Part shown: piece by piece, positions 1 to 64,000 of the stretch
How the letters are laid out: the number at the start of each line of letters is the position of its first letter
How positions within the stretch are numbered: the stretch's first letter is position 1
Notes under the pieces: generated by a model
The model's input: only the letters and a program-made list of their open reading frames with translations
What the model was told of the DNA's origin: nothing
Databases searched by the model: none
Program-made: the position numbers and the translations under genes
Assembly: GCA_964589625.1 (NCBI GenBank)
Contig: CAZPSH010000002.1
Location: 68,469-132,468 of the forward strand
Source of the DNA: an uncultured Thermoanaerobaculia bacterium
GTDB taxonomy: Bacteria > Acidobacteriota > UBA4820 > DSQY01
Length of the DNA stretch: 64,000 bases
Direction: 5' to 3'

Positions 1-1173
1 GGGACTCTGGACTTCATGAGCGGGAGGTACGGCCGTTCCCTGGCCTGGCTCGTCCTGGCCACGGCGGCCTCCCTCGGACTCCACGCCCTGCGCCGAGAGG
101 AGGGGCCGGGCCTTCGATGGGCCGCGGCGATTGCAGGCACGGCCTGGCTCGTGGTGGGCCTCGCCGTCTCGCCGCCTTCCCCGGCCCTCGCCGAGATTCG
201 CCACTGGGTCCCCCTGGCGGGGCCCACGCCGGCGCAGAGCGCCTCCTTTCTGGCCCTCGGGGCGGCGGGCCTGCTCCTCCTGTGCCTCCCGCGCTCCTGG
301 GTCTCGAGCCCCTTTCGTGCCGGCCTTCTGGGCGCGGCGCTTCTGGCCCCGGTGCTCTCCTACCACGCGGCCTTCGACGTCTACTGGAACCGCTCCGATC
401 CCCGTCCCTCGAGCGAAGTTCGACAGGCGGCTTCCTTCGGGCGGGTGTGGCTGCCCCATGCGGGGAAATGGAAGTCGTTTCCACCCAATCTCGGCTCCGC
501 CTTCGGCGTGCGGGACGTTCGCCTCTGCGACCCCTTCGTTCCCGAGCGCCTCGCGGCTTTGGAGTGGCCACGCGAGACCCACCAGGACCTGTTTGAAGCG
601 TGGGACCCAGAGAGGGCCCGTTTCGTGGGCGTGGCGGCGGCGCTCCGGCTGGACCCGGTCACGGCCGCAGGCGGACCGGGGATGTCGGTCGTGCCGATCC
701 CCGGCGGCGGGCGGGTCCGATTCGCCCACAGGGCCACCGCCGCCGCCTCCGCCGGGGACGCTCTGGCCGCCGCCCGTGGACCGGAGGGCGAGCCGGGGGC
801 CGTCTGCCTGGAGGGGACGGCCGCCGAAGTAAAAGGAACGGGCGGTTCTTCGGAGGGGGAGGCGGGGATCCGCCTCGAGGAGGAAACGGCCCTCACCCAG
901 AGGTGGACCGTGGCGGCGCCCCTTTCCGGATGGCTGGTGGTGAAGGACCTCTACTGGCCCGGCTGGCGAGCCACGGTGGACGGAAGGGCCGTGCCGATCC
1001 ATGCCGCCGACGGACTCTTCCGGGCCGTGGCCGTGCCCGCCGGGAGCCATGAGGTTCGGTTCTCCTTCCGGCCCGCTTCGTTCCTCATGGGGGTTCTCGT
1101 CACGCTTCTGACGGCCTTCCTCCTGGCATGGGGGGGCCGGACAAGGGGCGGGGGCTGGAGGGCTAAAGGTTGA
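1..1173 (+). CDS. YfhO-like polytopic membrane protein, C-terminal part (gene continues upstream of window); putative GT-C-type glycosyltransferase
   Basis: ORF 16..1173 has no plausible N-terminus; C-terminal motif [42 protein letters not shown] followed by final TM helix is characteristic of YfhO-family C-termini; hydrophobic helices throughout. Confidence 0.55.
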
Positions 1174-2813
1174 TCGGCCTGCGCGGTTTTGACGAATTGT
1201 CCAATAGCGGGACGTCGCCGGGACGCTTTCGCGGGGGCCTCCTGGCCGCCGGCGCCCTTCTCCTGGCTCTCGGCTTCCTCTTGCCCCTGGTCAGCCCGGT
1301 GGTGACCCCGCCCAAGTGGGATGAATACATCATCGTCTACGACGCCCAGAGGGTCCTCGAGGGACAGGTTCCCTACCGCGACTTCTTCAATTTCATCCCC
1401 CCGGGGACGTTTTTCGCCCTCCGATGGGTCTTCGAGGCCTCCGGAGGCGCCTCCATCACCGCCGCCCGGTACGCCTCACTGGTCCTGGTTCTTCTCAACG
1501 CCGGGCTCTTCGCGGCGGCCTTCCGGAGGACCGGCTGGACCCTACCCCAGGCGCTCCTCCTGGCCCTCCTGTACCCGGTGGGCCTGTACCCCTTCTGGCC
1601 CATCGCCTCCCACCATTGGCTGGTGCACCTCTTCTGTGCCGGATTCCTGCTGGCCGCCGCGGCGAGGGCCTCCGGGCCGGGTCTCGGGCGGGCCGTCCTC
1701 CTCGGCCTGGCCGCGGGGTTTGCGGGAAGCGTCCTCCAGACGGAGGCTTTGTACCTCTGCGCCGCGGGGGGGGTGCTCCTCCTGCTGGAAGAAGGGAGCG
1801 AACACCGTCCCAAACGGCTGGCCGCCTTCGGGATGGGGCTCCTTCCCCCCATCGCCCTGACCCTCGGCCCGCTTGCCCTCCGCGGAGCCGGAATGGACTT
1901 CCTCCGGGACGTGATCCTGTGGCCGGCCCGGAACTACAGCCGGCCCGGGAGCGACAACGCCCGTCTCCTCCTCGAGGACCTTCCGATCCGGCTGCAGTCC
2001 ATGTGGACTTCGGGGCTCGATCCGCGGGGTGGAATCCCGGGCCCCTTCGTGGCGGCCTCGGGAACCCTCTTCTACCTCCTGCTTCTCTCGGCGGCGGGGG
2101 CGCTCCTCGCCTCGGCCGGATTCGTTCTCTGGACGACCCTTCACCGCCGGCGGGCGCCCGCGCCCATCGCCCTGGCGGCCTGCCTGGTGACCTTCCTGGC
2201 CTTCGGTTTGTACCTGAAGGGACGTCCGGACTGGCTTCGAATGATCTACCTCCTCCCCCTACTTGGAGGAGTCTGGCTCCTGGCGGCGGGAGGCTCGGGC
2301 GAGGGCGGGGCCCGGACCCGGCGGATCGTGGTCGGGTGGGCGGCGCTCGCCCTCCTGTCGGGGGCGGTCTTTCAGGGGCGGTGGGTCTGGTACCACCGGG
2401 TGGAGGCGTGGGAACTGAGGGACGCGGACCGGCCCATACGGGAGAGCCCCGTAAACCGTTGGCTCCGAGGGGAGGCGGGCCTGGGGCCGGGAGATCGGAT
2501 CGCCGCCTTTCCCGAGGGCGGGGAAGTGTACCTGTACACCTTCCCCGCGGCGGTGCGCTTCACCTTCTTCACCCCCCTCTCCGAGGGGTACCACGATGCG
2601 GCCGACCACGGGCGGGCGGCTCGGGAGATGGAGGAGGCCCGTTGCGCGCTGGTGCTTGTGACCGAGGAGATGGAGAAGGACTACCTGGACCCGGCCTCGG
2701 CCGTGGGCCGGCTTCTTCGGACCCGCTATGAGCGGGAGGGCACCGTGGCCGGAGCGACTATTTACAAACGCTCGATTTCACCTCAACCCGAACCCCCTCG
2801 CCCCGAACCCTGA
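1170..2813 (+). CDS. polytopic integral membrane protein, paralog of 5910..7455 (GT-C-like / putative polyprenyl-P-sugar dependent glycosyltransferase)
   Basis: 547 aa, >10 predicted TM helices; N-terminal periplasmic-loop motif [16 protein letters not shown] matches VPYADFFAIIPPLTLY of the 5910..7455 product; start overlaps upstream stop (ATGA-type coupling). Confidence 0.55.
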
Positions 2814-4119
2814 GCCCCTTGGGCAGGGCCCCGGTGAATGTCACGGGTCGGTCCTGGACTGGTGCGACAAGGGTCGAGTATTGGACCACGCTCACACACT
2901 CCAAGGACACGTTGGCAGGCTCCCTTCGAGAAGGCTCCAGGACGATATCGAGGGAATAGACGGGCTCATCGTCCATGGTCGCAAAAAGGCGATCCAGGAC
3001 CACCGAGTACGCCCGGTTTTCCTCCATGAGAAAGGACGTGGATCGGGGCCCTGCCGTCGCACGCAGACGAAGGGGGGCCCCGGTCCGCACCTCCGCCTTC
3101 AACGTGGCCGCCACAATGGGGAAGCAGGACTCCACACGCCCTCCCGCTGTCGGAAGGGGGGTGTGCAGCCATCCGTTTCGATAGAAGCGGGGCGGATCGT
3201 GCCGCCCCGCGAAGAGAAAATGGCCTGTCTGCCCGTCGCCGAGGATCCACTCCTCCCCAGGACGGAGGCGCTGGGACAGGATCGTATCGAGCACATAACC
3301 CGGATCGTATTGGTAGAAATGGCGGGAGTGGGTCGGTGTAAACGAGTGAAAGGAGGGCATTCGGTGGGCCCATTGGGCGTAATGGGGGGCGGCCACGGCG
3401 TTCGCAAGCAGCGTGGGGTCCCTCGCCAGGTCTTCGGCGGAGCAAATCTCCTTGGGGTCTCCACGGTGGTAGTACACGCCGCAATCGGGGTCGAACATTC
3501 GCCATCTTCCCCTGACAAGGACCTCGCCGACGGAGTGATCGTTTACGTGGACCACCCGGGAGCGAAGGCCCATCCGCCCGCAGAGTCCAGCGAAAACGGA
3601 GGCGGCGTCAGAGCACAGCCCCCCACCGTACACCGCCAAGTGCTTTGGAACATCTCTGATTTCCCTGGTGGGCAGTGTGGAATACCAGTGGGTTCTCGCC
3701 CCGCACAGGAAGGACCAGATCCGGACGGCCCTGGCCAAGGGGTCTGATGGAAGATCGAGGGAGGCCAAAAGAGCGTCCGCCGACTCCCAACGCACGCTCG
3801 TCCGAAACGGCGGAACCCACAGGGGCTCCGAGCCCTCGTTCTTGAGCCGGAGGGTCCTCGTCGTCGGTGTTGGGGCATTTCGATGACGGTAGGCCTCCGC
3901 TTCCATGAAAGCCAGTAGGTCCATCAGCCGCGTGGTGTCTCCGGCCGGCATGAAACCCAGGCCGCGGACTCTGTGGATTTCTTCAATGAGCCGGCGGTCG
4001 GCTTGATTCAAACAAAAGGGCTTCAGGGGTTCCTCGTAGGGCGCGGGACCATTCCGTCGAATGGCGTTGCCCGCGAGCAACAGGGTAAGAATACTCGCGA
4101 GAGACCAGCCCACCATGGC
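2758..4119 (-). CDS. transglutaminase-like cysteine protease domain protein (N-terminal signal/TM anchor)
   Basis: Internal start MVGWSLASILTLLLAGNA (hydrophobic) chosen over upstream Arg-rich leader; core YGGGLCSDAASVFAGLCGRMGLRSRVVHVNDHSVGEVLVRGRWRMFDPD gives Cys...His...Asp transglutaminase-like triad spacing. Confidence 0.6.
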   Translation of the reverse strand, partial: AMVGWSLASILTLLLAGNAIRRNGPAPYEEPLKPFCLNQADRRLIEEIHRVRGLGFMPAGDTTRLMDLLAFMEAEAYRHRNAPTPTTRTLRLKNEGSEPLWVPPFRTSVRWESADALLASLDLPSDPLARAVRIWSFLCGARTHWYSTLPTREIRDVPKHLAVYGGGLCSDAASVFAGLCGRMGLRSRVVHVNDHSVGEVLVRGRWRMFDPDCGVYYHRGDPKEICSAEDLARDPTLLANAVAAPHYAQWAHRMPSFHSFTPTHSRHFYQYDPGYVLDTILSQRLRPGEEWILGDGQTGHFLFAGRHDPPRFYRNGWLHTPLPTAGGRVESCFPIVAATLKAEVRTGAPLRLRATAGPRSTSFLMEENRAYSVVLDRLFATMDDEPVYSLDIVLEPSRREPANVSLECVSVVQYSTLVAPVQDRPVTFTGALPKGLRVRGEGVRVEVKSSVCK

Positions 4120-4256
4120 GAAGTTTTGCCGCACGCTCCCTCCCGTTTTCCTTTTACCACGAGGGAGGTTCGGAAAGGGATATCGCAAAGCCTGAGGGCG
4201 GCTGGGGGCCCAGCCGGCGCCGTTCTTCCTCCTCTCCGTTGCGATAACGGGCCACA

Positions 4257-4286
4257 AAGGCAAAAGGCCCCCATTGCCGGGGGCCT
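4257..4286 (-). terminator. rho-independent terminator downstream of pilA
   Basis: Minus strand reads GGCCCCCGGCAATGGGGGCC (7-bp GC stem, 6-nt loop) followed by TTTTGCCTTT immediately 3' of pilin stop. Confidence 0.6.
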
Positions 4287-4311
4287 CTCGCGGAAAGAAC
4301 CGTGTTCAGGA

Positions 4312-4812
4312 TCAGTCGCACTTCTTCTGCTTGCCTTCGGGCTTCATGACGAAGGCGTCGTTGACCCAGACGATGTCGTTCTCGAAGCAGTTCGTATTCA
4401 CCACGGACAGGTTGACGACGGTGGTCCAGCCCGAACCATCCTCGGCCGTGTCCTTGCCGAGGGAGCGCACGCCGAAGTCCACGCCGCCGGAGGCAGAGGC
4501 ATACTCGTAGGTCTTGTTCCAGGGGTCCGGGGTGGGGATGGACTTGATGTAGTCAGGAGCCAGGTCGCCGTTGACGCCGCCCGTGGCGTTGGCGATGACG
4601 GCAAACGTGGTGCTGCCTATGGGATAGATCTGGGCGTCGGTTGCGTAGGACTGGGCCGCCGTGGCGATGGTGCGGACCTCACCCATGGCCCTCTTCTGCT
4701 TGGCGCGCTGGATGGCGCTCAGCAGGTTCGGGATGGCGATGGCGGCGATGATGCCGATGATCGCCACGACGATGAGCAGCTCGATGAGGGTAAAACCTTT
4801 CTGGTTCTTCAA
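4312..4812 (-). CDS. pilA: type IV major pilin (PilA-like, type IVa prepilin)
   Basis: TTG start preceded by GGAGG (5-nt spacer); N-terminus MKNQKGFTLIELLIVVAIIGIIAAIAIPNLL = class III leader + G|FTLIEL prepilin peptidase site + conserved hydrophobic helix; C-terminal Cys...Cys pair (D-region); longer ORF upstream of TTG is Arg/Cys-rich junk. Confidence 0.85.
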   Translation of the reverse strand: MKNQKGFTLIELLIVVAIIGIIAAIAIPNLLSAIQRAKQKRAMGEVRTIATAAQSYATDAQIYPIGSTTFAVIANATGGVNGDLAPDYIKSIPTPDPWNKTYEYASASGGVDFGVRSLGKDTAEDGSGWTTVVNLSVVNTNCFENDIVWVNDAFVMKPEGKQKKCD

Positions 4813-4841
4813 TGGACACCTCCTTTCCGGCATTCCATGTT

Positions 4842-4858
4842 TGCAATCGTAATGCCAA
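4842..4858 (-). promoter_or_regulatory. sigma-54 (-24/-12) promoter for pilA
   Basis: Minus strand TTGGCATTACGATTGCA = TGGCAT-N5-TTGCA, near-perfect match to TGGCAC-N5-TTGCA consensus, ~30 nt upstream of pilA TTG start. Confidence 0.65.
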
Positions 4859-4919
4859 CATATAGCCCTTGATTTTCCAGGTGTCAACCCCCCTCGTGTG
4901 CCCGCCGTTGTCCGGAGGC

Positions 4920-4938
4920 GGTGACGGACGTTGTCACC
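4920..4938 (-). promoter_or_regulatory. inverted repeat GGTGAC-N7-GTCACC, candidate enhancer-binding-protein (PilR-like) upstream activating site
   Basis: Perfect 6-bp inverted repeat ~65-80 bp upstream of the sigma-54 promoter; overlaps stop of methyltransferase gene. Confidence 0.3.
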
Positions 4939-5929
4939 CGGCCCCGTTTCGACGATCCGCCTTCCTGGCCACGACGTTCCAGGAATTCCGGTTGTGCCAG
5001 CGGAACCGCACCTCTTCGGGCGCCAAGGCGCCGAACCAGCCCTCCAGGGTCGGGCGGGAAAGGTACAGGGCGATGGGAGGGCAGAGGTGGTCCAGGACGA
5101 TGTGCTCCACCTCCCGCAGGGGGAAGCGCGAGATGTAGCCGAGGTACGCCGAATAGGGGAGCCAGGAAACGCTCCGGGCCCCCCGGCCCGTGGCCGGGCC
5201 GTAGAGGAGTTTGAGGGCCCCGTAGAGCACGGCCGTGAGGGGGAGGAGGAGGGGCCTCAAGACCTTGGTGGGGATCCGGGAGGTGATGCCCTTTCGGATC
5301 GGGTCCACGAGGTGGACGATCCAGCCGTTGCCCTCCCGGGCGTACACCCAGAGGCAAAGCGTCCCCCCGGGACGCAGAACCCGCCAGAGGTCGCGCAGGC
5401 CCGCCTCGGGGTCCCTCAGGTGGTGCAGAACGCCGAGGCAGACCACCACGTCCACGGAGGCATCCGGCAACGGAAGGCGATGGATGTCCCCCCGCAGGCA
5501 GGAAACCGCCGGAAAGGCCTTGGTGTACTCGGCGGCGAGAAAGACGGCCTCCGAGAGGTCCAAGGCAAAGAGGCGCCGCACGCCGTACCCCGCCATGTGA
5601 AAGGAATGGCGGCCTTTTCCGCAGCCGGCCTCCAGGACCGTCTGGTCCCGGAAGGCCCCGGCATCGAGGGGGGCGATCCAGTCCAGGAACTGGCGCTCCT
5701 GGTAGGGGGCGAGGTATTCGTGGGAGGTCCAGGAGGCGCCGAACTGGTCGACGGTCTCCCGGGTCTCCAGGGCCGTTTCCTTCGGGGCCACGTCGAGGAC
5801 CCCGTTGAGGAGAGGGAAACGGCGCCCGCAGGAGACGCACCGGACCTCCTCCGGCACGGCGCCGGCCTCGAGGGGGGTGGGTGGACCGCAGTCCGGGCAG
5901 CACAGGGTCTCAGGGGGCGGAAGGGCCAT
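4934..5929 (-). CDS. class I SAM-dependent methyltransferase with N-terminal Zn-ribbon (Trm112-like CxxC...CxxC)
   Basis: N-term CCPDCGPP...CVSCGRRF zinc ribbon; motif I LEAGCGKGRHS, motif post-I ALDLSE, DVVVCLGVLHHL; overlaps upstream gene by 20 nt. Confidence 0.75.
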   Translation of the reverse strand: MALPPPETLCCPDCGPPTPLEAGAVPEEVRCVSCGRRFPLLNGVLDVAPKETALETRETVDQFGASWTSHEYLAPYQERQFLDWIAPLDAGAFRDQTVLEAGCGKGRHSFHMAGYGVRRLFALDLSEAVFLAAEYTKAFPAVSCLRGDIHRLPLPDASVDVVVCLGVLHHLRDPEAGLRDLWRVLRPGGTLCLWVYAREGNGWIVHLVDPIRKGITSRIPTKVLRPLLLPLTAVLYGALKLLYGPATGRGARSVSWLPYSAYLGYISRFPLREVEHIVLDHLCPPIALYLSRPTLEGWFGALAPEEVRFRWHNRNSWNVVARKADRRNGAG

Positions 5930-7455
5930 GACCGTTCCTTTCGAGGACCACGCCGTAGGGAGTGTCGCTCAGAAAGCGGTACTCCTCGGCCAGGAGGGTC
6001 GCGAGGGGAGAGGGCTCCTCCCGGAAGGAGGCCGCCTCCTCGCGCCTCAGGACGATGTAGCGGACCCGGTGCTCCCGCGCGAAGGTGGCCAGCACCTCGT
6101 ACTCCCATGGGGAATTGTACCGCGCCGACGGGGGAAGCACCCAATCCATGGGAGGAGCCACGGGCGCCCAATAGAAGTAGAGCGTGCTCCCGTCCCGGGC
6201 GAGGTACAGGACCGGCAGGTTCCCTTCGCGGACCCCGGGGAGCGCGTCCACGAGGGCGGGGACGCTGTACTTCTTGAGCATGCCGTCCACGGCCCACACG
6301 TCGAGGGCGTTGGGCGGGGCGGAGACCCACGCGAGGGGCCACCGCAGGAGCCCCACGGCGAGGACCGCGCACAGCCAGACCTGGAGGAGGAGGGGGCGCA
6401 GGCGCTCCTCCTTCCAATCCACCGCGGCGGCGGCGAACAGGAGGAGGATGGGGCTGAGCAAGACGAGGTGGGTCCAGTCCGGACGCCCCTTCAGGAAGAG
6501 GGCGAAGGTGAGGGCCAGGGCCGCCGAGGAGTAGGCCCAACGGCGCGTCAACACGCCCAGCCTCCACTCGGGGGCGAGGGCCGGCCAAAGGAGGGCCAGG
6601 AGGGGAAGGGCCATGGCCACGGCCAGTGTCAACAGGGGGGCTGCGGAGGAGGGGGTCCAAACGTCGGGAACGGCGGTGCGGACGATCCGTTCCATGAACT
6701 CGAAGGGGTTGACGTTATTGAACCCCCCGGTCTGCTTGTAGAAGCGGGCGGGCCACTCCACGAGGTCGAACCAAGCCCACCGCAGGGCGCCCGACAGGGC
6801 CAGGAGCCCCCCGAAGAGCGCGAGGGGCAGGGCGGTGCCGCCCAGTGCGGCGGCGAGGGACCTCCGCCGGTCCCTGCCCGGGGCTCCGGAGGTCAGGAGC
6901 CTCATCGCGAGGAGGGCCGAAAAGAGGGCGCCGTCGGTCTGGAGGCAGAGGCCCGAGAGCCCGCAGAGGGCTCCCGCGGCCACCGCCCGGCGCCGGGACA
7001 CGTCGCCCTCCGGGCACAGGAAGAGGGCCAGGAGTCCGAATTCCAGGGCGAACCAGTGGTGGCTCGGGAGGGGCCAGAAGGGAAAGAAGGCCGAGGGGAA
7101 GGAGAGGGCTCCCAGGAAGGCCCACCGCGGGGGCACGGCGGCCCGCAGGAGGAGTCCGTACTGGGTGAGGGCGATGAGGAGGATCCAGGCCAGGGTGAGG
7201 AGGCGGAGGGCGCCGAGGGAGGCTCCGGCGGCCTTGAAGAAGGTCCCGACGCCGTAGAGGGTCAGGGGGGGAATGATGGCAAAGAAATCCGCGTAGGGCA
7301 CACGGCCGAGGGAGACCTGCTTGGCGGCCCAGGCCAGCGTCGTCTCGTCGGCCTGGACCGGGAAATAGCCGGCCGAAAGGGCCGTCTCCAGGATCAGGAA
7401 GGAGGCGGCAAGGAGCAGGGCGCCCAGGAGCGCGGGTTCGCGCGTCCGGATCATT
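5910..7455 (-). CDS. polytopic integral membrane protein (GT-C-like), paralog of 1170..2813
   Basis: Real start MIRTREPALLGALLLAASFLIL at 7455 (ATG overlaps TGA of upstream gene: ATGA); the 1042-aa ORF 5910..9038 is frame-extended through the neighbouring gene (different frame); many TM helices, conserved VPYADFFAIIPP loop. Confidence 0.6.
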
Positions 7456-9187
7456 CCCGGCCCTCCAGTTCCGCCAAGGCCTTGTCCAGCACGTCCCGGC
7501 GGCGGAAGTACGGGTCCTCCGCGATCTTGCGCAAGATGTCGGCCCGAAGGGCCCCGGGGTCCAGGTCTCCTCGCTTCGCCGCCCGCATGAGGTGGGGGAG
7601 GTCGTCGGGCCGGAGCACGCGGTACTCGAATCGGTCGATCAGGGCCTCGAACCGGGGCTCCCTCTTCAGGAGCACCATCCCGTAGTTTCCGAAGTGCACG
7701 AGGGCCCACTCCCCTTGAGGGAAGAGCAGGGCCGTGGGTCCCCGCAGGGGGCTGCCCCGCTGGCCCGCCCGCTCCTTCAGCAGGAAGCCGGGGTGGGGGT
7801 AGAGGATCACATCGAAGGGGTACCGGGCCAGGAATTCCCGGTACTCGGCCAGGGTGTTGTGGGCCTTCCAGTAGGCCTGAAGGTCCTTGGCGAAGGGGTA
7901 GTAGCGCCCGTCCATGAAGATCCGGCACCGGGGGGCGATGGCCCAATCCAGGTAACCCCCCGCCACGTACTCGTTGAAGAGGTTGCCGGTGACGCCGTGC
8001 TGGTTGAGGAACCTCACTTCCTGGACCGGGTACTTCTCCGAGAGGTTCCACTCCGAGGGCATGGCCCCCGCAAAGAAGACCGCCGCCCACAGGACGGAGG
8101 CGAAGGCCGCCGACCAGGCCCACCGCTCGAGGGCCGGCCTGCGGAGAAGGCGCCTCAGGCCGTCGGCTCCCCAGGGGGCCAGCGCGATCACCGTGAAGGC
8201 GGCGTAGCGGGCCCAATACCCGCCGAGGAAGGCCTGGGAGGCGGCGGGAAGGACCACGGACCACCTCGCCTCCCGCCATCGGGCCAGAAGCGAGAAGAGG
8301 ACCAGAAGAAGGGCCAGGAGAAAGAGGGCGCCGTAGCCCTTGAAGGGCGTGCGGCCCCACTCCTGGATCTGGACCAGGGTCTCGTCGGCGAACCCGATGA
8401 GGGACTTCACGGGGAACCAGGGGATGCGCCAAGTGTAGGGATTCAGGAAGAGGGCCAGGGTGGGCGCAAGCCCCGTCCAGACAAGCCCGCCGAAGTAGCG
8501 CCACGTGAGGGTGCGCTCCCGCGCGGCGTCGAAGACCTCGCCGGCGAGCCGGGCGCCCAGGAGGGCCATTCCGAAGGCCCACCCGCCGTGGAACTGGGTC
8601 CAGGCCCAGAGGAGGGCCGTCGCGACGATCCAGAATCGGCCCGTGCGCGGGGGATCGGGACGCCAGCGCAGGAGGGCCTCCACGAGGAGGGCCATGAAGA
8701 GGAGGGAGAAGAGGTCCGGCCGGAACCGGATCCGGCCCTTGTACGCCAGCATCATGGGAAGGAGGTACAGGGCGAAGAGGGCGGCGTTTCCCCCCTGAAG
8801 GCGTACGGTCCGGTACACGAGGAGGAGGACGGCGGCGCCGAAGAGAGCCGTGAAGAGGCTGAGGCCCCGGTCCCCCAAGGCCTTCCAGAGGGGGTACGCG
8901 AGCGCGTGGAAGGCCCACTCCGTGTCCTCCCACTCGGCGCCGTAAGCGGTGAAAGAGAAGGTCTCGGTGTAAACGAGGCGCCCCGTCTCCCAGATTTCGC
9001 GGCCCACCGCCAGGTGCCAGAAGGTGTCGGGATCCCACAGGGGCTGGTAACAGGCCACCGCGGCCATGACGAGCACCGCCGCGAGCAGGACGTACTCCCG
9101 TCCGCGGGATCCCTCCAGGGGAGGCAGGGGAGGAAGCACCCTCGGAAGATGGAACGGCCGGGGCCTCGGGGACCCTCCCATGGTCAT
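7451..9187 (-). CDS. polytopic integral membrane protein (third GT-C/YfhO-like membrane protein of island)
   Basis: 578-aa ORF with >10 hydrophobic helices (WHLAVGREIWETGRLVYTETFSF..., multiple W/F-rich TMs) and soluble C-terminal domain; stop overlaps next start (ATGA). Confidence 0.55.
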   Translation of the reverse strand: MTMGGSPRPRPFHLPRVLPPLPPLEGSRGREYVLLAAVLVMAAVACYQPLWDPDTFWHLAVGREIWETGRLVYTETFSFTAYGAEWEDTEWAFHALAYPLWKALGDRGLSLFTALFGAAVLLLVYRTVRLQGGNAALFALYLLPMMLAYKGRIRFRPDLFSLLFMALLVEALLRWRPDPPRTGRFWIVATALLWAWTQFHGGWAFGMALLGARLAGEVFDAARERTLTWRYFGGLVWTGLAPTLALFLNPYTWRIPWFPVKSLIGFADETLVQIQEWGRTPFKGYGALFLLALLLVLFSLLARWREARWSVVLPAASQAFLGGYWARYAAFTVIALAPWGADGLRRLLRRPALERWAWSAAFASVLWAAVFFAGAMPSEWNLSEKYPVQEVRFLNQHGVTGNLFNEYVAGGYLDWAIAPRCRIFMDGRYYPFAKDLQAYWKAHNTLAEYREFLARYPFDVILYPHPGFLLKERAGQRGSPLRGPTALLFPQGEWALVHFGNYGMVLLKREPRFEALIDRFEYRVLRPDDLPHLMRAAKRGDLDPGALRADILRKIAEDPYFRRRDVLDKALAELEGRE

Positions 9188-9295
9188 TCCTCCCCCCTAC
9201 TGGGCCCGCGTGTCATCGGGCGGCTCCCGGCACGAGGTTCCGCCCCAAGCGCCCGCCGGGAGAGATGCCTTGTCCGTCGGGCCTCCCGCCGGCCG

Positions 9296-11152
9296 TCACA
9301 GGGGCCTCCCGCGGCCGTTCCACCAGTGGAGGAAGCACAGGAGGGTCCAGAGGGGCTTGCGGTGGTCCGCGCGCCGGGCGAGGTGCTCTTTCCACAGCCG
9401 CCTGGCCTCGGCCGGGACGAGGAAGGGCGCGGAACCCAGGACGCTCTCCGAAAGAAGATCCTCGGCAAGCGGCTTCAGCGGGCCCGTGAGCCATCGGGCC
9501 AGCGGGATGCCGAAGCCCTTCTTGGGGCGTTCGAAATGGCTGGGGGGGAGGTCCCGCTCGAAGGCGGCCCGGAGGACCACCTTCCCGCGCGTGCCCTTCA
9601 GTTTCCAGGCGGGCGGCAGGGAGAAGGCCAGGCGGACCACGTGGGGGTCCAGGAGGGGGACGCGGGCCTCGAGGGAGGCCAGCATGCTCGCCCGGTCCAC
9701 CTTGGCGAGGATGTCCTCCAGCAGGTACGTATGGAGGTCCAGCCACTGGGCCGAGGTCGAGGGGTCGGAGGCGGGCGGGGAGGGGATCCAGGACCATGCC
9801 TTCTTCGAGTGCACGACGGGTGCACCGAACAGGCGCTCCAGGCCCTCCGGCGTCCAGGCTCCCATCCAGAGGTGGTGCCTCAGGGGCATGGGATGCTCCG
9901 CCCCGTCTCGGAACTTCCTGAGCTTGTAAGCGAAGGTGAGGTTGGCGTGGGAGACCGGAAGGAGCCAGTCCGCGGCGTCCAGGGCCGCCGTCCGGAGAAA
10001 CCGCGGAGCGCGCCGGTAGGCGCGGTGGCGTCGGTGGACCCAGTAGGTGGGATATCCCGCGAAGAGTTCGTCTCCCCCGTCTCCGCCCAGGGCTACCGTC
10101 ACGCGCTCGCGGGCGAAGCGCGACAGGAGGGCCGTCGGAAAGAGGGAGGGGTCGGCGAAGGGTTCGTCCTGGCGGCCGAGGACGCGGGGGACCTCGTCCA
10201 GGAGTTCCGCCTCCGAAAAGAGGTGCTCGTGGTGCGAGCATCCGAGATGCCCGGCCACGCGCCGCGCGTGGGCGCTCTCGTCGAAGGAGGGGTCTTCAAA
10301 GCCGATGGCAAAGGACTCGACGCGCCCTCCGGCGGCCGCCATGGCGGCCGTCACGATGCTGGAGTCCACCCCGCCGCTGAGGAAGACGCCCAGCGGGACG
10401 TCGGAGATGAGCTGCCCCTTCACGCTCCGCAGAACGGCCTCCCGCACGCGGGCGACGGCCTCGTCAAAGGAAGGCGGAGCCTGGGGGATCCTCCATTCCC
10501 AGTAAGGTTCGGTTTGGACGCCGCGGGCGTCCGCCCAGAGGAGCCAACCGGGGAGAAGCTTGCGGACCCCGCGGAGGATGGAAAGGGGGGCGGGTACGTA
10601 CTCCAAGGTCAGATAGAGTCGGAGGGCCTCCATGTCGAGCCCGCCCGGGCACGCGGGATGGGCCTCCAGGGCCTTCACCTCGGAACCGAAGAGGAGCCCG
10701 TCCGCCGTGGGGGCGTAGTACAGGGGCTTGACGCCCAGGGGGTCGCGGCAGAGCAGGAGCCCGCCTTTGGCGCGGTCGTAGAGCGCGAAGGCGAAGATCC
10801 CATTCAGCCGCGAGGCGAAGCGGGGTCCCTCCTCCTCGTAGAGGTGGACGAGGACCTCCGTATCCGATCGGGTGGAGAAGCGGTGGCCCCGTGCCTCGAG
10901 GTCCTCCCGGAGTGCGAGGTGGTTGTAAATCTCGCCGTTGTAAACGACGGCCACCGAGCGGTCCTCGTTGTAGAGGGGCTGGGCGCCCGTCTCGAGGTCG
11001 AGGATGGCCAGCCGGCGGTGGCCCAGCCCCACTCCGCCCTCGAGGAAGTACCCCTCCCCGTCGGGCCCCCGGTGGGCCAGGGTCTCGGTCATGGACTTCA
11101 GGAGGTCGCGGTCGGCGCGCCCCGGTCCGAGGAACCCGGCGATTCCGCACAT
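9296..11152 (-). CDS. asnB: asparagine synthetase (glutamine-hydrolysing)-family amidotransferase (AsnB/WbpS-like)
   Basis: Start MCGIAGFLG (catalytic Cys2 of class II glutamine amidotransferase); PP-loop SGGVDSS; 618 aa; GGAG 6 nt upstream; N-terminal part of the 814-aa ORF is Arg/Pro junk. Confidence 0.85.
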   Translation of the reverse strand: MCGIAGFLGPGRADRDLLKSMTETLAHRGPDGEGYFLEGGVGLGHRRLAILDLETGAQPLYNEDRSVAVVYNGEIYNHLALREDLEARGHRFSTRSDTEVLVHLYEEEGPRFASRLNGIFAFALYDRAKGGLLLCRDPLGVKPLYYAPTADGLLFGSEVKALEAHPACPGGLDMEALRLYLTLEYVPAPLSILRGVRKLLPGWLLWADARGVQTEPYWEWRIPQAPPSFDEAVARVREAVLRSVKGQLISDVPLGVFLSGGVDSSIVTAAMAAAGGRVESFAIGFEDPSFDESAHARRVAGHLGCSHHEHLFSEAELLDEVPRVLGRQDEPFADPSLFPTALLSRFARERVTVALGGDGGDELFAGYPTYWVHRRHRAYRRAPRFLRTAALDAADWLLPVSHANLTFAYKLRKFRDGAEHPMPLRHHLWMGAWTPEGLERLFGAPVVHSKKAWSWIPSPPASDPSTSAQWLDLHTYLLEDILAKVDRASMLASLEARVPLLDPHVVRLAFSLPPAWKLKGTRGKVVLRAAFERDLPPSHFERPKKGFGIPLARWLTGPLKPLAEDLLSESVLGSAPFLVPAEARRLWKEHLARRADHRKPLWTLLCFLHWWNGRGRPL

Positions 11153-12117
11153 GGAGACTCCAGCACCCGGGAGATCACGTAGGGGGTGCTCTTCAGGCTG
11201 GCGAAGTAAACGCGGATGAGAAGTTCCCCCAGAAGACCCATCATGACGAGTTGCAGGCCCACGAGGGCGGAGAAGATGGCGATGAGAAAGACCGGGTTCC
11301 GGTGGACCCACACGTCCGCGGCGATCTTTTCCCAGAGGGTGAAGAGGAAGAGGAGGCCCGACAGGAAAAGGAGGCCGAAGCCCGTACCCCCGAAGGCGTA
11401 GATGGGCTTGGTGAGGAAGGAGCCCATGAACTTGATGGTCATGAGGTCGAGGATGACCTTGAGGGTGCGGCCCAGACCGTACTTGCTCTTTCCCGTGGCC
11501 CTGGGATGGTGGGTCACCTCCACTTCGGCCACCCTGGCCCCCTGCCAGGAGGCCAGGACGGGAATGAAGCGGTGCATCTCGCCGATGAGGTGGGTGGGCT
11601 GGAGGACCTCCCTCCGGTAGGCCTTGAGCGTACACCCGTAGTCGTGGAGGTGGACGCCCGAGATGAGGGAGATGACCCGGTTGGCCAATTTGGATGGAAG
11701 GATGCGCGTGAGGAAGGGGTCTTTGCGGTGGCGCCTCCATCCGCTGGCCACGTCGTATCCCTCGTCCAGCTTGGCGAGGAGCCTAGGGATGTCGCCCGGG
11801 TCGTTCTGGAGGTCTCCGTCCAGGGGAATGAGGGTGGCGGCGCGCGCATGCTCGATGGCCGCCGCGAGAGCCGCGGTCTGCCCCGAGTTCCGCCGGAAGA
11901 AGACGACCCGCAGTCCCTTGCGCTCCCGCGCGGCCTTCTCGAGGAGCCTGGGCGTCGCGTCCGTGGAGCCGTCGTCCACCAGCACCACCTCGTAGGTCTT
12001 GTGCAGGCTCTCCATGACCGATTCGATGCGGTCGAGGAGGGGCTCCAGGTTCCCCTCTTCGTTGAAGAGGGGGATCAGGAGGCTCAACTCCGGTGCGGGC
12101 GCCGTTTCGCTCTTCAT
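11098..12117 (-). CDS. GT2 polyprenyl-phosphate sugar synthase (GtrB/ArnC/DPM1-like) with two C-terminal TM helices
   Basis: Start MKSETAP; LSLLIPLFNEEGNL, VVLVDDGSTD, DGDLQNDP (DxD-type) motifs; C-terminal hydrophobic helices typical of GtrB family; 3' end overlaps asnB start by 55 nt. Confidence 0.8.
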   Translation of the reverse strand: MKSETAPAPELSLLIPLFNEEGNLEPLLDRIESVMESLHKTYEVVLVDDGSTDATPRLLEKAARERKGLRVVFFRRNSGQTAALAAAIEHARAATLIPLDGDLQNDPGDIPRLLAKLDEGYDVASGWRRHRKDPFLTRILPSKLANRVISLISGVHLHDYGCTLKAYRREVLQPTHLIGEMHRFIPVLASWQGARVAEVEVTHHPRATGKSKYGLGRTLKVILDLMTIKFMGSFLTKPIYAFGGTGFGLLFLSGLLFLFTLWEKIAADVWVHRNPVFLIAIFSALVGLQLVMMGLLGELLIRVYFASLKSTPYVISRVLESPCAESPGSSDRGAPTATS

Positions 12118-12170
12118 TCGCCAGAAGCTCCCTTCGATCTCCCTGTCCTGAAATCCAGCTCCGCGTATCC

Positions 12171-12205
12171 AAATCCGAAATCCCAAATCCCAAATCCCAA
12201 ATCCC
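12171..12205. repeat. tandem heptamer repeat (AAATCCG/AAATCCC)x5 in pilR-GT2 intergenic region
   Basis: Plus strand aaatccg aaatccc aaatccc aaatccc aaatccc directly read; an additional gaaatcc ~20 nt upstream. Confidence 0.8.
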
Positions 12206-12209
12206 CTCC

Positions 12210-13592
12210 TCACGCCTCCCTGGCCTGCAACCCGTACTTCTTCACGAAGTACCTCATGGACCGGAAGGTGATCCCGAGGCGGGCGGCGGCCCGCGTCATG
12301 ATCCCGCCTTCGAGTTCCAGGGCCCGCTGCAGGTAGGCCGCGCGGATCCCCTCCAGGGTATCCGTCAGCGAGAACCCCTCGTCGGGAATCTGGACCCCGG
12401 CGAGATCGGGCAGGGGGCGGGCCCCGAGGAGAGGGTCGGGCAGGTGGCGAAGGTCGATGTGGTCCCCATCGCACAGGGCCATGGCCCTCTCCATGCAATT
12501 CTCGAGTTCCCGCACGTTTCCCGGCCAGGGGTAATTCTCCATCCGCCTCAGGGCCTCGGCGCTCAGGGAGGGTATTTCCCGGCCCATGAGGCGGGCGTAT
12601 TTTTCGAGGAAGTGCCGGGCGAGGAGGGGGATGTCCTCCCGTCGCTCCCTCAAGGGGGGGAGCGCGACCGTGATGACGTTGATCCTGTAGTAGAGGTCCT
12701 CGCGAAAACGTTTTTCCTGGATGAGCCGGGGGATGTCCTGGTTGGTGGCGGCCACCACCCGCACGTCCGTCGGGTGCTCCTCCTCGCCCCCCACGGGACG
12801 GACGGTCCGCTCCTGGAGGGCTCGCAGGAGCTTGACCTGCATGGCCGGCGACATCTCGGCGATTTCGTCCAGGAAAAGGGTTCCACCCTGGGCGGTGTCG
12901 AAAAGCCCTTTCTTCGAGGCGTGGGCCCCGGTGAAGGCGCCCTTCACGTGGCCGAAGAGCTCGCTCTCGAGGAGCGTCTCGGGGATCCCCCCGCAATTCA
13001 CGGGGACGAAGGGGCGGCGCGAACGGGGGGAGCGCTGGTGCAGGGTCCTCGCCACGAGCTCCTTTCCGGTGCCGCTCTCCCCTTGGATCAAGATCGTGCT
13101 GGGGGTGGGGGCCACCCTCTCGACGAGGGCGAAGACCGCCTTCATCCGGGAATTCGCCGCCACGAGGCCCCCGAACTGTTCCTTCCGGGCCAGCTCCTCC
13201 CTCAGGAGGACGTTCTCCTCGGCCAAACGCCGCTTCTCGAAGGCGTGGCGGACGATGTTGCTCAGTTCCTCCACCTGGAAGGGCTTGGTGATGTAATCGA
13301 AGGCGCCCAGCTTGAGGGCCTCGATGGCGGACTCCGTGCTGGAATAGGCCGTCATGAGGATGACCTCGGTGGGGGCCTCCTCCTGGCGGATGCGCTTCAG
13401 GAGTTCGAGTCCCGACAACCCCGGCATCCGGATATCGGACAGGACCAACTCGAAGGGCGAGTGGGCCAGGGCCCTAAGGGCCTCCTCGGCGCTCGCCGCC
13501 GTGACCACCCCGTAGCCTTCCTCGCGAAAGAGGATTTCGAGCATCTTCCGCATGGAGGCTTCGTCGTCCACGATGAGGATGCGCTCAGGCAT
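12210..13592 (-). CDS. pilR: sigma-54-dependent response regulator (NtrC family), PilR-like
   Basis: Start MPERILIVDDE (receiver); AAA+ sigma-54 activator motifs GESGTGKE, GAFTGA, ESELFGH; C-terminal Fis-type HTH; start overlaps pilS stop by 8 nt. Confidence 0.85.
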   Translation of the reverse strand: MPERILIVDDEASMRKMLEILFREEGYGVVTAASAEEALRALAHSPFELVLSDIRMPGLSGLELLKRIRQEEAPTEVILMTAYSSTESAIEALKLGAFDYITKPFQVEELSNIVRHAFEKRRLAEENVLLREELARKEQFGGLVAANSRMKAVFALVERVAPTPSTILIQGESGTGKELVARTLHQRSPRSRRPFVPVNCGGIPETLLESELFGHVKGAFTGAHASKKGLFDTAQGGTLFLDEIAEMSPAMQVKLLRALQERTVRPVGGEEEHPTDVRVVAATNQDIPRLIQEKRFREDLYYRINVITVALPPLRERREDIPLLARHFLEKYARLMGREIPSLSAEALRRMENYPWPGNVRELENCMERAMALCDGDHIDLRHLPDPLLGARPLPDLAGVQIPDEGFSLTDTLEGIRAAYLQRALELEGGIMTRAAARLGITFRSMRYFVKKYGLQAREA

Positions 13593-15210
13593 GGGGGGCC
13601 TCCGCGGGGAGGATGAGGCGGCACTGGGTCCCTCTGCCGTAGGCGCTGCGGATGACGACCCGGCCTTCGTGCTCCTGGGCCACCTGGTGAACCACGGTGA
13701 GGCCGAGGCCCAGGCCCTTCCGGAAGCCGTGCCGGAACGGGTGGAAGTAAGACTGGATCTCGTCCTGCCGCATCCCCACCCCGTCGTCCTCCACATCCAG
13801 TATAGCGTTCGGGCCCTCGAGGGTTAAGGCGACCCGGATTCGGCCCTTCCCGGGCACGGCTTTGCGGGCGTTTTGGAGGAGGTTCCAGAGGGCCTGACGG
13901 AGGCGGTCCGGATCGCCCGCGATGGGGACGGGGTCCTCGGGAAGGGCCGCCTCCACCTCCAGGGACCGGGCGCACTCGGGGTCGCTTCTGAACAGCGTGA
14001 CCACGTCCGCCGTCAGGGAGCGCAGGTCCAGGGACACTTTTTGAAGGGGAGGCGGCTTCACGTAGCGCATGAAGTTGTTCAGGATCTCCGAGAGGCGGCG
14101 GCTTTCCTCCTCGATGATCTTGAAAAGGTCCCCCTCCTGGCTCCCCGCGGCGTGCCGTTTGGCGAGCATCTGGGCGGCTCCCGAAATGCTCCCCAGCGGG
14201 TTCTTGATCTCGTGGGCGATGTCCGCCGCCATGGCCCCCACCGCCAGGAGCCGGTCCTTGAGAGCCAACTCCTCCCGAAGGCCCACCACCTCCGTCTGGT
14301 CCCTCACGAGGACGAGGAACCCCACAGGGGAAGCGCCCGAGCGGAGGGGGGCCACGACGAGCCCCAGATGGCGGCCCTCGGGAAGGGCGACCTCCACCTC
14401 CCGCTCGCCGAATCCGTCCTCCGGAAAGGGCGACGGACCTTCGTATCCCACGTCCCGGAGGCGGTCGGCCAGCGTCCAGCCCGCGGGCAGGGTCTCGCCG
14501 AGCAGGCGCATCCCGGCCGGGTTGGAGAAGGTGACCGTTCCCTTTGCGTCCGTCGTGATCACGCCCCAGGTCAGGGAGGAGACGAGCTGCTCCGTGAACA
14601 TCCTCGCCCGCCTCAGGTCCAACTCGGCTTCGCCCAGGGCGCGGCGCGCGGTCTCGAAGCGTCCCGACACGAGCCCCATCAACGCCGCCACGAGGTAGAA
14701 GCCCACGTAGTGGGCCACCAGGGCGTGGAAGGCGGACTCCGCCGTGGGGGCGTCGAAGGGGAATTCCACGCCCATCTTGGTAGGATCGATCCACCCGTAG
14801 AGGAGGGAGACGCAGAGAAGCCCGAAAAGAAGTGCGTCGATGGAGGCCACCACGAAGGCCCCCTTTCGCTTGAGAAGGTATCCCCCTACGACGATGAGGA
14901 TCTGGTACAGAAAGGTGAAGAGGCTCGCGAACCCGCCGGTGAGAAAGCACAGCAGGGTCACACCGAGGATGTCCCCAAGGATTTGCAGGTAGAGGAAGAG
15001 GGGCCTTGCGCGGAGCGAGCGGACCGTGAGGAAGAGGACCAGGTGGAGGAGGTTCAGGGCGAGGATGAAGGCGATGAGGTAGTAGAAGGGGCGCAGAAAG
15101 GACTCGCCGCCCACGAAGGCCTGCACGGCGAGCGCGCTGAGGAAGAAGGTGAAGACCACGACCATCCGGTATACCATCAGCCGGACGGCTTGGTGCTCTA
15201 GGGGCTCCAT
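13585..15210 (-). CDS. pilS: sensor histidine kinase, PilS-like (multi-TM N-domain, PAS, HisKA, HATPase)
   Basis: 6 N-terminal hydrophobic helices; H-box AHEIKNPLGSI; G-boxes DDGVGM, GLGLGL; genomic position between pilC and pilR. Confidence 0.8.
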   Translation of the reverse strand: MEPLEHQAVRLMVYRMVVVFTFFLSALAVQAFVGGESFLRPFYYLIAFILALNLLHLVLFLTVRSLRARPLFLYLQILGDILGVTLLCFLTGGFASLFTFLYQILIVVGGYLLKRKGAFVVASIDALLFGLLCVSLLYGWIDPTKMGVEFPFDAPTAESAFHALVAHYVGFYLVAALMGLVSGRFETARRALGEAELDLRRARMFTEQLVSSLTWGVITTDAKGTVTFSNPAGMRLLGETLPAGWTLADRLRDVGYEGPSPFPEDGFGEREVEVALPEGRHLGLVVAPLRSGASPVGFLVLVRDQTEVVGLREELALKDRLLAVGAMAADIAHEIKNPLGSISGAAQMLAKRHAAGSQEGDLFKIIEEESRRLSEILNNFMRYVKPPPLQKVSLDLRSLTADVVTLFRSDPECARSLEVEAALPEDPVPIAGDPDRLRQALWNLLQNARKAVPGKGRIRVALTLEGPNAILDVEDDGVGMRQDEIQSYFHPFRHGFRKGLGLGLTVVHQVAQEHEGRVVIRSAYGRGTQCRLILPAEAPHA

Positions 15211-15324
15211 CCCGGGACCCTCGATGCCCCCGACCTCAGGGGGCGGGGAAAAAGCGAGGGCGCCGCCCGGCGCCCTCGATCGTTTTCCCGGATTCTCCGC
15301 TTCCCTGGTTCCCTGTGTCCATCC

Positions 15325-16527
15325 TTACTGGATCTGCTGGATGAGGGTGAAGAGGGGCATGTACATGGCGATGACGATTCCGCCGATGGTCACGCCCAGG
15401 AAGACGATGATGATGGGCTCAAGCAGGGACATGAGGTTCGTCACCGCCTCGTCCACCTCGTCCTCGTAGAAGTCCGCGATCTTCGACAGCATGGCGTCCA
15501 GCGCGCCCGTGCTCTCGCCCACGCCGATCATCTGGGTGACCATCCCCGGGAAGAGCTTGGATTCCTCCAGCGGTTGGGTGAGCGTCTTCCCCTCCTCGAC
15601 GGCCTTCCGCGTCTTCATGATGGCTTCCTCCACGATGGCGTTGCCTGAGGTCTTGGCCGTGATGTCCAGCCCTTCCAGAATCGGGACGCCGGAGGAGACG
15701 AGGGTGGCCAGGGTGCGGCAGAAGCGGGCCACGGCGATCTTCTTCAACACGATGCCGAAGACGGGGAGCTTGAGGAGGATCTTGTCGATGAGGTACCGCC
15801 CGCCCGAGGTCTTGTAGTAGAGCCGGACGGTGACGAAGACGGCCACGACCATGATGATGATGAGCCAGGCCCAGCGTCCGAGGAAGTGGCTGATGGCGAT
15901 GACGATCCGGGTGGGCATGGGCAGCTTGGCGCCCAGGCCTTCGAAGAGGCTGGCGAAGGTGGGTACGACCTTCCACATGATGACGATCACCACCAGGATG
16001 GCCACCGTCACGACCACCGTCGGATAGATGAGGGCCGACTTGACGGCGGCCTTCAGCTTGACGGCCTTCTCGATGTAGACCGAGAGCCGCTGGAGGATGG
16101 TGTCGAGGATGCCGCCCGCCTCCCCGGCCGCCACGAGGTTGCAGTAGAGGTTGTCGAAGACCTTGGGGTGTTTCTTGAAGGCCTCGTTCAGGGAGGAGCC
16201 CGCCTCCACGTCCTCGCGGATCTCGAAGAGGACCCTCTGGAAGGCACGGTTCTGCTGCTGCTGGCCCAGAATCTCCAGGCACTGAACCACCGGGAGGCCG
16301 GCGTCGATCATGACCGAGAACTGCCTCGTGAAGATGGCCAGTTCCTTGGTCTTGACGCCCCCGCCGAACTTGGGGAGGGCCAGCTCCTTGCCCTTCTCCT
16401 TCACGCGGGTGGCGATGACCTGCTGGCGGCGCAGGGCGGCGATGACGCCTTCCTTGCTGTCCGCCGCCATGACGCCTTCGACCGTCTCGCCGGTCCGCTT
16501 GCGCCCTTTCCACTCGAATTGGGGCAT
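15325..16527 (-). CDS. pilC: type IV pilus assembly inner-membrane platform protein PilC (GspF family)
   Basis: 400 aa, two GspF repeats, 3 TM segments, typical PilC N-terminus and C-terminal LFTLIQQI. Confidence 0.9.
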   Translation of the reverse strand: MPQFEWKGRKRTGETVEGVMAADSKEGVIAALRRQQVIATRVKEKGKELALPKFGGGVKTKELAIFTRQFSVMIDAGLPVVQCLEILGQQQQNRAFQRVLFEIREDVEAGSSLNEAFKKHPKVFDNLYCNLVAAGEAGGILDTILQRLSVYIEKAVKLKAAVKSALIYPTVVVTVAILVVIVIMWKVVPTFASLFEGLGAKLPMPTRIVIAISHFLGRWAWLIIIMVVAVFVTVRLYYKTSGGRYLIDKILLKLPVFGIVLKKIAVARFCRTLATLVSSGVPILEGLDITAKTSGNAIVEEAIMKTRKAVEEGKTLTQPLEESKLFPGMVTQMIGVGESTGALDAMLSKIADFYEDEVDEAVTNLMSLLEPIIIVFLGVTIGGIVIAMYMPLFTLIQQIQ

Positions 16528-16556
16528 GGTGCCACCCTCCCTTCACGAGGCCGGAC

Positions 16557-17699
16557 CTATCGGCCCGGGACGGCCCCCCTCGGAGGAACCACGGGGCCTG
16601 GAGGGCCCACGCGGCGGCTCTGGAGCGTCATATTGCGATTGATGAGCTCTTGCAGTTCGTCGGGCATGGACGACCGGGACAAGGCGGTTTCCAGGTCGAG
16701 CTTCCCCCGCAGGTAGAGGTCCGCGAGGGACTGGTTGAAGGTCTGCATCCCGCTACCGGTCTGGCCGGTCTGCATGATGGAGTAGATCTGGTGGATCTTG
16801 TCCTCCCGGATGAGGTTTCGGATGGCCGCGTTGGGCACCATGATCTCCACCGAGAGGCACCGGCCCTTCCCGTCGCGCGTGGGCAGGAGGGACTGGCACA
16901 GGATCCCCTGGAGGACAAAGGAGAGCTGGGTGCGAACCTGGGACTGCTGGTGGCTCGGGAAGACGTCCACGATGCGGTTGATGGTCTCCACCGTCGAGTT
17001 GGTGTGGAGGGTGGCGAAGGTGAGGTGCCCCGTCTCGGCGATCCTCAGGGCCGCCTCGATGGTCTCCAGGTCCCGCATCTCGCCGATCAGGACCACGTCG
17101 GGGTCCTGGCGGAGGATGCTCTTGAGCGCGTTCTTGAAGGAGTACGTGTCGGCGCCGATCTCCCGCTGGTTCACCACGCAGGCCTTGTGGGGGTGGAGGT
17201 ACTCCACAGGGTCTTCGATGGTGACGATGTGCTCGTGCCGCTCGCGGTTGACCTTGTCGATCATGGCGGCCAGGGTGGTGGACTTGCCCGAGCCCGTGGG
17301 CCCCGTCACCAGGATGAGCCCCCGCGGCCTCTCCGCCATCCGCTCGACCACGGAGGGCAGGCCGAGCTCCTGGAAGCCGCGAATCTCGTAGGGGATGGTC
17401 CGGAAGGCGCCGGCCACCGCCCCGCGCTGGCTGAAGATGTTTCCGCGGAAGCGGCTGAGGCCCTTGATCCCGAAGGAGAGGTCCAGCTCCAGGTTCTCCT
17501 CGAACTTGTGCTTTTGCTGGTCCGTGAGGATGGAGTAGCAGAGCTGCTTGGTCTCGGCGGCGCTGAGCGGCTTGATCCCCTCGATGGGCTGAAGCTTCCC
17601 GTGGATGCGCACCTGGGGCGGGGAGTTGACGGTCAGGTGGAGGTCCGAGCCCCCGTTCTCCACGAGGAACTTCAGGAGCTGGTGGATGGACACGCTCAT
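16557..17699 (-). CDS. pilT: twitching motility retraction ATPase PilT
   Basis: Walker A GPTGSGKST, Asp box, Walker B VVLIGEMRD, His box TLHTNS, PilT-specific AIRNLIRE motif; 380 aa. Confidence 0.9.
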   Translation of the reverse strand: MSVSIHQLLKFLVENGGSDLHLTVNSPPQVRIHGKLQPIEGIKPLSAAETKQLCYSILTDQQKHKFEENLELDLSFGIKGLSRFRGNIFSQRGAVAGAFRTIPYEIRGFQELGLPSVVERMAERPRGLILVTGPTGSGKSTTLAAMIDKVNRERHEHIVTIEDPVEYLHPHKACVVNQREIGADTYSFKNALKSILRQDPDVVLIGEMRDLETIEAALRIAETGHLTFATLHTNSTVETINRIVDVFPSHQQSQVRTQLSFVLQGILCQSLLPTRDGKGRCLSVEIMVPNAAIRNLIREDKIHQIYSIMQTGQTGSGMQTFNQSLADLYLRGKLDLETALSRSSMPDELQELINRNMTLQSRRVGPPGPVVPPRGAVPGR

Positions 17700-17711
17700 G
17701 GGCGTCCTCCG

Positions 17712-19427
17712 CTACAAAACGGTTTCCCGGACCACCTCGTCGATGGTCGTGATTCCCTTCGAGATCTTGATGAGGCCCGACCGCCGCAGCGTGATCATAC
17801 CCTCCTCGAGGGACTGGCGCTTGAGCTCCACGGCGTTGGCCCCCATGAGGACCATCTCCCGGAGCTGGTCGCTCATCTCCATGACCTCCATGAGGGCGAT
17901 GCGGCCCTTGTAACCGCTGTTGTTGCAGGTGGGACAGCCGCGTCCCTTGTACACCTTCGTCGTCTCCGCCTCCTCCTCCGTGTAGCCGAGGTCCAGCAGG
18001 GCCTTTCGGGGTATCTGCACCTCCTCCTTGCAGTCCCTGCAGATGCGCCGTATGAGGCGCTGGGCCTGGATGAGGTGAACGGAGGTGGCCACCAGGAAGG
18101 GCTCGATGCCCATGTTCATGAGCCGGCTGATGGTGGAGGGGGCGTCGTTGGTGTGGAGGGTGGAGAGGACCATGTGCCCGGTGAGGGCGGCCTTGACGCC
18201 GATTTCGGCCGTCTCGAAGTCGCGGATCTCTCCCACCAGGATGACGTTGGGGTCCTGCCGGAGGAAGGCCCTCAGGGCCGAGGCGAAGTTGAGGCCGATG
18301 CCCTCCTTCATCTGCACCTGGTTGCACCCCTGGATGTTGAACTCTACGGGGTCCTCGGCGGTCATGATGTTGGTCTCGGGCGTGTTCAAGCGGCCCACGG
18401 CGGAGTAGAGGGTATTGGTCTTGCCCGAGCCGGTGGGTCCCGTGACCAGCACCATGCCGTAAGGCTTCAGGATGGCCCGCTCGAACTTCTTGAGGCTCTC
18501 CTCCTCGAAGCCGAGCTGAGTCATGTCGAGCTTGAGGCCCTCCTTGTCGAGAAGCCGCATGACGATCTTCTCGCCGTATAGGGTGGGCACCGTGGAGACC
18601 CGGTAGTCGATCTCCTTGCTCTTGTTGTCGATCTTCATCCGCATCTTGATGCGCCCGTCCTGGGGGAGGCGTTTCTCGGCGATGTCCAGCTTCGCCAGGA
18701 TCTTGATGCGGGAGGCGATGGCCTCCTTGAGCTTCATGGGCGGGCGGAGGATCTCGTAGAGAACTCCGTCGATGCGGAACCGGACCCGAAAGTCCTTCTC
18801 GTAGGGCTCGATGTGGATGTCGCTGGCCCCCCGGCGGACGGCGTCCGTCATGACGACGTTGCAGAGTTTGACCACGGGGGCGTCCTGGCTGGCCGCCTCG
18901 AGGTCCTCGGCGGAGATCTCGCCGTCCTCCTCCTCGACTTCGAGGTCCGCCACCTCCTCCTTCTGGATCTCGTCCATGATCGCCTTGAGCTGGATGTCGT
19001 GGGTGGAGCCGTAGTACTTGGCGATGGCCTCCCGGATGGAGGCCTCGGAGGCCACCACGGGTTCCACTTGGTAGCCCGTGATGAACCGGATGTCGTCCAG
19101 GGCGAAGACGTTGGAAGGGTCGGCCATGGCCACCGTCAGGGTGGCCCCCGTGCGCTCGATGGGGATCACGAGGTATTTCTGGGCAACGTCTGAGGGGATG
19201 TGCTTGAGGACCGACTCGTCGATCTCAAAGTGCTCGAGATGGATGGCCGGCACCCCGTATTGCTCCGAGAGGAGCGAGGTGATGTCCTCCTCCTTGACGT
19301 GGCCGAGGCGGACGAGGTTGTAGCCGAGCTTGCCGCCGTTGCTCTTCTGGAGGGCCAGAGCCTCTTGCAGCTGCTGCTGCGAGATGAGTCCCACCTTGAG
19401 AAGCATCTCACCCAAGCGTTCAGCCAT
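17712..19427 (-). CDS. pilB: type IV pilus assembly ATPase PilB (GspE family)
   Basis: Start MAERLGEMLLKVGLISQQQL (N1 domain); Walker A GPTGSGKTNTLY, VILVGEIRD, TLHTNDA, C-terminal CPTC tetracysteine; upstream ORF extension is low-complexity. Confidence 0.9.
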   Translation of the reverse strand: MAERLGEMLLKVGLISQQQLQEALALQKSNGGKLGYNLVRLGHVKEEDITSLLSEQYGVPAIHLEHFEIDESVLKHIPSDVAQKYLVIPIERTGATLTVAMADPSNVFALDDIRFITGYQVEPVVASEASIREAIAKYYGSTHDIQLKAIMDEIQKEEVADLEVEEEDGEISAEDLEAASQDAPVVKLCNVVMTDAVRRGASDIHIEPYEKDFRVRFRIDGVLYEILRPPMKLKEAIASRIKILAKLDIAEKRLPQDGRIKMRMKIDNKSKEIDYRVSTVPTLYGEKIVMRLLDKEGLKLDMTQLGFEEESLKKFERAILKPYGMVLVTGPTGSGKTNTLYSAVGRLNTPETNIMTAEDPVEFNIQGCNQVQMKEGIGLNFASALRAFLRQDPNVILVGEIRDFETAEIGVKAALTGHMVLSTLHTNDAPSTISRLMNMGIEPFLVATSVHLIQAQRLIRRICRDCKEEVQIPRKALLDLGYTEEEAETTKVYKGRGCPTCNNSGYKGRIALMEVMEMSDQLREMVLMGANAVELKRQSLEEGMITLRRSGLIKISKGITTIDEVVRETVL

Positions 19428-19471
19428 TTCGCTCCCCGGTCCCCCTTTGGAAAACGTAGTGTACCACTTGA

Positions 19472-19502
19472 AGTGTAGTTTGCAGCTTGCTGCAAAGTCA
19501 AG
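19472..19502 (-). promoter_or_regulatory. candidate sigma-70 promoter (TTGACT-N18-TACACT) upstream of pilB with embedded palindrome TTGCAGC-AA-GCTGCAA
   Basis: Read on minus strand; 45-75 nt upstream of pilB start. Confidence 0.3.
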
Positions 19503-19524
19503 GGAATGACCTTCTATACCCATC

Positions 19525-19608
19525 GAGGGATTGGGGTGCCCTCGAGCCGAAGGGGAGAGGGCGCCGAGGGTGGGGTGAGGCTCCACGGGCTTTGCCCGTG
19601 GAGCGGGG
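19525..19608. repeat. GC-rich ~85-nt dispersed repeat, copy A (contains 12-bp perfect hairpin GGCTCCACGGGC-TTT-GCCCGTGGAGC)
   Basis: ~90% identical to reverse complement of ~26385..26480; translated junk ORFs on both copies share RDWGALEP...GWGEAP...PVERG. Confidence 0.7.
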
Positions 19609-19665
19609 CCCCGAAGGGAAGCCCTCGCACGGACGGGCTTCGCCTGCCGAGGGTCGCGATCTGCC

Positions 19666-20178
19666 TCAGAAGGGGGCGAAGCCGCTCTCGGACCAGAAGT
19701 CCGAGCGGATCCCGTTGTAGAGGGTCTGCAGGGCGTCGAGGTGCTGCTTCTCCCAGTCCGCCAGGAACTGGTAGAAGTCCCTCACTTCCGACTCGGTCGC
19801 GCCGCGGGCCGCGTCGCTGAAGTAGGCGATGGCCCTGGACTCGAGGGTCATGCCCACGGAAAGGACCCCCATTTCGAAATCCGCCCCCTGAGCCTGCTCG
19901 CGGAACTTGTCCGAGAAGATCGAGTCCGTAAAGGCCTTCAGATCGGGCGTCTTCCGCTCCAGGGCGAAGGCGGAGGTCCCCTTTTCCTCGTACCTCCCCA
20001 TGATGCCCTTCAAGTAGGCCTTGTGCTGGATCTCGTCGTTGGCCAGCTTTTCGAAGAGTTCCTGAACGGCCGGCTTGGTGGCCCGGTCCGCCGTCATGCT
20101 GTAGAAGGTGTACCCGTCCACTTCGATCTGGTAGGCCTTTCTCAGGACCTCCCGGATCGCATCCTTCGGTTCGGTCAT
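19666..20178 (-). CDS. rubrerythrin/ferritin-like domain protein
   Basis: 170 aa with E..E..H pairs (ANDEIQHKAY, ADWEKQHLDAL) typical of diiron ferritin-like fold. Confidence 0.65.
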   Translation of the reverse strand: MTEPKDAIREVLRKAYQIEVDGYTFYSMTADRATKPAVQELFEKLANDEIQHKAYLKGIMGRYEEKGTSAFALERKTPDLKAFTDSIFSDKFREQAQGADFEMGVLSVGMTLESRAIAYFSDAARGATESEVRDFYQFLADWEKQHLDALQTLYNGIRSDFWSESGFAPF

Positions 20179-20229
20179 CTCAGGCTCCTTCCCGGCGTAT
20201 CCTCCTCCGGGCTCCGGCGAATGCCGCGG

Positions 20230-20691
20230 TCAGGGCGCGAGGGCGTCCGTCCACGCGAAGGGCTCGGGCTTCTCGGCCGCGCGATCCGCCGGCACGTACT
20301 CCAGGGCGTGGGTGGGACAGAAGGGGACGCACTTGGGATCCCCGCCGCAAAGGTCGCACTTCTGGACGCAGTGGTAGGTTTCGTCCCAGAGCATGTTTCC
20401 GAACGGGCAGGCGGCCACGCACATGCGGCAGGAAATGCAGCGGTCCCTCGCCATTTCGATGGCGCCGGTCCGGTCGTTTCGGACGAGGGCCTCGGTGGGG
20501 CACACGGCGGCGCAGGCCGCGTCGTGGCACTGGAAACAGACGACGGGGGTCCCCAGCTCGGGGCCCCTCTTGAAGATGTTGATTCGGGTCTTGCTCGGCC
20601 TGCCCTCGCTTCCGTGGGCGAAGGCGCAGGCCAGCTCGCACTTGCCGCAGGCGATGCACCTTTCGATGACGACCCGGTAGATCCTGTCCAT
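20230..20691 (-). CDS. 4Fe-4S ferredoxin-type polyferredoxin (HycB/NuoI-like)
   Basis: Multiple CxxCxxCxxxCP motifs (CIACGKCELAC, CFQCHDAACAAVCP, CISCRMCVAACP, CDLCGG...CVPFCP). Confidence 0.75.
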   Translation of the reverse strand: MDRIYRVVIERCIACGKCELACAFAHGSEGRPSKTRINIFKRGPELGTPVVCFQCHDAACAAVCPTEALVRNDRTGAIEMARDRCISCRMCVAACPFGNMLWDETYHCVQKCDLCGGDPKCVPFCPTHALEYVPADRAAEKPEPFAWTDALAP

Positions 20692-20715
20692 GGATGGCTC
20701 CTTTGGCCCGCGGCG

Positions 20716-21489
20716 TCAGGGCGCCGTGCCGGCTCCCTCGGAAAGCTTGACGAACTGCCTCGCCATGTCGGTCCGCTTGCACGCGTCGCACAGGTCGAAG
20801 TAGGAGGACGGGACGCCCGTCCGCCCCGAGAAGTGGGCGGCCTCGTCGCGCGTGACGTGGGCCCGGCCGCACCGGAGGCAGCGGACCATCTCGAATTCCT
20901 TGCCCCAGATGGTTCTCTTGGCGTCCGAGGTCTCGTAGGGGATGCAGGAGGTCGGGCAGATTTCCGCGCAGGCGAGGCAGCCGATGCAGTCGGGCGGGGC
21001 CTCGTGGAAGGGCGGGGCGATCTCCCGTCCCGCCCCCCGATTCACGGAGGAGATGGCCGACACGCCGATGTGGTCGCAGACCCGCGTGCAAAGGCCGCAG
21101 AGGATGCAGTCCGTGGGGGCGGGATTGGGCTCGTAGGTCGTTCGCTCCAGGCCATGTTTTGCGGCCATTTGCTGGACGAGGGGCGTGTCGGGACACCGGG
21201 CCAGAAGCAGGTCGATGACGACCCTTCGCGTGGACCGCACGCGCTCCGTGTCCGTAAGGACGAGCAAGCCGTCCTCCGCGGGGAACATGCAGGACACGAC
21301 CATTTTGCACCAGCCGTCCCACTCCTTCCTCGTTACGTCCACGAGGCACATCCGGCACCCGCCCCAGGGCTCCAGGGCCGGGTGGTCGCACAGCGTGGGC
21401 ACTTCGAAACCCGCGGAGCGGATGGCATCCAGGAGGCGGGTCCCTTCGGGGACCTTCACGTTCTTGCCGTTGACGGTGAGCGTGATCAT
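20716..21489 (-). CDS. HoxU/NuoG-N-terminal-like [2Fe-2S]+[4Fe-4S] subunit of NAD(H) diaphorase module
   Basis: Start MITLTVNGKNVKV; 2Fe-2S ferredoxin fold Cys (CDHPAL...CRMC), NuoG-type CxxCxxxC...C clusters; ~257 aa; ATGA overlap with upstream gene; the 875-aa ORF in this frame is antisense read-through of the nuoF-like gene. Confidence 0.75.
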   Translation of the reverse strand: MITLTVNGKNVKVPEGTRLLDAIRSAGFEVPTLCDHPALEPWGGCRMCLVDVTRKEWDGWCKMVVSCMFPAEDGLLVLTDTERVRSTRRVVIDLLLARCPDTPLVQQMAAKHGLERTTYEPNPAPTDCILCGLCTRVCDHIGVSAISSVNRGAGREIAPPFHEAPPDCIGCLACAEICPTSCIPYETSDAKRTIWGKEFEMVRCLRCGRAHVTRDEAAHFSGRTGVPSSYFDLCDACKRTDMARQFVKLSEGAGTAP

Positions 21490-23387
21490 GGGGCGCCTCC
21501 TGTCCCCGAAGCCGCGGCGAGCTCGCGCTTGGGGAAGAACCTCACGGCGTCGGTGGGGCAGACCGTGTAGCAAGCGCCGCAGGAGATGCACTTGCCTTGA
21601 TGGATGACGTGAAGGGCCTTCTTCTCGCCCGTGATGGCGTCTACGGGGCAGGCCCGCGCGCAGGAGCCGCAGCCGTTGCAGGCCTCGGCGACGATTTCGT
21701 AGGCCGTGAGGTCCCGGCAGATTCCGGCCGGGCAAGCCTTGTGCTCCGCGTGGGCCATGTATTCGTCGCGGAAGTACCGCAGGGTCGAGAGGACGGGGTT
21801 GGGGGCGGACTTGCCGAGTTCGCACAGGCTGCCGAGCCGCATCCCCTCCGATAGCCGCTCGATGCGCCCGATGTCCCCGGGGACGCCACGGCCGGCGACG
21901 AGGCCGTCGAAGATGGCCTTCATCTGCTTGAGGCCCTCCCGGCAGGGGACGCACTTTCCGCAGGACTCCTCCATGAGGAAGGAAAGGAAGTAGCGGGCCA
22001 CGTCCACCATGCACGTCCGGTCGTCCATGACGATCATGCCGCCGGAGCCCATCATGGAGCCTGCCTCGGTGAGCTTCTCGTAGTCCACCGGGTAGTCGAG
22101 GTGGGACTCGGGAAGGCACCCTCCCGAGGGACCGCCCGTCTGGACCGCCTTGAAGGGCCGGTCCCCCAGGATCCCGCCTCCGATGTCGTAGATGATGTGG
22201 CGCAGGGTCGTGCCCATGGGCAGTTCGATGAGCCCCGTGTTCTTGACCTTGCCGACGAGGGAGAAGGCCTTCGTCCCTTTGGACTTGGCCGTGCCCATGG
22301 AGGCGAACCAGTCGCCCCCTTTGTGGAGGATGGCCCCCACGTCGGCCCAGGTCTCCACGTTGTTGAGGACCGTGGGGCAGTCGAAGACGCCCCGGTCCGT
22401 GGCGTGGACGTATTTCTGCCGGGGCTCGCCCGTCTTGCCCTCGATGGAGCGCATGAGGGCGGAGGACTCCCCGCAGACGAAGGCGCCGCCCCCGCGGGAG
22501 ATCCTCACGTCGAAATCGAATCCGGTTCCGAGGATGTTCTCCCCGAGAAGCCCTCGCCGCCGGGCCTGCTCGATGGCCAGCGTGAGGTGGACGACGGCCA
22601 GCGGGTACTCGTCGCGGACGTAGATGTACCCCTCGTGAGCGCCGATGGCGAAAGCGCCGATGACCATGCCCTCGAGTACCGAATGGGGGTCGCCCTCCAT
22701 GATGGAGCGGTCCTTGAAGGCTCCGGGGTCGCCCTCGTCGCCGTTGCAGAGGACGAACTTCCTCTCGCCCTTCGCCTTGCGGGCGGCCTTCCACTTGCGG
22801 GCCGTTTGGAAGCCGGCGCCCCCGCGGCCCCGCAGGCCGGAGCGCTCGACCTCCTCGATGACCTTCTCCGGGGTCAGGTCGAAGAGGGCGCGGACGAGGC
22901 CGGCGTAGGCCCCGTGGGCCAGCGCGTCGTCGAGGTCGGCCGGGTCCACCTTCCCGATGTTCCGCATGGCGACCCGCGTCTGGTTCTTGTAGAAGGGGAC
23001 GTCGCCGTACTTCTCGACGGCCTTCTTGGTGACCGGGTCCTTGTAGAGGAGCTTGGACAAGGCCCCGCCGCCGCCCGTCGCCTTGTCGAGGATTTCGCCA
23101 ACGTGCTCCGGTTTGACCTTCGTGTAGAGGATGCCCTCGGGCTGGATGACCACCAGCGGGCCCTTTTCGCAGAAACCGTGACAGCCCGTCTTCTTGGTGA
23201 ACAGGCCCACGGAGGCCGGTAGCCCTCGGGACTCGACCTCCTTCTGGAAGGCCTCCGCCACGCCCTGGCTCCCGTTGGCCAGGCAGCCCGTTCCGCAGCA
23301 GACGAGCACCTCGATCTTCCGCCCATCGGCCGCCCGGCGGCACGCCGCGACGGCCTCCTCGAACCGGGCCCTGGAGTCAATGCGCAT
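21486..23387 (-). CDS. NuoF/HoxF-like NAD(H)-binding FMN/[4Fe-4S] subunit (51-kDa family) with N-terminal thioredoxin-like and C-terminal 2x[4Fe-4S] domains
   Basis: GGGAGFQTARKW (FMN site), GDEGDPGAF (NADH site), ESCGKCVPCREG (N3 cluster), C-terminal CNGCGSCARACP / CISCGACYTVCP. Confidence 0.85.
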   Translation of the reverse strand: MRIDSRARFEEAVAACRRAADGRKIEVLVCCGTGCLANGSQGVAEAFQKEVESRGLPASVGLFTKKTGCHGFCEKGPLVVIQPEGILYTKVKPEHVGEILDKATGGGGALSKLLYKDPVTKKAVEKYGDVPFYKNQTRVAMRNIGKVDPADLDDALAHGAYAGLVRALFDLTPEKVIEEVERSGLRGRGGAGFQTARKWKAARKAKGERKFVLCNGDEGDPGAFKDRSIMEGDPHSVLEGMVIGAFAIGAHEGYIYVRDEYPLAVVHLTLAIEQARRRGLLGENILGTGFDFDVRISRGGGAFVCGESSALMRSIEGKTGEPRQKYVHATDRGVFDCPTVLNNVETWADVGAILHKGGDWFASMGTAKSKGTKAFSLVGKVKNTGLIELPMGTTLRHIIYDIGGGILGDRPFKAVQTGGPSGGCLPESHLDYPVDYEKLTEAGSMMGSGGMIVMDDRTCMVDVARYFLSFLMEESCGKCVPCREGLKQMKAIFDGLVAGRGVPGDIGRIERLSEGMRLGSLCELGKSAPNPVLSTLRYFRDEYMAHAEHKACPAGICRDLTAYEIVAEACNGCGSCARACPVDAITGEKKALHVIHQGKCISCGACYTVCPTDAVRFFPKRELAAASGTGGAP

Positions 23388-23862
23388 GGGACTTGCCCTC
23401 CTGGCCCAGGAGCTTGGGCATCTTCGCCGGCTTGGCGTTCCCGTGGTACTTGTCTCCGACGATGAGGACGGGCGCCATGGCGCAGGCCCCCACGCAGTTC
23501 ACGGTCTTCAGCGTGAATCCCATGTCGGGCGTTGTTTCGTCCGGGCCGATGGAAAGCAGGCGCTGGACCTCCTCCACGAGTTGGCCGGCGCCCCGGATGT
23601 GGCAGGCCGTGCCCGTGCACACCTTAATAAGGGTCCTCCCCTGGGGCTTGAGGGAGAAGGCCTTGTAGAAGGTGGACACGGAGAAGACCTTGGCCAGGGG
23701 TACGTCCAGGACCTCCGCCACCTTGCAGAGCACGTCGCAGGGCAGGTAGTTGTAGGCGCGGTGCACGTCTTGGAGAACCTGGATGAGGGAGGCTTCCTCC
23801 CTCGGATACCTCTCCAGGATCTCCTCCACCGGGTGGAGGTCCTGGCAGGATGCTTGGCTCAT
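23377..23862 (-). CDS. NuoE/HoxE-like [2Fe-2S] thioredoxin-like subunit (24-kDa family)
   Basis: 161 aa; Cys ligands C..C...CxxxC (LPCDVLC...CTGTACHIRGA...CVGACAMAP); ATG overlaps porG TGA stop (ATGA). Confidence 0.8.
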   Translation of the reverse strand: MSQASCQDLHPVEEILERYPREEASLIQVLQDVHRAYNYLPCDVLCKVAEVLDVPLAKVFSVSTFYKAFSLKPQGRTLIKVCTGTACHIRGAGQLVEEVQRLLSIGPDETTPDMGFTLKTVNCVGACAMAPVLIVGDKYHGNAKPAKMPKLLGQEGKSHAH

Positions 23863-24413
23863 GGCTGTCCTTCCTTCATCTCCGCGCCGAGGTCGTACCC
23901 CCTCTTCAGCGCCACGAGGTTGGCCTCGATGACCTTGGGTTTGCTGGCGAAGGTTTCCCGGATCAGGGACTCGAGTTCCTCGAGGGCCACCGCGTTGGTG
24001 GCGCCGATGTAGGCGCCCAGGGCGACCATGTTGGCCCCCTTGGGGTTCTTGAGCTCGTTGGCCACGTCGTTGGCGGGAACCTTGAGAACGCGGACGTCTT
24101 TCCTCGACGGCTCCCGGTTGATCAGGGACGAGTTGACCAACAGGAGCCCGCCCGGCCGGAGCATCGGTTCGAACTTCTCCAAGGACGGCAGGTTCATGGC
24201 CAGGACCGCCTTCGGGGATTGGATGACGGGAGAGCCCACGGGGCGGTCCGAGATGACCACCGTGCAGTTGCACGTTCCCCCGCGCATCTCGGGCCCGTAG
24301 GAGGGAAGCCAGGACACCTCCTTGCCCTGGTGCATCCCGGCATAGGCCAGCATCTTCCCGATGAGAAGGATGCCTTGTCCGCCGAAGCCCGCCATGATCA
24401 CGTCATTCTGCAT
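23859..24413 (-). CDS. porG: 2-oxoacid:ferredoxin oxidoreductase gamma subunit
   Basis: Start MQNDVIMAGFGGQGILLIGKMLA, typical POR/KOR gamma N-terminus; overlaps porB 3' end. Confidence 0.8.
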   Translation of the reverse strand: MQNDVIMAGFGGQGILLIGKMLAYAGMHQGKEVSWLPSYGPEMRGGTCNCTVVISDRPVGSPVIQSPKAVLAMNLPSLEKFEPMLRPGGLLLVNSSLINREPSRKDVRVLKVPANDVANELKNPKGANMVALGAYIGATNAVALEELESLIRETFASKPKVIEANLVALKRGYDLGAEMKEGQP

Positions 24414-25203
24414 GGCCGCTCCCCCGCCTTCCCCGTCCGAGCGGGCCGGGCGCCCGGTCCTCGCCGCCGGGGGTCTTGAAGGTCCCAAGCGGGTAGTAGG
24501 GAAGCATGTTCTTTTCCAGCCAGGCCGTGGCCTCCGCGGGAGGGATCCCCCAGTTCGTGGGGCACGTGGAGAGGATCTCCACGAGGGAGAAGCAGACGTT
24601 CTCCTTCTGGTACCGGAAGGCCGTCCGGAGCATCTCCTTGGCCGCCACCGCGTGGAGGGGCGAGTGGACGGAGGCCCGCGCCACGTAGGCCGGCGTCCTC
24701 AGCGTGCTGACGAGTTCGGCCACGCGAATGGGCCATCCGGCCAGGTTCACGTCCCGGCCCAGGGGGCACGTGGTGGCCACCTGGCCGGGCATGGTGGTGG
24801 GTGCCATTTGTCCGCCCGTCATGCCGTAGATCGCGTTGTTCACGAAGACCACGGTGACCTTCTCGCCTCGGTTGGCGCAGTGGATGATCTCGGCCATCCC
24901 GATGGAGGCCAGGTCGCCGTCGCCCTGGTACGAGAAGACGATGAGGTCGGGGCGGGCCCGTTTCACGCCCGTGGCCACCGCCGGCGCCCGGCCGTGGGAG
25001 GCCTCGTGGAAGTCCGTGGCGAAGTAGTTGTAGGCGAGCACGGAGCATCCGACGGGTGCGATGCCCACGGTCCGTTCCCGCAGGCCCAATTCGTCGATGA
25101 CTTCCCCCACGAGCCGGTGGATGACGCCGTGGGTGCACCCGGGGCAGTAGTGGGTCGTCACATCCGCGAGGGCTTCGGGTCGCCGGAAGACGGTCTCAGC
25201 CAT
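24403..25203 (-). CDS. porB: 2-oxoacid:ferredoxin oxidoreductase beta subunit (TPP-binding)
   Basis: CPGCTHG Cys motif, GDGD...N TPP-binding motif (SYQGDGDLASIGMAE...NNAIYGMTGGQ). Confidence 0.85.
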   Translation of the reverse strand: MAETVFRRPEALADVTTHYCPGCTHGVIHRLVGEVIDELGLRERTVGIAPVGCSVLAYNYFATDFHEASHGRAPAVATGVKRARPDLIVFSYQGDGDLASIGMAEIIHCANRGEKVTVVFVNNAIYGMTGGQMAPTTMPGQVATTCPLGRDVNLAGWPIRVAELVSTLRTPAYVARASVHSPLHAVAAKEMLRTAFRYQKENVCFSLVEILSTCPTNWGIPPAEATAWLEKNMLPYYPLGTFKTPGGEDRAPGPLGRGRRGSGHAE

Positions 25204-26290
25204 GGGCCACCTCCCCGGACCGGCCGGCGGCGATGGCCCGGATCTGTTCGGCCACCTCCTCGGGCGCGGCGAGCATCCCGCCCTGGCGTCCGAAGAAGTG
25301 AACGGGCCGCGTTCCCAGGAGGGCGAGCTGCACGTCCTCCACCATTTGGCCGGTGGAGAGCTCCACGACGAGCACGGCCTTGGCCTTCTGGGCGGCGCGG
25401 CGGACCTGTTCGTAGGGGTAGGGGAAAAGCGTTACGGGGCGGACCATGGCGGCCTTCACGCCTTCCGCGCCCAAGTCCTCGATGGCCGTGGAGCAGACCC
25501 TCGCCACGGTCCCGTAGGCCACCACGAGGACGTCGTAGTCCGCCTCGGTGCCGTATTCGACCCAGCGGACCTCGTCGCGGACCATGGCCGCGTACTTGGC
25601 TTGGAGCTTCTGGTTGTGGTGCTCGAGAACCTGCGGGTCCAGGAAGAGGGAGTTGATGATGTTGGTGGCCCTGCCGCCCTTGCAACCGGTGGCCGCCCAG
25701 TCCTTGGGGGGGAGGGGCTTGCAGGGCACCCGGCCGGTCCGAAATTCCACGGGCTCCATCATCTGGCCGATGAGGCCGTCTCCGAGCACCATGACCGGAT
25801 TCCTGTAGTAATCCGCCAGGTCGAAGGCGTCCTGGACCAGGTCCGCGGCTTCCTGGACCGACCAGGGCGCCAGCACCAGAAGCCTGTAGTCGCCGTGGCC
25901 GCCTCCCTTCGTGGCCTGGAAGTAGTCCGCCTGGCTCGGGAGGATGCCTCCCAGCCCGGGGCCGGCGCGCATGATGTTCACGACGACGCAGGGAAGCTCG
26001 CTTCCGGCGAGGTAGGAAATTCCTTCCTGCATGAGGGAGATCCCCGGGGAGCTCGAGGAGGTGAACACCCGCTCCCCGCTCCCCGCCGCCCCGTACAGCA
26101 TGTTGGAGGCCGCCACTTCGCTCTCCGCCTGCACGAAGGTGCCGCCCACCTGGGGCAGGCGGTGGGACATGTACTCGGGGATTTCGTTCTGGGGCGTGAT
26201 GGGGTAGCCGAAGAACAGCCGGCATCCCGCCTGGATGGCGGCCTCACCGATGGCCTCCGAGCCCTTCATCAGTTTCTTGGCCATGGCCAC
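25196..26290 (-). CDS. porA: 2-oxoacid:ferredoxin oxidoreductase alpha subunit
   Basis: 364 aa, KGSEAIGEAAIQAGCRLFFGYPITPQNEI N-terminus typical of POR/KOR alpha; stop overlaps porB start. Confidence 0.85.
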   Translation of the reverse strand: MAMAKKLMKGSEAIGEAAIQAGCRLFFGYPITPQNEIPEYMSHRLPQVGGTFVQAESEVAASNMLYGAAGSGERVFTSSSSPGISLMQEGISYLAGSELPCVVVNIMRAGPGLGGILPSQADYFQATKGGGHGDYRLLVLAPWSVQEAADLVQDAFDLADYYRNPVMVLGDGLIGQMMEPVEFRTGRVPCKPLPPKDWAATGCKGGRATNIINSLFLDPQVLEHHNQKLQAKYAAMVRDEVRWVEYGTEADYDVLVVAYGTVARVCSTAIEDLGAEGVKAAMVRPVTLFPYPYEQVRRAAQKAKAVLVVELSTGQMVEDVQLALLGTRPVHFFGRQGGMLAAPEEVAEQIRAIAAGRSGEVAHG

Positions 26291-26384
26291 GCTCCTTCAG
26301 TCGCGAATTCCGCGGTCAAACGGCTCTTCCTTACGAGAAGCGCCCGCGTACACCGCGGAATACAAGTCTTCTCCTCGACGGGAA

Positions 26385-26480
26385 GGGGCCGTTCCCTCCC
26401 CGCTCCACGGGCCAAGCCCCTGGAGCTTCACCCCACCCTTGGCGCCCGCTCGCCTCCGGCTCGAGGGCTCCCCAATCCCT
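26385..26480. repeat. GC-rich dispersed repeat, copy B (inverted orientation relative to copy A; approximate ends)
   Basis: Reverse complement aligns with 19525..19608 at ~90% identity including hairpin (one stem mismatch); lies in unusual 270-bp gap between porD and porA. Confidence 0.65.
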
Positions 26481-26562
26481 TGGCGGGTGAAGGCGATCTC
26501 TTTCGTGCGTTGTCGATTCATTTTTCCGCCGTTCCTTTCCAACTTCCAACGCGGGATTGAGG

Positions 26563-26796
26563 TCAATAGGCGAAGTAGTGGTACAGGGTGCCGTGGACGC
26601 GCATCTCGATGGCCACGTCGGGGCAGGTGATGCAGCAAAGGCGGCACCCGATGCAGCGCTTCTGCTCCTGCATCCTCGCGTAGAAATAGCCCTTGGAGTT
26701 GATGTCCCGGGCCATTCCGAGGATCTTCTGGGGGCAGGCCTGCACGCAGAGTTCGCACCCCTTGCAGCGTTCGGGGTCGATCACGATTTGGGGCAC
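26563..26796 (-). CDS. porD: 2-oxoacid:ferredoxin oxidoreductase delta subunit (2x[4Fe-4S] ferredoxin)
   Basis: GTG start preceded by AAGGAG (7 nt); VPQIVIDPERCKGCELCVQACP ... CIGCRLCCITCP; 77 aa. Confidence 0.7.
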   Translation of the reverse strand: MPQIVIDPERCKGCELCVQACPQKILGMARDINSKGYFYARMQEQKRCIGCRLCCITCPDVAIEMRVHGTLYHYFAY

Positions 26797-26876
26797 GCGG
26801 GACTCCTTATCAATCTGCCGCGGGGCGGGTCTGCCGCGGCCTGTGCTGTCTGGCGCCGGCCCGCGCCGGGGCCTCG

Positions 26877-27641
26877 TCAGCCCACCACGAAGAGCGGCCC
26901 GACGGTCCTCTGGGTGCGGTCGGACTCGAAGGGCGGCTTCACGAATCTCCTCACGGGAAGCACCGGACAGCCCGGGTTTCCCTTCTCCACTTCCTCCGCC
27001 AGCTCCAGGGGCGCGGCCACGGCACGGACCTCCAAGGAGAGGCTCCTGCCGACCTCCCGGGCCAGACGCAGGCCGTCCAGGATCACCTCCGCCGTGGATT
27101 CGCCCATGAGGTGGGTGTTGGAGAGAAGCCCCGTGGTCTTCAGCCGGGACGTCGCCTCGATCTCGCGGGCCATGGACACGGCCGAGGTCACATCGGGGGT
27201 GAAGGGCCTGCGAAAGTTGAGCACGATCAGGAGGTCCGTCTCCGACTCCGGAACGGCGTCGCTCACGGAGGCCAGCGCACGGACCCCCGTTTCGTCGCCC
27301 CCCGCGTCGATGAGAACCTTCCGGGTCGGGTCTTGGAGCCGCGTCCGGACCTGGGGCAGGACAATGGGCAGATCGGAGGAGAAGTACTCGCCCATGGGAG
27401 CCACCAGTTCCACGTTCGCGGCGGACAGGATGTCCCGTGCGGACCTCGACCGCAGGTACGGCTTCACCACGTCCAGGTCGAGGAGGGACACGGGAAACCC
27501 GGCGCCCGCCAGTTCCATGGCGGCGGACAGGGTGATCTCCGTCTTGCCGCTGCCGAAGTGGCCGCACAGGATCGTGACCCGTCGCGAAAACACGCGGGCG
27601 AAGGTTTCGCCCGCCGGACGGACTTTTAGAACCTGCCCCAT
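26877..27641 (-). CDS. P-loop NTPase of unknown function
   Basis: Start MGQVLKVRPAG; Walker A GHFGSGKTE; ~254 aa; upstream 84 codons of ORF are Pro/Arg-rich junk. Confidence 0.45.
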   Translation of the reverse strand: MGQVLKVRPAGETFARVFSRRVTILCGHFGSGKTEITLSAAMELAGAGFPVSLLDLDVVKPYLRSRSARDILSAANVELVAPMGEYFSSDLPIVLPQVRTRLQDPTRKVLIDAGGDETGVRALASVSDAVPESETDLLIVLNFRRPFTPDVTSAVSMAREIEATSRLKTTGLLSNTHLMGESTAEVILDGLRLAREVGRSLSLEVRAVAAPLELAEEVEKGNPGCPVLPVRRFVKPPFESDRTQRTVGPLFVVG

Positions 27642-27807
27642 GCGGGCCGCGCGCGATTCGTCCACCGTCGTGTGCCTCTCCGGCCGGAAAGCGGCCTCGA
27701 AGAAGGTGTCCAATATAGTCCGCGGCGGCCCAGGGTCAAAAACCGCGCGCGGGTCCCCATGGGCAGGAAGGGCCAAATGCCCCACACGCCGTCCGGCTTT
27801 GGCTCTG

Positions 27808-29097
27808 TTAGCGGGGCGGGGCGGGAAGGGTGAAGGAGAGGACGAATCCCCGGCCCTCCCGGGCGATCCCCGCCAGGACTCGGGTGGCGCCATCCGAGCG
27901 GAAGGCGCACAGGCAGGTGGCGACGGCCTCCAACGGGGGCGAGATCCAGACCCTCTCCCAGATCCTTCCGTCGACCAGGTCGAAGGCTTCGATCCGGGGG
28001 GAAGTTCCCCCCGTGGAAACGAAAAGGGTGGAACCGGCGGCGGCCAGGGCGCCGGCGCCTTCCGCGGGCCCTGGGATTCGGGCCAGGTCGGAGCCGCGCA
28101 CGGCCGTCGTGTTCCCGCCGGGATCCAGCAGGAGAAAGTAAGTGCCGCCCGGTCCCACGGCTTTCACCATCTGGACGAAAGAGCCCAAGTCCCTTCCGGC
28201 GTAGTCAAAAAGGAGGAACGCTCCGGCCTCGGCGTCCCACTGGGCGGAGAGGAATTGGGACGTCCGTGGGCCCATGGGGAATCCTTCGATCTTGCCGCCC
28301 GGCGCGAACATCCCGCCGCTTCCCCTCGCGAACCAGCGGCTATCGGATGTTTCCGGTTCCAAGAGGGCAAGCCGCGCAGGGTCGGCCTCGTCCCAGACGA
28401 GGCCGGCGGCGCCAGGCGAGGCCTCTTGGTTCCAGCGTTGCAGGACCGTTCCGTCGGCCGGGTCCGTGCGGAGGAGGTCCCGGTTTCCCAGAATCCAAAG
28501 CCGGGCCGGAGGCCCTGCTTCCCAGGCCAGTGCCCGGATGGGCCCTTCGATGGTGGCGATGACCGAACCCGTCTCCGCGGGCGCCGCGGTTCGGGTCGGG
28601 GCCCGGAAAACCAGGGGGGGCCGGATCTCGAAGCGGAGGGTGGCCAAGCCCGGGCCTTTTCGAAGTTCCACGTGGAGGGACCTCAGGGCGCCCTCCGGGG
28701 TGCTTTCCGGGGACAGCCAAACGAGGGAGGAAAACGAAGCGGGATCGAGCTGAGAGTAGGCTTCCGGCGCCCCGCCCGCGGTGACGCCCAGTTCGGCGAG
28801 CGTCAGCGCCTTGGGAAGGCTCCTGGCCAGGTCCGCGCCCAAGGTCGCGAGGCTGGGCTCCTCCGGGTTCCAACCGACGGCCGTGGGGTTCGATTGGGTT
28901 CCGTTGATCCGACCGAGCAGTTCCCTCGCCAGGGCGCGGGCTACGGCAGGGGTTCCCCCCTCGGAGCTCAAAACGGTGGAAGGCGCCTCGGGTCTTTCGG
29001 CGGGCGGAGTAGAGGGAGGAATTCGGACGCCGGCCGGGGCGCACCCGAGGAGGAGCGCGGAGGCGGCCGCCGCGATCCATGCGGAGGCGGGCTTCAC
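27808..29097 (-). CDS. lipoprotein, unknown function (possible beta-propeller)
   Basis: Signal peptide + lipobox ALLLGC; 429 aa; no recognisable catalytic motif. Confidence 0.45.
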   Translation of the reverse strand: MKPASAWIAAAASALLLGCAPAGVRIPPSTPPAERPEAPSTVLSSEGGTPAVARALARELLGRINGTQSNPTAVGWNPEEPSLATLGADLARSLPKALTLAELGVTAGGAPEAYSQLDPASFSSLVWLSPESTPEGALRSLHVELRKGPGLATLRFEIRPPLVFRAPTRTAAPAETGSVIATIEGPIRALAWEAGPPARLWILGNRDLLRTDPADGTVLQRWNQEASPGAAGLVWDEADPARLALLEPETSDSRWFARGSGGMFAPGGKIEGFPMGPRTSQFLSAQWDAEAGAFLLFDYAGRDLGSFVQMVKAVGPGGTYFLLLDPGGNTTAVRGSDLARIPGPAEGAGALAAAGSTLFVSTGGTSPRIEAFDLVDGRIWERVWISPPLEAVATCLCAFRSDGATRVLAGIAREGRGFVLSFTLPAPPR

Positions 29098-30479
29098 GGG
29101 GTCCTCCCCGCGTACTCCGAGAGGCGGCGCGCCACGTCACGCTCGTCGCCTGGCAAGAGCGTGCGAAGGTGGATCAAGATCCGGCCTTCCGACGTCTGGG
29201 TCACCACCGGCGGGTCGCCGCCCGTGCGGAGGTGGCGTTCGAGGCTTTCGGGGTCCCCGAACCGGGGGACCACGGCCATGGCGGGAGAGGGAAGGGCCGT
29301 GAGGGGCGCCGAACCGGCTCCCGTGCGGCCCTCCGCTTCGACCACCTCCAGGCGGAACCGGCCGGGGCAGGCCTTCGACACGCGGCGCAGGAGCGCCCTG
29401 GCCCGCCGTCTCAGCTCCCCCGCCTCCCTGTCGAGGAGGGCCAGGGCCGGGACCTCCTTTCGCCTCCCCCGGCGGTACCGGTCCACCACCGCGGCGAGCA
29501 GCGAGTAGGTCACCTTGTCCACCCGGAGGGCCCTCAAAAGGGGGTTGGAGCGGAAGGCCGACACGCGTTCCGGAGCCACCAGGAGGATTCCCGCTTGGCA
29601 GGCCCCGAAGAGCTTGTCGCCGCTGAAGCAGAGCGCGTCGGGGCGGGCGGCGAGGGCCGAGGTCACCGGCGGCTCATCGGGCAGGCGCGAGCCGGCGACG
29701 GGGTCCACCAGGCCCGATCCAAGGTCGAAGCCGACGGGCATACCCAGCTCGCGGCCCAACTCCACGAGGCTCTCCAGGCTCACTTCTTCCGTGAAGCCGA
29801 GGATCCGGTAGTTGGACGTGTGGACCTTCAGCATGAGGGCGCTCTGGGGGCCGGCGGCGCGACGGTAGTCGGAGAGGCGCGTGCGGTTGGTGGTGCCCAC
29901 CTCCCTCAAGAGGGCCCCCGAGGCCTTCATGACCTCGGGCATGCGGAAGCCCCCCCCGATTTCCACGAGTTCGCCCCGGCTCACCAGGGTCTCGCGGCCC
30001 GAGGAAAGCGTGTTCAGGAGGAGCAGGGTGGCCGCCGCGTTGTTGTTCACGACCACCACGCCGTACTCCGTGTCGAACAGGCCCTGAAAGGCGCGCTCCA
30101 GCGCAGCGTCCCGGTGGCCACGGTGGCCGGCTTCCAGGTCCATTTCCAGGTCCACGTATCCCCCGAGGACCCCTTCGATTTCCCGAAGGAGCGGCCGGGA
30201 AAGGGGGGCCCTGCCGAGGTTTGTATGGAGGACAACGCCCGTGGCGTTGACGACCCGGCGGAGGGGCGGGCGGAAGGTCTCCGCCAGACGGAGGGCGGCC
30301 TCTCGGATCACGTCTTCGGGGCGGGGGACCTCGCCTGAATTCCTCCAGCGCGCCACGCCGCCATCGAGAGTCTGGCGCAGAGCCCGCTTCGTCTCGGCAG
30401 GGCCGTACTCCCGGGCCAGGTCCAGGGCGGCCGGCTCGGCAAGGAGCCGATCCATCCGGGGCGGGCGTTCCGGGATCAT
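29094..30479 (-). CDS. selA: L-seryl-tRNA(Sec) selenium transferase
   Basis: Start MIPERPP (ATGA overlap with upstream HAD gene); 461 aa; PLP-lysine region FSGDKLFGACQAGIL and SelA-like N-terminal architecture. Confidence 0.75.
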   Translation of the reverse strand: MIPERPPRMDRLLAEPAALDLAREYGPAETKRALRQTLDGGVARWRNSGEVPRPEDVIREAALRLAETFRPPLRRVVNATGVVLHTNLGRAPLSRPLLREIEGVLGGYVDLEMDLEAGHRGHRDAALERAFQGLFDTEYGVVVVNNNAAATLLLLNTLSSGRETLVSRGELVEIGGGFRMPEVMKASGALLREVGTTNRTRLSDYRRAAGPQSALMLKVHTSNYRILGFTEEVSLESLVELGRELGMPVGFDLGSGLVDPVAGSRLPDEPPVTSALAARPDALCFSGDKLFGACQAGILLVAPERVSAFRSNPLLRALRVDKVTYSLLAAVVDRYRRGRRKEVPALALLDREAGELRRRARALLRRVSKACPGRFRLEVVEAEGRTGAGSAPLTALPSPAMAVVPRFGDPESLERHLRTGGDPPVVTQTSEGRILIHLRTLLPGDERDVARRLSEYAGRTP

Positions 30480-31183
30480 GGCACTCCCCCCTCTTCCACA
30501 GCGTCGCAGAGCGCCCCGGGGTCTCCCAAACTGGGGAGGAGTGCGTCGGGGGCCAGCGCCCCCAAGACATCGAGAGGGGTGTGGCCCGTGGCGACGGCGG
30601 CGCACCGAACGCCGGCGGTCCGGGCCGCGCGAATGTCCCTCTCGGAGTCCCCGACGATCCAGACGGAGGCCGGAGGGAATTCCTTCCCGAAGTGCCGGCG
30701 GCACCGTTCCAGGGCCACGGGAACGAGGCCGGGGCGGTCAACGGCGTCTTCCCCGAAGGCGCCCAGCAGGACGCTTCCTCCGTTCCGGAAGAAGGCGTCG
30801 AGGCCGGCGGCGCGGAGTTTCACGAGGGCCCCGCCGCGCACGTTCCCCGTGAGAAGGGCCAGGTGGTGCCCACGCTGGAGACAGCGCTCGAGGGCTGCAG
30901 GGAGGCCATCGCAGCGGCACTGGTCTGACGGGGGAAAGGGCTCGCTCGAGAGGAGCTCCACGTATGCCCCGAGAAGACGTTGGAGGACCAGCGGGTCGGG
31001 CGTCACGTTCAGCGAGGAGAGCGTCCTGCGGGCGATCTCCACGTCGAGCAGCCCGTCGTAGGAGAAAGGGGCCGGGTCCACGGGGGCGCCGAACACCGTC
31101 TCGAGAGCAGCGAGAAAGGACTTGCGGCCCAGACCGAGGGGCCGCACGAGGGTGCCGTCCACGTCGAAGAGCAGAAGGGCCAT
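30476..31183 (-). CDS. HAD-superfamily hydrolase (phosphoglycolate phosphatase-like)
   Basis: Motif I FDVDGTL at N-terminus, motif IV VGDSERDIRAARTAG. Confidence 0.7.
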   Translation of the reverse strand: MALLLFDVDGTLVRPLGLGRKSFLAALETVFGAPVDPAPFSYDGLLDVEIARRTLSSLNVTPDPLVLQRLLGAYVELLSSEPFPPSDQCRCDGLPAALERCLQRGHHLALLTGNVRGGALVKLRAAGLDAFFRNGGSVLLGAFGEDAVDRPGLVPVALERCRRHFGKEFPPASVWIVGDSERDIRAARTAGVRCAAVATGHTPLDVLGALAPDALLPSLGDPGALCDAVEEGGVP

Positions 31184-31502
31184 GGAGCCTCCCCGAAACC
31201 CAGTCTAGCCGGAGGAGTCCGCGACGGCAAATGGGGGATCGGCGCCGGAGGCGCCTGTGGGGCCTTTGGGGAAGCGGGGCAACAGCCTGCCAGTGTGGCG
31301 AGTCAGAAGTTCGATGGCGAATGGACCTTCGCCACACGGCGGGTGGGGGTCCGGGGGAGGCGCCGCCGCGCCTTCCCCGGTAGGGCGCGCGGGGAGGGCA
31401 GGCGGATTGCGCGGCCTGAGGCCGCCGTCCGCAAGCCGCATGGCCTTCCCCGCGAAGTGTCCCGAGGCGGACGTATCGTGCGTGAAGTTCCGATTCGGGA
31501 CA

Positions 31503-33437
31503 CTAGAAGGCCTCCTTGCGGAATTCCTCGGCGGTCGTCAGCCCCTCCCGGATGGCCTTGAGGGCCCGCTGGCGAAGGGAGATCATTCCCGCCTTCTGGG
31601 CCTCCCGCTCGAGGGTCTTTTCGGCGGGTCCCTTGGCGAGCGCCTTCCGGAAAGCGGGCGAGGGCGTTAGCAGCTCAAAGAGGGCCATCCGGCCCCTGTA
31701 GCCGATGCCCGAGCAATCGCCGCAACCCTGCCCCTGCAGGCCGTGGCCGAGGTCCCTGGACTCCTCCGGGGTGAGGCCCATCATCCGAAGCGAATTCTCG
31801 GAAAAGGTGACGGGTGCGGCGCACAGCGGGCAGTTTTTCCGGAGCAGCCTTTGGTTCAGGACGAGCAGGAGGTGCTGGGCCAGGTCCGCCGGGGAGAGCC
31901 CCGAGGAGATCACCTGGGCGAGGGCGCGGACGGCGCCGGCCGATTCGAGGGTCGCGACCACGAGCATCTGGCCCATGAGTTTCTGGACCTGGCCGATCAT
32001 GGAAGCGGTGTCCAGGACGTCGGCCAGAACGCAAACGTCCGGCTGGATGCTGGAGAGCGCCTTCATCGTGGTGAGGGTGGCCTCCGCGTCCTGGGTGTCC
32101 CCCAGGGAAATCTGCGAGACGTTGGGGACCGGGCAGACGCTCTGGGCCTCGATGCTGATGACCTTTCGACCGCTCTCCGCGGCCAGTTCACTCATGACGG
32201 CGTAGAGGGTGGTGGTGCACCCGTGGAACAGGGGCGCGCTGATGAGAACCAGCCCGCGCTTGGCGCCGAGGGCCGCACGGAGCGAGACCATGTCGTCGGC
32301 GGGGATCCCGAGTTGCTCGAAGGACTTCAGGAAGGTGTCGCGGTTGATGATCTTCAAGGAGATGTTCTCTCCGGACCGCGTGGGGAGGCTGTGGGCGATC
32401 ACGTCGTAGCGGTGCTCCCCCGAACGCATGACCACGCGTCCGGCCTGGGGGCGATCGGACACCGCCGTATCCAGCCTCAGGAGCTTCTTGAGCTCCAGCG
32501 TCAGCGTCTCCTGAAGCTCGCGCCCCACGGGTTTGGCCTTGTAGAGAAGCCCGTCGATGCGGAGGTGGATGGAAACCTCCTCCTCGCGGGGCTCCACGTA
32601 GAGGTCGGAGGCGCCTCGGGCGATGGCCTTGCGGATGAGGTCCGTGGCCAAGCGCGGTCCGCGAGCAGAATCCTTGGAGGATCCGGAGGCGTCGCCCTCG
32701 CCGCCGGCTTGGAAGGGAAGGAGGAAGGACTCGATCTCTTCCCGGGGGGCCTGGACGGCCAGGACCTGTGAGGCCGTGGCGTTTTGAACGAATTCCACGG
32801 TCTCTCCGTCGGCTGGATTGGCCATGGCGAGCGTGAGGAGGTCCCGTCCGCTCAAGTGTTCCCGGCTCACAGGAACCACCAGGCGCCGCAGGCACTCGGC
32901 GGCGCCGATGGAAGAAACGAGCATGGGGTCGGGAGGGGTATCTCGGAAGGAGATCTGCATCACCGATCGCTGGCTGGACAGGAAGGCGTCGAGGGTGCCC
33001 TGGGTCAGATGCCCCATCGCCACCAGGATCTCGCCGATCTTCCCGCCCTCCTGCCGCTGGCGCTTCAGGGCCTGAAGGAGCTGATCCGAGGTGATGACCC
33101 TGGCGCGGATCAGGGCCTCTCCGAGTGGGCCCCGCGCGCCGGCCAGCATCTCCCGATCCGTTACGACCGACTCCGGCGCACCGGCCCAGAACCGTTCGTG
33201 GTACTCCTCCGGCGCGGCGCAAAAGCACTGGAGGCAGAAGGGGCAGACCTTGGTGGGCCGGTTGGGGTTGCACGAGCACCACACGGCCGTCAGGGCGTCG
33301 TAATCCCCGAGGCAGTTCCAACACCGGACCGGATGTTCCGCCACGTCGACCTCCCAGATCTGGCAGAAGTGTAGGGCATGGCGCCCGGCTTCCGCAACCG
33401 TCCGAATCGGCCCGAAGGCTCGGTTGACCGCCTCCAA
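31503..33437 (-). CDS. GspE/PilB-family secretion ATPase homolog with degenerate catalytic motifs (pseudo-ATPase), N-terminal Cys-rich Zn-finger-like region and MshEN/T2SSE_N-like domain
   Basis: Walker A region reads [19 protein letters not shown] (consensus GLILVTGPTGSGKSTTLYA: Lys and Gly lost); Walker B/Asp box VLADVLDTA; His box ATLESA (His->Glu); retains C-terminal CPLC...CGDC; N-term [24 protein letters not shown] resembles c-di-GMP-binding MshEN motif. Confidence 0.75.
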
Positions 33438-33555
33438 GGGCCCCGACTATACTGAAAAGCCAGGATCGAGTCGGCTGGCCGCCCGCCAGGGGGGATTCCC
33501 GGCGGGTGTCCGCCGCAGTTTCGGCACGGGACCCAGAGACCGAGGAGGTGTCGCA

Positions 33556-34977
33556 GTGGCCACGTTCAAGAACGTCACACCGCCGGCGCAGGGCAGGCCC
33601 ATCACCATGGAGGCCGGAGAGCTGAAGGTTCCCGACAATCCCATCCTCCCCTTCATCGAGGGGGACGGAACGGGCCCCGACATTTGGAGGGCCTCCCAGC
33701 GCGTCCTGGATGCGGCGGTGGAAACCGCCTACGGCGGAAAGAAGAAGATCGCATGGATGGAGGTCTACGCGGGGGAAAAGGCCTTCATGAAGTTCAACGA
33801 GTGGCTCCCCGAAGACACGGTGGAGGCCTTCAAGCAGTACCTGGTGGGCATCAAGGGCCCTCTCACCACGCCCATCGGCGGCGGCATCCGCTCTCTGAAC
33901 GTGGCCCTCCGCCAGCTCCTGGACCTGTACGTCTGCCTGCGCCCCGTGAAGTACTTCAAGGGCGTCCCCAGCCCGGTCAAGGCCCCGGAGAAGGTGGACA
34001 TGGTCATCTTCCGGGAAAACACCGAGGACATCTACGCGGGCATCGAGTGGAAGGCCTACAGCCCCGAGGTCAAAAAGGTCATCGAGTTCCTCCAGAAGGA
34101 GATGGGCGTCAAGAAGATCCGGTTCCCGGAAACGTCCGGCATCGGAATCAAGCCCGTGTCCGAGGAGGGCTCCAAGCGGCTCTGCCGGGCCGCCATCCAG
34201 TACGCCCTCAAGCACGGCCGAAGGAGCGTGAACATCACCCACAAGGGCAACATCCAGAAGTTTACCGAGGGCGCCTTCAAGGACTGGGGCTATGAGGTGG
34301 CCGCCAAGGAATTCCGGGACCAGACCGTGACCCAGCGGGAATCCTGGATCCTTGGCAACAAGGAGCACGACCCCAACCTTGGAGACGAGGAGAACGCCCG
34401 CATGATCGAGCCGGGCCTCGACATGTTCGCGCCCGACAAGAAGGCCGAGATCGTCAAGGAGGTCGCGGACACGCTCAAGCTCTGGCCCACGCACGGCGAC
34501 GGGAAGTGGAAGAAGAAACTCATGATCAAGGACACCATCGCCGACATCACCCTCCAACAGACCCTGACCCGGGCCGACGAGTTCGACGTCATCGCCACGC
34601 TGAACCTCAACGGGGACTACCTCTCGGACGCCCTCGCGGCCCAGGTGGGCGGCATCGGCATCGCGCCCGGCGGCAACATCAACTACGTGACCGGGCACGC
34701 GGTCTTCGAGGCTACCCACGGCACGGCGCCCAAGTACGCCAACCTGGACAAGGTGAACCCCGGCTCCGTCATTCTCTCCGGCGAAATGATGTTCCGCTTC
34801 CTGGGCTGGAACGAGGCCGCCGACCTCCTGATCCGGGGCATCGAAGGCGCCATCGCCGCCCACACGGTCACCTACGACTTTGCTCGGCTGATGAAGGCCG
34901 AGGGCCTGAAGGACGTCAAGGAACTGAAGTGCTCCGAATTCGGCGACGCCATCATCGCCCACATGAAGAAGCAGTGA
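33556..34977 (+). CDS. icd: NADP-dependent isocitrate dehydrogenase (dimeric, E. coli Icd type)
   Basis: GTG start 7 nt after GAGGAGG; near-colinear with E. coli Icd ([61 protein letters not shown]). Confidence 0.9.
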
Positions 34978-35003
34978 GCCGCGTGCGATTCTGGGGCGCG
35001 GGG

Positions 35004-35711
35004 ATGTTTCTCGTCCTCGCGCCCCTTTCGATTCTCGCATTCGGGCCCGCGGCCCAGCGCCGGGCCGCCGAGGCGGCTCTCCGCCTGAGCCCGGCCGCGC
35101 TCCGCTCGGTTCTCCTGTCCCACCGTCCGGAACTCGACCGGGGCATGGCGGAGACCTTTGCCGAACTGGAGGGCGCCTCCGAAGAGGCCCTCGTGGCGGC
35201 GCTGGAACGAGAGGCCTCCCTTCCTCGGAAGCTCGCGGAGGAAAGGGCCCCCTTTTCCCGGGTGGCGTTCCATTTTGGCCGGGCCGCCGGCATCGCGCTC
35301 CTTCTGAACGATCCCGTCTCCTTCGGTGCGGACCCCCGCCTGGGGTCCGTGCGGGCGGACTACGATCGCTACGTGGATCGGAAGCTCCCCCTCCTCGTGC
35401 TGTCCTTCGACGGCTGGGACACGCCCGCCATGGAAGACGACCTGAAGGCCTACTTCCAGGAGAGGCGCGCCTCGTCGGCCCGGTACCGCGAGGCCCTGCT
35501 TACCTGTTACTATCCCGGTGGGAAAAGGGTCTCCTCCGACACCTTCGACGACCGGTCGAACGCGTTCGGTGTGGCCCAGATCGCGCTTTCCCACGCCGCG
35601 TCGGACGCGGCGAAAACGTGGCGGAGGATGTGGGCCGCCATGGACGGAGACCTCGCCGCCACACCCTTCGCGGGGGCGGAACGCACCACCGCGGCGGCCG
35701 GCGCGCCGTGA
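35004..35711 (+). CDS. hypothetical secreted protein
   Basis: N-terminal hydrophobic signal MFLVLAPLSILAFGPAA; 235 aa; no recognised motif; antisense 381-aa ORF is junk. Confidence 0.4.
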   Translation: MFLVLAPLSILAFGPAAQRRAAEAALRLSPAALRSVLLSHRPELDRGMAETFAELEGASEEALVAALEREASLPRKLAEERAPFSRVAFHFGRAAGIALLLNDPVSFGADPRLGSVRADYDRYVDRKLPLLVLSFDGWDTPAMEDDLKAYFQERRASSARYREALLTCYYPGGKRVSSDTFDDRSNAFGVAQIALSHAASDAAKTWRRMWAAMDGDLAATPFAGAERTTAAAGAP

Positions 35712-35724
35712 TACGGAGAGTGCC

Positions 35725-37284
35725 ATGACGACGATCCCCATCCGACGAGCCCTCGTATCCGTGTCCCGCAAGGACGGGCTCCAGGAGTTCTGCTCTTTTC
35801 TGGCCCGGTCCGGGGTGGAGATCCTCTCCACGGGAGGAACGGCCAAGGCCCTCCGGGAGGCCGGGGTCCCGGTCGTGGACGTGGCCGCGTACACGGGCTC
35901 GCCCGAGGTCATGGAGGGCAGGGTCAAGACCCTCCATCCCCGCGTCCACGGGGGCATCTTGGCGAGGCGCACGGCGGAACACCTGGCCGACCTCGACCGC
36001 CTCGGCGGAAAGCCCATCGACCTGGTGGTGGTGAACCTCTACCCCTTCGAAAGGGTCGTGGCCAGCCCCGGCGCCTCCATCCCCGAGGCGGTGGAAAACA
36101 TCGACATCGGCGGCCCCTCCATGGTGCGTTCGGCCGCGAAGAACTTCGAGAACGTGGCCGTGGTGGTGGATCCCTCAGACTACGCCTCGCTGATGAAGGA
36201 GATGGAAGCGCAGGGGGGGCTGACCCTATCCACCCGCCTGCGTCTCTCGTCCAAGGCCTTCGAGCGGACGGCGCGCTACGACGGGGCCATTTCGAGGTAC
36301 CTGTCGTCGGTGCGGGCGGAGGGCAAAGACCTTACCCGGAACGGCGGGACCTTCCCCGACTTCCTACCCCTGTTTTTCCGGAAGGTGCAGGACCTTCGCT
36401 ATGGGGAGAACCCCCAGCAGGAGGCGGCCTTTTTCGCCGAGGGCGACCGCTTTCTCCCGGCGTTGCGGCAACACCAGGGCAAGGAACTCTCCTTCAACAA
36501 CCTCCTCGATCTCAACGGCGCTTGGACCCTGGCCTGCGAGCTCCCCGCCCCCGCCTGCGCCATCATCAAGCACACGAACCCGTGCGGGGTCGGGCTGGGC
36601 GCAGGGCCCCCCGCCGCCTTCGAAAGAGCAAAGGCAACGGATCCCCTCTCGGCCTTCGGCGGGATCGTGGTCTTCAACGTCCCGTGCGACGCCCTCGCGG
36701 CGCAGGCCCTCTCGGACCTCTTCCTCGAGATCGTGGCGGCCCCCGCGTACGACGCCAAGGCGCTGGAGATCCTGTCGAGGAAGAAGAACCTCCGCGTCAT
36801 CGAGATGAAGGACCAGGATCCCTTCCCGGGGTGGGACCTCAAGCGCGTCGCAGGCGGGCTGCTGGTCCAGACCCAGGACCTTCCTGGGGCGGCCGAGGAC
36901 CGGCGGGTCGGCACCAAGCGGGCGCCCACGGAGGAGGAGGCCCGGGGCCTCGAACTCATGTGGAAGGTCTGCAAGCACGTCAAAAGCAACGCCATCGTCA
37001 TCGGCGACGCCGAGGGCACGGTGGGCGTGGGCGCGGGCCAGATGAGCCGCGTGGACTCGGTGAAGATCGCATGCGCCAAGGCCTACCGGGACCCGAAGGG
37101 GTGCGTCGCGGCCTCGGACGCCTTCTTCCCCTTCCCCGACGGAGTGGAGGAACTCGCCGCGGCCGGAGTGACGGCGGTGATCCAGCCGGGAGGGAGCATC
37201 CGGGACAACGAGGTGGTCGAGGCGGCCAACCGCCTGGGCGTAGCCATGGTCCTCACGGGCACGAGGCACTTTCGCCATGGCTAG
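35725..37284 (+). CDS. purH: bifunctional AICAR transformylase / IMP cyclohydrolase
   Basis: MGS-like N-domain ([16 protein letters not shown]), AICARFT domain motifs; 519 aa. Confidence 0.9.
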
Positions 37285-37981
37285 ACCATCGGCGGTCCCC
37301 GCCCTGGTCCTCCTTCTGGCCCTGGCCTCGCAGGCGGCGCCTCCGCCCCCCCCCTCCGAGGACCGCGCGAAAACCGAGGCCCTTCTGACCACCATGAACA
37401 CGGTCCAGAAAGGCCTCCAGACCCTGCGCGTCTCCTTCGTGCAGATCAACCACTTTCGGATGCTCGCCAGGCCGCAGGTGCTCAAGGGAACGCTCATTCT
37501 CAAGAAGCCGGATACGGCCCTCTACGCCTACACCTCTCCGAGCCGCCTCTCCTTCCTCGTGAAGGACGGCGACCTCTTGATGGTGGACGAAGCCGCCAAG
37601 AAGGTGGTGGTCCAGGACATCCGGCGCCACCAGAACAAGATCATGCGGTACCTCGCGGTGGGCCAGCCCATCGAGGAACTCACTCGGCACTTCCGGGTGA
37701 ACACCCTCGGCGAGGTCAACGGGTCCATGCACCTCGAACTGGTTCCCTTGAAGGTGCGCGTCAAGCGGAAGATCTCCGCCCTCCACTTTTGGGTGGACAC
37801 GAAGACGGCGCTCCTGGAGGCCTTGGAGATCATCGAGCCGGAGGGGGACCGGATCCGCTTCGAATTCTCGGATTGGGACACCAACCCCGTCCTCACGGAC
37901 GCGGATTTCAAGGTGGAGATCCCCAAGGGCGCAAAGGTCCAGCGCCAGCTCCTGGATGTGGACCAGCCCTTCGGGAATTAG
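37277..37981 (+). CDS. LolA-like outer-membrane lipoprotein carrier family protein
   Basis: Signal peptide, size 234 aa, LolA-like beta-sandwich pattern ([11 protein letters not shown]...[22 protein letters not shown]). Confidence 0.55.
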
Positions 37982-38086
37982 CCGCGCGGCCCTCCGGCGG
38001 GACCTTCGCGTCCGGCGCCGGCAGGCTCCCGTTCCGCGGGGCGTCCCGATCCTCCCGCCGGCGGGGGCGGAGGAGGTGAGGCGGCC

Positions 38087-38350
38087 ATGATGGATGGCAT
38101 CCTTCGCCTGATCCGGGTCATCCTCCGCTCGCTCTTCATGCTCTTTGAGGGTGTCCCCGCGCTGGATGCCGTGCGAGCCTGGTTCGGAGCCGACCGGGGG
38201 AGTGTGGGGGGCGGGTTCCTCCTCCTCGTGGTGGTGCTGGGCGCCGCGGCCCTGGGGCTCACCCTCTTCCTCGTCCTTTTGCGCTGGCTTGGCAGGAAGG
38301 GGCTCGTGGCGGGGGAGGGCCGTTTGCCCCCGCGGAAGGCTCCGCCGTGA
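38087..38350 (+). CDS. small membrane protein, hypothetical
   Basis: 87 aa with two hydrophobic helices; weak. Confidence 0.3.
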   Translation: MMDGILRLIRVILRSLFMLFEGVPALDAVRAWFGADRGSVGGGFLLLVVVLGAAALGLTLFLVLLRWLGRKGLVAGEGRLPPRKAPP

Positions 38351-39060
38351 CCGGGGCCTGGAGAGGGTGGCGTACGGCCGCTACGGCGACCCTGGTCCTT
38401 CTCGCCACGGCGTGGGCCTGCGGTGGGGGAAGGCGCTCCAGGGGGCCGGAGTCGGTTCCCCGGCGGGACCGAGTCCAGGAAGGTGTGGCCTCGTGGTATG
38501 GGAGAGACTTCCACGGCAGGCCCACGGCCTCGGGCGAGACCTACGACATGAACGGACTCTCGGCGGCTCACCGGACCCTCCCCTTGGGGACCCGGGCGCG
38601 CGTGAAAAACCTGGAGAACGGGCGCGAAGTGGAACTGAAAATCAACGACCGCGGTCCCTTCGTGCGGGGCCGCGTCCTGGACTGCTCCTACGGGGCCGCC
38701 AAAGCGCTCGGTTTCGTGGGGCAGGGGCTCGCCCGCGTCCGGATCGAGGTCCTCGAGCGGGGGCGGGGGCGTCCCCGCGGCCTCCCGCCATCCGGGGAGA
38801 TCCTGCCGGGCGCAGGGGGGCCGCCCGGAACCGTGCTGGACGGCTCCTTCACGGTTCAGGTGGGGGCCTTTCTGAATCCGGACAACGCGGTCCGGCTCCG
38901 CGGTCGGCTCGCCGGAAGCCACCCGGACGCCTACGTGATCCGATTCCGCGACTTCTACCGGGTCAGGGTGGGGCACCTCCGTACGGAGGAGGCGGCGGAG
39001 GCCCTCCTCGGGAGGTTGGCGGAGTCCGGCCTCGAAGGGTTCGTCACTCGCAACGAATGA
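38347..39060 (+). CDS. rlpA: septal ring lytic transglycosylase RlpA-family protein (DPBB + SPOR domains)
   Basis: Lipobox ATAWAC; GVASWYGRDFHGRPTASGETYDMNGLSAAH (DPBB), C-terminal SPOR-like FTVQVGAF...RVRVG. Confidence 0.8.
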   Translation: MTGAWRGWRTAATATLVLLATAWACGGGRRSRGPESVPRRDRVQEGVASWYGRDFHGRPTASGETYDMNGLSAAHRTLPLGTRARVKNLENGREVELKINDRGPFVRGRVLDCSYGAAKALGFVGQGLARVRIEVLERGRGRPRGLPPSGEILPGAGGPPGTVLDGSFTVQVGAFLNPDNAVRLRGRLAGSHPDAYVIRFRDFYRVRVGHLRTEEAAEALLGRLAESGLEGFVTRNE

Positions 39061-39105
39061 AGGCGTCTTCGCCGGAGGACGGGGCGGGGCGCCCCGCCCG
39101 CCGTG

Positions 39106-39498
39106 TCACTCCCCCGGCAGGAACGTGAGCCAGAGCGTGCGGTGGCGCGGCCCGTCGAACTCGAAGAGGAACAACCCCTGCCACCGGCCCAGAAGAAGGT
39201 TGCCCTGGCGCACGGGGATGAGGACCTGGCACCCCGCCACGAGGGCCTTGATATGGGCGTCGGCGTTTCCCTCCGCGTGGCCGTACGGGGCGTCCGGGGG
39301 CACGCGCTCCTCGAACCACTTGAGGACATCGCCCGCCACCGTCGGGTCGGACCTCTCGTTCACACCCACCCCGCAGGTGGTATGCGGACAGTACGCCAGA
39401 ACGGCCCCCGTACCCCCCCACTGCCTGCAGGCCTGCTGAACGTTGCGGGTCACGTCCACGGCCTCGCAACGCTTCTGCGAGACGACCTGGATCTCCAT
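39106..39498 (-). CDS. yjbQ: YjbQ/UPF0047 family protein (secondary thiamine-phosphate synthase-like)
   Basis: 130 aa; MEIQVVSQKRCEAVDVT... HTTCGV... conserved UPF0047 pattern. Confidence 0.7.
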   Translation of the reverse strand: MEIQVVSQKRCEAVDVTRNVQQACRQWGGTGAVLAYCPHTTCGVGVNERSDPTVAGDVLKWFEERVPPDAPYGHAEGNADAHIKALVAGCQVLIPVRQGNLLLGRWQGLFLFEFDGPRHRTLWLTFLPGE

Positions 39499-39609
39499 CG
39501 TCTTCCTTCCTCCACCCCAAGCATAGTGCCGGCGAGGCCGCCGGGCAAGGCGGACCTCGTTGCCGGGGCGGAGGCGGAGTGGTAGCCTGGGGGCGAAGGA
39601 GACGCGCCC

Positions 39610-40335
39610 TTGGTGGAGGCCCCCGCCGACATCGCCTGGTGTGCCGCCGATCCGCATTTCGCCCCCGACGATCCGGCCATCCCCCTCTTTCTCCGGTGGG
39701 TGGGGGCCTTCATCGAGTCGGAGGCGGAGAACCTCGTCCTCCTCGGCGACCTCTTCCAGATCTGGGTGGGGGACGGACGGAGTCTTTCCGCCAGCCAGAC
39801 GGCGGTCCTCGACGCGGCGACCCGCGCCGCGCGCGGGGGTCGGAGGGTCGTGTACCTGGCCGGGAACCGGGATTACTTCGTGGAGTCCGAGGCCGTCCGG
39901 CGGGGGATCCTGGCGCCGGAGCGATGGGACCTTGCGGCCGGGCCCGTCCGCCTGCGCTTCGAGCACGGCGACCTCATCAACACCTCCGACCGCCCCTACC
40001 TCGGGTGGCGGGAATTCTCCCGGTCGGGCGCCGTGCGGGCCCTCGTGGGCTCCCTGCCGCCCCGTTGGAGCGAGGCGCTCGCGCGTGTTCTGGAGAAGAG
40101 GCTCTCGGACACCAACCGGGCCTACAAAGCCTACCGGCCGGGGAAGGAGCTCCGCACCTGGGCGGAGGGACTGGCCGGGGAGGGAATCGAAGGCGCGGTC
40201 CTGGGCCATTTCCACCGCGACGCCGAGGAGGTCGTGGCGGGGGTTCGCGTGCGCTTCGTCCCGCAATTCCGGGAGGAAGGCTACCACCTTCGCGTGGACG
40301 CAAGGGGTTGTTTTCGGCTACTTCCCTTCCGGTGA
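39610..40335 (+). CDS. LpxH-like calcineurin-type metallophosphoesterase (UDP-2,3-diacylglucosamine hydrolase family)
   Basis: AADPHF...LLGDLFQIWVGD...GNRD...HGD metal-binding motifs in LpxH order. Confidence 0.6.
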   Translation: MVEAPADIAWCAADPHFAPDDPAIPLFLRWVGAFIESEAENLVLLGDLFQIWVGDGRSLSASQTAVLDAATRAARGGRRVVYLAGNRDYFVESEAVRRGILAPERWDLAAGPVRLRFEHGDLINTSDRPYLGWREFSRSGAVRALVGSLPPRWSEALARVLEKRLSDTNRAYKAYRPGKELRTWAEGLAGEGIEGAVLGHFHRDAEEVVAGVRVRFVPQFREEGYHLRVDARGCFRLLPFR

Positions 40336-41070
40336 GGCCTCCCCGCGCGGCCCAAGGTGGCGGAGGATTCCCTCCGCGTTGGGGACGCTGGCCCGGATCC
40401 ACCGGTCCCTCAAGGAGGCGGCCGTCTCCTCGGGAAGAGCGACCCGCAGGGCTCTCTTGCCCGAGAGGGACCACAGGAAGATTCCGGCGGCCACGGAGAC
40501 GTTGAGGCTCCGAACGAAGCCCCTCAGGGGCAGGGTGAGCCTGGCGTCCGCTCGGGACTCCCAAAAAGGCGCGGCCCCCTCGCGCTCGTTGCCCAGGACC
40601 AGGGCCACGGGGCCCGGTGGGTCGTAGGCCTCCGGAGACAGTCCTGCCCCCTCGGGGCTCGTGAGCGCCACCGTGAAGCCCCGCGCGCGCAAGTCCCCCA
40701 GGAGGATCTCCGGGTCGGGCCACCGCCGGACCGTGAGCCACCGTTCGGCCCCGAGGGCCACCTGGGGGTTCGTCGTCTCGGGCCAGGACTCGGAGAGGTG
40801 GATCTCCTGGAGCCCGAAGGCCTCGGCGGTCCGCAGGATGGCCGAGAGATTGTGGGGATCGTAGAGGCGGTCGAGGACCAGGACGATTCCCGAGGTCCGG
40901 TCCCTCAACACCTGGTTCAAGCGCTCCACGCGGGCCTCTGTGGCGAAGGGCGCGAGCCGGTCCCACGCCCCCGAGGCGCCGCTGCGGAACTCCCCCCGTC
41001 CCGTCCGGAGCCGGACCTGTCCGGGCCTTGGGCTCCCGCCGCGGGATCCGGGAACTCGGCCCCCCGACAT
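40318..41070 (-). CDS. SpoU/TrmH-family RNA 2'-O-methyltransferase (true start probably internal/non-ATG)
   Basis: VLDRLYDPHNLSAILRTAEAFG, LVLGNEREG, SLNVSVAAGIFL SPOUT motifs. Confidence 0.7.
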   Translation of the reverse strand: MSGGRVPGSRGGSPRPGQVRLRTGRGEFRSGASGAWDRLAPFATEARVERLNQVLRDRTSGIVLVLDRLYDPHNLSAILRTAEAFGLQEIHLSESWPETTNPQVALGAERWLTVRRWPDPEILLGDLRARGFTVALTSPEGAGLSPEAYDPPGPVALVLGNEREGAAPFWESRADARLTLPLRGFVRSLNVSVAAGIFLWSLSGKRALRVALPEETAASLRDRWIRASVPNAEGILRHLGPRGEASPEGK

Positions 41071-41071
41071 C

Positions 41072-41512
41072 TCAGATGTCGGGCTCGGTCTCCACCGTGA
41101 GGTAGAAGACCTGGGCCGTGGAGAGCTGGCTGTTCACGTAGTCGAAGGCCACGAAAAAGGACTCGGTCTCGGAGGGCTTGGTCGAACCGAGCTTGCTCCC
41201 CGTGGTTCCGCACCCCACGAGGTTCCCGCTCGCGTCGAAGAGGGCCACGGCGATGTGGACGCGGAGCCTCTGGGTCCCGTAGTTCTTGACGTTGACGGTG
41301 GCCATGTTGCGGCCCTTGACGTTGAGCTTTCGCGGCCCCACGTAGGAGGGGAACTGGAAGATTACGTCCTGGACCTCCAGGTCGCCCGCCTTCATGTCCA
41401 GCCGGATCCACCTCTCCTGGGCGAAATCGTAGCGCTTGCAGGCGAATTCGGACCGGAAGGGCAGGGCCAGGAGGAGAAAAGCAAGCGCGATCCACGTCTC
41501 ACGTCGTCTCAT
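41072..41512 (-). CDS. hypothetical secreted protein
   Basis: Signal peptide MRRRETWIALAFLLLALP; 146 aa. Confidence 0.4.
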   Translation of the reverse strand: MRRRETWIALAFLLLALPFRSEFACKRYDFAQERWIRLDMKAGDLEVQDVIFQFPSYVGPRKLNVKGRNMATVNVKNYGTQRLRVHIAVALFDASGNLVGCGTTGSKLGSTKPSETESFFVAFDYVNSQLSTAQVFYLTVETEPDI

Positions 41513-41993
41513 GGGGGACTCCTTCGTCAAAGGTCTCTTCCCATCGCGAAAGGAGCCGATCCCAGTGGGACCGCTCCGGGGTGAGGGCCAAGGAAACGAG
41601 AACCTGCCAGATGCACAGGAGGATGGGCTTCCAGGGGGGATGGGCGCCGAGCACGGCGGCGGTGACCGCCGCCAGCCCCAGGCTCTCCGCGGATCCGAGC
41701 AGGAACAGGAGTGTGAGGAAGATGTGGCGGACCATGGAGCCCAGGTCGGAAAGGCCCCGCGCGCGCAAGGTCCGCGGACGGAAGGCGATCCACCGACCCA
41801 GAAGGACGGCCCCTGCCGCGAAGGCGCCGTAGGCGAGCGCCGCGTCCGCCAGCCAGGGGACACGTGCGGGCGAGCGCGACGAGAGGGCCGCGGCGGCGGC
41901 GCCATAGAGGACGGCAGAGGCGACGGCGATCCAAAAGGCCCAGCGGTAGGCCCGCATCCTCCGGAACAGGTCCAGAAGCTCAGTTTCTTTCAT
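41499..41993 (-). CDS. hypothetical membrane protein
   Basis: 4 hydrophobic helices; start at MKETELL. Confidence 0.35.
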   Translation of the reverse strand: MKETELLDLFRRMRAYRWAFWIAVASAVLYGAAAAALSSRSPARVPWLADAALAYGAFAAGAVLLGRWIAFRPRTLRARGLSDLGSMVRHIFLTLLFLLGSAESLGLAAVTAAVLGAHPPWKPILLCIWQVLVSLALTPERSHWDRLLSRWEETFDEGVPHETT

Positions 41994-42789
41994 GGGGCGC
42001 ACGGCGGCGCTCCTCCTTCTCGAAATCGTACAGCGTCCGGTCCATGAGAAATCGAGCCTCCACGCGGCCGAGGGCGGAAAGGACGGAGCGCCTGACCTGA
42101 GGGTACCGCTCGGCTACGTCCTGCACGAGGGTTTTCATGCGCGCGCGCTCCTGGTCCTGCTTCCCGCACAGCCAGCAGCCGCAGTCGATGATCGGGAACC
42201 CGGACTCGGCCGCGTAGTCGGCCAGCATGGACTCGGTGACGTAGAGGAGGGGGCGGATCACGGTGGTCCGGCCGTTCTCCGCCAGAAGCTTCGGCGGCAT
42301 GGAGCGGAGGGACCCCTCGAAGAAGAGGTTCATGAGGAGGGTCTCGGCGGCATCGTCCAGATGGTGCCCGAGGGCCAGCTTGTTGCACCCGAGCGCCAGG
42401 GCGGCCCCGTAGAGGGCTCCCCGCCGCAGGCGCGCGCAGAGGGAGCAGTAGGGCGAGCCCGGACGTCGCTTCTCCTCCACGATCCGGGTGATATCGGTGC
42501 GCTCCAGGTGAAAGGGGATCTCGTCCCTCCGGAGGTAGTCCTCGAGGAGTTCGGATTGGAAAAACTCGCTCCCGTTGTGGACCGTGACCGCCGTGATCTC
42601 GAATCGAATGGGCGAACGCTTCCTCAAGAGGTGGAGGAGCTTCAGGAGACCGAAGGAGTCCTTCCCCCCGGAGAGGGCCACCGCCAGGCGGTCCCCTTCC
42701 CGGATCAGGCCGAAGTCCCCCACCGCCTTGCCCACCCGGTGAAGGAGGATGCGTTCGAGTTTCACTCCGGTGGCCGGGATTCCTGCCAT
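41980..42789 (-). CDS. ttcA: tRNA 2-thiocytidine(32) synthetase TtcA (PP-loop ATPase)
   Basis: SGGKDS PP-loop, CxxC pairs (CSLCARL, CGCWLCG). Confidence 0.8.
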   Translation of the reverse strand: MAGIPATGVKLERILLHRVGKAVGDFGLIREGDRLAVALSGGKDSFGLLKLLHLLRKRSPIRFEITAVTVHNGSEFFQSELLEDYLRRDEIPFHLERTDITRIVEEKRRPGSPYCSLCARLRRGALYGAALALGCNKLALGHHLDDAAETLLMNLFFEGSLRSMPPKLLAENGRTTVIRPLLYVTESMLADYAAESGFPIIDCGCWLCGKQDQERARMKTLVQDVAERYPQVRRSVLSALGRVEARFLMDRTLYDFEKEERRRAPHERN

Positions 42790-42977
42790 GGCCTCACTGT
42801 ATCACCCCAGATTCCGCCATGGGAAGGTCGCGCCGGCGGCGTCGGACCATCTGCTTTGTCAGGCTTCGCGTGCGGACATGCTCCACGTGCGCACGTACGA
42901 GTCGGTGTCCGCCCGCTCGTCTTTCGCGCATCTGGCTGGGCGGCGCCGGGACGCCGCCATCCGCCTGCGGCGGGCGC

Positions 42978-44357
42978 TCACTCCGACGGGCTCCGGGAGG
43001 AATCCCCGGATCGCCCCTTGCGGGGGCGGTGAACGGCAGGGTCGAGCCCCAGTTCGGAGAGACGCTCGTAGAGCCGGGAGCGGCTCAGATGAAGGAGGCG
43101 CGCCGCCGCCGCCACGTTCCCCCGGGCCTTCTCCAGGGCGTCTGAAATGGCCCGGGACTCGGCGTTCTGGCGCACCCCCTCCAGGGACCCGGGAGGCGAT
43201 CCGACCCGCCCCTGGCGCACCTCGGGAGGCAGGTGGCCGGGCTCGGGGAGGCCCGGGCCCGAAAGAAGGGCGGCCCGCTCCACGGCCCACCGGAGCTCCC
43301 GCACGTTCCCCGGCCAGGAGTACTCCTTCAGCGCCTTCAAGAAGGCCGAAGGGAGAGGCGACGCCGGCCATCCCTGGCGCAGGCGCGCCTCGTCGAGGAA
43401 ATGCTGGGCGAGAAGGGGCAGGTCCTCCGGCCGCTCCCTCAAAGGAGGGACGCGGAGGGGGAGGCCGGCGATCCGGTAGAGGAGGTCCTCCCGGAAGGCC
43501 CCGTCCCGAGCGCGGGTCCGTAGGTCCCGGTGGGTGGCGGCCAGCACCCGGACCCGCACCGCGACGGGCCGATCGGCCCCCACCGGCTCAACGGTTCCGT
43601 CCTCGATGGACCGCAGAAGCTTGGCCTGGAGGGGAAGGGGAAGGTCTCCCACCTCGTCCAGGAAGAGGATCCCCCCGTCGGCGGTCTGGAACTTCCCCTT
43701 CCGGGGCGCGTCGGCGCCGGTGAAGGCGCCCTTGATGTGGCCGAAGAGTTCGGACTCGGCGAGGCTCTCGGGAAGGGCGGCGCAGTTGAGGGCCACGAAG
43801 GGACCCAGGGACTGGGGGCTCCGGGCGTGGATCCATCGGGCGAGCACCTCCTTGCCCGAGCCCGTCTCGCCCTGGATCAACAGGGGGGCGGGAGAGGCGG
43901 CCAGCCTCCGGGCTTCCTCGAGCACGGCGCCCATGGCGGGAGAGGCCGTCAGGAAAACTCCGGGCTGGGATTCGGAGGCCTTCCGCTGGAGAGCCGACTG
44001 GCGGGCGGCGTTCCGCACCGTGATGAGGAGGCGCTCGCGGTCCAGGGGTTTCTGGAGGAAGTCGAAGGCGCCGGAGCGGACGGCGGCCACCGCGGCGGGA
44101 ATCGTGCCGTGGCCGGAGATCATCACGACGGAGGTGGAAAGGGCCTGGTTTCGGGCGGCCTCGAGAACGGCCGTGCCCTCGCGATCGGGGAGCCGGAGGT
44201 CCACGAGGGCCACGTCGGGAGGGGGTTCCCGCTGGAGGGCGGAGATCGCCGCCGCGGCGCCGGACGCCTCCCGGACGGCGTACCCCTGCCGCTCGAGAAT
44301 TTCCCTCAGGGCGTCCCGGATGGCGGCTTCATCGTCGACGATGAGAACGGTAGGCAT
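42978..44357 (-). CDS. sigma-54-dependent response regulator (NtrC family), no cognate kinase adjacent
   Basis: Start MPTVLIVDDE; GETGSGKE, GAFTGA, ESELFGH; C-terminal HTH. Confidence 0.8.
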   Translation of the reverse strand: MPTVLIVDDEAAIRDALREILERQGYAVREASGAAAAISALQREPPPDVALVDLRLPDREGTAVLEAARNQALSTSVVMISGHGTIPAAVAAVRSGAFDFLQKPLDRERLLITVRNAARQSALQRKASESQPGVFLTASPAMGAVLEEARRLAASPAPLLIQGETGSGKEVLARWIHARSPQSLGPFVALNCAALPESLAESELFGHIKGAFTGADAPRKGKFQTADGGILFLDEVGDLPLPLQAKLLRSIEDGTVEPVGADRPVAVRVRVLAATHRDLRTRARDGAFREDLLYRIAGLPLRVPPLRERPEDLPLLAQHFLDEARLRQGWPASPLPSAFLKALKEYSWPGNVRELRWAVERAALLSGPGLPEPGHLPPEVRQGRVGSPPGSLEGVRQNAESRAISDALEKARGNVAAAARLLHLSRSRLYERLSELGLDPAVHRPRKGRSGDSSRSPSE

Positions 44358-44439
44358 GGCCCCAGGGTACCCCAAGGCCGCGAATCGCGGAAGCGAGGGG
44401 GTCCCCGATCCCGAGAGTGAAATGGGACGGTGCATTGTC

Positions 44440-44468
44440 TTGACTTCCGTGGCTTCGAAGGGTATATT
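44440..44468 (+). promoter_or_regulatory. candidate sigma-70 promoter TTGACT-N17-TATATT for ferredoxin gene
   Basis: Direct read; ~55 nt upstream of ATG with GGAGG RBS. Confidence 0.4.
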
Positions 44469-44524
44469 CCCCTCTTTTGGAAGTGGGGGGGTGCCCCAGT
44501 TCGTGATCCCGGAGGTTCAGAACG

Positions 44525-44758
44525 ATGGCCGACGCAAACCTGAAGGTTTCCGAGAACGTTCCCGGCAAGTGGTTCGTGGATGAGAACTGCATCGCGTGCG
44601 ACTCCTGCATTTCCATCGCCCCCGATCACTTCCAGATGAACGAGGATTCTACCCACGCCTTCGTCTCCAAGCAGCCCGAAACGGCAGAGGAGGAGCAGCT
44701 TTGCGAGGACGCCAAAGCTTCCTGCCCCTCCGAGTCCATCGGGAACGACGGCGAGTAA
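44525..44758 (+). CDS. small [4Fe-4S] ferredoxin
   Basis: 77 aa; CIACDSC...CP cluster motif. Confidence 0.7.
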   Translation: MADANLKVSENVPGKWFVDENCIACDSCISIAPDHFQMNEDSTHAFVSKQPETAEEEQLCEDAKASCPSESIGNDGE

Positions 44759-44888
44759 GCCCAGGGAATCAAGGATCTCAATGGGCGGCCCGGGAGAACC
44801 CCGGGCCGTCCTTTTTCGTACCCCTGCGAGGCTGTGCTAAGGTGACACCCGGCCCACAGGGAAATCGGACCCTCGAACGGAGGCCACC

Positions 44889-47831
44889 ATGAGAAGGCGC
44901 AACGGTTGGGTGATCGGGGCGGTCCTCGCGTGTTTGGCGAGCGCGGCGGAAGGGGCTTACCCGGAACAGAAGCTGCGGTTCGGACTGCGGGTGGGGCCGG
45001 AGCAGTGGACGGCCGCCGGGGAGGCGCTGCGGCTGGCGCCGGCCGATCCGGCCAACCCGGTTGGCCTCACGATCCAAATTCCCGCGGAATGGACCCAGGC
45101 CCCGGATTGGGGAGCCCTGGACGGCGTCTTGGAGGCGGCGAGGGCGGCGAACGCTAGGCTCTGCGTCACCACGGCCATTCCCGCGGAGCCGGCATCGCCC
45201 GAGACCCTGAAATACCTGGCCACCCTCTCCTCCCACGCCGGGGAGGAGGCGGACGCGATGGGACTCTCTTTCGCCCCGTCGGAATTCTCGGAGGCCCTCC
45301 TGTCGGAGCCCGACCAGCTGGCTCTGGCCCTCAAGCGCGTGACGGCTTCCTTGAGGGGGGGAAGCGGCGCGAAGATTCTGCTGGGGGAGGTTTCCCCGGC
45401 CGACCTGCCTCTCTTGGAACCCCTCTACGAGAGGGACTTCCGAGCCTACGTGGAGGGGTATTCGTCGGCGACCACGGGGAGCGCGGGCGAACCGTCGGAG
45501 GCCGTCGTGTCCTTTCTCCAGGGGTACCACCTGGGGGCGCCCTTGCTCCTGCACTTGCCCCGCACGACGAATCCCATCGCCGCCCAAATCCTCGTCCTCG
45601 CCTCGGCGAGCCGGGACGTGACGTACACGGATGTGGAGGCCGTGGACCCCGCTTCCGCCTGGAGTGGGCTCCTGGACCTCCGCGCGCGGCTCTCGCCGGG
45701 GACGGCGCCCGGCTTCGGCGCCATGGCCACGCAGATCACCGGGCCCGAGGGGGCGAGACCCGATGTGGGCCTGATCCACCTCCTCGACGCGGATCGCATG
45801 GCCCAGTCGATGGTGCTCGTGCCCCGCGTGGCGGGCTCTCGCCCCGGAGTCCTCCGGGTCCGGCTCCCGACGGCGGACATCACGGACCCGATCCTGTACA
45901 TCCTTCCGGGGTGCGAGCGCCGGGACGTGGGGTACACGGCGGACCAGAAGAAGCAGGAGACGGCCCTGGAGGTGCCCTGGGAGGGCCGGCCCCTTCTCCT
46001 CTCCTTCAACCGTCTTCGGACGGGCACGGTGGGCCAAGAGGAACTGACGGTCACCAGCGTCTACCGTCTTCCCGTGGAGGTGATCCTGGCGCGGCACCAG
46101 GCCGTGAGCCAGCCCCAGGAGATCTTCCTGGACAACTACGTGCGCGACGCGCAGGTGGACTACCACTTCCGCCTCCCGGGGGGCACCGGGAGCTTGGACG
46201 TCACCTTTCTCAACACCTTCTTCTTCGAGAAGGGGGCCGGGGCCCGGTGGGTCCAGAACCAGCTCCTCGTGAACGGAGTGGCCTGGAAGGGCAAGACCCT
46301 GCCCGAACTGCCCATCATTGAGCCCGAGAAGGTCAACGCCCTACCCCTGGGATTGACCCTGGGCCGGGATTACACGTACCGCTACCTGAAGGACGATGTG
46401 GTGGAGGGGGTGACCTGTTTCGAGGTGGAGTTCGTCCCCGCCGAGGACGCCCGGGGCAGCCTCTACACCGGCAAGGTCTGGATCAGCCACGATTCCTACC
46501 AGAAAATCCGCATGTCGGTCCGCCAGGTCGGGCTCAAGGAGCCCCTCGTCAGCAACGAGGAGACCGATTTCTACGCTCCGTACCAGGCCCCGGACGGGAG
46601 GTCCTTCTGGCTCCTGTCCCGGGTTCGCGGACAGCAGATCTTCTCCGTCGTCGGCCAGAACGTGGTGGGGGAGAGGGAAATCAACTTCGGGGCGCCGCGC
46701 CTGAACGACGCGGGCTTCCGGGCGTCGGTGGCCGAGGCGGAGGCCAGCGACCGGCGCATCCTCCAGGAGACCGACCAGGGCCTCAAATACCTCGAGAAGC
46801 AGGCCGACGGAACCCGTAAGATCCAGTTGGACCAGAAGACGGGCCGCCTCTTCGCGGTGGGCGGATTCTATTACGACAAGAGCCTCGACTTTCCGCTCCC
46901 CCTCGTGGGGGTCAACTATTTCGACTACGACTACAAGAAGACGAAGACCCAGGTGAACCTGCTGGTCGCGGGCGCCGTGAACAGCCTGGCGGCGTCCAAG
47001 GTCAATCTCCTGCCCAAGGTGGACGGGAGCCTGAACACCGTCCTCTTCGCCGTCCCCTTCCAGGACCGCCTCTACCGCGGCGGCGTGGAGGACGAGGGCC
47101 AGAAGGTGAAGATCCTGAGGGAGTCCGTGTCCGTGGGCGCCGGCTGGCGCTTTCAGGAATTCTCCAAGCTCTCCCTGGACCTCCGCGGCAGGTATCTCCG
47201 CTTCTCGCGCACCTCCGACACCGCCCCCGGGTTCGTCCTCCCCGAGGACCACTTCGACTGGGAGGCCGACGTTTCCTACGACTTCTCCTGGAAGGGCTGG
47301 TCCCTGGGCTCGAGTTACGAAATGCACAGAAGGAGCCGGTGGGAGCCGTGGGGGCTTCCCGGAAGCCCGAGGGACGTCTCGGCCTTCAAGGACTACGTCC
47401 AGTGGAGCGCCGCCTTCAGCAAGGCCTTCTACCTTCCCAAGTTCCAGAAGGTGTCGGCCTCCATCTCCTGGCTCGACGGGAAGGACCTGGACCGCTTCAG
47501 CCGCTACGAGTTTACCTACCTCGGCCGTCGATCCCTGGCCGGCTTCGCCGGGAGCGGGATCCGCTTCGACCGGGGCTCCATCGCCGCCCTCGCCTACCAG
47601 TTCAACCTGGCGCAGGTGGTGCGCTTCGGCGTCTCCCTCGAGCACGCGCGCATCCAGCCCATCAAGAGGCTGGGAACGTGGCAGAACCACACCGGGGTGA
47701 GCCTCTCGGGCTCCGTGGCGGGCCCCTGGCAGACGCTGTGGACGCTGGATGCGGGCTACGCGCTCCGCAGCGACGTGGGTCCGGTGGAGAGGGACTATAC
47801 GGTGGCCCTCGCCATCCTCAAGCTCTGGTGA
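44889..47831 (+). CDS. large secreted/outer-membrane protein with C-terminal beta-barrel signature (terminal ...AILKLW)
   Basis: Signal peptide MRRRNGWVIGAVLACLASAAEG; 980 aa; alternating amphipathic strands in last ~300 aa; C-terminal aromatic. Confidence 0.55.
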   Translation: MRRRNGWVIGAVLACLASAAEGAYPEQKLRFGLRVGPEQWTAAGEALRLAPADPANPVGLTIQIPAEWTQAPDWGALDGVLEAARAANARLCVTTAIPAEPASPETLKYLATLSSHAGEEADAMGLSFAPSEFSEALLSEPDQLALALKRVTASLRGGSGAKILLGEVSPADLPLLEPLYERDFRAYVEGYSSATTGSAGEPSEAVVSFLQGYHLGAPLLLHLPRTTNPIAAQILVLASASRDVTYTDVEAVDPASAWSGLLDLRARLSPGTAPGFGAMATQITGPEGARPDVGLIHLLDADRMAQSMVLVPRVAGSRPGVLRVRLPTADITDPILYILPGCERRDVGYTADQKKQETALEVPWEGRPLLLSFNRLRTGTVGQEELTVTSVYRLPVEVILARHQAVSQPQEIFLDNYVRDAQVDYHFRLPGGTGSLDVTFLNTFFFEKGAGARWVQNQLLVNGVAWKGKTLPELPIIEPEKVNALPLGLTLGRDYTYRYLKDDVVEGVTCFEVEFVPAEDARGSLYTGKVWISHDSYQKIRMSVRQVGLKEPLVSNEETDFYAPYQAPDGRSFWLLSRVRGQQIFSVVGQNVVGEREINFGAPRLNDAGFRASVAEAEASDRRILQETDQGLKYLEKQADGTRKIQLDQKTGRLFAVGGFYYDKSLDFPLPLVGVNYFDYDYKKTKTQVNLLVAGAVNSLAASKVNLLPKVDGSLNTVLFAVPFQDRLYRGGVEDEGQKVKILRESVSVGAGWRFQEFSKLSLDLRGRYLRFSRTSDTAPGFVLPEDHFDWEADVSYDFSWKGWSLGSSYEMHRRSRWEPWGLPGSPRDVSAFKDYVQWSAAFSKAFYLPKFQKVSASISWLDGKDLDRFSRYEFTYLGRRSLAGFAGSGIRFDRGSIAALAYQFNLAQVVRFGVSLEHARIQPIKRLGTWQNHTGVSLSGSVAGPWQTLWTLDAGYALRSDVGPVERDYTVALAILKLW

Positions 47832-47841
47832 GGAGGGGAAG

Positions 47842-48810
47842 GTGGCGGCCCGGCTTCCGCTCCTCGTCCTGACGTCCCCCCTCCCCGGGGACGCCCTCGA
47901 CCTCGCCGAGGGAAAGGCCCGGGTTCATACGCTCCGCCCGCGCGGTCCCCTCTCGGAGGAGGCTCTTCTGCGGGCGCTGAGGCGCGCGGTCGGCGCCGTC
48001 ACGCTTCTGAGCCACCCCATGTCGGCGCGGGTCCTGGAATCGTGCCCCAAGCTGAAGGTGGTCTCCAACTACGCGGTGGGGACCGACAACGTGGACCTGG
48101 AGGCCGCACGGAGGTTGGGCATTCGCGTGACGAACACGCCCGATGTCCTCACCGAGGCGACGGCGGACCTCGCCTGGACCCTCCTTCTGGGCGCCGCGCG
48201 GCGGGTCTCCGAGGGCGACCGGATGGTGCGCGCGGGCCGCTTCCGGGGATGGGCCCCCGGCCTTCTCCTCGGGATGGACTTAAGGGGAAAGCTCCTCGGG
48301 GTCGTCGGCATGGGGCGCATCGGCAGGGCCGTCGCCCGGCGCGCGCCCGCCTTCGGCATGAGGGTGGCCTACGCCCAGCGCCGCCGGCTCCTCGAGTCCG
48401 AGGAGGCCGCCCTCGGCGCGACGTACATGGACCTCGACTCCCTCTTGAGGTCGGCCGACGTCGTGAGCCTGCACTGTCCGCTCACACCGGAGACCCGGCA
48501 CCTCCTCGACGACCGACGCCTGCGCTCCATGAAGCCCGGGGCCGTTCTCGTGAACACGGCCCGGGGGCCCGTGGTGGACGAGGCGGCTCTCGTGGAGCGC
48601 CTTCGCGAGGGTCGCCTGTTGGCGGCGGGATTGGACGTTTACGAGGGCGAACCGGCTCTGGCTCCGGGCCTGAGGGACCTGCCCAACGTCCTGCTCCTGC
48701 CGCACCTGGGGTCTGCCGGGGAGGAAACCCGGGCCGAGATGGCGCGGATGGCGGTGGCGGACTGCCTTGCGGTGATGGAAGGCCGGGAGCCGGCCCATCC
48801 CGTCGTTTGA
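47842..48810 (+). CDS. D-isomer-specific 2-hydroxyacid dehydrogenase (glyoxylate/hydroxypyruvate reductase-like)
   Basis: GTG start after GGAGGGGAAG; NAD-binding GVVGMGRIGRAVARRA, catalytic R..E..H pattern. Confidence 0.8.
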   Translation: MAARLPLLVLTSPLPGDALDLAEGKARVHTLRPRGPLSEEALLRALRRAVGAVTLLSHPMSARVLESCPKLKVVSNYAVGTDNVDLEAARRLGIRVTNTPDVLTEATADLAWTLLLGAARRVSEGDRMVRAGRFRGWAPGLLLGMDLRGKLLGVVGMGRIGRAVARRAPAFGMRVAYAQRRRLLESEEAALGATYMDLDSLLRSADVVSLHCPLTPETRHLLDDRRLRSMKPGAVLVNTARGPVVDEAALVERLREGRLLAAGLDVYEGEPALAPGLRDLPNVLLLPHLGSAGEETRAEMARMAVADCLAVMEGREPAHPVV

Positions 48811-48833
48811 GCAGGAGATCCGGAGGGAGGCCG

Positions 48834-49892
48834 ATGGCCATGGGCGCGGAGGTGGAACTCCGGCGGGGGGCAAGGCTTCTGGTCCGCCTGCCGAACTGGG
48901 TGGGGGACGTGCTCTTCTGCACGCCCTCCCTGGCGGCCCTCCGCCGCGCGCGGCCCGATGTTCGCGTCACCGCCCTCGTGAGGCCCTCCGTGCTCCCGGC
49001 GGTGGAAGGCCTGCCCTTCGTGGACGAGGTCCTCACGCTCTCGGCAACCACACCCGGCCGAACCCTGGCCGAGGCGCGGAGGCTGCGAGCCCTGGGGTTC
49101 CACGCCGCGCTCGTATTTCCCAAGGGATTCCGCGAGGCGCTCCTCGTGCGGCTGGCGGGCATCCCCGTGCGGATCGGATTGGCCACCGACCGGAGGAGAG
49201 CCCTCCTCACCCGGCCGGTGTCTTTCACCCGCGAGGACTGGGGGCGCCACCACGTGGACCAGTTCGCCCGGGTCCTCTCCCCCCTGGGCATTTCGCTGGC
49301 GGGCGAAGGCATGGCCTTCCCCGTCGGTGCGACGGACCGGGAGGCGGCCTCGGCGCTCCTGCGCGCGTGCGGCGTCGAGAGGCCGTACGCGGTCCTCCAC
49401 GCGGGGGCGAGCAAATTGCCAAGGGCCTGGCACCCGGAGCGCTTCGCCGAGGTGGCCCGCGGGCTCAGCGCGCGTGGAGGTCTGGCGGTGGTCCTCGTTG
49501 GAACGGCGGCCGAATCCGAGCTCTGCGAGGCGGTGAGGGCTGGGGCCCCGGAGGCCGTGAGCGTGGCCGGCAAGACGAACCTGAAGTCCATGGCCGCCCT
49601 CCTGGAGGGGGCCGCTCTTTTTCTGGGCAGCGACTCGGGCCCCATGCACCTCGCCGCCGCGGCGGGCGCGCCGGTGGTGGCGGTCTTCGGTCCTGGCGCC
49701 CCCGGGAAGACGGCCCCCTACGTGCCGGCCCGCCGGTTTCGGGTCGTCTACACGGCGCACCCATGCTCTCCCTGCCGCCAGGCCTTCTGGAAGGAGTGCC
49801 GCCCCTCGCCCTCGGGCAAGCCTCCCTGCATCGAGGGCGTCCATTCCGCCAGCGTGCTGTCCGCCTGTCTGGAGCTCCTGGACTCGAAGTGA
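48834..49892 (+). CDS. LPS heptosyltransferase family glycosyltransferase (GT9)
   Basis: Start MAMGAEVEL after GGAGGGAGG; GT9 motifs (LLVRLPNWVGD, GSDSGPMHLAAAAGAPVV); upstream part of ORF is junk. Confidence 0.75.
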   Translation: MAMGAEVELRRGARLLVRLPNWVGDVLFCTPSLAALRRARPDVRVTALVRPSVLPAVEGLPFVDEVLTLSATTPGRTLAEARRLRALGFHAALVFPKGFREALLVRLAGIPVRIGLATDRRRALLTRPVSFTREDWGRHHVDQFARVLSPLGISLAGEGMAFPVGATDREAASALLRACGVERPYAVLHAGASKLPRAWHPERFAEVARGLSARGGLAVVLVGTAAESELCEAVRAGAPEAVSVAGKTNLKSMAALLEGAALFLGSDSGPMHLAAAAGAPVVAVFGPGAPGKTAPYVPARRFRVVYTAHPCSPCRQAFWKECRPSPSGKPPCIEGVHSASVLSACLELLDSK

Positions 49893-50010
49893 CGCGATGG
49901 GGGACGAGCCCCGAGGCACAGGAGCCTGCGATGGCTCAGGAGACCTTTCGCCGCAATGCGGCCTCGGCTTCTTTGGTTCGTGGGCCCTTGGACGCTCGAA
50001 GTCGATCTCT

Positions 50011-50589
50011 TCAAAACCCCAGGGTCTTGCACCGTCCTGAGCCGTCGCAGGCCTTTCCCGGCTCGATCCAACAGGCGTGCGGTTCTGGCTCGGCCTCCCC
50101 GAGGATCTCTCGGAGGATCTGCCGGTCGGGGCTGGAGAGCGTGCGCGAGGGCGCCGCCTGGGAGGCGGCCGGGGCGGGGGAGTCCGGCGGAGGTTGCGCC
50201 GGGGCCCTCTCCGCGGAGGGCAGAGAGGAACCGCGCTCGGATTCCTCCCCCACGAGGGCCACGCCCGTCCCGGAAATGCGGATGAACCACCGGGCGAACT
50301 GCTCCTGCAACCGCGGAGGGTACGAGGAGAGGCCGATGGCGCGCTCCACCGCCGGCCGGTCGAGGAAGACCGGCCGGCCCGCCCGGAGCATAGCGAGGAC
50401 CTGGTCCACCAGGGGATCCCCGGCCTGCAGGTAGGCAAGCCGGCTCAGCTCCGCCAAACCGATTCGCGTGATTCTCAACTCCGCCGGAAGGGGGGCGGAC
50501 TCCGGCGCGCCGGGGTCATCCGGAGGGGCCGATGGCCCTGAGAGCCTCCGGAGGGCGCCCGCCGCCAGGGACTTTACGGCGCTGTCCAC
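50011..50589 (-). CDS. hypothetical protein, last gene of microcompartment operon (Cys-rich C-terminus)
   Basis: 192 aa, no recognised motif; C-terminal CWIEPGKACDGSGRC; start uncertain. Confidence 0.35.
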   Translation of the reverse strand: MDSAVKSLAAGALRRLSGPSAPPDDPGAPESAPLPAELRITRIGLAELSRLAYLQAGDPLVDQVLAMLRAGRPVFLDRPAVERAIGLSSYPPRLQEQFARWFIRISGTGVALVGEESERGSSLPSAERAPAQPPPDSPAPAASQAAPSRTLSSPDRQILREILGEAEPEPHACWIEPGKACDGSGRCKTLGF

Positions 50590-50876
50590 GGGTCATCCCT
50601 GCGGGAAGGGGTCAACCGAACCTGATCTACGACGGCGAGGACCACGGCGTCCAAGGGGTTGTCCCCCCGCCCCACGGCGTCCACCGCGCTTTGCCCCTCG
50701 AGGCAGAGGAGGACCTCGTCGCCCTCTCCAGCGTCCACCAGGTCCACGGCGGTCATGGGGAGCCCAAGGGGCCTCCGGTCCAGGTCGAGGGGTTGCACCT
50801 GAAGGAGCTTGAGTCCCTCGTACTTGTAGAACTTCTGTGTGGCGACGACGGTGCCCACGACCCGGCCCACCTTCAC
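50574..50876 (-). CDS. BMC vertex protein (BMC-P, EutN/CcmL/PduN family), third copy
   Basis: GTG start overlapping previous TGA (GTGA); MKVGRVVGTVVATQKFYKYEGLKLLQVQPL typical BMC-P N-terminus. Confidence 0.7.
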   Translation of the reverse strand: MKVGRVVGTVVATQKFYKYEGLKLLQVQPLDLDRRPLGLPMTAVDLVDAGEGDEVLLCLEGQSAVDAVGRGDNPLDAVVLAVVDQVRLTPSRRDDPWTAP

Positions 50877-51160
50877 GGCAGCGCCTCGTGCAGTTCGTCC
50901 ACGATGCCGACGATGGCGGCGTCGCAGGGAACGATGGCGGGAAGAAAGGCGTAGGAGGCCTCCCGCTGGCGGACGTACAGCACCACCTCGCCGGCGCCCG
51001 CCCCCGCGGCGTCCAAGGCCACGAAGGGCCTCTCCCGGCCGTTCAGCGGCTCCACCAGGAGGAGTTTGTGCCCCTCGAGGCGGGCGTCCTTCATCGTCGA
51101 CACGAGGTTTCCGATCACTTTCCCGACGTTCACCGTCCCGCGCCTTTCGACCCGCCCCAA
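50873..51160 (-). CDS. BMC vertex protein (BMC-P), second copy (start may be internal GTG)
   Basis: VGKVIGNLVSTMKDARLEGHKLLLVEPL...GAGEVVLYV EutN-like. Confidence 0.7.
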   Translation of the reverse strand: MGRVERRGTVNVGKVIGNLVSTMKDARLEGHKLLLVEPLNGRERPFVALDAAGAGAGEVVLYVRQREASYAFLPAIVPCDAAIVGIVDELHEALP

Positions 51161-51164
51161 TCCC

Positions 51165-51232
51165 GAATCCCCAACTCCCCTTGGGTTTCGGAGTTCGAAA
51201 TCCGAAATTCGACATCCGAAATCCGGCCCCCC
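51165..51232. repeat. GGATTTCG-rich intergenic element between BMC-P1 and BMC-P2 (related to 12171..12205 heptamer repeat)
   Basis: Minus strand GGATTTCGGATGTCGAATTTCGGATTTCGAACTCCGAAACCC...GGGGATTCGGGATTGGGG; only non-overlapping junction in the shell operon. Confidence 0.6.
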
Positions 51233-51233
51233 G

Positions 51234-51500
51234 TCAGTCCAGGCTTACGGTGTCCACGATGCCAACGATGGCCGCGTCCACGGGGGCGTCCTTGGTTCGC
51301 TCGGTCATCCGGGCGGACGACCCCGTGCAAAGGATCACGGTTTCCCGGAATCCGGCCTGAACCGTGTCCACCGCCACCTCGTAGCCCCCGTCGGGCTCGA
51401 GGCGGGGCGTGAGCGTCGCCACCACCAGGAGCTTGCACCCCGACAGGCGGGCGTCCTTTCGGGTGGCCACGACGGTGCCCACCACCCTTCCGAGGCGCAC
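51234..51500 (-). CDS. BMC vertex protein (BMC-P), first copy
   Basis: MRLGRVVGTVVATRKDARLSGCKLLVV...; 88 aa. Confidence 0.8.
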   Translation of the reverse strand: MRLGRVVGTVVATRKDARLSGCKLLVVATLTPRLEPDGGYEVAVDTVQAGFRETVILCTGSSARMTERTKDAPVDAAIVGIVDTVSLD

Positions 51501-51503
51501 GAC

Positions 51504-51803
51504 CTACTCGTTGGCGCTGGAGTGCCCGATGGGGAGGGCGTCCTCGAGCGACTTGTGGGGCCGCGGGATCACGTGGACCGTGACCAGCTCGCCCACCTTG
51601 CGGGCGGCGGCGGCCCCCGCGTCCGTGGCGGCCTTCACGGCGGCCACGTCTCCCCGGACGATGGCGGTCACGTAGGCGCCGCCGATCTTCTCCCAGCCCA
51701 CGAGGGTCACCTTGGCGGCCTTGACCATGGCGTCCGACGCCTCGATCATCGCCACCAGACCCTTCGTCTCGATCATGCCCAGGGCCTCGCCGTATTCAGC
51801 CAT
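51504..51803 (-). CDS. BMC hexamer shell protein (BMC-H, PduA/EutM/CcmK family)
   Basis: [77 protein letters not shown] - canonical Pfam00936 pattern. Confidence 0.9.
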
Positions 51804-51833
51804 GCCTTCCTCCTTGCACTCTCACCTCACATC

Positions 51834-52595
51834 TTACTTCATGGACCCCTCCGAATGGAACCGCGCGAACTCGCTCAGGAGCCGGACCAGGTCCTCCTCC
51901 CCCACGAACCGGCCCCCTCCGCCCGCCGCAGGGCACCCGTCGCACGGGCGCCCGGGGGCCGAGGCCAGGGCGTAACGGGCCCTCATGGAGTCCAGGTCGC
52001 GGACCACCGCGTCGGGGAGTTCGCGCCCTCCGCCCAAGGCATCGGTGTACAGGGTGATCCGTGCCGTGTGCTCCAAAGTTTCCATCCGGTAGTAGGCCGT
52101 CCTCACGTCGGGGCCGACGGCCACCGCGCCGTGGTTCGAAAGCAGGGCGGCGGCGCCCCCTCCGAGGATTTCGGCGGCCCTTCGGGCCAGGTCCGGCGTG
52201 GAGGGGAGTTCGAAGGGCACCAGGGGCACCGTTCCGAGGGCGAGGACCGCCTCCGAAAGAAGGGGACGATCCAGCCCGCGTCCCAGACAGGCCAGCGCCG
52301 TGGCGAAGGGCGGGTGGGCGTGAACCACCCCTCCCACGTCTGGTCGGGCCTGGTAAAGGGCCAGGTGGAGGGGCCACTCGCTCGAAGGATTCCCGGAGAG
52401 GGGCCGTCCGCCTGCGTCCAGGCGCGCCAGGAGATCCTCCCGGAGTTCCTCTTTAGGAAGGGCCGTGGGGGTGCAAAGGAACCCCTCGTTGGCCAGTCTG
52501 GCCGAGAGGTTCCCATCCGTGGCGGCGACGAAGCCGCGCCCGTGAAGGCGCCGACCGAAGTCCACGAGGTCACGCCGGACCTCGGCCTCGTCCAT
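51834..52595 (-). CDS. class II aldolase/adducin-family protein (L-fuculose/rhamnulose-phosphate aldolase-like) with C-terminal encapsulation-peptide-like extension
   Basis: ATDGNLSAR, HAHPPFATALA, SNHGAVAVG motifs; ~35-aa tail after Gly-rich linker (AAGGGGRF-VGEEDLVRLLSEFARFH) predicted amphipathic helix. Confidence 0.8.
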   Translation of the reverse strand: MDEAEVRRDLVDFGRRLHGRGFVAATDGNLSARLANEGFLCTPTALPKEELREDLLARLDAGGRPLSGNPSSEWPLHLALYQARPDVGGVVHAHPPFATALACLGRGLDRPLLSEAVLALGTVPLVPFELPSTPDLARRAAEILGGGAAALLSNHGAVAVGPDVRTAYYRMETLEHTARITLYTDALGGGRELPDAVVRDLDSMRARYALASAPGRPCDGCPAAGGGGRFVGEEDLVRLLSEFARFHSEGSMK

Positions 52596-52623
52596 GCCCC
52601 CACCTCCCCCGCGGCGTTCTGCG

Positions 52624-53202
52624 CTACTTTCGGACTTCCTGGGCGAGCCGCTTGGTCATCTCGTCTTCGGGATACAGCGCCTCGAGGTCCTTCAACGCCC
52701 GCTCGGCTCCGGCCTTGTCCTTCAGGTCAAAAAGAAGGACCACCACCCGGTTGTAGAGAGCCTGGCGCTTCTTCGGGTCCACGCCCAGCGCCTTGTCGAA
52801 GTAAGCCAGGGCCTCCCGCATCTTGCCGAGGTTCCGGTTGCAGATCCCGAGGTCCACCAGGACGTCGGTGTTCTGTGGCTGAAGCCTCAGGGCCTCCTCG
52901 TACCAGGGAATGGCCTGGTCGAACTTGCCGCCGTCGAAGTAGATGTTGGCGAGCATGATCCGCTTTTCGGCATCGGCCGGGTTGCTCTCGATGTCCGCGC
53001 GGATCTGGTCGAGCATGGCCTTGTGCTGATCCGGGTCGAAGGCCGGAGAGGCAGGCTGGCTGGACTGGGCCGCCTGGGTGTGCGGAGCGGCGGCCGGAGC
53101 CTTGGCGAGCTTTCCCTCGTAGTATTCACGCGTCACGATGAAACCGAGAACGGCGCCCAGGAGCACGCCGGCCACCAGCAGGAGCAAACTTTCTTTCTTC
53201 AT
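52624..53202 (-). CDS. TPR-repeat protein with N-terminal TM anchor
   Basis: Start MKKESLLLLVAGVLLGAVLGFIV; TPR-like repeats (ANIYFDGGKFDQAIPWYEEAL..., LGICNRNLGKMREALAYFDKAL). Confidence 0.6.
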   Translation of the reverse strand: MKKESLLLLVAGVLLGAVLGFIVTREYYEGKLAKAPAAAPHTQAAQSSQPASPAFDPDQHKAMLDQIRADIESNPADAEKRIMLANIYFDGGKFDQAIPWYEEALRLQPQNTDVLVDLGICNRNLGKMREALAYFDKALGVDPKKRQALYNRVVVLLFDLKDKAGAERALKDLEALYPEDEMTKRLAQEVRK

Positions 53203-53341
53203 TCGATCTCGTCTCCTTGGCCACCCGCCGGGGCGGGGGATTCGTCCGTAAACCTTACCCAATAAGGTGCGGGAATTCGGGGCCGGGGTCAAGGCCACGC
53301 CCTTGAAATTCCGAACACGACTCGCGTATACTCCTGCTTCC

Positions 53342-53418
53342 GCGCCCGTGGCTCAATTGGATAGAGCATCGGCCTACGGAGCCGGGGGTTGCAGGTTCGA
53401 GTCCTGCCGGGCGCACCA
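53342..53418 (+). tRNA. tRNA-Arg (anticodon ACG)
   Basis: 77 nt cloverleaf folded by hand: acceptor GCGCCCG/CGGGCGC, D-arm GCTC-AATTGGATA-GAGC, anticodon arm TCGGC-CTACGGA-GCCGG, T-arm GCAGG-TTCGAGT-CCTGC, encoded CCA. Confidence 0.8.
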
Positions 53419-53427
53419 GGAGGGCAA

Positions 53428-53456
53428 GGGGGGAGGGCTCTGCCCTCCCCCCTTTG
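53428..53456 (+). terminator. rho-independent terminator after tRNA-Arg
   Basis: GGGGGGAGGGC-tctg-CCCTCCCCCC followed by TTTG. Confidence 0.6.
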
Positions 53457-53698
53457 CGCTCGTCTCGCTTCGGTCGCCCCGCTAATCCCCCCACCCGTAG
53501 GAGATTGCGCTCCAGCGGGAGTGAATCCCGCTTCGTGCGGCTATCCTTTTTTTCAAAGGGAACCTGGGCGGGACGAGAAGGGCGGGAATCCCTCCGACGG
53601 CCTTGCGAAGCCGCGACCGGGAAAATAGGTGGCTGTCCCTAATTTTTTCGTTGACTCCCCGCCGGCTTCTCGACTACCCTACGCGCTACGGAGACGCG

Positions 53699-55312
53699 AT
53701 GAGCCCGGAGACGCAGGAAACCCTCTTTCGGAGCGGAGATGCGCCCGCTCCAGAGATCCTCAGCTTCGCGGGTCCCACGGGCGGTGTGGGTACGACCCTC
53801 CTGGCCGCCAACCTGGGAATTCACCTCGCCAAGAAGGGCCGGAGCGTCCTGCTGGTGGACCTGGCGCTGACGGAGGCGGGGTGCCACCTGGCCCTCGGCA
53901 TGCTGAAAACCGATCGCCACCTGGGTTCCCTCGTGACGAAGCAGGTGGTGGACGTCCGGGACGCCATCCAGCCGACCTCCGTGAACAACCTTTCTCTCCT
54001 GGCGGGATATCCGGACTTGCCCGAGGTGGCCAACCTGGCCTATCTCCTCAAGCAGAAGATCCTCGCGAGCCTGCCCACGCTGCCCTTCGACTTTATCCTG
54101 ATCGACGCGGGGTGCGGAACGGGGGCGGACACGCTGGACTTCTTCCTCGCTGGGAGGACTTCCGTGGCCGTCATGCAGGCCACGCCGGCGGGCGTCGAGC
54201 CCTTCTACCGCTTTCTCCGCGCGGCCCTGCGCCGGCTCCTCGTGGAGAGCCTCAACCGAAAGCGCTACCAGGCCCTGGCCCCGCATCTCAACGCCAAGTC
54301 CCCCCTGTCGGGGCTCTGGGACCTCCACGAGACGCGGGAGGAGGACCTTACGGCCGTGGAGCAGGCCATCCGCCGCCACTCCATCGCCTTCGTCCAGACG
54401 GGGCTGTCCTCCGAGAAGGACGCCCGCCTCGGCCTCCAGCTCGAGACCCTCGTGCGGCGCTACTTCCTCTTCCCCACGCGCTTCCTCGGGGCCCTCGACT
54501 GGGACGCGCAAGCCTCGGGGGCCAGCCGCAACCTGGAGCCCATCGGAAAGGCCTACCCCATGTGCCCCTACAGCCTTTCCGTGGAGAAGCTCGCCAACCT
54601 CTTTCTGAGGGAGGAGCGGGACGCGCTGACCGGGGAGGGCCACCTGGCGCCGAGCCCCCTCGAGGAGATGGACGCCTACGAGCTGCTGGAGGTTCCCTAC
54701 AACGCGCCGGCCAAGGAAATCCAGGCCGCCTACCCGCGCCACCTGGAACCCTACCTGGAGACCTCCCCCCTGACCCTGAGCCTCTATTCCCGGGAGGAGC
54801 GGGAGGCCGTGCGGGACCTCTTCGAGGAGGCCTACAAGACCCTCATCACCACGAGTCTGAGGCAGAGGTACGACGAGGACCTCATCGCCAAAGGAAAGAT
54901 GAGCCCCGACCAGCGCGTGGCCGAATACCGGGAGGCCGGCCCCTCTTCCGAGGGGCCCCACGCCCCGCCGGCGGGCCTCCCCGCGCCCGAGAAGGTGGAG
55001 GACACGGCGACCCGGTCGGCCAAGATCCTCGATGCGGTCCTCGCCGAGATAAAGACCTTCGACGGGGCGGGGATCCGGGCGATCCGAGAGGCCCAGGGAA
55101 TTTCGGTGGCCGAGATCGTGGCCGAGACGAACATCCGTTCGTGGTACATCGATTCCATAGAGGCCGAGCGCTTCGAAGCCCTCCCCGGCCTCATCTACCT
55201 AAAAGGATTTGTCCGCCAGGTGGCCAACTACCTCCACCTGGACGCGGAGAAGGTCCTGAAGGATTACCTGGGCCGCTACGAGGCCTGGCGCAGCCGCCGG
55301 GGGCCCGGATGA
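53699..55312 (+). CDS. ParA/MinD-like protein with lysine-less deviant Walker A, fused J-domain-like (no HPD) and C-terminal RodZ/XRE-like HTH
   Basis: AGPTGGVGTTLLAANL vs MinD KGGVGKTT (both Lys absent); DAYELLEVPYNAPAKEIQAAYPRHLEPY resembles J-domain helices I-II with HPD replaced by HLE; C-term GISVAEIVAETNIRSWYIDSIE...LIYLKGFVRQVANYLHLDAEK is RodZ-N/HTH_25-like. Confidence 0.65.
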   Translation: MSPETQETLFRSGDAPAPEILSFAGPTGGVGTTLLAANLGIHLAKKGRSVLLVDLALTEAGCHLALGMLKTDRHLGSLVTKQVVDVRDAIQPTSVNNLSLLAGYPDLPEVANLAYLLKQKILASLPTLPFDFILIDAGCGTGADTLDFFLAGRTSVAVMQATPAGVEPFYRFLRAALRRLLVESLNRKRYQALAPHLNAKSPLSGLWDLHETREEDLTAVEQAIRRHSIAFVQTGLSSEKDARLGLQLETLVRRYFLFPTRFLGALDWDAQASGASRNLEPIGKAYPMCPYSLSVEKLANLFLREERDALTGEGHLAPSPLEEMDAYELLEVPYNAPAKEIQAAYPRHLEPYLETSPLTLSLYSREEREAVRDLFEEAYKTLITTSLRQRYDEDLIAKGKMSPDQRVAEYREAGPSSEGPHAPPAGLPAPEKVEDTATRSAKILDAVLAEIKTFDGAGIRAIREAQGISVAEIVAETNIRSWYIDSIEAERFEALPGLIYLKGFVRQVANYLHLDAEKVLKDYLGRYEAWRSRRGPG

Positions 55313-55346
55313 TTCCCTCACGACAGGCCGAGGGAGCGCGCGACCG

Positions 55347-56666
55347 ATGAGCACGGACCTCCCCGGCGACGAGACGGCCCTTACCTCCCCCCGCCAACTG
55401 GCTGATCTTTTCGAGCCGAAGGAGCCCGTCCGCGGCCGGGTGGGCGTGGAGTGGGAGCAGGTCCCCGTGGATTCCCGGTGCCGCCCCGTTCCCTTCGACG
55501 GTCCCGCGGGCGTGGAGGCTCTTCTCCTTCAGCTCTCCTCCACCCACAAGGCCATCCTCGAGGGGGGGCGTTACACGGCCCTGAGGCTGAGCGGCGGAGG
55601 GATGCTGGGGCTCGAGCCCGGGGGCCAGGTGGAGATCGCCTCCCCCCCGTCGGCCCGCATGACGACCCTCCACCGCTTTCTGGCCCGCACCTGCCGCGAG
55701 GTGGACGGGGCCGCCCGCCAGATGGGCTTCCGGCTGGCCCCCTGGGGCCTGAGCCCGTATGCCGAGGCGGAGGACGTGCCCGACGTGCCGAAGGTCCGCT
55801 ACTCGATCCTCCGGGACCACCTGGAACGCGCCGGCACCCGGGGGCGGCGCATGATGAAGCTCACGGCCTCCACGCAAGTCTGCCTTGACTACCTGGACGA
55901 GGCCGACATGGGCCGGATGGTCTCGGCGGTGACGCCGCTCCTGCCCTACGTGGCGGCCTATACGGCCAACTCGCCCGTCTACCGCGGGCGGCGGAGCCGC
56001 TGGGTGAGCCAGCGGCCCTGGATCTGGAGGGGCACCGACGTCCTGCGGACGGGGCTCCCTGGGTTCCTCTTCGACGAGCCCGTCTCCTACCACCAGTGGG
56101 TCAAGTACGGCCTGTCCCGCCCCGGCCTTTTCCTGATCCGAGACGGGCGGTACCTCCCGGGCGACGGGCGGACCTTCGGGGACTGGATGAAGCACGGCTC
56201 TCCCGGAGGAGCCCTTCGGGTCTCCGACTGGCTCGTCCACTGGAGCACGCTCTTCCCCGAAGTGAGGATCCGCGGCTACCTGGAGATCCGGACAGTGGAC
56301 TCCCTTCCGCTTCCCCTGGTGCTCGCCGTGGCGGCCTTCTTCAAAGGGCTCCTCTGCCCGCCGGAGGCGCCGGGCTTCTGGGGCGTCCGGCTTCCTCGGT
56401 GGACTCCGAGGGAATGCCGGGCCGCCCTGCTGGAGGCCTCCCGCCTCGGTCCCCGGTGGGCGCCCCTGGAGGGTCCCTCCCCCCACGCGGTCCTCTCGCG
56501 TCTCGTCCGCGCCGCATCGGCGGGCCTCGTCTCCCTGGGCGAGGAGGACTCCTGGCTCGCCCCCTTCAAGGAACTGGTGGACCGCGACGCCTGTCCGGCG
56601 GACCTTTGGCGCAAGGACGCCGCGGGCCGGTGGCGCGGCGCCGAAGACCCGGACCCCATCTATTGA
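55347..56666 (+). CDS. glutamate--cysteine ligase family 2 (GCS2) carboxylate-amine ligase
   Basis: 439 aa; VGVEWEQ N-terminal motif and overall size fit GCS2/EgtA-like ligases; assignment from motif memory only. Confidence 0.5.
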   Translation: MSTDLPGDETALTSPRQLADLFEPKEPVRGRVGVEWEQVPVDSRCRPVPFDGPAGVEALLLQLSSTHKAILEGGRYTALRLSGGGMLGLEPGGQVEIASPPSARMTTLHRFLARTCREVDGAARQMGFRLAPWGLSPYAEAEDVPDVPKVRYSILRDHLERAGTRGRRMMKLTASTQVCLDYLDEADMGRMVSAVTPLLPYVAAYTANSPVYRGRRSRWVSQRPWIWRGTDVLRTGLPGFLFDEPVSYHQWVKYGLSRPGLFLIRDGRYLPGDGRTFGDWMKHGSPGGALRVSDWLVHWSTLFPEVRIRGYLEIRTVDSLPLPLVLAVAAFFKGLLCPPEAPGFWGVRLPRWTPRECRAALLEASRLGPRWAPLEGPSPHAVLSRLVRAASAGLVSLGEEDSWLAPFKELVDRDACPADLWRKDAAGRWRGAEDPDPIY

Positions 56667-57037
56667 CGGGGAGGGAGAGCGCCGGCCCTCGGGCCGTGGG
56701 ACCCTCGCGGGTCGGCCCATTCGGGGAGTCGGAGGACAACTGGGTCCATATTCCTTGAGACGTCGCAGGTGGCTTTTCGCCCTCGATGGTTCGGCGGCCG
56801 CGGCATTCCGCCCGCGGCCCGGGCCCGCGAAACGCTCCGAAGAGTGTGACCCGGCGCACACCTTCGCGGGTGAAATGGCCCACCGTTCCGCCGGACCCCT
56901 TTGAGGGGAGGAATGGGCGCGGGCGGGGAGCCCCCGTGGGGGCTTGACTACCCTGGAATTGAGCCTATACTTTGAGTCAGAGGAGGGAAAGGGCGGAAAG
57001 CAAAGGGCAAGAGGCCATTCCTCCAGGGGGGAGGGTA

Positions 57038-57065
57038 TTGACACCACAGATTGCCCTGATATACT
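57038..57065 (+). promoter_or_regulatory. candidate sigma-70 promoter TTGACA-N16-TATACT
   Basis: Direct read, ~300 nt upstream of PKD-protein ATG; second candidate TTGACG-N18-TATTCT at 57146..57175. Confidence 0.4.
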
Positions 57066-57364
57066 TCCCCCGCAAAGGGAGCGGGCCATATTTACCGAGT
57101 TTTTGGCCGTGACGGGGGGTTGAACGGTGGAGGATGCGCCGGGGCTTGACGGCGCGCGGGTGCCTTCGGTATTCTGAGGCATCCAGTCCGTCGCAGGAGT
57201 TCTGGCGGATGGACTCGGAGGGCGGGAGCGACATGGACACGCAGCGGTCCCAGCGGAGAGGGAGGCGGAGCGGCCGTTGGCCCGCCCCGAGAGGTGATCC
57301 ATTCGGGCTTGTTTCGACACGATACCCCATGTGGTTGAAGCGCTTTGAGTGATGGAATAGGAGG

Positions 57365-60300
57365 TTGAGGATGCACAAAACGTTGAGAACGCGGCTCGTG
57401 GGGATCGGCCTGGTGGTCGCCCTGCTGGCGCTCGCCGTTCCGGCTCTCGCCCAGAACACGTGGCAAAGGCAGTCCACGGTCATGGGCGTCCCCGGGGCGA
57501 ACTTCCCCACGCCCCCGATGGCGATCTGGTCCAACCCGGGAGGCGTTGTGGACGTCGGCACCGCCGGCGGCGGGTACCCTGGCGGAAACCTGGGCTACCT
57601 GTATGAATCCGGGCTCGGAAACTACGGTGTCAATTTCGATTTTCAGGTGACGCCCCCCGGTCCGGCGGCCGATGACTTCACGGCCGTCACGTGGGACGGA
57701 GCCGTGTCCTACGTCGGCAACTGGAACACGGGCCTCTGGGTGTCCAGTGGAGGCATCTGGACCAACGTGTCCGCCGGCGTGCCCTCGGTGAACCAGCACG
57801 TCCAGTGCATCACGTGGGATCCCAGCGCGCCCACGGGCACCCTTCCCCACGACGTCTTCTTCGGCACCTGGGGTAGCGGCGCCTACATGTACGAGGGGAC
57901 CACCTTCACCCAGATCTTCGATCCCCTCTTCGACCTGGTGGACGGCGCCGCCGCCACGCCGGGCATGTACTTCGTCCACGACATCGCCGTGAAGCAGGCC
58001 AACTGCCCGACCACCCCCCGCCTGGTCTTCCTCGCCACGGATGGCGGCGGCCTCCTGCGCGGCACCCAGTCCTGCACCACGGGCCTCTGGTCCTGGAGCC
58101 AGGTCTACGATGCGGACCTCTACATCTACGACGTGACCTACGACTACGCAACGGGTTCCCTCTTCATCGGCACCCAGCAGCACGGCATCCAGCTCTCCAC
58201 GGATGACGGCGCCTCCTGGACCACGCTGTCCGCCTCTCCGGCCATTACGACGCCGGTGACGGACATCCAGTTCGGCGGCTACCCGAACTTCATCTTCGCC
58301 GGCACCCTCGGCCAGGGCGTGTTCCGCTACGACAGCGACGCCGGCTCCTTCTACCAGATCAACAACGGCTATGGCGCCGCCGACATGAACGACCCGAACG
58401 TCCACTGCATCTTCTGGAACGCGGCGGACGGGTACCTCTACGCCGGAACCTCCGACGCGGCGACCCCCACGGCGGGCAACGTGTGGAGCATCAACCTGGT
58501 GCCCTTCACGGGGACCTTCACGCCCACGACGCCCCTCGAGGTCGGTGACGCGGTGAACGACTGCGTGGCCGTGACCCTCGCCAACCAGGCGCCGGCCAAC
58601 TGGACGGCCGCCATCACGCTGGGCTCCCTGCCCCCGGGCATGGCCCCCACGGTGGACAACGTCCCCTATCCGCCGGCCGCCTGCATCGCCGGCGCGCCCA
58701 CGGAGGACGGCTGCTACGACGCCACCCTCACGGTGTGGGACGCCCTCATCAACCGCACCGACTTCGCCAACGCCGACTACACCGTGACCCCCGGCGTGGC
58801 CATCGACGCCCAGCCCAACCCCGCCCAGTACGGCATGCTGGTCCAGTTCACCAGCGCCGTGACGGGCGCCACGGGCACCGTCACCTACGCCTGGGACTTC
58901 GACGTGACCAACGTGTCCCTGCTCTGGCTCCCGGGCACCGACACGAGCACCGAGGCCAACCCCGTGGTCCTCTTCCCCGAGGCCGGCCTCTACCAGGTGG
59001 ACCTCACCGTCACCGACACGGGCGCCGCGGGCGGCTGCACCGTCTCCACGACGAAGACCATCCTCGTCGAGGTGGTGGGCAACCTGGTGGTGGACCCCAA
59101 CGCCACGATCGTGGGATCGGGCGCTCAGTTCCAGTTCTGGGCCAACGTCTCCGGCGGCGTGCCCATGTGCGTGACGCCGAGCGGCTACACCTTCGCCTGG
59201 ACCTTCGTAGACGTGCAGACGGGCGCCACGATCACGACCAGCACCCTCGAGAACCCCGTCATCACCTTCCCCTACACGGGCACCTTCAAGGGCACGGTCA
59301 CCGTGACGGACTGCTCGGGCCACACGGCCACGGGCTTCTGCGTGGTGAACTACAACGGCTTCATGTCGGCCACCGTCTCCTCGGTCTGCAACCCCGGCCC
59401 CACGGGCGTGCCCGTCGCCTTCTACGTGTCGGCGCACAGCATCAGCCCCTCGGCCACGCCTCCGTACACCGTGACCTTCTCCTGGGGTGACGGGACCCCC
59501 GACGTGATCGTGCCCACGATCACGGGCTTCGGCGGCTTCGAGGAGGCATTCCAGCTTCACACCTACGCCGCGGCGGGCACCTACGACGTGCTCATCTCCA
59601 TCTTCGACGGCGGCTCCAACACGACGCTGGTGCCCTACACCCAGACCATCTATCCGCAGTTCACGGGCATCACGATCGCGGCCAACCCCAACCCCGCCTC
59701 GGGCTGCGACCTGCACATCGGCGAGACCATCACCTTCACCGTGACGCCCGTGGGTGGCATCGCGCCGTACCTCTACTCCATCGACTTCGGCGACGGCTCC
59801 ACGGCCACCGTGACCCAGAGCGGGCCGGCGACCTTCAGCCACGCCTACGCCGCGGCCGGCACCTACACGGTCCGCGCCTACGTCACCGATAGCGGCAACT
59901 GCGCCACGACGAACTCGGCCACCTACGGTCCCTTCAACGTGGTGGCGGAGCCCACGGCCGCCGTCACCGTGAACGGCCTGAACTGCAACACGGGCGGCTT
60001 CGGCGTGGAGATCCCGAACTTCGGCGTGAACCCGCTGGCCGTGGCCCTCGGCGCGACCTACACGGCCTTCGCCGGCCACACCGTGAACTACACCTGGACC
60101 TACAACAACAACTGGGCCGCCGACGACCCCGACACCTACAGCAACTCGGTGGTTTCCCCGGCGCCCATCCCCGACTTCATCGAGAACTTCTACCTGGGCT
60201 CCGAGTCCTACCGGACCTTCACCGCCACCTTCACGCTCACCGACACGGGCTTCTGCGTGAACGACACGGTGCTGACCCGGACCATCACCTTCACGATCTA

Positions 60301-62221
60301 CAACCCGCTGGCCGTCAGCGCCCCCTCGTGGGAGCAGGCGTGCGGCTCCATGGCCGTGACCTTCAACGCCTCGGCCAGCGTCTTCGGCGGTATCCCCGGC
60401 TACTACTACGTGTGGAACTTCGGTGACGGCTCGAGCGCCGGACCCTTCACGAACCCCGGCCCCATCACCCACACCTACGCCGCCCCCGGCGAGTACGACG
60501 CCCAGCTGACCGTGACGGACAGCGCGGTGCCGAACTGCACGGGCACGGCCAACACGGCCAACGTCATCTTCCACGTGACGGTGGTGGAACCCTTCGCCGG
60601 CACGGCCTCGGCCTCCCCGACGGTGGGTTGCTCCCCGCTGTGGGTTGACTTCACCTCCAACGTGACCGGCGGCGGACAGCCCGGGACCAACCTCCAGCTC
60701 CGCTGGACGGCGACGGACGGCTGGGACACCGGCTGGGGCGCCTCGGCCACCCCGAGCCACACCTTCACGGCCGCGAGCAGCACGGTCTACTCCTGGTACC
60801 TGTACGCGCGCTCGGGAATCTACAACCCCTACGAGTGCCTGATCGCCTCCGGCGACATCCAGGTGGACGTGGCGGCCTCGAACCTCGTGATCGTGCCCAC
60901 CTCGACCTCCGACTACATCCCGCTCGACGACACCTTCACGACGACCTGGAACGACGGCAGCGCGCCCATCACGCTGACCTACACCCTGACCCGCATCAAG
61001 GACAAGGACGGCAACTTCATCACCCCCGAGGTCACCACCCGGACGGTGACGAACGCCACCTCGCCCTACCAGTTCACCTTCACCTTCGAGAAGACCGGAA
61101 CCTGGACGGTGGTCTGCAACCTGTCCGACGTCTGCACCGCGTCGCTGGCCAGCAACACCGTGACGATCCAGGTCCTCGACACGCCGGCCCTCACCGTGAC
61201 GACCCAGACCCTCATCAACGGCGTCATCGGCACCTCGGGCCTCGCCCCCCTCACCGTGAACTTCTCCTCCGTGCCCCAGGGCGGCGTGCCTCCCTATACC
61301 TTCCTCTGGAACTTCGGTGACGGCACCAACAGCACGGCCCAGAACCCCATCAAGACCTACAACCTTACCGGCCCGTACGATGTGGTCCTCACCGTGACCG
61401 ACTCCTACCCGGCCGCCGCCGGCGGGCCCCAGACGGCCACCGCCAACATCCACATCACCGTCTACGCCCCGCTGACCGCCACCGCCACCGGCGCGCCCAC
61501 GACCCTCATCACGGGCGGCACCGTGAACTTCTCCGCCAGCGTCATGGGGGGCACGGGCTCCTACACCTATGCCTGGACCTTCGGCGACGGCGGCGTGGGC
61601 ACCGGCGCGGCTCCGGCCCACCAGTACCTCACGGCCGGCACCTACTTCGCGCGGGTCCGTGTGACCGACACGGCCACCAACTTCGTGGACAGCAACGACG
61701 TCGTCATCCGGGTGTACAGCCCCGTCGCCGTCGCGGCCTCCGCCACGCCCAGCACCGTCATCCTCGGCAACTCGGTGACCTTCACGGCCCTGGCTTCGGG
61801 TGGCAGCGGCAATTACACCATCGAGTGGAGCTTCGGCGACGGCACCACCGGAACGGGCGCCACGGCCAACAAGACCTACACCACGATCGGCACGAAGAAC
61901 GTGACCGTTACCGTGACCGACACCCAGCTCGCCAGCAACACCATCACCCAGAACCTCACGGTCATCGTGAAGCCCGTTCCTCCGCAGATCCTGTCCTCGA
62001 AGAAGCTCACGGATCCCTTCCGGATCGTGCTCTACGGGACGAATTTCCAGAGCGGCTGCACGGCAACCATCAACGGCACGGGCGTCACGGTGAAGTTCGT
62101 AAGCAGCGGCAAGATCAAGCTGCTCAACGCCAAGAGCCTCTGCCCCAAGGGCGTGCCCGTCACCATCGTGGTCACGAACCCCGACACCGGCGTCTCCAAC
62201 CCCTATCAGTTCACCAGGTAA
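57365..62221 (+). CDS. giant secreted PKD-repeat / IPT-TIG domain cell-surface protein
   Basis: RBS GGAATAGGAGG; signal peptide MRMHKTLRTRLVGIGLVVALLALAVPALA; >=7 PKD signatures (WxFGDG...Y: WNFGDGSSAGPF, FSWGDGTPDV, IDFGDGSTATV, WNFGDGTNSTAQNP, WTFGDGGVGTGAAP, WSFGDGTTGTGATA); C-terminal IPT/TIG-like domain. Confidence 0.8.
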   Translation: MRMHKTLRTRLVGIGLVVALLALAVPALAQNTWQRQSTVMGVPGANFPTPPMAIWSNPGGVVDVGTAGGGYPGGNLGYLYESGLGNYGVNFDFQVTPPGPAADDFTAVTWDGAVSYVGNWNTGLWVSSGGIWTNVSAGVPSVNQHVQCITWDPSAPTGTLPHDVFFGTWGSGAYMYEGTTFTQIFDPLFDLVDGAAATPGMYFVHDIAVKQANCPTTPRLVFLATDGGGLLRGTQSCTTGLWSWSQVYDADLYIYDVTYDYATGSLFIGTQQHGIQLSTDDGASWTTLSASPAITTPVTDIQFGGYPNFIFAGTLGQGVFRYDSDAGSFYQINNGYGAADMNDPNVHCIFWNAADGYLYAGTSDAATPTAGNVWSINLVPFTGTFTPTTPLEVGDAVNDCVAVTLANQAPANWTAAITLGSLPPGMAPTVDNVPYPPAACIAGAPTEDGCYDATLTVWDALINRTDFANADYTVTPGVAIDAQPNPAQYGMLVQFTSAVTGATGTVTYAWDFDVTNVSLLWLPGTDTSTEANPVVLFPEAGLYQVDLTVTDTGAAGGCTVSTTKTILVEVVGNLVVDPNATIVGSGAQFQFWANVSGGVPMCVTPSGYTFAWTFVDVQTGATITTSTLENPVITFPYTGTFKGTVTVTDCSGHTATGFCVVNYNGFMSATVSSVCNPGPTGVPVAFYVSAHSISPSATPPYTVTFSWGDGTPDVIVPTITGFGGFEEAFQLHTYAAAGTYDVLISIFDGGSNTTLVPYTQTIYPQFTGITIAANPNPASGCDLHIGETITFTVTPVGGIAPYLYSIDFGDGSTATVTQSGPATFSHAYAAAGTYTVRAYVTDSGNCATTNSATYGPFNVVAEPTAAVTVNGLNCNTGGFGVEIPNFGVNPLAVALGATYTAFAGHTVNYTWTYNNNWAADDPDTYSNSVVSPAPIPDFIENFYLGSESYRTFTATFTLTDTGFCVNDTVLTRTITFTIYNPLAVSAPSWEQACGSMAVTFNASASVFGGIPGYYYVWNFGDGSSAGPFTNPGPITHTYAAPGEYDAQLTVTDSAVPNCTGTANTANVIFHVTVVEPFAGTASASPTVGCSPLWVDFTSNVTGGGQPGTNLQLRWTATDGWDTGWGASATPSHTFTAASSTVYSWYLYARSGIYNPYECLIASGDIQVDVAASNLVIVPTSTSDYIPLDDTFTTTWNDGSAPITLTYTLTRIKDKDGNFITPEVTTRTVTNATSPYQFTFTFEKTGTWTVVCNLSDVCTASLASNTVTIQVLDTPALTVTTQTLINGVIGTSGLAPLTVNFSSVPQGGVPPYTFLWNFGDGTNSTAQNPIKTYNLTGPYDVVLTVTDSYPAAAGGPQTATANIHITVYAPLTATATGAPTTLITGGTVNFSASVMGGTGSYTYAWTFGDGGVGTGAAPAHQYLTAGTYFARVRVTDTATNFVDSNDVVIRVYSPVAVAASATPSTVILGNSVTFTALASGGSGNYTIEWSFGDGTTGTGATANKTYTTIGTKNVTVTVTDTQLASNTITQNLTVIVKPVPPQILSSKKLTDPFRIVLYGTNFQSGCTATINGTGVTVKFVSSGKIKLLNAKSLCPKGVPVTIVVTNPDTGVSNPYQFTR

Positions 62222-62325
62222 CCACAGCCTGGGAAAGCGCTTCTCAGAGGGCGGGCTTCGGCCCGCCCTCCCTTTTTTTGTCCATCCCTTTTCTCCGGAC
62301 CCTCCCCTTGCGGTACGATGACCCC

Positions 62326-63444
62326 ATGAACGGGAGAAGGTGGGGCTGGGCCGTCTTGAGCGCACTATTGGCCGCTTCGTGCGCACCGCCCCCGGCGGCG
62401 CCGACGCAGGTCCCGCGGGTGGCCACGCAGGCCGGCTTGGCGCGGACGCTTCAGGCCGGGTCGGCCTACGGGCGTCTCGGGTGGGCCTTCGCGCCCCTCA
62501 CCCCGAATGCCCGGGCCCGGGACCTGGAGGTTCTTCTGTTCTCCAGCGGCTCATCGGCCTACGACGGCTACGTGCTTCGGGCCTCCTCCCTCTCCCTTCT
62601 TACGCCCTGGCTCAAGCCCTTGGAGCCCGTGGGGCCAGGGATCTTGCGCGAGAGCCTCGCCACGTGCGTGCCGGTCCGGAATGGACGGTGGCTTGCCCTG
62701 CCGCTCACCGCGGACGCGGTCGTGCTCGTCCTGCGTGAGGAAGACGGAGGGCCGGACGGTGCCACGCTGGAGGCCCTGGACCGCTGGTCCTCCGCCAGGC
62801 GAGCCTCCGGAGATGGGGAGCCCGTCCTGGGAAGCACCGTTCCTCCCCTGGAGGTCTTCTGGGCCTTGTCCCTCGGGGAGGGCGCGCCGGGGCCCCCCGC
62901 GCGCGCCGTGCACGGGTCCGCGCAGATCCGCGCGCTGTCGTTCCTTCAGAGACACCGCCTCAGGGCCGCATCCGAGGCGCAAGAGGCCCTCGATTCCTTT
63001 TTGGAGGGACGCCTGAAAGGCGTGTTCCTCTGGGCGTCGGAGGTCAAGCCCCTCTTGGTCCGGGCAAGGTCCGCCGGGATTTCCTGCCGCGTGGTGGAAG
63101 CGCCCCACCGTGGGAGCGAGGCACGCGCCTTGTACGGAGGATTCGTGTGGGCCTGCCCGTCCTCCGTGTCGGCACCCAGCGACGGGAGCCCGCTGCTCGG
63201 GTCCGCCGTACAGGAGACGCTCACCCTGGCGGGCCACCTCCCCGCCGCGGCGGGGATGCCCCCCGGCAGCCCCGAGGCCGAGGGCGTTCTCGGGCGCACA
63301 CGACTCGTGGCGCCTCCGGACCTCGGACAGCGGAGCCAGGAAATCCTGGAGGGGGCCCTGATGGACGCGCTGGAGGCGGAGTTCTCCGCGGAGGACGCGC
63401 TGCGGCGGGCGCAGGCCCGAATCGCCCAGGAGGCCGGTCCTTGA
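62326..63444 (+). CDS. lipoprotein, possible solute-binding-like protein
   Basis: Signal + lipobox LLAASC; 373 aa; no catalytic motif. Confidence 0.45.
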   Translation: MNGRRWGWAVLSALLAASCAPPPAAPTQVPRVATQAGLARTLQAGSAYGRLGWAFAPLTPNARARDLEVLLFSSGSSAYDGYVLRASSLSLLTPWLKPLEPVGPGILRESLATCVPVRNGRWLALPLTADAVVLVLREEDGGPDGATLEALDRWSSARRASGDGEPVLGSTVPPLEVFWALSLGEGAPGPPARAVHGSAQIRALSFLQRHRLRAASEAQEALDSFLEGRLKGVFLWASEVKPLLVRARSAGISCRVVEAPHRGSEARALYGGFVWACPSSVSAPSDGSPLLGSAVQETLTLAGHLPAAAGMPPGSPEAEGVLGRTRLVAPPDLGQRSQEILEGALMDALEAEFSAEDALRRAQARIAQEAGP

Positions 63445-63497
63445 GGGCGGGCGGTGGAGCTCTGGAAGGGCGCCTTCGGCGCAGGGCCGGGACGGGT

Positions 63498-64000
63498 ATG
63501 GCCGTCATGGCGGTGGCGGCGGCCGTCACGTTGGCGTTGGTCGTCACCGCCTGGCAGCGCCAGGTGAGGCAGATCCGCGAGGAGGTGGGCCGGTACGCCC
63601 GCTCCGAAGGGCTGGCGGTGGCGCGGACCCTTCTCTACGACCTTGCGGCGGCCCCCTCCGTGCTCAAAGTTCACCTGCTGGAGTCCCGGTTGCTGGAGAT
63701 GCGGGCGCCCGAAGGGGCCGCGCCAGACCCGCGTCTCGTGGAGATGGTCCGGGCTCACGCCTCCCTACCCGACACGCGCATCTGGGAGCTGGCGTCGGAG
63801 GCGGGTGTCCCTGCGGCCCTCCGCGAGGTGGAAGCCGCCCGCGCTTTCTGCTATCGGGAGGAGATGGAGGCCACCGAACGGGCCCTCGAAGAGGACCTGT
63901 CGGCACGCATCTCCTTCTCCGAACACCTGAGGGGAATCCGCCTGACCTCGGCCGGAGGGCTCTTCGAGATCGAGGCGGGGGAACGCTGGGACCGCGGCCT
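63498..64000 (+). CDS. hypothetical membrane-anchored protein, 3' truncated by window end
   Basis: MAVMAVAAAVTLALVVTAW TM helix then charged coiled-coil-like region; ORF open to window end (not in ORF track because no stop). Confidence 0.3.
   Translation, partial: MAVMAVAAAVTLALVVTAWQRQVRQIREEVGRYARSEGLAVARTLLYDLAAAPSVLKVHLLESRLLEMRAPEGAAPDPRLVEMVRAHASLPDTRIWELASEAGVPAALREVEAARAFCYREEMEATERALEEDLSARISFSEHLRGIRLTSAGGLFEIEAGERWDRG

Follow-up and report, generated by a model that had tools for sequence, protein, structure and literature searches.

In the pil locus of an uncultured acidobacterium, the genes for pilus assembly and regulation are split by a conserved set of genes of the glycosylation type. 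This island, which begins within a window of 64 kb (the whole stretch of DNA which was analyzed) and runs past its start, encodes, with a probability which we put at about 0.55, a polyprenyl-phosphate-sugar/GT-C ("three-component"-type) system for glycosylation outside the cytoplasm, which is dedicated to type IV pili and has PilA as its most likely acceptor. It is a known kind of system in a new variant, with TfpW, Pgf and Gtr/Arn as analogues. The features of the locus are as follows:

1..1173, plus strand: YfhO-like polytopic membrane protein, GT-C candidate; C-terminal 390 aa, N-terminus outside the window
1170..2813, plus strand: polytopic membrane protein, 547 aa, paralogue of the 514-aa GT-C (PMT_2-like); DE motif after TM1
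2758..4116, minus strand: transglutaminase-core (Cys-His-Asp) protein, 452 aa, with N-terminal signal/TM segment; PF01841 at 6.5e-5
4262..4285, minus strand: intrinsic terminator after pilA, GGCCCCC-ggcaat-GGGGGCC followed by TTTT
4312..4812, minus strand: PilA, major type IV pilin, precursor of 166 aa; N_methyl 9e-11, T2SSG 2.4e-13
4842..4857, minus strand: sigma-54 (-24/-12) promoter TGGCATTACGATTGCA of pilA, TGGCAT-N5-TTGCA
4934..5929, minus strand: SAM-dependent methyltransferase, 331 aa, N-terminal 4-Cys zinc ribbon; Methyltransf_11 at 4.8e-23
5910..7454, minus strand: predicted GT-C fold glycosyltransferase, 514 aa, divergent PMT_2-like; invariant D36-E37 in the first periplasmic loop
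7451..9187, minus strand: predicted GT-C fold glycosyltransferase, 578 aa, OST/PMT-like architecture; 11 TM helices, C-terminal periplasmic domain, D52-P-D54 after TM1
9296..11152, minus strand: AsnB-family glutamine-dependent amidotransferase, 618 aa; Asn_synthase 6e-96, GATase_7 2.7e-45
11098..12117, minus strand: GT2 polyprenyl-phosphate glycosyltransferase, 339 aa, ArnC/GtrB/PgfS type, C-terminal TM hairpin; PF00535 at 1e-31
12169..12205, minus strand: heptamer tandem repeat (GGGATTT)x5.3 in the pilR-GT2 spacer
12210..13592, minus strand: PilR, sigma-54-dependent response regulator; Response_reg, Sigma54_activat and HTH_8 domains
13585..15210, minus strand: PilS, sensor histidine kinase; 6TM_PilS, HisKA and HATPase_c domains
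15325..16527, minus strand: pilC; T2SSF domain
16557..17699, minus strand: pilT; T2SSE domain
17712..19586, minus strand: pilB; T2SSE and MshEN domains

All genes named in the initial annotation were recovered, exactly or within one base (5910..7454, earlier 7455), and the domain matches confirmed pilS, pilC, pilT and pilB upstream of pilR. Five genes, namely those for the GT2, the AsnB-type amidotransferase, two large membrane proteins and the zinc-ribbon SAM methyltransferase, are located between pilR and the sigma-54-driven pilin gene; two further membrane-protein genes are situated on the far side of pilA. From pilR to pilA the genes lie on a single strand and are separated by gaps of about 100 nt or overlap by 4–55 nt. 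The island extends past the start of the window, where relatives possess a DUF6798 protein and a second YfhO protein.

The order pilBTCSR-GT2-AsnB-GT-C(s) was kept in all 17 related loci of Acidobacteriota with enough flanking sequence, across which the identity of the 578-aa protein ranged from 33 to 93%; genes which recur together in this way are not neighbours by chance. Close orthologues of the island were found only within pilBTCSR loci, and more distant members of the 578-aa family occur in or adjoining the pil clusters of two Myxococcota-like MAGs, a "delta proteobacterium" MAG and a Myxococcota MAG, in the latter between pilR and pilA. The wider family is large (about 29,000 representatives of 50%-identity clusters from metagenomes) and mostly not linked to pil genes. 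The window shares with about half of the related loci (L003, L004-7, L008, L013 and, from a Thermoanaerobaculum aquaticum MAG, L022) a pilA gene which comes immediately after the island. In six other lineages (L001, L002/L014, L012, L016, L018 and L028) the 7–10 kb downstream yielded no prepilin gene, and thus the island is tied to pilSR and not strictly to pilA. The content of the island, including its complement of GT-Cs, varies even among relatives of 90–93% identity, a pattern characteristic of surface-glycan loci that experience diversifying selection. The initial annotation had seen no obvious GtrA-like flippase, and none is encoded anywhere in the 64-kb window; islands of relatives do encode GtrA flippases. 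The confinement of close orthologues to pilBTCSR loci bears out the proposed connection with the pilus.

The 578- and 514-aa proteins belong, at the level of the predicted fold, to the GT-C superfamily, whose polytopic fold is common to STT3, PMT, ArnT, ALG and Emb. For the 578-aa model the nearest structural neighbours were the protein-modifying GT-Cs STT3, PglB, AglB, PMT and DPY19, and isolated C-terminal globular domains of AglB/STT3 were matched as well. In its family the residues D52-P53-D54, W57 and H58 are at least 90% conserved, and in the predicted models the acidic motifs of both the 578-aa family and the 514/547-aa family are placed between TM1 and the first loop helix. These motifs of the first extracytoplasmic loop are candidates for the catalytic GT-C motif. 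At the level of sequence, the 578-aa family had no match in NCBIfam and, even with a profile, none in Pfam or PDB. An N-oligosaccharyltransferase of the STT3/PglB/AglB type was rejected, since the protein showed no Pfam STT3 match and no WWDYG, WWD or W-x-D-x-G motif, the likeness being structural only. O-oligosaccharyltransferases of the PglL/PilO(TfpO) type were likewise rejected, since none of the island proteins matched Wzy_C (PF04932).

Two of the membrane proteins had been described as paralogs, which was confirmed for the 514-aa and 547-aa proteins (BLASTP, 28% identity over 507 aa, E 6e-27). They share the invariant motifs D-E, P-Y-x-D-F-F and W-P-x-x-S-H-H, and about 11 hydrophobic segments were present in the 547-aa protein, which is 36% identical to a PMT_2-matching protein from a relative. 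PMT_2 (PF13231) matched neither of them; weak matches were obtained for 4 of 16 members of the family (best E 2.2e-5), and a protein from locus L002 with a weak PMT_2 annotation is 33–36% identical to the 514/547-aa proteins over about 200 aa. The family would be, at best, a very divergent relative of PMT_2. The GT-C fold with an acidic loop, which had been anticipated, is thus predicted for the 578- and 514-aa proteins and reaches the 547-aa protein by paralogy. The label YfhO, part of the initial description of the membrane proteins as YfhO/GT-C-like, was wrong for three of the four: PF09586 did not match the 578-, 514- or 547-aa proteins, and ORF 1..1173 matched (3.6e-10, 39.3 bits, cut-off 28.5) with residues 318–368 only, which cover positions 785–835 of the 835 positions of the profile. 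Its tail also matched NCBIfam PgfM1/PgfM2. In the complete orthologue of 697 aa from locus L004 (78% identical) the YfhO match comprised the last 66 residues only. Two enzymes of the island appear, from these searches, to belong to membrane glycosyltransferase families which sequence databases do not recognize.

The GT2 is, judged by its alignments, a polyprenyl-phosphate glycosyltransferase of the ArnC/GtrB/DPMS type, with an N-terminal GT-A domain and a C-terminal TM hairpin (two hydrophobic helices at 241–296). Its initial assignment as a GtrB/ArnC-type synthase held, with full-length alignments to the solved structures of ArnC (1.4e-54, residues 4–321 against 3–316) and GtrB (1e-37); DPMS followed at 3e-17. 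In NCBIfam it matched ArnC at 2.5e-59, below the cut-off, and PgfS at 7e-41. An orthologue of ArnC proper (Und-P-L-Ara4FN transferase) was rejected, the score being 200.9 bits against an equivalog cut-off of 529; no genes of the Arn pathway (arnA/B/D/T/E/F) were present in the window. The amidotransferase gene overlaps the 3' end of the GT2 gene by 55 nt, as the suggested translational overlap implies, and its product starts with the canonical MCGIAG; the best NCBIfam match was TIGR03108 (XrtA/PEP-CTERM amidotransferase, 2e-162, below its cut-off). The methyltransferase had D-glucose O-methyltransferase as best PDB match (5e-13), and its zinc ribbon, CPxC...CxxC, was kept in all orthologues. 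Both enzymes may decorate the sugar.

PilA has the properties of a type IVa major pilin: a class III signal peptide (MKNQKG|FTLIEL), control by sigma-54 and PilSR, and pilB, pilT and pilC as neighbours, of which pilT speaks for a retractile T4aP. The true start is a TTG codon at 4812 after an AAGGAGG ribosome-binding site. The globular domain is GspG-like (81 bits, cut-off 88.85), with a C-terminal Cys...Cys loop. The sigma-54 promoter, postulated earlier for a pilin at the end of the island, is the sole match to TGGCAY-N5-TTGCW in 64 kb, with one mismatch tolerated, and 3' of the stop codon the terminator forms a perfect 7-bp GC hairpin. Orthologues of pilA are present in relatives. PilA contains 9 Ser and 13 Thr in 160 residues, with no striking Ser/Thr-rich tract, and three N-x-S/T sequons, which are not conserved and whose number is near chance expectation.

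A close known parallel is TfpW, a GT-C which is encoded next to pilA and glycosylates pilin from a polyprenyl-phosphate sugar, with a GtrA-like partner (doi 10.1101/2020.04.19.049825). In the arabinosylation of group IV pilin of Pseudomonas aeruginosa (TfpW, with TfpX, PsPA7_6245-6251 and the GtrA-like 6247), as in the island, a GT-C gene resides in the pilin locus, and the donor monosaccharide, joined to polyprenyl phosphate in the cytoplasm, is flipped by a GtrA-like protein, as proposed for the island too; the layout of the predicted 578-aa model is also the same. There are four to seven GT-Cs here against one, and they are placed between pilR and pilA and beyond pilA, whereas tfpW stands alone immediately behind pilA. 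As donor synthase the island has an ArnC/GtrB-class GT2 instead of a PRPP-dependent DPPR synthase with DprE1/E2, and the amidotransferase and methyltransferase are additional. Members of the TfpW family were described as GT-Cs with DDX in loop 1, YX6PFX7P in loop 4 and TPRs at the C-terminus, encoded immediately downstream of pilA (doi 10.1101/2020.04.19.049825). By this description the island proteins are set apart from TfpW, since they contain no TPR, have DPD or DE in loop 1 and are encoded upstream of pilA or on the opposite strand; C-terminal TPRs do occur in more distant members of the 578-aa family, as in TfpW. The functional analogy with TfpW still holds.

Streptococcal surface proteins are glycosylated by GtrB plus GT-C (PMC12041528). 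In the Pgf (PgfS/PgfM1/PgfE/PgfM2) and GtrB/PgtC2 systems, a GtrB-type GT2 makes an Und-P-sugar, with which one or two YfhO-type GT-Cs glycosylate extracytoplasmic proteins on Ser/Thr (PMC12041528, PMC5856776). These systems are Gram-positive, not linked to pili and without amidotransferase or methyltransferase; the PgfS and PgfM1/M2 matches of the window are all far below the equivalog cut-offs, and the two best-characterized GT-Cs of the island, unlike those of Pgf, are not of the YfhO family. The logic of a lipid-P-sugar synthase, flippase and GT-C is shared with three-component systems (GtrA/GtrB/GtrC; ArnC/ArnEF/ArnT; the pentofuranose systems of Kelly et al. 2024), which, however, act on LPS or other glycans, whereas the island is part of a T4P operon, with a lead GT-C predicted to be OST/PMT-like. 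Variants with multiple GT-Cs, FAD oxidoreductases and epimerases are on record (PMC11194591), and genes of the FAD oxidoreductase/epimerase type, together with GtrA, were found in relatives of the island. From STT3/PglB/AglB and PMT/DPY19 the 578-aa protein differs by a sequence identity of only 7–13%, with no Pfam STT3 or PMT match and no WWDYG; the adjacent GT2 implies as donor a single sugar in monophosphate linkage, in contrast to the pyrophosphate-linked oligosaccharide of the OST type.

The two-step, lipid-linked architecture proposed initially is strongly supported by the class of the GT2 with its two-helix membrane anchor and by the predicted GT-C fold. At the cytoplasmic face, the GT2 would put one sugar from a nucleotide sugar on undecaprenyl phosphate; the translationally coupled amidotransferase and the methyltransferase would modify this sugar, or else its nucleotide precursor, most likely through conversion of a uronic acid to a uronamide and through O-methylation. 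A flippase, GtrA-like in relatives but with no gene in the window here, would then bring the lipid-bound sugar to the periplasmic side. There the 578-aa enzyme may put the first sugar on the membrane-anchored pilin prior to assembly, and the 514-aa, 547-aa and YfhO-like GT-Cs could then add further residues, or act on other sites or pilins. Synteny and the OST/PMT-like shape of the modelled 578-aa enzyme point to pilin as the most likely acceptor. Against this stand the six lineages with no nearby prepilin gene, the wider 578-aa family with its mostly pil-free surroundings, the classical non-protein targets of ArnC/ArnT-type and YfhO-type systems, the window without a flippase gene, the Ser/Thr content and sequons of PilA, and the lack of WWDYG in the 578-aa protein. 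A pilus decorated in this way might be masked against pilus-specific phages and proteases.

The same lipid-phosphate-sugar/GT-C machinery could instead serve an envelope glycoconjugate and not a protein, which appears rather unlikely. The acceptor might be lipid A or the LPS core (as for ArnT), a side chain of O-antigen or EPS (as for Gtr) or a lipoglycan (as for mycobacterial LAM/arabinan, with several periplasmic GT-Cs), and the adjacency to pilSR would mean co-regulation or ancestry, e.g., of a polysaccharide bound by pili. YfhO-type enzymes are known in teichoic-acid glycosylation, and the classical targets of ArnC/ArnT-type and YfhO-type systems are not proteins but lipid A and teichoic acids. 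Among solved structures the GT2 matches ArnC best, in NCBIfam the AsnB paralogue comes closest to an amidotransferase of EPS loci, and pilA is not close to the island in about half of the lineages. Multiple GT-Cs would suit the stepwise building of a polymer, and multi-GT-C three-component glycan systems are documented (PMC11194591). However, the island contains no initiating phosphoglycosyltransferase, Wzx/Wzy, ABC exporter, ligase or arnA/B/D-type genes, its orthologous clade is confined to pilBTCSR loci, and 578-family genes are independently associated with pil loci of Myxococcota.

General periplasmic O-glycosylation of a wide range of exported or membrane proteins, with or without pilin among the targets, as in Pgf or GtrB/PgtC2 of streptococci, PMT of actinobacteria or the broad-spectrum PglL of Neisseria, overlaps with a pilus-dedicated system and does not exclude it; we consider it improbable. 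The PgfS match of the GT2 and the PgfM1/M2 match of the YfhO-like tail fit this notion, known protein glycosylation by GtrB and GT-C has many targets (PMC12041528), and several GT-Cs could mean several acceptor classes. Yet a housekeeping glycosylation system would not be expected to remain wedged between pilR and pilA over such divergence, or to vary in its GT-C complement between 90%-identical strains. That unrelated membrane proteins and enzymes came by chance to lie between pil genes is hardly credible: three of the four membrane proteins are without family annotation, but the predicted GT-C fold and the gene order in 17 of 17 loci effectively refute it. The overlapping genes on the same strand also speak against chance, and a lipid-P-sugar synthase with GT-C (plus GtrA in relatives) fits a well-known scheme (PMC11194591).

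A more far-reaching version of the pilus-dedicated system is conceivable, if doubtful. The 578-aa family could be an unrecognized class of OST/PMT-like bacterial protein glycosyltransferases which, with three to six more GT-Cs, builds an amidated and methylated oligosaccharide stepwise on pilin from a single Und-P-monosaccharide donor in Thermoanaerobaculia-like Acidobacteria. If true, this would be a multi-enzyme periplasmic assembly line for protein glycans with no described counterpart in Gram-negative bacteria.

The transglutaminase-core gene between pilA and the gene for the 547-aa protein was missing from the initial annotation. The sole match of its product among 5.8 billion clusters was an identical protein, the segment of 1.5 kb which carries it is absent in the 90–93% identical relatives L004 and L007, and the local GC content is lower (0.61–0.65); the gene is a strain-specific ORFan insertion. 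In the spacer between pilR and the GT2 gene, the (GGGATTT)x5.3 repeat presents a quadruplex-type G3N4 motif on the sense strand, and a (GGGATTT) repeat was found at the identical location in divergent relatives.

The GC content of the window is about 68%, and the real genes were chosen by third-position GC. All elements listed in the initial annotation, which had proposed a periplasmic glycosylation island inside the pilus cluster, were found by domain matches and direct reading of the DNA; the transglutaminase-like gene was absent from that list. The following features were mapped:

17712..19586, minus strand, pilB
16557..17699, minus strand, pilT
15325..16527, minus strand, pilC
13585..15210, minus strand, pilS
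12210..13592, minus strand, pilR
11098..12117, minus strand, GT2, a polyprenyl-phosphate glycosyltransferase
9296..11152, minus strand, AsnB-type amidotransferase
7451..9187, minus strand, 578-aa membrane protein
5910..7454, minus strand, 514-aa membrane protein
4934..5929, minus strand, SAM methyltransferase
4312..4812, minus strand, pilA
2758..4116, minus strand, ORF of 452 aa with transglutaminase core
1170..2813, plus strand, 547-aa membrane protein, converging on the minus-strand block
1..1173, plus strand, 3' part of a YfhO-like gene, converging on the minus-strand block

Past pilB, the rest of the window contains only unrelated metabolism and housekeeping genes, without further glycan genes. 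At the other end the island extends past the window start, where a DUF6798 protein and a second YfhO protein are seen in 93%-identical relatives. The closest relatives are uncultured Acidobacteriota MAGs (protein identity 93–95%); more distant ones are labelled Thermoanaerobaculia or Thermoanaerobaculum aquaticum.

GT2 matched PF00535 (1e-31) and aligned end to end with the solved structures of ArnC (1.4e-54), GtrB (1e-37) and Dol-P-Man synthase (3e-17); its two C-terminal hydrophobic helices are typical of polyprenyl-phosphate glycosyltransferases. Assignment as an ArnC orthologue was rejected (200.9 bits versus a cut-off of 529). The amidotransferase begins with MCGIAG, which contains the catalytic Met-Cys; its gene shares a 55-nt overlap with the GT2 3' end. 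In the methyltransferase, the CPxC...CxxC zinc ribbon is kept in every orthologue.

The 578-, 514- and 547-aa proteins had been read as YfhO/GT-C-like; none of them matched Pfam, NCBIfam or PDB sequences, even with family profiles, whereas the GT-C resemblance of the first two was borne out by fold, and extends to the 547-aa protein by paralogy. Fold comparison was the sole approach which gave matches for the 578-aa and 514-aa proteins, whose homologues were collected and aligned and whose structures were predicted (mean pLDDT 90.8 and pTM 0.89 for the 578-aa model; 82.4 and 0.84 for the 514-aa model). The 514-aa model scored 20.7 with Pmt4, 18.3 with AglB, 18.1 with ALG3, 17.7 with GPI-MT-I, 17.5 with ALG6 and 16.9 with ArnT. 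In an independent ranking by Foldseek, STT3, AglB and DPY19 came out on top for the 578-aa model (TM-scores 0.5–0.6). The catalytic carboxylates of GT-C enzymes are positioned directly after TM1, and both families have an acidic motif straight after this helix: D52-P-D54, together with W57 and H58, is conserved at ≥90% in the 578-aa family, and D36-E37 is invariant in the 514/547-aa family. The predicted folds and these motifs are thus those expected of GT-C enzymes. In the 578-aa model, the N-terminus is rich in arginine and is followed by 11 TM helices and a C-terminal alpha/beta domain, which on this basis should be periplasmic. The 514-aa and 547-aa proteins are paralogous (E 6e-27), and their tie to PMT_2 is distant, with weak matches in 4 of 16 family members. 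Since hhalign gave a probability of only 0.2 between them, the 578-aa and 514-aa families are unrelated at profile level and were treated as separate.

For the genomic context, 85 loci with 578-family genes were screened using all window proteins. In 17 of 17 Acidobacteriota loci with enough upstream sequence, pilR-GT2-AsnB immediately precedes the 578-aa gene, with pilB, pilT, pilC and pilS usually ahead of pilR, even though identity of the 578-aa protein to that of the window ranges from 33 to 93%. GT2 (61–97% identity) and AsnB (58–91%) are far more conserved than the GT-Cs; a locus has one to three copies of the 578 type and up to four of the 514/547 type, and YfhO-like genes are common. 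A fragment without pil genes (L019) was rejected as an independent locus, being 95% identical to part of L012; it is a strain-variant contig from the same MAG.

At E≤1e-3 the 578 family has 29,133 cluster representatives; at E≤1e-30 it still has 4,214. Distant members (25–26% identity) were found in a Myxococcota MAG, between pilR and a pilHI-like ABC pair with pilA (this protein having a weak C-terminal TPR), and, in a "delta proteobacterium" MAG, close to pilBTCS. Those from Chloroflexota, Limnocylindria, Terrabacter and Saccharimonadales were without pil neighbours; of two next-tier members, P0132 sits among housekeeping genes and is not pil-linked, and the contig of P0136 (4.6 kb) was too short for gene context. 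Because P0132 and other distant members are without pil neighbours, the link to pil genes belongs to a single orthologous clade, with at least one independent recruitment besides, and not to the whole family.

The pilin gene is preceded by TGGCATTACGATTGCA, the sole match to the sigma-54 consensus in 64 kb with one mismatch allowed. Reading of the DNA placed the true pilA start at a TTG at 4812, with AAGGAGG in front, which yields the leader MKNQKG/FTLIEL, similar to that of relatives; the gene ends in a terminator with a perfect 7-bp GC hairpin and TTTT. The pilins of the window, L003, L008, L013 and L022 share a GspG-like (T2SSG) globular domain and, behind a variable central part, the C-terminal motif C-x-x-x-D-I-V-W-x-x-x-x-F-x-x-x-P-x-G-K/R-Q-x-K/N-C, presumably a disulfide loop. 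N-glycosylation, suggested by the STT3-like fold, was dropped as unsupported, because the pilin has three N-x-S/T sequons, which relatives do not keep and which are near chance expectation, and no D/E-x-N-x-S/T sequon, and because the WWDYG motif was not found in the 578-aa protein.

The gene set of the island fits the established three-component scheme, in which a lipid-phosphate-sugar synthase is combined with a flippase and a GT-C (PMC11194591). It differs from that scheme by the addition of cytoplasmic tailoring enzymes and by its unusually many GT-Cs. The sugar on Und-P would be methylated and/or amidated; this is proposed because AsnB paralogues known from glycan loci convert uronic acids to uronamides, and because the best solved relative of the methyltransferase is a glucose O-methyltransferase (weak, 5e-13).

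As acceptor, the pilin is the most likely candidate. It is favoured by three observations: the island is invariably embedded in the pilus operon, its lead GT-C has an OST/PMT/DPY19-like shape, and family members are independently linked to pil loci in another phylum. The main rival is that an envelope glycan or lipid is the acceptor and that the island is co-located with pilSR. Downstream of the island, a prepilin gene is present in the window, in L003 (two pilins), L004–L007, L008, L013 and the T. aquaticum MAG (L022), and none was found within 7–10 kb of it in six lineages (L001, L002/L014, L012, L016, L018, L028). Modification of the pilin is supported by precedents, namely TfpW, a GT-C adjoining pilA which uses a polyprenyl-P sugar and has a GtrA-like partner (doi 10.1101/2020.04.19.049825), and streptococcal surface proteins glycosylated by GtrB + GT-C systems (PMC12041528, PMC5856776).

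Full-text literature searches found no such locus described in Acidobacteria and no multi-GT-C pilus-embedded system, in agreement with the first impression that this is not a described system. The island works like known systems; its GT-Cs include two families that are new in sequence, one of which is very large. Pilin glycosylation governs pilus-phage interactions, surface properties and antigenicity; to our knowledge, it has been worked out in no more than a few proteobacterial pathogens, with PglL/TfpO-type ligases or the single GT-C TfpW. If pilin is the acceptor, GT-C-based pilin glycosylation would reach a different, environmentally abundant phylum, in a far more elaborate multi-GT-C version including amidation and methylation. 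Whatever the acceptor, a very large unannotated membrane family (the 29,133 representatives) gains a fold-level function as GT-C glycosyltransferases, and a conserved genomic context is now available for testing its donor and acceptor. T. aquaticum, whose MAG (L022) carries a homologous locus with 578-like, methyltransferase and pilA genes, is a cultured species, so that bench tests of the hypothesis may be feasible.

The content of the island varies. Compared with 90–93% identical relatives, the window is without a 1.9-kb gene for a 670-aa membrane protein without Pfam match, located between AsnB and the 578-aa gene (L004:7963-9975, also L005 and L006, inferred in L007); the absence is clean, with the indel point at window ~9218-9221. 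Compared with the same relatives, the window has gained, just past the pilA terminator, a 1.5-kb segment of lower GC with the transglutaminase-like ORFan, whose product combines a Cys-His-Asp core with an N-terminal hydrophobic segment; a homologue search in 5.8 billion clusters found only an identical protein, encoded on a JGI contig of 2.2 kb. Further genes of relatives, none of them present in the window, encode GtrA flippases, PMT_2-like proteins, a second GT2, an "amine-oxidase-like" FAD protein and an NAD-dependent epimerase. When the 64 kb were searched by tblastn, there was no counterpart of GtrA, the amine-oxidase-like protein, the DUF6798 protein or the 670-aa protein of the relatives, which confirms the initial remark that no GtrA-like flippase is obvious. 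In distant relatives the epimerase, the FAD protein (536 aa) and GtrA form an added module, with or without a PMT_2-like GT-C and the second GT2 (L001:9823-17241, L002:15425-20630, L016:14824-16434, L028:15289-18340). This module resembles the DprE1/DprE2 logic, in which an oxidase and a reductase epimerise lipid-linked sugars, and it suggests that these lineages have a second donor sugar.

The spacer from the pilR stop to the GT2 start is filled by (GGGATTT)n (5.3 copies, 12169..12205, minus strand), whose sense strand, with four G3 tracts and ATTT spacers, is a canonical G-quadruplex motif. The repeat recurs in divergent relatives at the pilR-GT2 position, and in two others between AsnB and the first GT-C (L001:2298-2325, L028:6908-6935, L010:3234-3247 and 6576-6603, L024:9918-9945); L003 has other 7–8-nt repeats in the pilR-GT2 spacer. 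The (GGGATTT)n array may regulate the island, either as a slipped-strand (phase-variable) element or as a G4 element. Two heptamer arrays, CCCCAAT x3.6 and CGAAATC x4.3, occupy another short intergenic region (51155..51225), and the lineage may carry such repeats in intergenic regions throughout its genome.

Elsewhere in the window, an ORF of ~1,620 aa (57353..62221, plus strand) with an extreme third-position GC (0.95) and at least six PKD domains probably encodes a protein of surface or adhesin type. The window also has a second PilB/MshE-like ATPase (T2SSE + MshEN; 31503..33437, minus strand) and a second sigma-54 response regulator (42978..44435, minus strand), which indicate that the genome encodes another system of pilus or secretion type. 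Selenoproteins are probably used by the organism, since a gene for selenocysteine synthase (SelA) is present at 29094..30704 (minus strand).

Follow-up and report, generated by a model that had tools for sequence, protein, structure and literature searches.

A GC-rich sequence of about 90 nt, containing a strong hairpin, occurs twice and in opposite orientations in the 64-kb stretch of DNA analyzed here, which is referred to as the window. The question raised by these two loci is whether the repeat is a cis-regulatory RNA or a DNA-level element able to move. The initial annotation had favored the latter, in the form of a MITE-like element, an assignment now supported by the presence of many copies, by defined ends, target-site duplications and an empty site, by the lack of an orientation rule and by the lack of Rfam matches. 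With high probability, the repeat is the internal core of a non-autonomous MITE of about 260 nt, which has spread in a clade of uncultured, GC-rich Acidobacteriota. The family is previously uncatalogued, while the kind of element is well known.

The repeat pair in the window

A repeat search of the 64-kb window identifies an inverted pair of 91 nt, 88% complementary, located at 19518-19608 on the plus strand (copy A) and at 26398-26488 on the minus strand (copy B). The latter had been placed at about 26385..26480: its existence is confirmed, while its limits are corrected. By direct count, 80 of the 91 bases are identical. Two sub-motifs of the repeat have matches at copies A and B only, with none expected from shuffled sequences, and an nhmmer profile, built from the repeat pair, finds no third copy in the window; the repeat is therefore real, and present just twice in this stretch.

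All genes flanking the two copies lie on the minus strand. Their names have Pfam support: pilT (16557-17699) and pilB (17712-19426) are followed by a rubrerythrin-family gene (19666-20178, stop codon at 19666-19668), by a Fe-S/NuoEFG-like block, which the gene list places between the rubrerythrin gene and the por genes, by genes listed as porG, porB and porA (porA at 25196-26284, with its ATG at 26284) and by porD (26563-26796), encoding a 77-aa PorD. At copy A, the G-rich strand runs antisense to pilB, and at copy B it has the sense orientation of the por genes, in agreement with the opposite orientations, relative to same-strand genes, described originally.

The strong hairpin, named P2 in the following, is also found, with a stem of 11 bp instead of the 12 bp first reported. 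The stem, GCTCCACGGGC/GCCCGTGGAGC, is perfect in copy A, where it encloses a TTT loop (19580-19604, plus strand), and contains one G.G mismatch in copy B (26402-26426, minus strand).

Other repeated sequences are present in the window. Tandem arrays of 7 nt (CCAAATC / CCGAAAT) occur at two distant sites, 12154-12211 and 51195-51224. Blocks of 68 and 104 nt, 72-76% identical and both offset by exactly 30789 nt, are shared by 12483-12707 and 43272-43496, which are probably two paralogous genes. The region at ~58650-61900 holds many imperfect direct repeats, 36-57 nt long and spaced by about 250-900 nt: they encode recurrent ..Y.F.W.FGDG.. motifs, and look like tandem protein domains of a large surface protein. 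The only Rfam match in the window is a tRNA gene, at 53342-53415 (+), scoring 66.9 bits.

Extent and organization of the family

When the flanks of relatives are lined up, homology extends beyond the originally described interval by about 95 nt on each side. Complete copies are about 260 nt long, start with CCCCAATCCCGCGATGGAA and end with TTCCATCGCGGAATTTGGG, thus featuring a terminal inverted repeat of about 19 bp; the inverted ends of the family are CCCCAATCCCGCGATGGAA and the reverse complement of CCCAAATTCCGCGATGGAA. The start of the original repeat (..CAAGGGATTGGGG) turns out to be a third copy of the terminus, oriented like the right end. The order within the element is therefore: 5' terminus, variable left arm of about 65 nt, internal terminus copy, hairpins P1, P2 and P3, variable right arm, 3' terminus. 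What had been described as a 90-mer element is a DNA element indeed, but its extent was underestimated, the 90-mer being the internal core of an element which, at copy B, measures 261 nt.

In a second subfamily, CCCGGATTTTGC is found at all three terminus positions, while the core is unchanged. The internal terminus copy covaries with both termini between subfamilies (GGGATTGGGG vs GCAAAATCCGGG). Element lengths range from 260 to 485 nt, and cluster at about 260, 315, 370, 425 and 480 nt, because the loop of P3 hosts a 53-nt hairpin unit (CCCGAAAGGCAACCCGAGCGTTCCGCCTGGCTTCGCCAGCGGAACGCGAAAGA), present in 0-4 tandem copies. The GC content of the element is about 65-70%.

Counting copies and looking for target-site duplications had been proposed in the initial annotation; dozens of copies are indeed found in relatives and metagenomes, as well as 5-bp duplications, described in the next section. 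A 22-mer from the core (GGGCNNNGCCCGTGGAGCGGGG) has 58 matches in GTDB (one genome per species), 33 of which are in Acidobacteriota MAGs, with up to 13 in a single MAG and many at contig ends; the remaining matches, in Streptomyces and others, have the 22-mer alone in common. In JGI metagenomes, an 18-mer from the 5' terminus leads to at least 120 loci, holding at least 177 elements, at least 69 of them full-length. In viral contigs the core has no matches, and the terminus only one, a chance match in a coding sequence.

Variants which share the ends, but are devoid of the core, are found in L170, L109 and L128, and include a form of about 120 nt; since such variants exist, the core is not obligatory. 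In L128, a composite of 1228 nt is found, the left arm of which hosts another inverted-repeat element, of unrelated sequence. This unrelated non-coding repeat, with inverted ends CTGTCCAAAAYA, spans L128:9690-10478 and is also present in L073, L109, L140, L158, L167 and L177; its nesting in the left arm generates composites of 660-1228 nt. From its sequence, it looks like another MITE family of the same organisms.

No convincing ORF is contained in the element, even in the 1228-nt composite. The translations of the repeat had been suspected of seeding false families of small proteins: this does not seem to be the case, as a search of 5.8 billion predicted proteins gives no relative of the 72-aa ORF that spans copy B.

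Short-read contigs from the organism of the window either end at the border of the repeat (L001, L192) or, in the case of L003, run into a third, divergent copy with other flanks. Contigs ending at a repeat, or jumping through it, are typical of assemblers meeting a multi-copy sequence. L003, a contig of a sister sample, is collinear with the window as far as the P2 loop and then continues, within 1034-1173, into a different copy of the element, located by another gene start (ATGGTCAAGTCG...); two origins can be proposed, a chimera made in assembly across the repeat or a genuine third copy in the organism.

Target-site duplications, empty sites and genomic localization

Target-site duplications were evaluated on 85 non-redundant elements, the boundaries of which were set by the profile, independently of the flanks. 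A 5-bp duplication is exact in 26 of the 85 elements, and matches at four of five positions in 18 more; at control offsets of 6, 9 and 13 nt, no exact 5-bp match is found for any of them. The duplicated pentamers are diverse, indicating the absence of a strong target motif.

An empty site is available for copy B. In seven contigs, encoding an identical 77-aa PorD (L182, L184-L187, L189, L190), the porD-porA junction is just 10 nt long (...CTATTAGGAGCGCGGCCATGG), while the site is filled in the window, in L183 and in L188; the same porD-porA insertion is carried by MAG014 (L016).

Genomic localization was evaluated by a crude gene call, based on codon-position GC: of the 68 elements with two close neighbours, 67 are intergenic. 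Between co-directional genes, 17 are in sense and 24 in antisense orientation; 11 elements lie between convergent and 16 between divergent genes.

These data bear on another possibility, the duplication at two loci of either a cis-regulatory leader or riboswitch, or a small-RNA gene with its own transcription. The predicted fold is stable and its pairing conserved, and several copies end 10-50 nt upstream of a start codon, all of which would be compatible with such a role. The element is found, however, in either orientation, next to unrelated genes and also between convergent gene ends, is absent from the orthologous loci of close relatives, and features transposon ends and target duplications. 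In addition, no Rfam family matches the element, either at the gathering score or at E-values up to 10, so that the Rfam scan suggested initially reveals no known riboswitch or RNA family at the copies. No terminator-like site, with a T run behind a GC-rich hairpin, is found at copy A or copy B, on either strand, nor any promoter-like site in copy B. Taken together, the orientation census, the lack of Rfam matches and the lack of terminator- or promoter-like sites rule out a riboswitch, a leader or a terminator, and a duplicated RNA of any of these kinds is regarded as extremely improbable.

Two related candidates were rejected. A mobile 5'-leader, suggested by the copies located just upstream of start codons, is not in agreement with the orientation census. 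An internal promoter, TTGAAG-17-TATCAA, is visible in a single subfamily, within the left arm, and is conserved neither in the window nor in the remaining subfamilies.

Prokaryotic MITEs are typically shorter than 500 bp and lack coding capacity. The family described here is short and non-coding, has terminal inverted repeats and a duplication of fixed length, is present in many copies with unrelated flanks and shows presence/absence polymorphism. Neither a segmental duplication, containing the only two copies, nor a riboswitch match, both considered at the outset as evidence to the contrary, is found. The other types of element then listed as possible, namely a REP sequence, a recombination site or a transcription-insulating site, are not needed to account for the data.

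Copy B, between porD and porA

Copy B is a complete MITE of 261 nt, located at 26302..26562 on the minus strand, with its G-rich strand co-directional with the por genes. By nhmmer, using a profile built from 14 full-length relatives, positions 1-259 of 262 align to window positions 26562-26305. The gap between porD and porA measures 278 nt (26285-26562), 261 of which are occupied by the element. Copy B had been correctly assigned to an anomalous gap next to porD, given as 270 bp; as relatives with an identical PorD have a 10-nt junction without the element, the gap, besides being slightly longer, is created by the insertion itself.

The 5' terminus of copy B, CCTCAATCCCGCGTTGGAA (26544..26562, minus strand), corresponds to the consensus CCCCAATCCCGCGATGGAA, and begins one base past the porD stop codon. 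The internal third terminus copy, CACCCGCCAAGGGATTGGGG (26470..26489, minus strand), is oriented as the 3' terminus and coincides with the start of the original repeat. It is followed, on the same strand, by P1 with its inner helix P1b (26444..26468), defined by consensus structure and covariation and containing one T.C mismatch, by P2, and by P3, GGGGAGGG-AACGG-CCCCTTCCC (26380..26401), the loop of which hosts, in relatives, the 0-4 tandem 53-nt modules. The 3' terminus, TTTGACCGCGGAATTCGCG (26302..26320, minus strand), is degenerate when compared to the consensus TTCCATCGCGGAATTTGGG.

The target-site duplication consists of ATTGA on the left (26563..26567, minus strand), which includes the porD stop codon TGA, and of ACTGA on the right (26297..26301, minus strand), matching at four of five positions; directly next to it comes AGGAG, the ribosome-binding site of porA, whose ATG is at 26284. 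The junction before insertion, reconstructed as TATTGAAGGAG, and the empty site of the relatives, TATTAGGAG, differ at 2 nt. The empty sites belong to a slightly different lineage, where other substitutions in the flanks are found too.

Copy B is an old insertion of a complete element, placed precisely at the stop codon of porD. Since the duplicated target leaves porD its stop codon and porA its ribosome-binding site, the operon survives, carrying a structured spacer of 261 nt.

Copy A, upstream of pilB

Copy A is a partial remnant of the MITE, located at ~19509..19662 on the plus strand and antisense to both pilB and the rubrerythrin gene. By nhmmer, it aligns to positions 57-182 of 262 only. 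It contains the last 10-20 nt or so of the left arm, the internal terminus copy TACCCATCGAGGGATTGGGG (19517..19536, plus strand), P1 (19538..19562, plus strand), with a perfect outer stem of 6 bp, P2 and one 53-nt hairpin module, CCCGAAGGGAAGCCC...CGCGATCT (19610..19662, plus strand), which is matched to the tandem unit of relatives and ends 3 nt before the rubrerythrin stop codon. Outer termini are absent, as is a target duplication; an origin by transposition would nonetheless be likely, given the content shared with complete copies. The order of rubrerythrin and pilB is kept in two relatives (L193 and L197, with rubrerythrins 91% and 78% identical), where the spacer is devoid of the element.

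A sigma-70-like, promoter-like site for pilB, TTGACT-18-TACACT, is found at 19472..19501 on the minus strand, outside of the element. The site is native: the pilB leader of about 85 nt, including it, is conserved in L193, where the element is absent. Copy A abuts this site, lying 8 nt upstream of the -35 hexamer. A sequence at ~19433 (CCCCGGTCCCCCTTTGGAAAACG) was considered as a decayed 5' terminus of copy A and rejected, since the region from 19427 to ~19508 is conserved in the element-free L193 and holds the promoter-like site.

In L193, 225 nt of a different, GC-rich sequence are found in the rubrerythrin-pilB spacer. Variation also affects the distance between the genes for the 4Fe-4S ferredoxin and rubrerythrin, from 51 nt in the window (20179-20229) to 144-168 nt in the relatives (L193:1357-1500, L197:1333-1500). 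Both spacers seem, from these comparisons, to turn over quickly. Exact look-ups with the Fer4 protein and PilT, aimed at more relatives of the copy A locus, returned the window's own lineage only.

Conserved secondary structure

The ability of the family to form a common secondary structure was evaluated on 17 subfamily representatives. Over five helices, 94.3% of the cells are paired, while at most 57% are when partners are slid. Changes on both sides are found at 13 pairs, and the covariation score is 0.242, compared to 0.126 in shuffles, none of which, out of 500, reaches the observed value. In P1, four of the six pairs show both-sided changes, as in the versions GCCCTC/GAGGGC, GCTCCC/GGGAGC, GCATTC/GAATGC and GCCTTT/AAAGGC. 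P2 is found in three sequence versions: GCTCCACGGGC/GCCCGTGGAGC, GCTCCGCGGGC/GCCCGCGGAGC and CCCTCCGCTGGC/GCCAGCGGAGGG. The pairing between the 5' terminus and the internal terminus copy covaries as well, as would be expected if the same transposase binds both. For the G-rich strand, the folding energies correspond to z-scores of -4.2 and -3.2.

In a comparison addressing which strand folds, G.U pairs outnumber A.C mismatches, 42 vs 24 overall, an asymmetry dominated by one inherited change and reversed in P1, so that either strand may be the folding one. In copy B, which is old and shared by a lineage, mismatches are found in both P1 and P2, and the variant in L188 has more of them. Pairing kept across subfamilies, together with the mismatches in the old copy B, suggests that the structure serves the element itself: pairing would be maintained in propagating element lineages, not at fixed insertions, and the hairpins would act in the propagation or stability of the element, rather than on adjacent host genes.

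A rival reading takes the hairpin core for a cargo with a function of its own, as structured RNA or single-stranded DNA, which might stabilize or process mRNA, give rise to a small RNA or form a cis-acting structure needed in mobilization; conserved pairing would then reflect this function, instead of being an accident of descent. The pairing of P1, P1b and P2 survives both-sided changes although the arms, and even the termini, differ, and the three versions of P2 and the folding z-scores point in the same direction; copy B, moreover, is necessarily co-transcribed with the por operon. The lack of preference in orientation relative to genes speaks against such a function, as do the absence of promoter-like sites, terminator-like sites and Rfam families at copy B, the mismatches tolerated in a fixed copy and the existence of core-less variants with the same ends; palindromes, furthermore, pair as well in DNA. 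A functional cargo is accordingly considered unlikely, and it is equally doubtful that the hairpins and the expandable 53-nt array, instead of being filler, have been selected as a structured nucleic-acid module. If they had, the module might be a cis-acting DNA or RNA structure, required for mobilization by an IS1380/piggyBac-like transposase or by a host factor; alternatively, it might be a mobile RNA element, tolerated or exploited in operons, for example by uncoupling or stabilizing the porD and porABG messages. In either case, a MITE with a functional structured core would fall outside the standard picture, where the ends suffice.

The putative mobilizing enzyme

As a non-coding MITE, the element would be moved in trans by a DDE transposase, able to bind its termini and to make staggered cuts in the target, 5 bp apart, from which the 5-bp duplications would arise. 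There are good grounds for proposing that the enzyme is an IS1380-family transposase: the assignment is based on termini starting with CC(C) and ending with (G)GG, on the 5-bp duplication, within the 4-5 bp expected of this family, and on the ISEcp1-like ends. When compared to the 14-bp inverted repeats of ISEcp1 (IRL CCTAGATTCTACGT, IRR ACGTGGAATTTAGG; PMC7864471), the termini reach, at best, 11 matching positions out of 14 (P about 4e-5 per comparison); the value of 11 is reached by the 5' terminus of copy B against the reverse complement of IRR. ISEcp1 generates 5-bp direct repeats too (PMC6061673). The ends of piggyBac start with CCC, and IS1380 is its prokaryotic relative (PMC10813416).

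IS1380 members mobilize adjacent DNA by using alternative right ends (PMC9330008). The layout of the element, with a left end, a right end, extra DNA and a second right end, mirrors this type of mobilization, and the three termini may have arisen as in the "transposition units" of ISEcp1 and ISPme1, through a second right-end-like site located downstream of a mini-element of about 95 nt. The element differs from ISEcp1 and ISPme1 in being about 260 nt long and devoid of a transposase gene, compared to about 1.6 kb, and in that its second right end is a good copy of the terminus, not a chance look-alike; its own IS1380 membership is a probable one.

An autonomous partner, as expected for a MITE in the genomes that host it, was searched in the flanks, by looking for fuzzy, inverted terminus pairs at a distance of 0.9-3.5 kb with a transposase between them. 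No autonomous element or transposase with these termini is found in the flanks of about 200 loci, amounting to about 1.4 Mb. MAG and short-read assemblies often lose insertion sequences. Two candidates were discarded: the one in L128 is the 1228-nt non-coding composite, while in L170 chance terminus pairs surround ordinary genes.

A derivation from Tn3 was also considered. Miniature elements of this type (TIMEs) are related to the Tn3 family, feature inverted repeats of about 38 bp, starting with GGGG, and generate a 5-bp duplication. The duplication fits, but the termini of the family described here begin with CCC and match the Tn3 inverted repeat (IRL) at only 0-6 of 14 positions, so this origin was rejected.

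Comparison with known families of repeats

REP and BIME sequences, described in Enterobacteria and Pseudomonas, are GC-rich extragenic palindromes in modular arrays, often located in operons, where they can stabilize the upstream mRNA; they are linked to RAYT and have neither terminal inverted repeats nor duplications. The resemblance to the element is evident in its GC-rich, intergenic, imperfect palindromes, in its mosaic, modular build and in the tandem hairpin units. A repeat of this type, spread by a RAYT (Y1) transposase without target duplication, is nonetheless very improbable, the defining features of REP/BIME not being found in the Acidobacteriota element: terminal inverted repeats of 19 bp and target duplications of 5 bp are present in complete copies, the unit is at least 260 nt long, instead of 20-40 nt, and no association with RAYT is seen in the flanks examined. 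Partial copies, such as copy A, do look REP-like; the same holds for QMITE2 fragments, lacking inverted and direct repeats, in Coxiella burnetii (PMC10969869).

The comparison with MITEs is closer. QMITE2 and the Correia elements (CREE) of Neisseria are MITEs as well, with transcripts folding into long, stable stem-loops, but they are AT-rich, and their whole length forms one palindrome from the two ends, whereas here the internal hairpins covary independently of the termini. Chunjie, a MITE of Geobacter uraniireducens Rf4 (Chen et al. 2008, as summarized in PMC10969869), is similarly small and non-coding, with conserved terminal inverted repeats and direct repeats; for both, tens of copies are found, variable in length and in many cases partial and devoid of ends, and one copy lies within an operon. 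Sequence and host phylum are different, and only the Acidobacteriota element features a third internal terminus, covarying GC-rich hairpins and the 0-4 tandem 53-nt modules.

Prokaryotic MITEs are usually AT-rich and need only their ends (PMC10969869). Compared to this standard, the high GC content, the third terminus copy, the covarying internal hairpins and the expandable hairpin array are unusual; the covarying core hairpins, in particular, are at odds with it, as simple parasitism does not require them. Full-text literature searches retrieved no published description of the family, and a 2024 review of prokaryotic MITEs does not mention Acidobacteria.

Conclusions

The described element is a typical selfish one, and reveals nothing special about the pilus or pyruvate metabolism. 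Its identification accounts for the 278-nt split between porD and porA-porB-porG and for the GC-rich block upstream of pilB, and explains breaks in the short-read assemblies of these Acidobacteriota. The termini, the 5-bp duplication and the profile provide a marker for repeat masking, for strain typing by presence or absence and for the search of an IS1380-like transposase. Finally, base-pairing within a MITE is preserved here by compensatory changes, although the termini should suffice for movement: this raises the question of a function for the structure, which can be tested.

Follow-up and report, generated by a model that had tools for sequence, protein, structure and literature searches.

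Ten consecutive minus-strand genes in a 64,000-nt stretch of DNA (the window) from an uncultured Thermoanaerobaculia bacterium form an operon that is conserved in many Acidobacteriota. From their sequences, we consider it somewhat better than an even bet (probability roughly 0.55) that the products comprise helper proteins and one soluble multi-subunit enzyme, a Bfu-family (HydABC-like) 2-oxoacid:NAD+/ferredoxin oxidoreductase. In such an enzyme, a four-subunit 2-oxoacid:ferredoxin oxidoreductase (OFOR) would be wired through a polyferredoxin to a BfuABC module.

Gene arrangement and conservation

The first-pass annotation had described a nine-gene cluster at 19666-26796. All nine genes are present, all on the minus strand (26796 to 19666), and each domain assignment was confirmed by Pfam and NCBIfam; the extent of the operon needs revision, as a first gene was missed and the conserved unit starts upstream with a P-loop NTPase (Table 1). 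The overlaps described for each junction between alpha and the HoxU-like gene are there, at 4-11 nt each, and a GGAG-type Shine-Dalgarno sequence lies ahead of every start in the cluster.

Table 1. Features of the operon and its flanks, in gene order on the minus strand (window positions).
Feature	Position	Strand	Description	Junction with next gene
Candidate operon promoter, sigma-70-like match TTGACC-16-TATATT	27712-27739	-	in ~200-nt intergenic region upstream of NTPase gene	
P-loop NTPase	27593-26877	-	238 aa from GTG start	
OFOR delta	26796-26563	-	77 aa, GTG start	278-nt gap
Delta-alpha intergenic gap	26285-26562	-	278 nt, holds hairpin-forming repeat	
OFOR alpha	26284-25196	-	362 aa	8-nt overlap
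OFOR beta	25203-24403	-	266 aa	11-nt overlap
OFOR gamma	24413-23859	-	184 aa	ATGA, 4-nt overlap
BfuC (NuoE/HydC-like)	23862-23377	-	161 aa	11-nt overlap
BfuB (NuoF/HydB-like)	23387-21486	-	633 aa	ATGA, 4-nt overlap
BfuA (HoxU-like, WorA-like, Type 2)	21489-20716	-	257 aa	24-nt gap
Polyferredoxin (fdx), WorS/AorA-type	20691-20230	-	153 aa	51-nt gap
Ferritin-like diiron protein (rbr)	20178-19666	-	170 aa	
Second hairpin-repeat copy, inverted	19518-19608		directly downstream of last gene (rbr)	

For comparison, the 80 best BfuB matches were taken from species-representative genomes, mostly Thermoanaerobaculia MAGs, and each gene was scored as present over expected only where the contig reaches. 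All ten genes are collinear, and because their order and strand are constant in these 80 relatives wherever the contig reaches, the arrangement is not a product of chance. Presence was 56/56 for the NTPase gene, 63/63 for delta, 64/64 for alpha, 67/67 for beta, 68/68 for gamma, 74/74 for bfuC, 68/68 for bfuA, 65/65 for fdx and 57/59 for rbr. Across 56-74 species the OFOR genes are without exception linked to nuoEF-hoxU, a co-occurrence that the first-pass annotation had named as a check, and rbr, missing in 2 relatives, is the least tightly linked gene. The overlaps are conserved as well, in 96% of relatives for alpha/beta, 94% for bfuC/bfuB, 82% for bfuB/bfuA and 66% for gamma/bfuC. Beyond the ten-gene block, no conserved flanking genes were found in the relatives.

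The candidate promoter matches 10 of 12 consensus positions; 2 such sites occur in 10 kb, where 0.6 would be expected. The delta-alpha gap, which spans 7-346 nt in 64 relatives and is 26 nt or shorter in half of them, is at 278 nt an insertion specific to this lineage. It has a fold z-score of -2.4 and no match in an Rfam search, and a 91-nt piece of it is 88% identical to the repeat copy beyond rbr, in which GCUCCACGGGC/GCCCGUGGAGC form a perfect 11-bp stem. An internal signal could lie inside the gap, and this counts against reading the ten genes as a single unit. A search for a U-tract terminator at the 3' end of the operon found none; the hairpin repeat there may serve as transcript end or stabiliser.

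The OFOR and its likely affiliation

The delta subunit is OorD-like with two [4Fe-4S] clusters (Pfam Fer4_7); its best NCBIfam matches, OorD and OGOR_delta, both fall under the cut-off, and its eight cluster cysteines are invariant in 65 orthologues. Alpha carries the YPITP motif (Pfam POR_N and PFOR_II), beta is the TPP-binding subunit (Pfam TPP_enzyme_C) with [4Fe-4S] cysteines and with C20, C23, C53, C204 and C214 invariant, and gamma matches Pfam POR (E 1.4e-44). With its own delta subunit the OFOR could work alone with free ferredoxin, a counterpoint to the one-complex reading.

The earlier "por" label, and with it pyruvate as substrate, finds no support. Alpha passes only the NCBIfam model PRK07119 "VorB" (NF005507), at 533 bits versus a cut-off of 399, and scores only 97 bits against PorA_Arch. 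Its best PDB matches are 1yd7 and 8ys5 (OGOR), PorA 9bt4 being far weaker, so that it stands nearer to OGOR/KGOR structures than to PorA. Against L081, a classical Por-Bfu example, alpha is 25% identical to PorA and the OFOR subunits as a whole reach only 25-34%. By these measures, and by its oorDABC-like gene order, the OFOR belongs to another subfamily than that of Por-Bfu, and the name "POR" is therefore unsupported.

One complex or two

The gene labelled "fdx" does encode a polyferredoxin, with four [4Fe-4S] clusters and 16 invariant cysteines, but not one of a generic kind: its best PDB match is WorS (9mqx_E, residues 1-142 of 152, E 3.6e-37, 44% identity) and its next is AorA (8c0z_C), which mark it as a wire subunit of WorS/AorA type. 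A further match is PadI, through the polyferredoxin domain at its N-terminus (positions 11-140, E 5e-29), and OFOR beta matches the C-terminal half of the same protein (profile positions 226-366). Because PadI fuses both domains, a polyferredoxin of this type and an OFOR beta of this type are physically linked in an NAD-reducing OFOR. BfuA has a [2Fe-2S] and two [4Fe-4S] clusters, a Cys4 zinc-finger motif and a C-terminal helix, and is devoid of a catalytic domain. It matches WorA (9mqx_A) over its full length (E 5e-50, 37% identity), WorA is also the top Foldseek match of its AF2 model, and the model places a helix (235-251) after the zinc finger, at the position where the C-terminal helix of WorA recruits WorS (PMC12318220). 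The cluster cysteines of BfuA are invariant; those of the zinc finger are kept in 56% of orthologues and lost in ~44%, which counts against the one-complex reading.

The "rubrerythrin" reported at the end of the operon has the diiron four-helix domain (Pfam Rubrerythrin, E 1.5e-14), with E18, E49, H52, E113, E143 and H146 within conserved motifs, but is not a complete rubrerythrin, having no rubredoxin domain and zero cysteines. This protein is central to an alternative that we regard as unlikely, though not negligibly so, in which the operon encodes two enzymes linked by free ferredoxin: a ferredoxin-reducing OFOR, and a separate BfuABC-polyferredoxin-erythrin complex that would be a "Rub-Bfu"-like NADH plus reduced-ferredoxin peroxidase, acting on H2O2 or O2 at the diiron site and protecting the oxygen-sensitive OFOR. 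Such a division would suit a complete OFOR that has a ferredoxin-like delta of its own, a diiron protein that closes the operon with an intact ligand set in 57 of 59 relatives, and the looser spacing past bfuA (+24 and +51 nt here; medians of 26 nt for bfuA/fdx and 69 nt for fdx/rbr in relatives). Moreover, Schut et al. predicted a Rub-Bfu with rubrerythrin adjoining bfuB (PMC9304861), and the diiron protein matches the ferritin domain of NCBIfam PRK12775, where a domain of its kind is fused to NfnAB-like modules. The linkage data point the other way, as it is rbr that is absent in 2 relatives while OFOR-bfu linkage is exceptionless, and gamma and bfuC overlap. The published Rub-Bfu is also without BfuA, in contrast to the full WorA-like BfuA and its predicted docking helix found here, and the PadI fusion ties a polyferredoxin of the fdx type to OFOR beta.

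The NTPase gene, with an alternative ATG start at 27641, lies 11-84 nt upstream of delta in 56/56 relatives. Its product, publicly annotated as "hypothetical protein", is a SIMIBI-class P-loop protein whose invariant residues include GHFGSGKTE (Walker A), DLDxVKPY, DxGGD and NTHL. It had no match in NCBIfam and only a weak ParA/CbiA match in Pfam; the AF2 model (pLDDT 86.7) has SRP GTPases, MinD and ATPase-type HypB as best Foldseek matches, at TM ~0.5. A role as assembly or maturation factor is possible.

The Bfu module and bifurcation

The NuoE/NuoF/HoxU-like trio is a BfuCBA module with all the extra Fe-S sites of the bifurcating HydB type. BfuC is a [2Fe-2S] protein (Pfam 2Fe-2S_thioredx, E 4.8e-48; C82, C87, C123 and C127 invariant). 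Extra Fe-S domains in the NuoF-like protein had been proposed as a check, and they are present: to an FMN/NADH core with a [4Fe-4S] cluster (Pfam domain string) are added an N-terminal [2Fe-2S], a Cys3His site and a C-terminal 2x[4Fe-4S], the HydB/BfuB architecture. Its best PDB match is WorB (9mqx_B, E 8e-232), the HydB subunits of bifurcating NiFe and FeFe enzymes come next, and its cluster ligands are all invariant in 80 orthologues. By the bifurcation-specific sites and residues defined in PMC9304861 (Suppl. Fig. 9), BfuB has the full set of cluster sites by which bifurcating NuoF homologues are told apart from non-bifurcating ones. The signature motif, DEGDPGAFKDRS, is less uniform. It has Lys in place of Met204 of Bfu enzymes, one of three residues given as bifurcation-specific by Schut et al. 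(PMC9304861); Lys stands there in 79 of 80 orthologues, as in non-bifurcating Nqo1, NuoF and HoxF, and counts against bifurcation. The other two, Ala202 and Phe282, are Bfu-like.

This lysine is an argument for a further alternative, a doubtful one, that the operon encodes a single complex that does not bifurcate. The enzyme would then be a plain 2-oxoacid:NAD+ oxidoreductase, corresponding among OFORs to AorABC or phenylglyoxylate dehydrogenase, and the extra clusters of BfuB would be no more than wiring or remnants. NAD-linked enzymes of both the OFOR (Pad) and AOR (AorABC) kinds exist, and NAD+ alone suffices for the exergonic oxidation of a 2-oxoacid. A 2-oxoacid, at ~-500 mV, has no need of bifurcation to reduce both acceptors, which makes the energetic rationale indirect. 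However, the ligands of the three extra BfuB sites are the same in all 80 species, an argument for function, these sites are missing from characterised non-bifurcating homologues, two of the three signature residues side with Bfu, and the closest solved relative, WorABCSL, bifurcates despite a likewise very low-potential substrate. Also in favour of the one-complex, bifurcating reading, BfuB, BfuA and the polyferredoxin each have their best PDB match among the subunits of WorABCSL (9MQX), for which bifurcation is shown biochemically.

Very improbable is the notion that the trio serves as diaphorase to an enzyme encoded elsewhere, be it a hydrogenase, a formate dehydrogenase or an aldehyde oxidoreductase (AOR), and that its adjacency to the OFOR is incidental: although the Bfu module serves such enzymes in other organisms, the polyferredoxin is homologous to the AOR partner WorS and our view covers only 64 kb of the genome, OFOR linkage is 100% where flanking genes are unconserved, gamma and bfuC are joined by overlapping start and stop codons, and, as the first-pass annotation held for a hydrogenase partner, no hydrogenase, formate dehydrogenase or AOR gene occurs among the ~40 genes scanned of an estimated 50-55 in the window.

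Proposed electron path

In the one-complex, bifurcating reading, the TPP-dependent OFOR (delta, alpha, beta, gamma) would oxidatively decarboxylate a 2-oxoacid to acyl-CoA and CO2, with electrons leaving via the beta [4Fe-4S] and the two delta [4Fe-4S] clusters. The WorS-type polyferredoxin, presumably docked on the C-terminal helix of BfuA by analogy with WorS in WorABCSL, would carry them through its four [4Fe-4S] clusters as a wire between OFOR and BfuA, and the BfuA clusters would pass them to the flavin/Fe-S core of BfuBC. There they would be split, giving the predicted reaction 2 oxoacid + 2 CoA + NAD+ + 2 Fd(ox) -> 2 acyl-CoA + 2 CO2 + NADH + 2 Fd(red). This reaction is expected to run both ways, so that NADH and reduced ferredoxin might also drive it in the 2-oxoacid synthase direction. 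The diiron protein might act as a peroxide/oxygen scavenger fed from the OFOR-Bfu Fe-S chain, and the P-loop NTPase as an assembly factor.

Comparison with known systems

The idea of an OFOR-Bfu enzyme is not new. Schut et al. (2022, PMC9304861) proposed a bifurcating "Por-Bfu" on the basis of clusters that they found in Dehalococcoides (mccartyi) and in syntrophic Proteobacteria, citing co-expression of the Dehalococcoides cluster as support; the operon described here, by its gene content and sequences, is a distinct variant. Common to both are four OFOR genes directly upstream of bfuC-bfuB-bfuA in one operon and a small Type-2 BfuA with a [2Fe-2S], two [4Fe-4S] and a Cys4 zinc-finger motif but no catalytic domain, and identity to L081 is 57-64% for BfuB, 46% for BfuC and 41% for BfuA. 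The OFOR parts differ in gene order (delta-alpha-beta-gamma here, gamma-delta-alpha-beta in Por-Bfu) and in length (alpha 362 aa here and 391 aa in L081; beta 266 and 325 aa). Moreover, L081 lacks the WorS-type polyferredoxin, the BfuA C-terminal helix, the diiron protein and the P-loop NTPase, all four of which are found here; Por-Bfu has been described as having neither the BfuA helix nor a WorS homologue (PMC12318220). The phylum differs too, Acidobacteriota as against Chloroflexi or Proteobacteria.

The electron-bifurcating tungsten aldehyde oxidoreductase WorABCSL of Acetomicrobium mobile (PDB 9MQX; PMC12318220) is where BfuB, BfuA and the polyferredoxin have their best relatives of solved structure, and it shares the BfuA helix after the zinc finger, but its catalytic partner is the tungstopterin subunit WorL where a TPP-dependent OFOR stands here. 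The predicted rubrerythrin-BfuBC complex of Thermotogae, Rub-Bfu (Schut et al. 2022, PMC9304861), likewise has a rubrerythrin-family diiron protein encoded alongside a BfuBC core; it is without BfuA and OFOR and has its rubrerythrin gene directly after bfuB, whereas the diiron gene here follows BfuA and the polyferredoxin and encodes no rubredoxin domain. PadEFGHI, the NADH-dependent phenylglyoxylate dehydrogenase (NCBIfam NF045762/64/66), is of OFOR type and delivers electrons to NAD+, as is proposed for the present system, and its beta subunit, PadI, joins an fdx-like N-terminal polyferredoxin domain to a domain homologous to OFOR beta. Scores against the Pad equivalog models are nevertheless far under their cut-offs (e.g. 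101 vs 700 bits). The NAD-binding subunit of Pad is a different, non-Bfu one. HoxEFU and NuoEFG diaphorases share NuoE, NuoF and NuoG-N-terminal homology with the Bfu module, but three sites of BfuB, its N-terminal [2Fe-2S], Cys3His and C-terminal 2x[4Fe-4S], are missing from HoxF and NuoF. The analogy drawn earlier with PNO, the pyruvate:NADP+ oxidoreductase, holds for function, the overall chemistry running in both from 2-oxoacid to pyridine nucleotide, but not for homology in the NAD(P) module, which in PNO is a fused flavodoxin/FNR-type reductase domain unrelated to NuoF.

Gene organization, conservation, and surroundings

The first-pass annotation had read positions 19666-26796 as a single nine-gene unit, in which genes for a 2-oxoacid:ferredoxin oxidoreductase (OFOR) are followed by NuoE-, NuoF- and HoxU-like genes (here bfuC, bfuB and bfuA), a polyferredoxin gene (fdx) and a rubrerythrin gene (rbr). 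The genes and their order were confirmed, but the unit was drawn too small, with the P-loop NTPase gene upstream missed. The overlapping junctions that it described from alpha to the HoxU-like gene were reproduced exactly when the coordinates were read from the frames, the overlaps being 8, 11, 4 (ATGA), 11 and 4 (ATGA) nt; after the HoxU-like gene come gaps of 24 and then 51 nt, and a GGAG-type ribosome-binding site precedes every start in the operon. Judging from the overlaps, the four OFOR genes and bfuC-B-A probably form one transcription unit.

Features of the operon and its surroundings in the window. For OFOR delta through the ferritin-like protein, coordinates come from stop-to-stop frames and start candidates, with domains confirmed by Pfam/NCBIfam. 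Present/expected: gene counts among the best 80 of 263 relatives, the denominator being the loci whose contig extends to the expected position.
Feature	Position	Strand	Present/expected	Remark
PKD-repeat protein	57365-62221	plus		
ATPase, T2SS-E/MshE-type	31503-33437	minus		upstream; second ATPase
SelA, selenocysteine synthase	29094-30704	minus		two genes upstream of the operon
Hairpin	27594-27614	minus		overlaps predicted NTPase start
P-loop NTPase	27593-26877	minus	56/56	first gene of conserved block
OFOR delta	26796-26563	minus	63/63	
Delta-alpha gap		minus		278 nt
91-nt repeat, first copy	26398-26488			in delta-alpha gap
OFOR alpha	26284-25196	minus	64/64	
OFOR beta	25203-24403	minus	67/67	
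OFOR gamma	24413-23859	minus	68/68	
NuoE-like (BfuC)	23862-23377	minus	74/74	
NuoF-like (BfuB)	23387-21486	minus		scan query
Motif DEGDPGAFKDRS	22703-22738	minus		BfuB residues 217-228
HoxU-like (BfuA)	21489-20716	minus	68/68	
Polyferredoxin	20691-20230	minus	65/65	
Ferritin-like (diiron) protein	20178-19666	minus	57/59	
91-nt repeat, second copy	19518-19608			in rbr-pilB spacer; inverted relative to first
Type IV pilus cluster	12210-19586	minus		downstream; pilB, pilT, pilC, PilS-like kinase, sigma-54 response regulator

The NuoF-like protein served as query in one scan of species-representative genomes, which gave 263 relatives; the best 80 of these (70-98% identity) were analysed. Nearly all are Acidobacteriota/Thermoanaerobaculia MAGs, some being labelled Myxococcales or Deltaproteobacteria. 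When every window protein was compared with these 80 loci by tblastn, gene order and strand were identical throughout, and the full ten-gene block is present in at least 56 species-level genomes. The overlaps themselves are kept among the relatives, at alpha/beta in 96%, bfuC/bfuB in 94%, bfuB/bfuA in 82% and gamma/bfuC in 66%, with the gamma/bfuC spacing under 30 nt in 93%. A search for a conserved flanking gene found nothing outside the ten genes that is common to more than 25 of 56 loci.

Upstream of the operon lie an uncharacterised protein, SelA and the T2SS ATPase; downstream lies the pilus cluster, and the adjacency of pilB to the operon is confined to the closest relatives (L001-L012). 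No hydrogenase, formate dehydrogenase or aldehyde oxidoreductase (AOR) catalytic gene adjoins the operon or occurs among the other window genes scanned. The earlier statement that the diaphorase-like module stands alone, with no hydrogenase catalytic subunit, is thus supported among the genes scanned. The presence of selA means that the organism makes selenoproteins; none was seen in the window. The PKD-repeat protein has 1618 aa, at least six PKD repeats and a GC3 of 0.95, and its gene lies in the window's sole strongly negative GC-skew stretch (-0.18 to -0.21).

G+C in the window is about 68%. Upstream of the NTPase gene there is a sigma-70-like promoter match, and between it and the Walker A codons sits a GC-rich hairpin of 9 bp, with GTGTTTTCGC after it; this may serve as a 5' leader structure or weakly terminate the gene upstream. 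A search for intrinsic terminators with a U-tract gave none within the operon or beyond its end, and the Rex operator TTGTGAA-N4-TTCACAA, allowing up to 3 mismatches, is absent throughout the window. A scan of 19000-29500 against Rfam gave no credible match; the delta-alpha gap, the length of which also varies among relatives, is no known riboswitch or leader. The gap carries one of two inverted 91-nt copies, 88% identical and the only two in the window, of a GC-rich, hairpin-forming repeat with a perfect 11-bp stem; together they bracket the alpha-to-rbr part. This element may be a REP/MITE-like insertion; most related loci do not have it, and in them delta and alpha are separated by about 10 nt.

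The BfuABC core

The first-pass annotation had asked whether the NuoF-like protein carries additional Fe-S domains, and extra domains of the bifurcating HydB/BfuB type were found. By its Pfam matches the domain string of BfuB is the HydB/BfuB architecture: an N-terminal thioredoxin-like [2Fe-2S] domain, an FMN/NADH core with a [4Fe-4S] cluster, SLBB, and a C-terminal 2x[4Fe-4S] domain. The solved proteins nearest to it are without exception subunits of bifurcating enzymes, namely WorB of the bifurcating tungsten aldehyde oxidoreductase WorABCSL from Acetomicrobium mobile (9mqx_B, E 8e-232), then NiFe-HydB and FeFe-HydB, with NuoF of complex I far behind. The Bfu family, whose enzymes turn over only with NAD(H), ferredoxin and a third substrate all present, is marked by cluster sites absent from non-bifurcating homologues (Schut et al. 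2022, PMC9304861; Suppl. Fig. 9), and BfuB has, by Pfam and by alignment to WorB and NiFe-HydB, both the NuoF core (FMN, NADH site, B1 [4Fe-4S]) and all the extra sites. The cluster ligands are invariant in 80 orthologues: C30/31, C35, C69 and C73; C476, C479, C482 and C522; the Cys3His B2 site C459/H546/C552/C557; and the last groups, C570-C580 and C600-C610. The same is true of the single [2Fe-2S] site of BfuC (C82, C87, C123, C127) among its orthologues.

One residue departs from this picture. Three residues near the NADH/FMN site are specific to bifurcating enzymes, Ala202, Met204 and Phe282 in A. mobile numbering (Schut et al. 2022, PMC9304861), and Met occupies position 204 in all 16 Bfu enzymes listed there. 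In the window BfuB the Ala202 and Phe282 equivalents are present, but the Met204 equivalent, residue 225 within DEGDPGAFKDRS, is Lys, as it is in 79 of the 80 orthologues. Lys is the state at this position in the non-bifurcating Nqo1/HoxF. Met204 is kept in L081, the related locus that represents the classical Por-Bfu type.

BfuA contains an N-terminal [2Fe-2S] site, two [4Fe-4S] sites and a Cys4 zinc-finger motif, with no catalytic domain; its invariant cysteines are C34, C45, C48, C67, C128-C138 and C168-C178. Its homology to WorA runs over the full length (E 5e-50, 37% identity, and also by structure comparison), and it extends about 20 residues beyond the zinc finger in a tail that aligns to the WorA C-terminus, with residues 235-251 predicted by AlphaFold2 to be a helix (pLDDT ~90). 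Among the matches listed in a search for BfuA homologues, only close acidobacterial relatives appeared, at 62% identity or more. In one subclade (L018, L020, L023, L028, L032, L037, L042, L043) all four zinc-finger Cys are gone together, CxxC...CxxC having become DPxTG...SSDxxK (against window BfuA residues 204-237). Flanking sequence and C-terminal tail are both kept in the subclade, so that the Zn site seems not to be essential.

The oxidoreductase and its polyferredoxin

The OFOR was labelled por in the first-pass annotation, and this lacks support: alpha matches the VorB model rather than PorA, the subunits share just 25-34% identity with their POR counterparts in L081, and the gene order is different. 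The sole NCBIfam model that alpha passes is PRK07119, "3-methyl-2-oxobutanoate dehydrogenase subunit VorB" (533 bits, cut-off 399), whereas its scores against PorA models are 73-97 bits (PorA_Arch 97, cut-off 550). The nearest solved alphas are the Pyrococcus 2-ketoacid OFOR (1yd7, E 2e-55) and 2-oxoglutarate synthases, with PorA 9bt4 at E 6e-17, and the delta-alpha-beta-gamma order is that of oorDABC. Compared with L081, the Bfu subunits reach 41-64% identity, against the lower figure for the four OFOR subunits, so that the operon joins a different OFOR subfamily to a related Bfu core. A literature search for specificity determinants of 2-oxoglutarate oxidoreductases gave nothing usable.

The polyferredoxin is indeed a four-cluster Fe-S protein, with 16 of 16 cluster Cys invariant among orthologues, but it is not a generic one. 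Of the solved proteins WorS is nearest to it (9mqx_E, residues 1-142 of 152, E 3.6e-37, 44% identity), with AorA next, which places it among the WorS-type wire subunits. In WorABCSL the WorA C-terminal helix recruits WorS, and electrons then move from cluster S4 in WorS to cluster A4 in WorA (PMC12318220). A second line comes from the NCBIfam model PadI, the beta subunit of NADH-dependent phenylglyoxylate dehydrogenase: the window polyferredoxin aligns to its N-terminal 130 positions (E 5e-29) and the window OFOR beta to positions 226-366, so that proteins of these two types are naturally fused in an NAD-reducing OFOR. From the fusion and the WorS analogy together, the polyferredoxin would wire the OFOR to BfuABC; its C-terminal domain would be bound by BfuA helix 235-251, and its N-terminal domain would touch OFOR delta or beta.

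Accessory proteins

The supposed rubrerythrin is a diiron four-helix bundle (Pfam PF02915, 54.9 bits, cut-off 22.8) with its ligand set E...ExxH...E...ExxH in place (E18, E49, H52, E113, E143, H146; motifs conserved at 95% or more). It is not a rubrerythrin in the full sense, having in its 170 aa no Cys, no second domain and no rubredoxin-like Fe(Cys)4 domain. In PRK12775 a ferritin domain similar to it is joined to an Nfn-like module; a search of solved structures found no close relative. It could plausibly scavenge peroxide or oxygen with electrons from the Fe-S chain.

In the NTPase, GHFGSGKTE (Walker A) and DxGGD (Walker B) are invariant among orthologues. By its Walker A near the N-terminus, its Walker B Asp and its modelled seven-stranded fold, it is of the SIMIBI class; the model (pLDDT 86.7) matches SRP GTPases, MinD, HypB-ATPase and AF2382 with Foldseek probability 1.0, at a TM of only ~0.5. 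Neither sequence nor fold search matched a named subfamily. GSGKT/GGD had suggested a G3E protein (UreG/HypB-GTPase), and the searches support the SIMIBI class generally and no more. A part in maturation, as with CooC and HypB, is a guess by analogy.

Interpretation

Overall, the initial observation was confirmed and extended, and of its interpretation the reading as an NAD(H) module is supported while "por" is not. A bolder reading is that Thermoanaerobaculia carry an undescribed Bfu class, in which an Oor/Vor-type OFOR, recruited independently of the Dehalococcoides Por-Bfu, would sit on a bifurcating BfuABC via a WorS-type wire, and in which a diiron peroxidase and a SIMIBI NTPase for assembly would belong to the complex; we put this at roughly one chance in three. 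If it is true, the "plug" of WorA helix and WorS serves as a general adaptor, reused for chemically unrelated modules (tungstopterin AOR, TPP OFOR), and these anaerobes would send half of their 2-oxoacid electrons directly to NADH. Because parts of the operon have solved homologues in WorABCSL (PDB 9MQX), the proposed wiring is directly testable.

Thermoanaerobaculia are abundant in marine sediments, and confirmation would change their modelled carbon and electron flow. Published genome analyses of these Acidobacteriota do not mention the operon. In public annotation its genes are NADH dehydrogenase, hydrogenase diaphorase subunits or hypothetical proteins, labels that invite wrong metabolic inference. 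To our knowledge, OFOR-Bfu enzymes have so far been a bioinformatic prediction only, and no bifurcating enzyme has been shown to take a 2-oxoacid as its third substrate. The operon is a second, strictly conserved OFOR-Bfu example, for which we propose an independent assembly.

Comparison with known systems

The OFOR-Bfu concept is already published, as the "Por-Bfu" prediction of Schut et al. 2022 (PMC9304861), and is uncharacterised since; the window operon is a distinct variant of it. As in Por-Bfu, four OFOR genes are contiguous with bfuC-B-A. Unlike it, the OFOR does not score as the PorABDG pyruvate type, and where Por-Bfu has the zinc finger but neither the C-terminal helix nor a WorS homologue (PMC12318220), the window operon has the predicted BfuA helix 235-251 and an adjoining WorS homologue. 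The one classical cluster compared, L081, has the order porG-D-A-B-bfuC-bfuB-bfuA, then glpX, with gene order and OFOR subunit sizes unlike the window's; it has no polyferredoxin, diiron protein or NTPase gene, and its BfuA stops at the zinc finger. Its bfuB (8669-10357) has an in-frame TAG (…RDL*VDFDEL…) and stops just past CPAGVC, without the C-terminal 2x[4Fe-4S]; glpX encodes fructose-1,6-bisphosphatase, in keeping with the gluconeogenic role that the literature proposes. L081 came from a search whose query was the BfuB fragment of Dehalococcoides given in the Schut supplement; most of the matches were short fragments, with identities of up to 73%, and the Dehalococcoides cluster was not among the matches. 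Five loci from these matches were examined, the other four being a bfuC-bfuB pair without adjacent bfuA or catalytic partner, a contig-edge fragment, a CODH/ACS context and an FeFe-hydrogenase context.

Against PadEFGHI, the window proteins score far under the NCBIfam cut-offs (PadG 57.9 vs 700; PadE 56.6 vs 300; PadI 43.5 for beta and 101.3 for fdx, vs 700), and by these scores the likeness is architectural only. With WorABCSL the operon shares homologues of WorA, WorB and WorS, and BfuC is the WorC counterpart by its NuoE-type Pfam/NCBIfam matches; the difference is that WorL is missing, the AOR domain being absent from the operon and the other window genes scanned, and OFOR genes stand in its place. 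By analogy, just as WorSL in the AOR family partners either AorC (non-bifurcating) or WorABC (bifurcating), an OFOR with its polyferredoxin would partner either the Pad NAD subunit (non-bifurcating) or, in the window operon, BfuABC.
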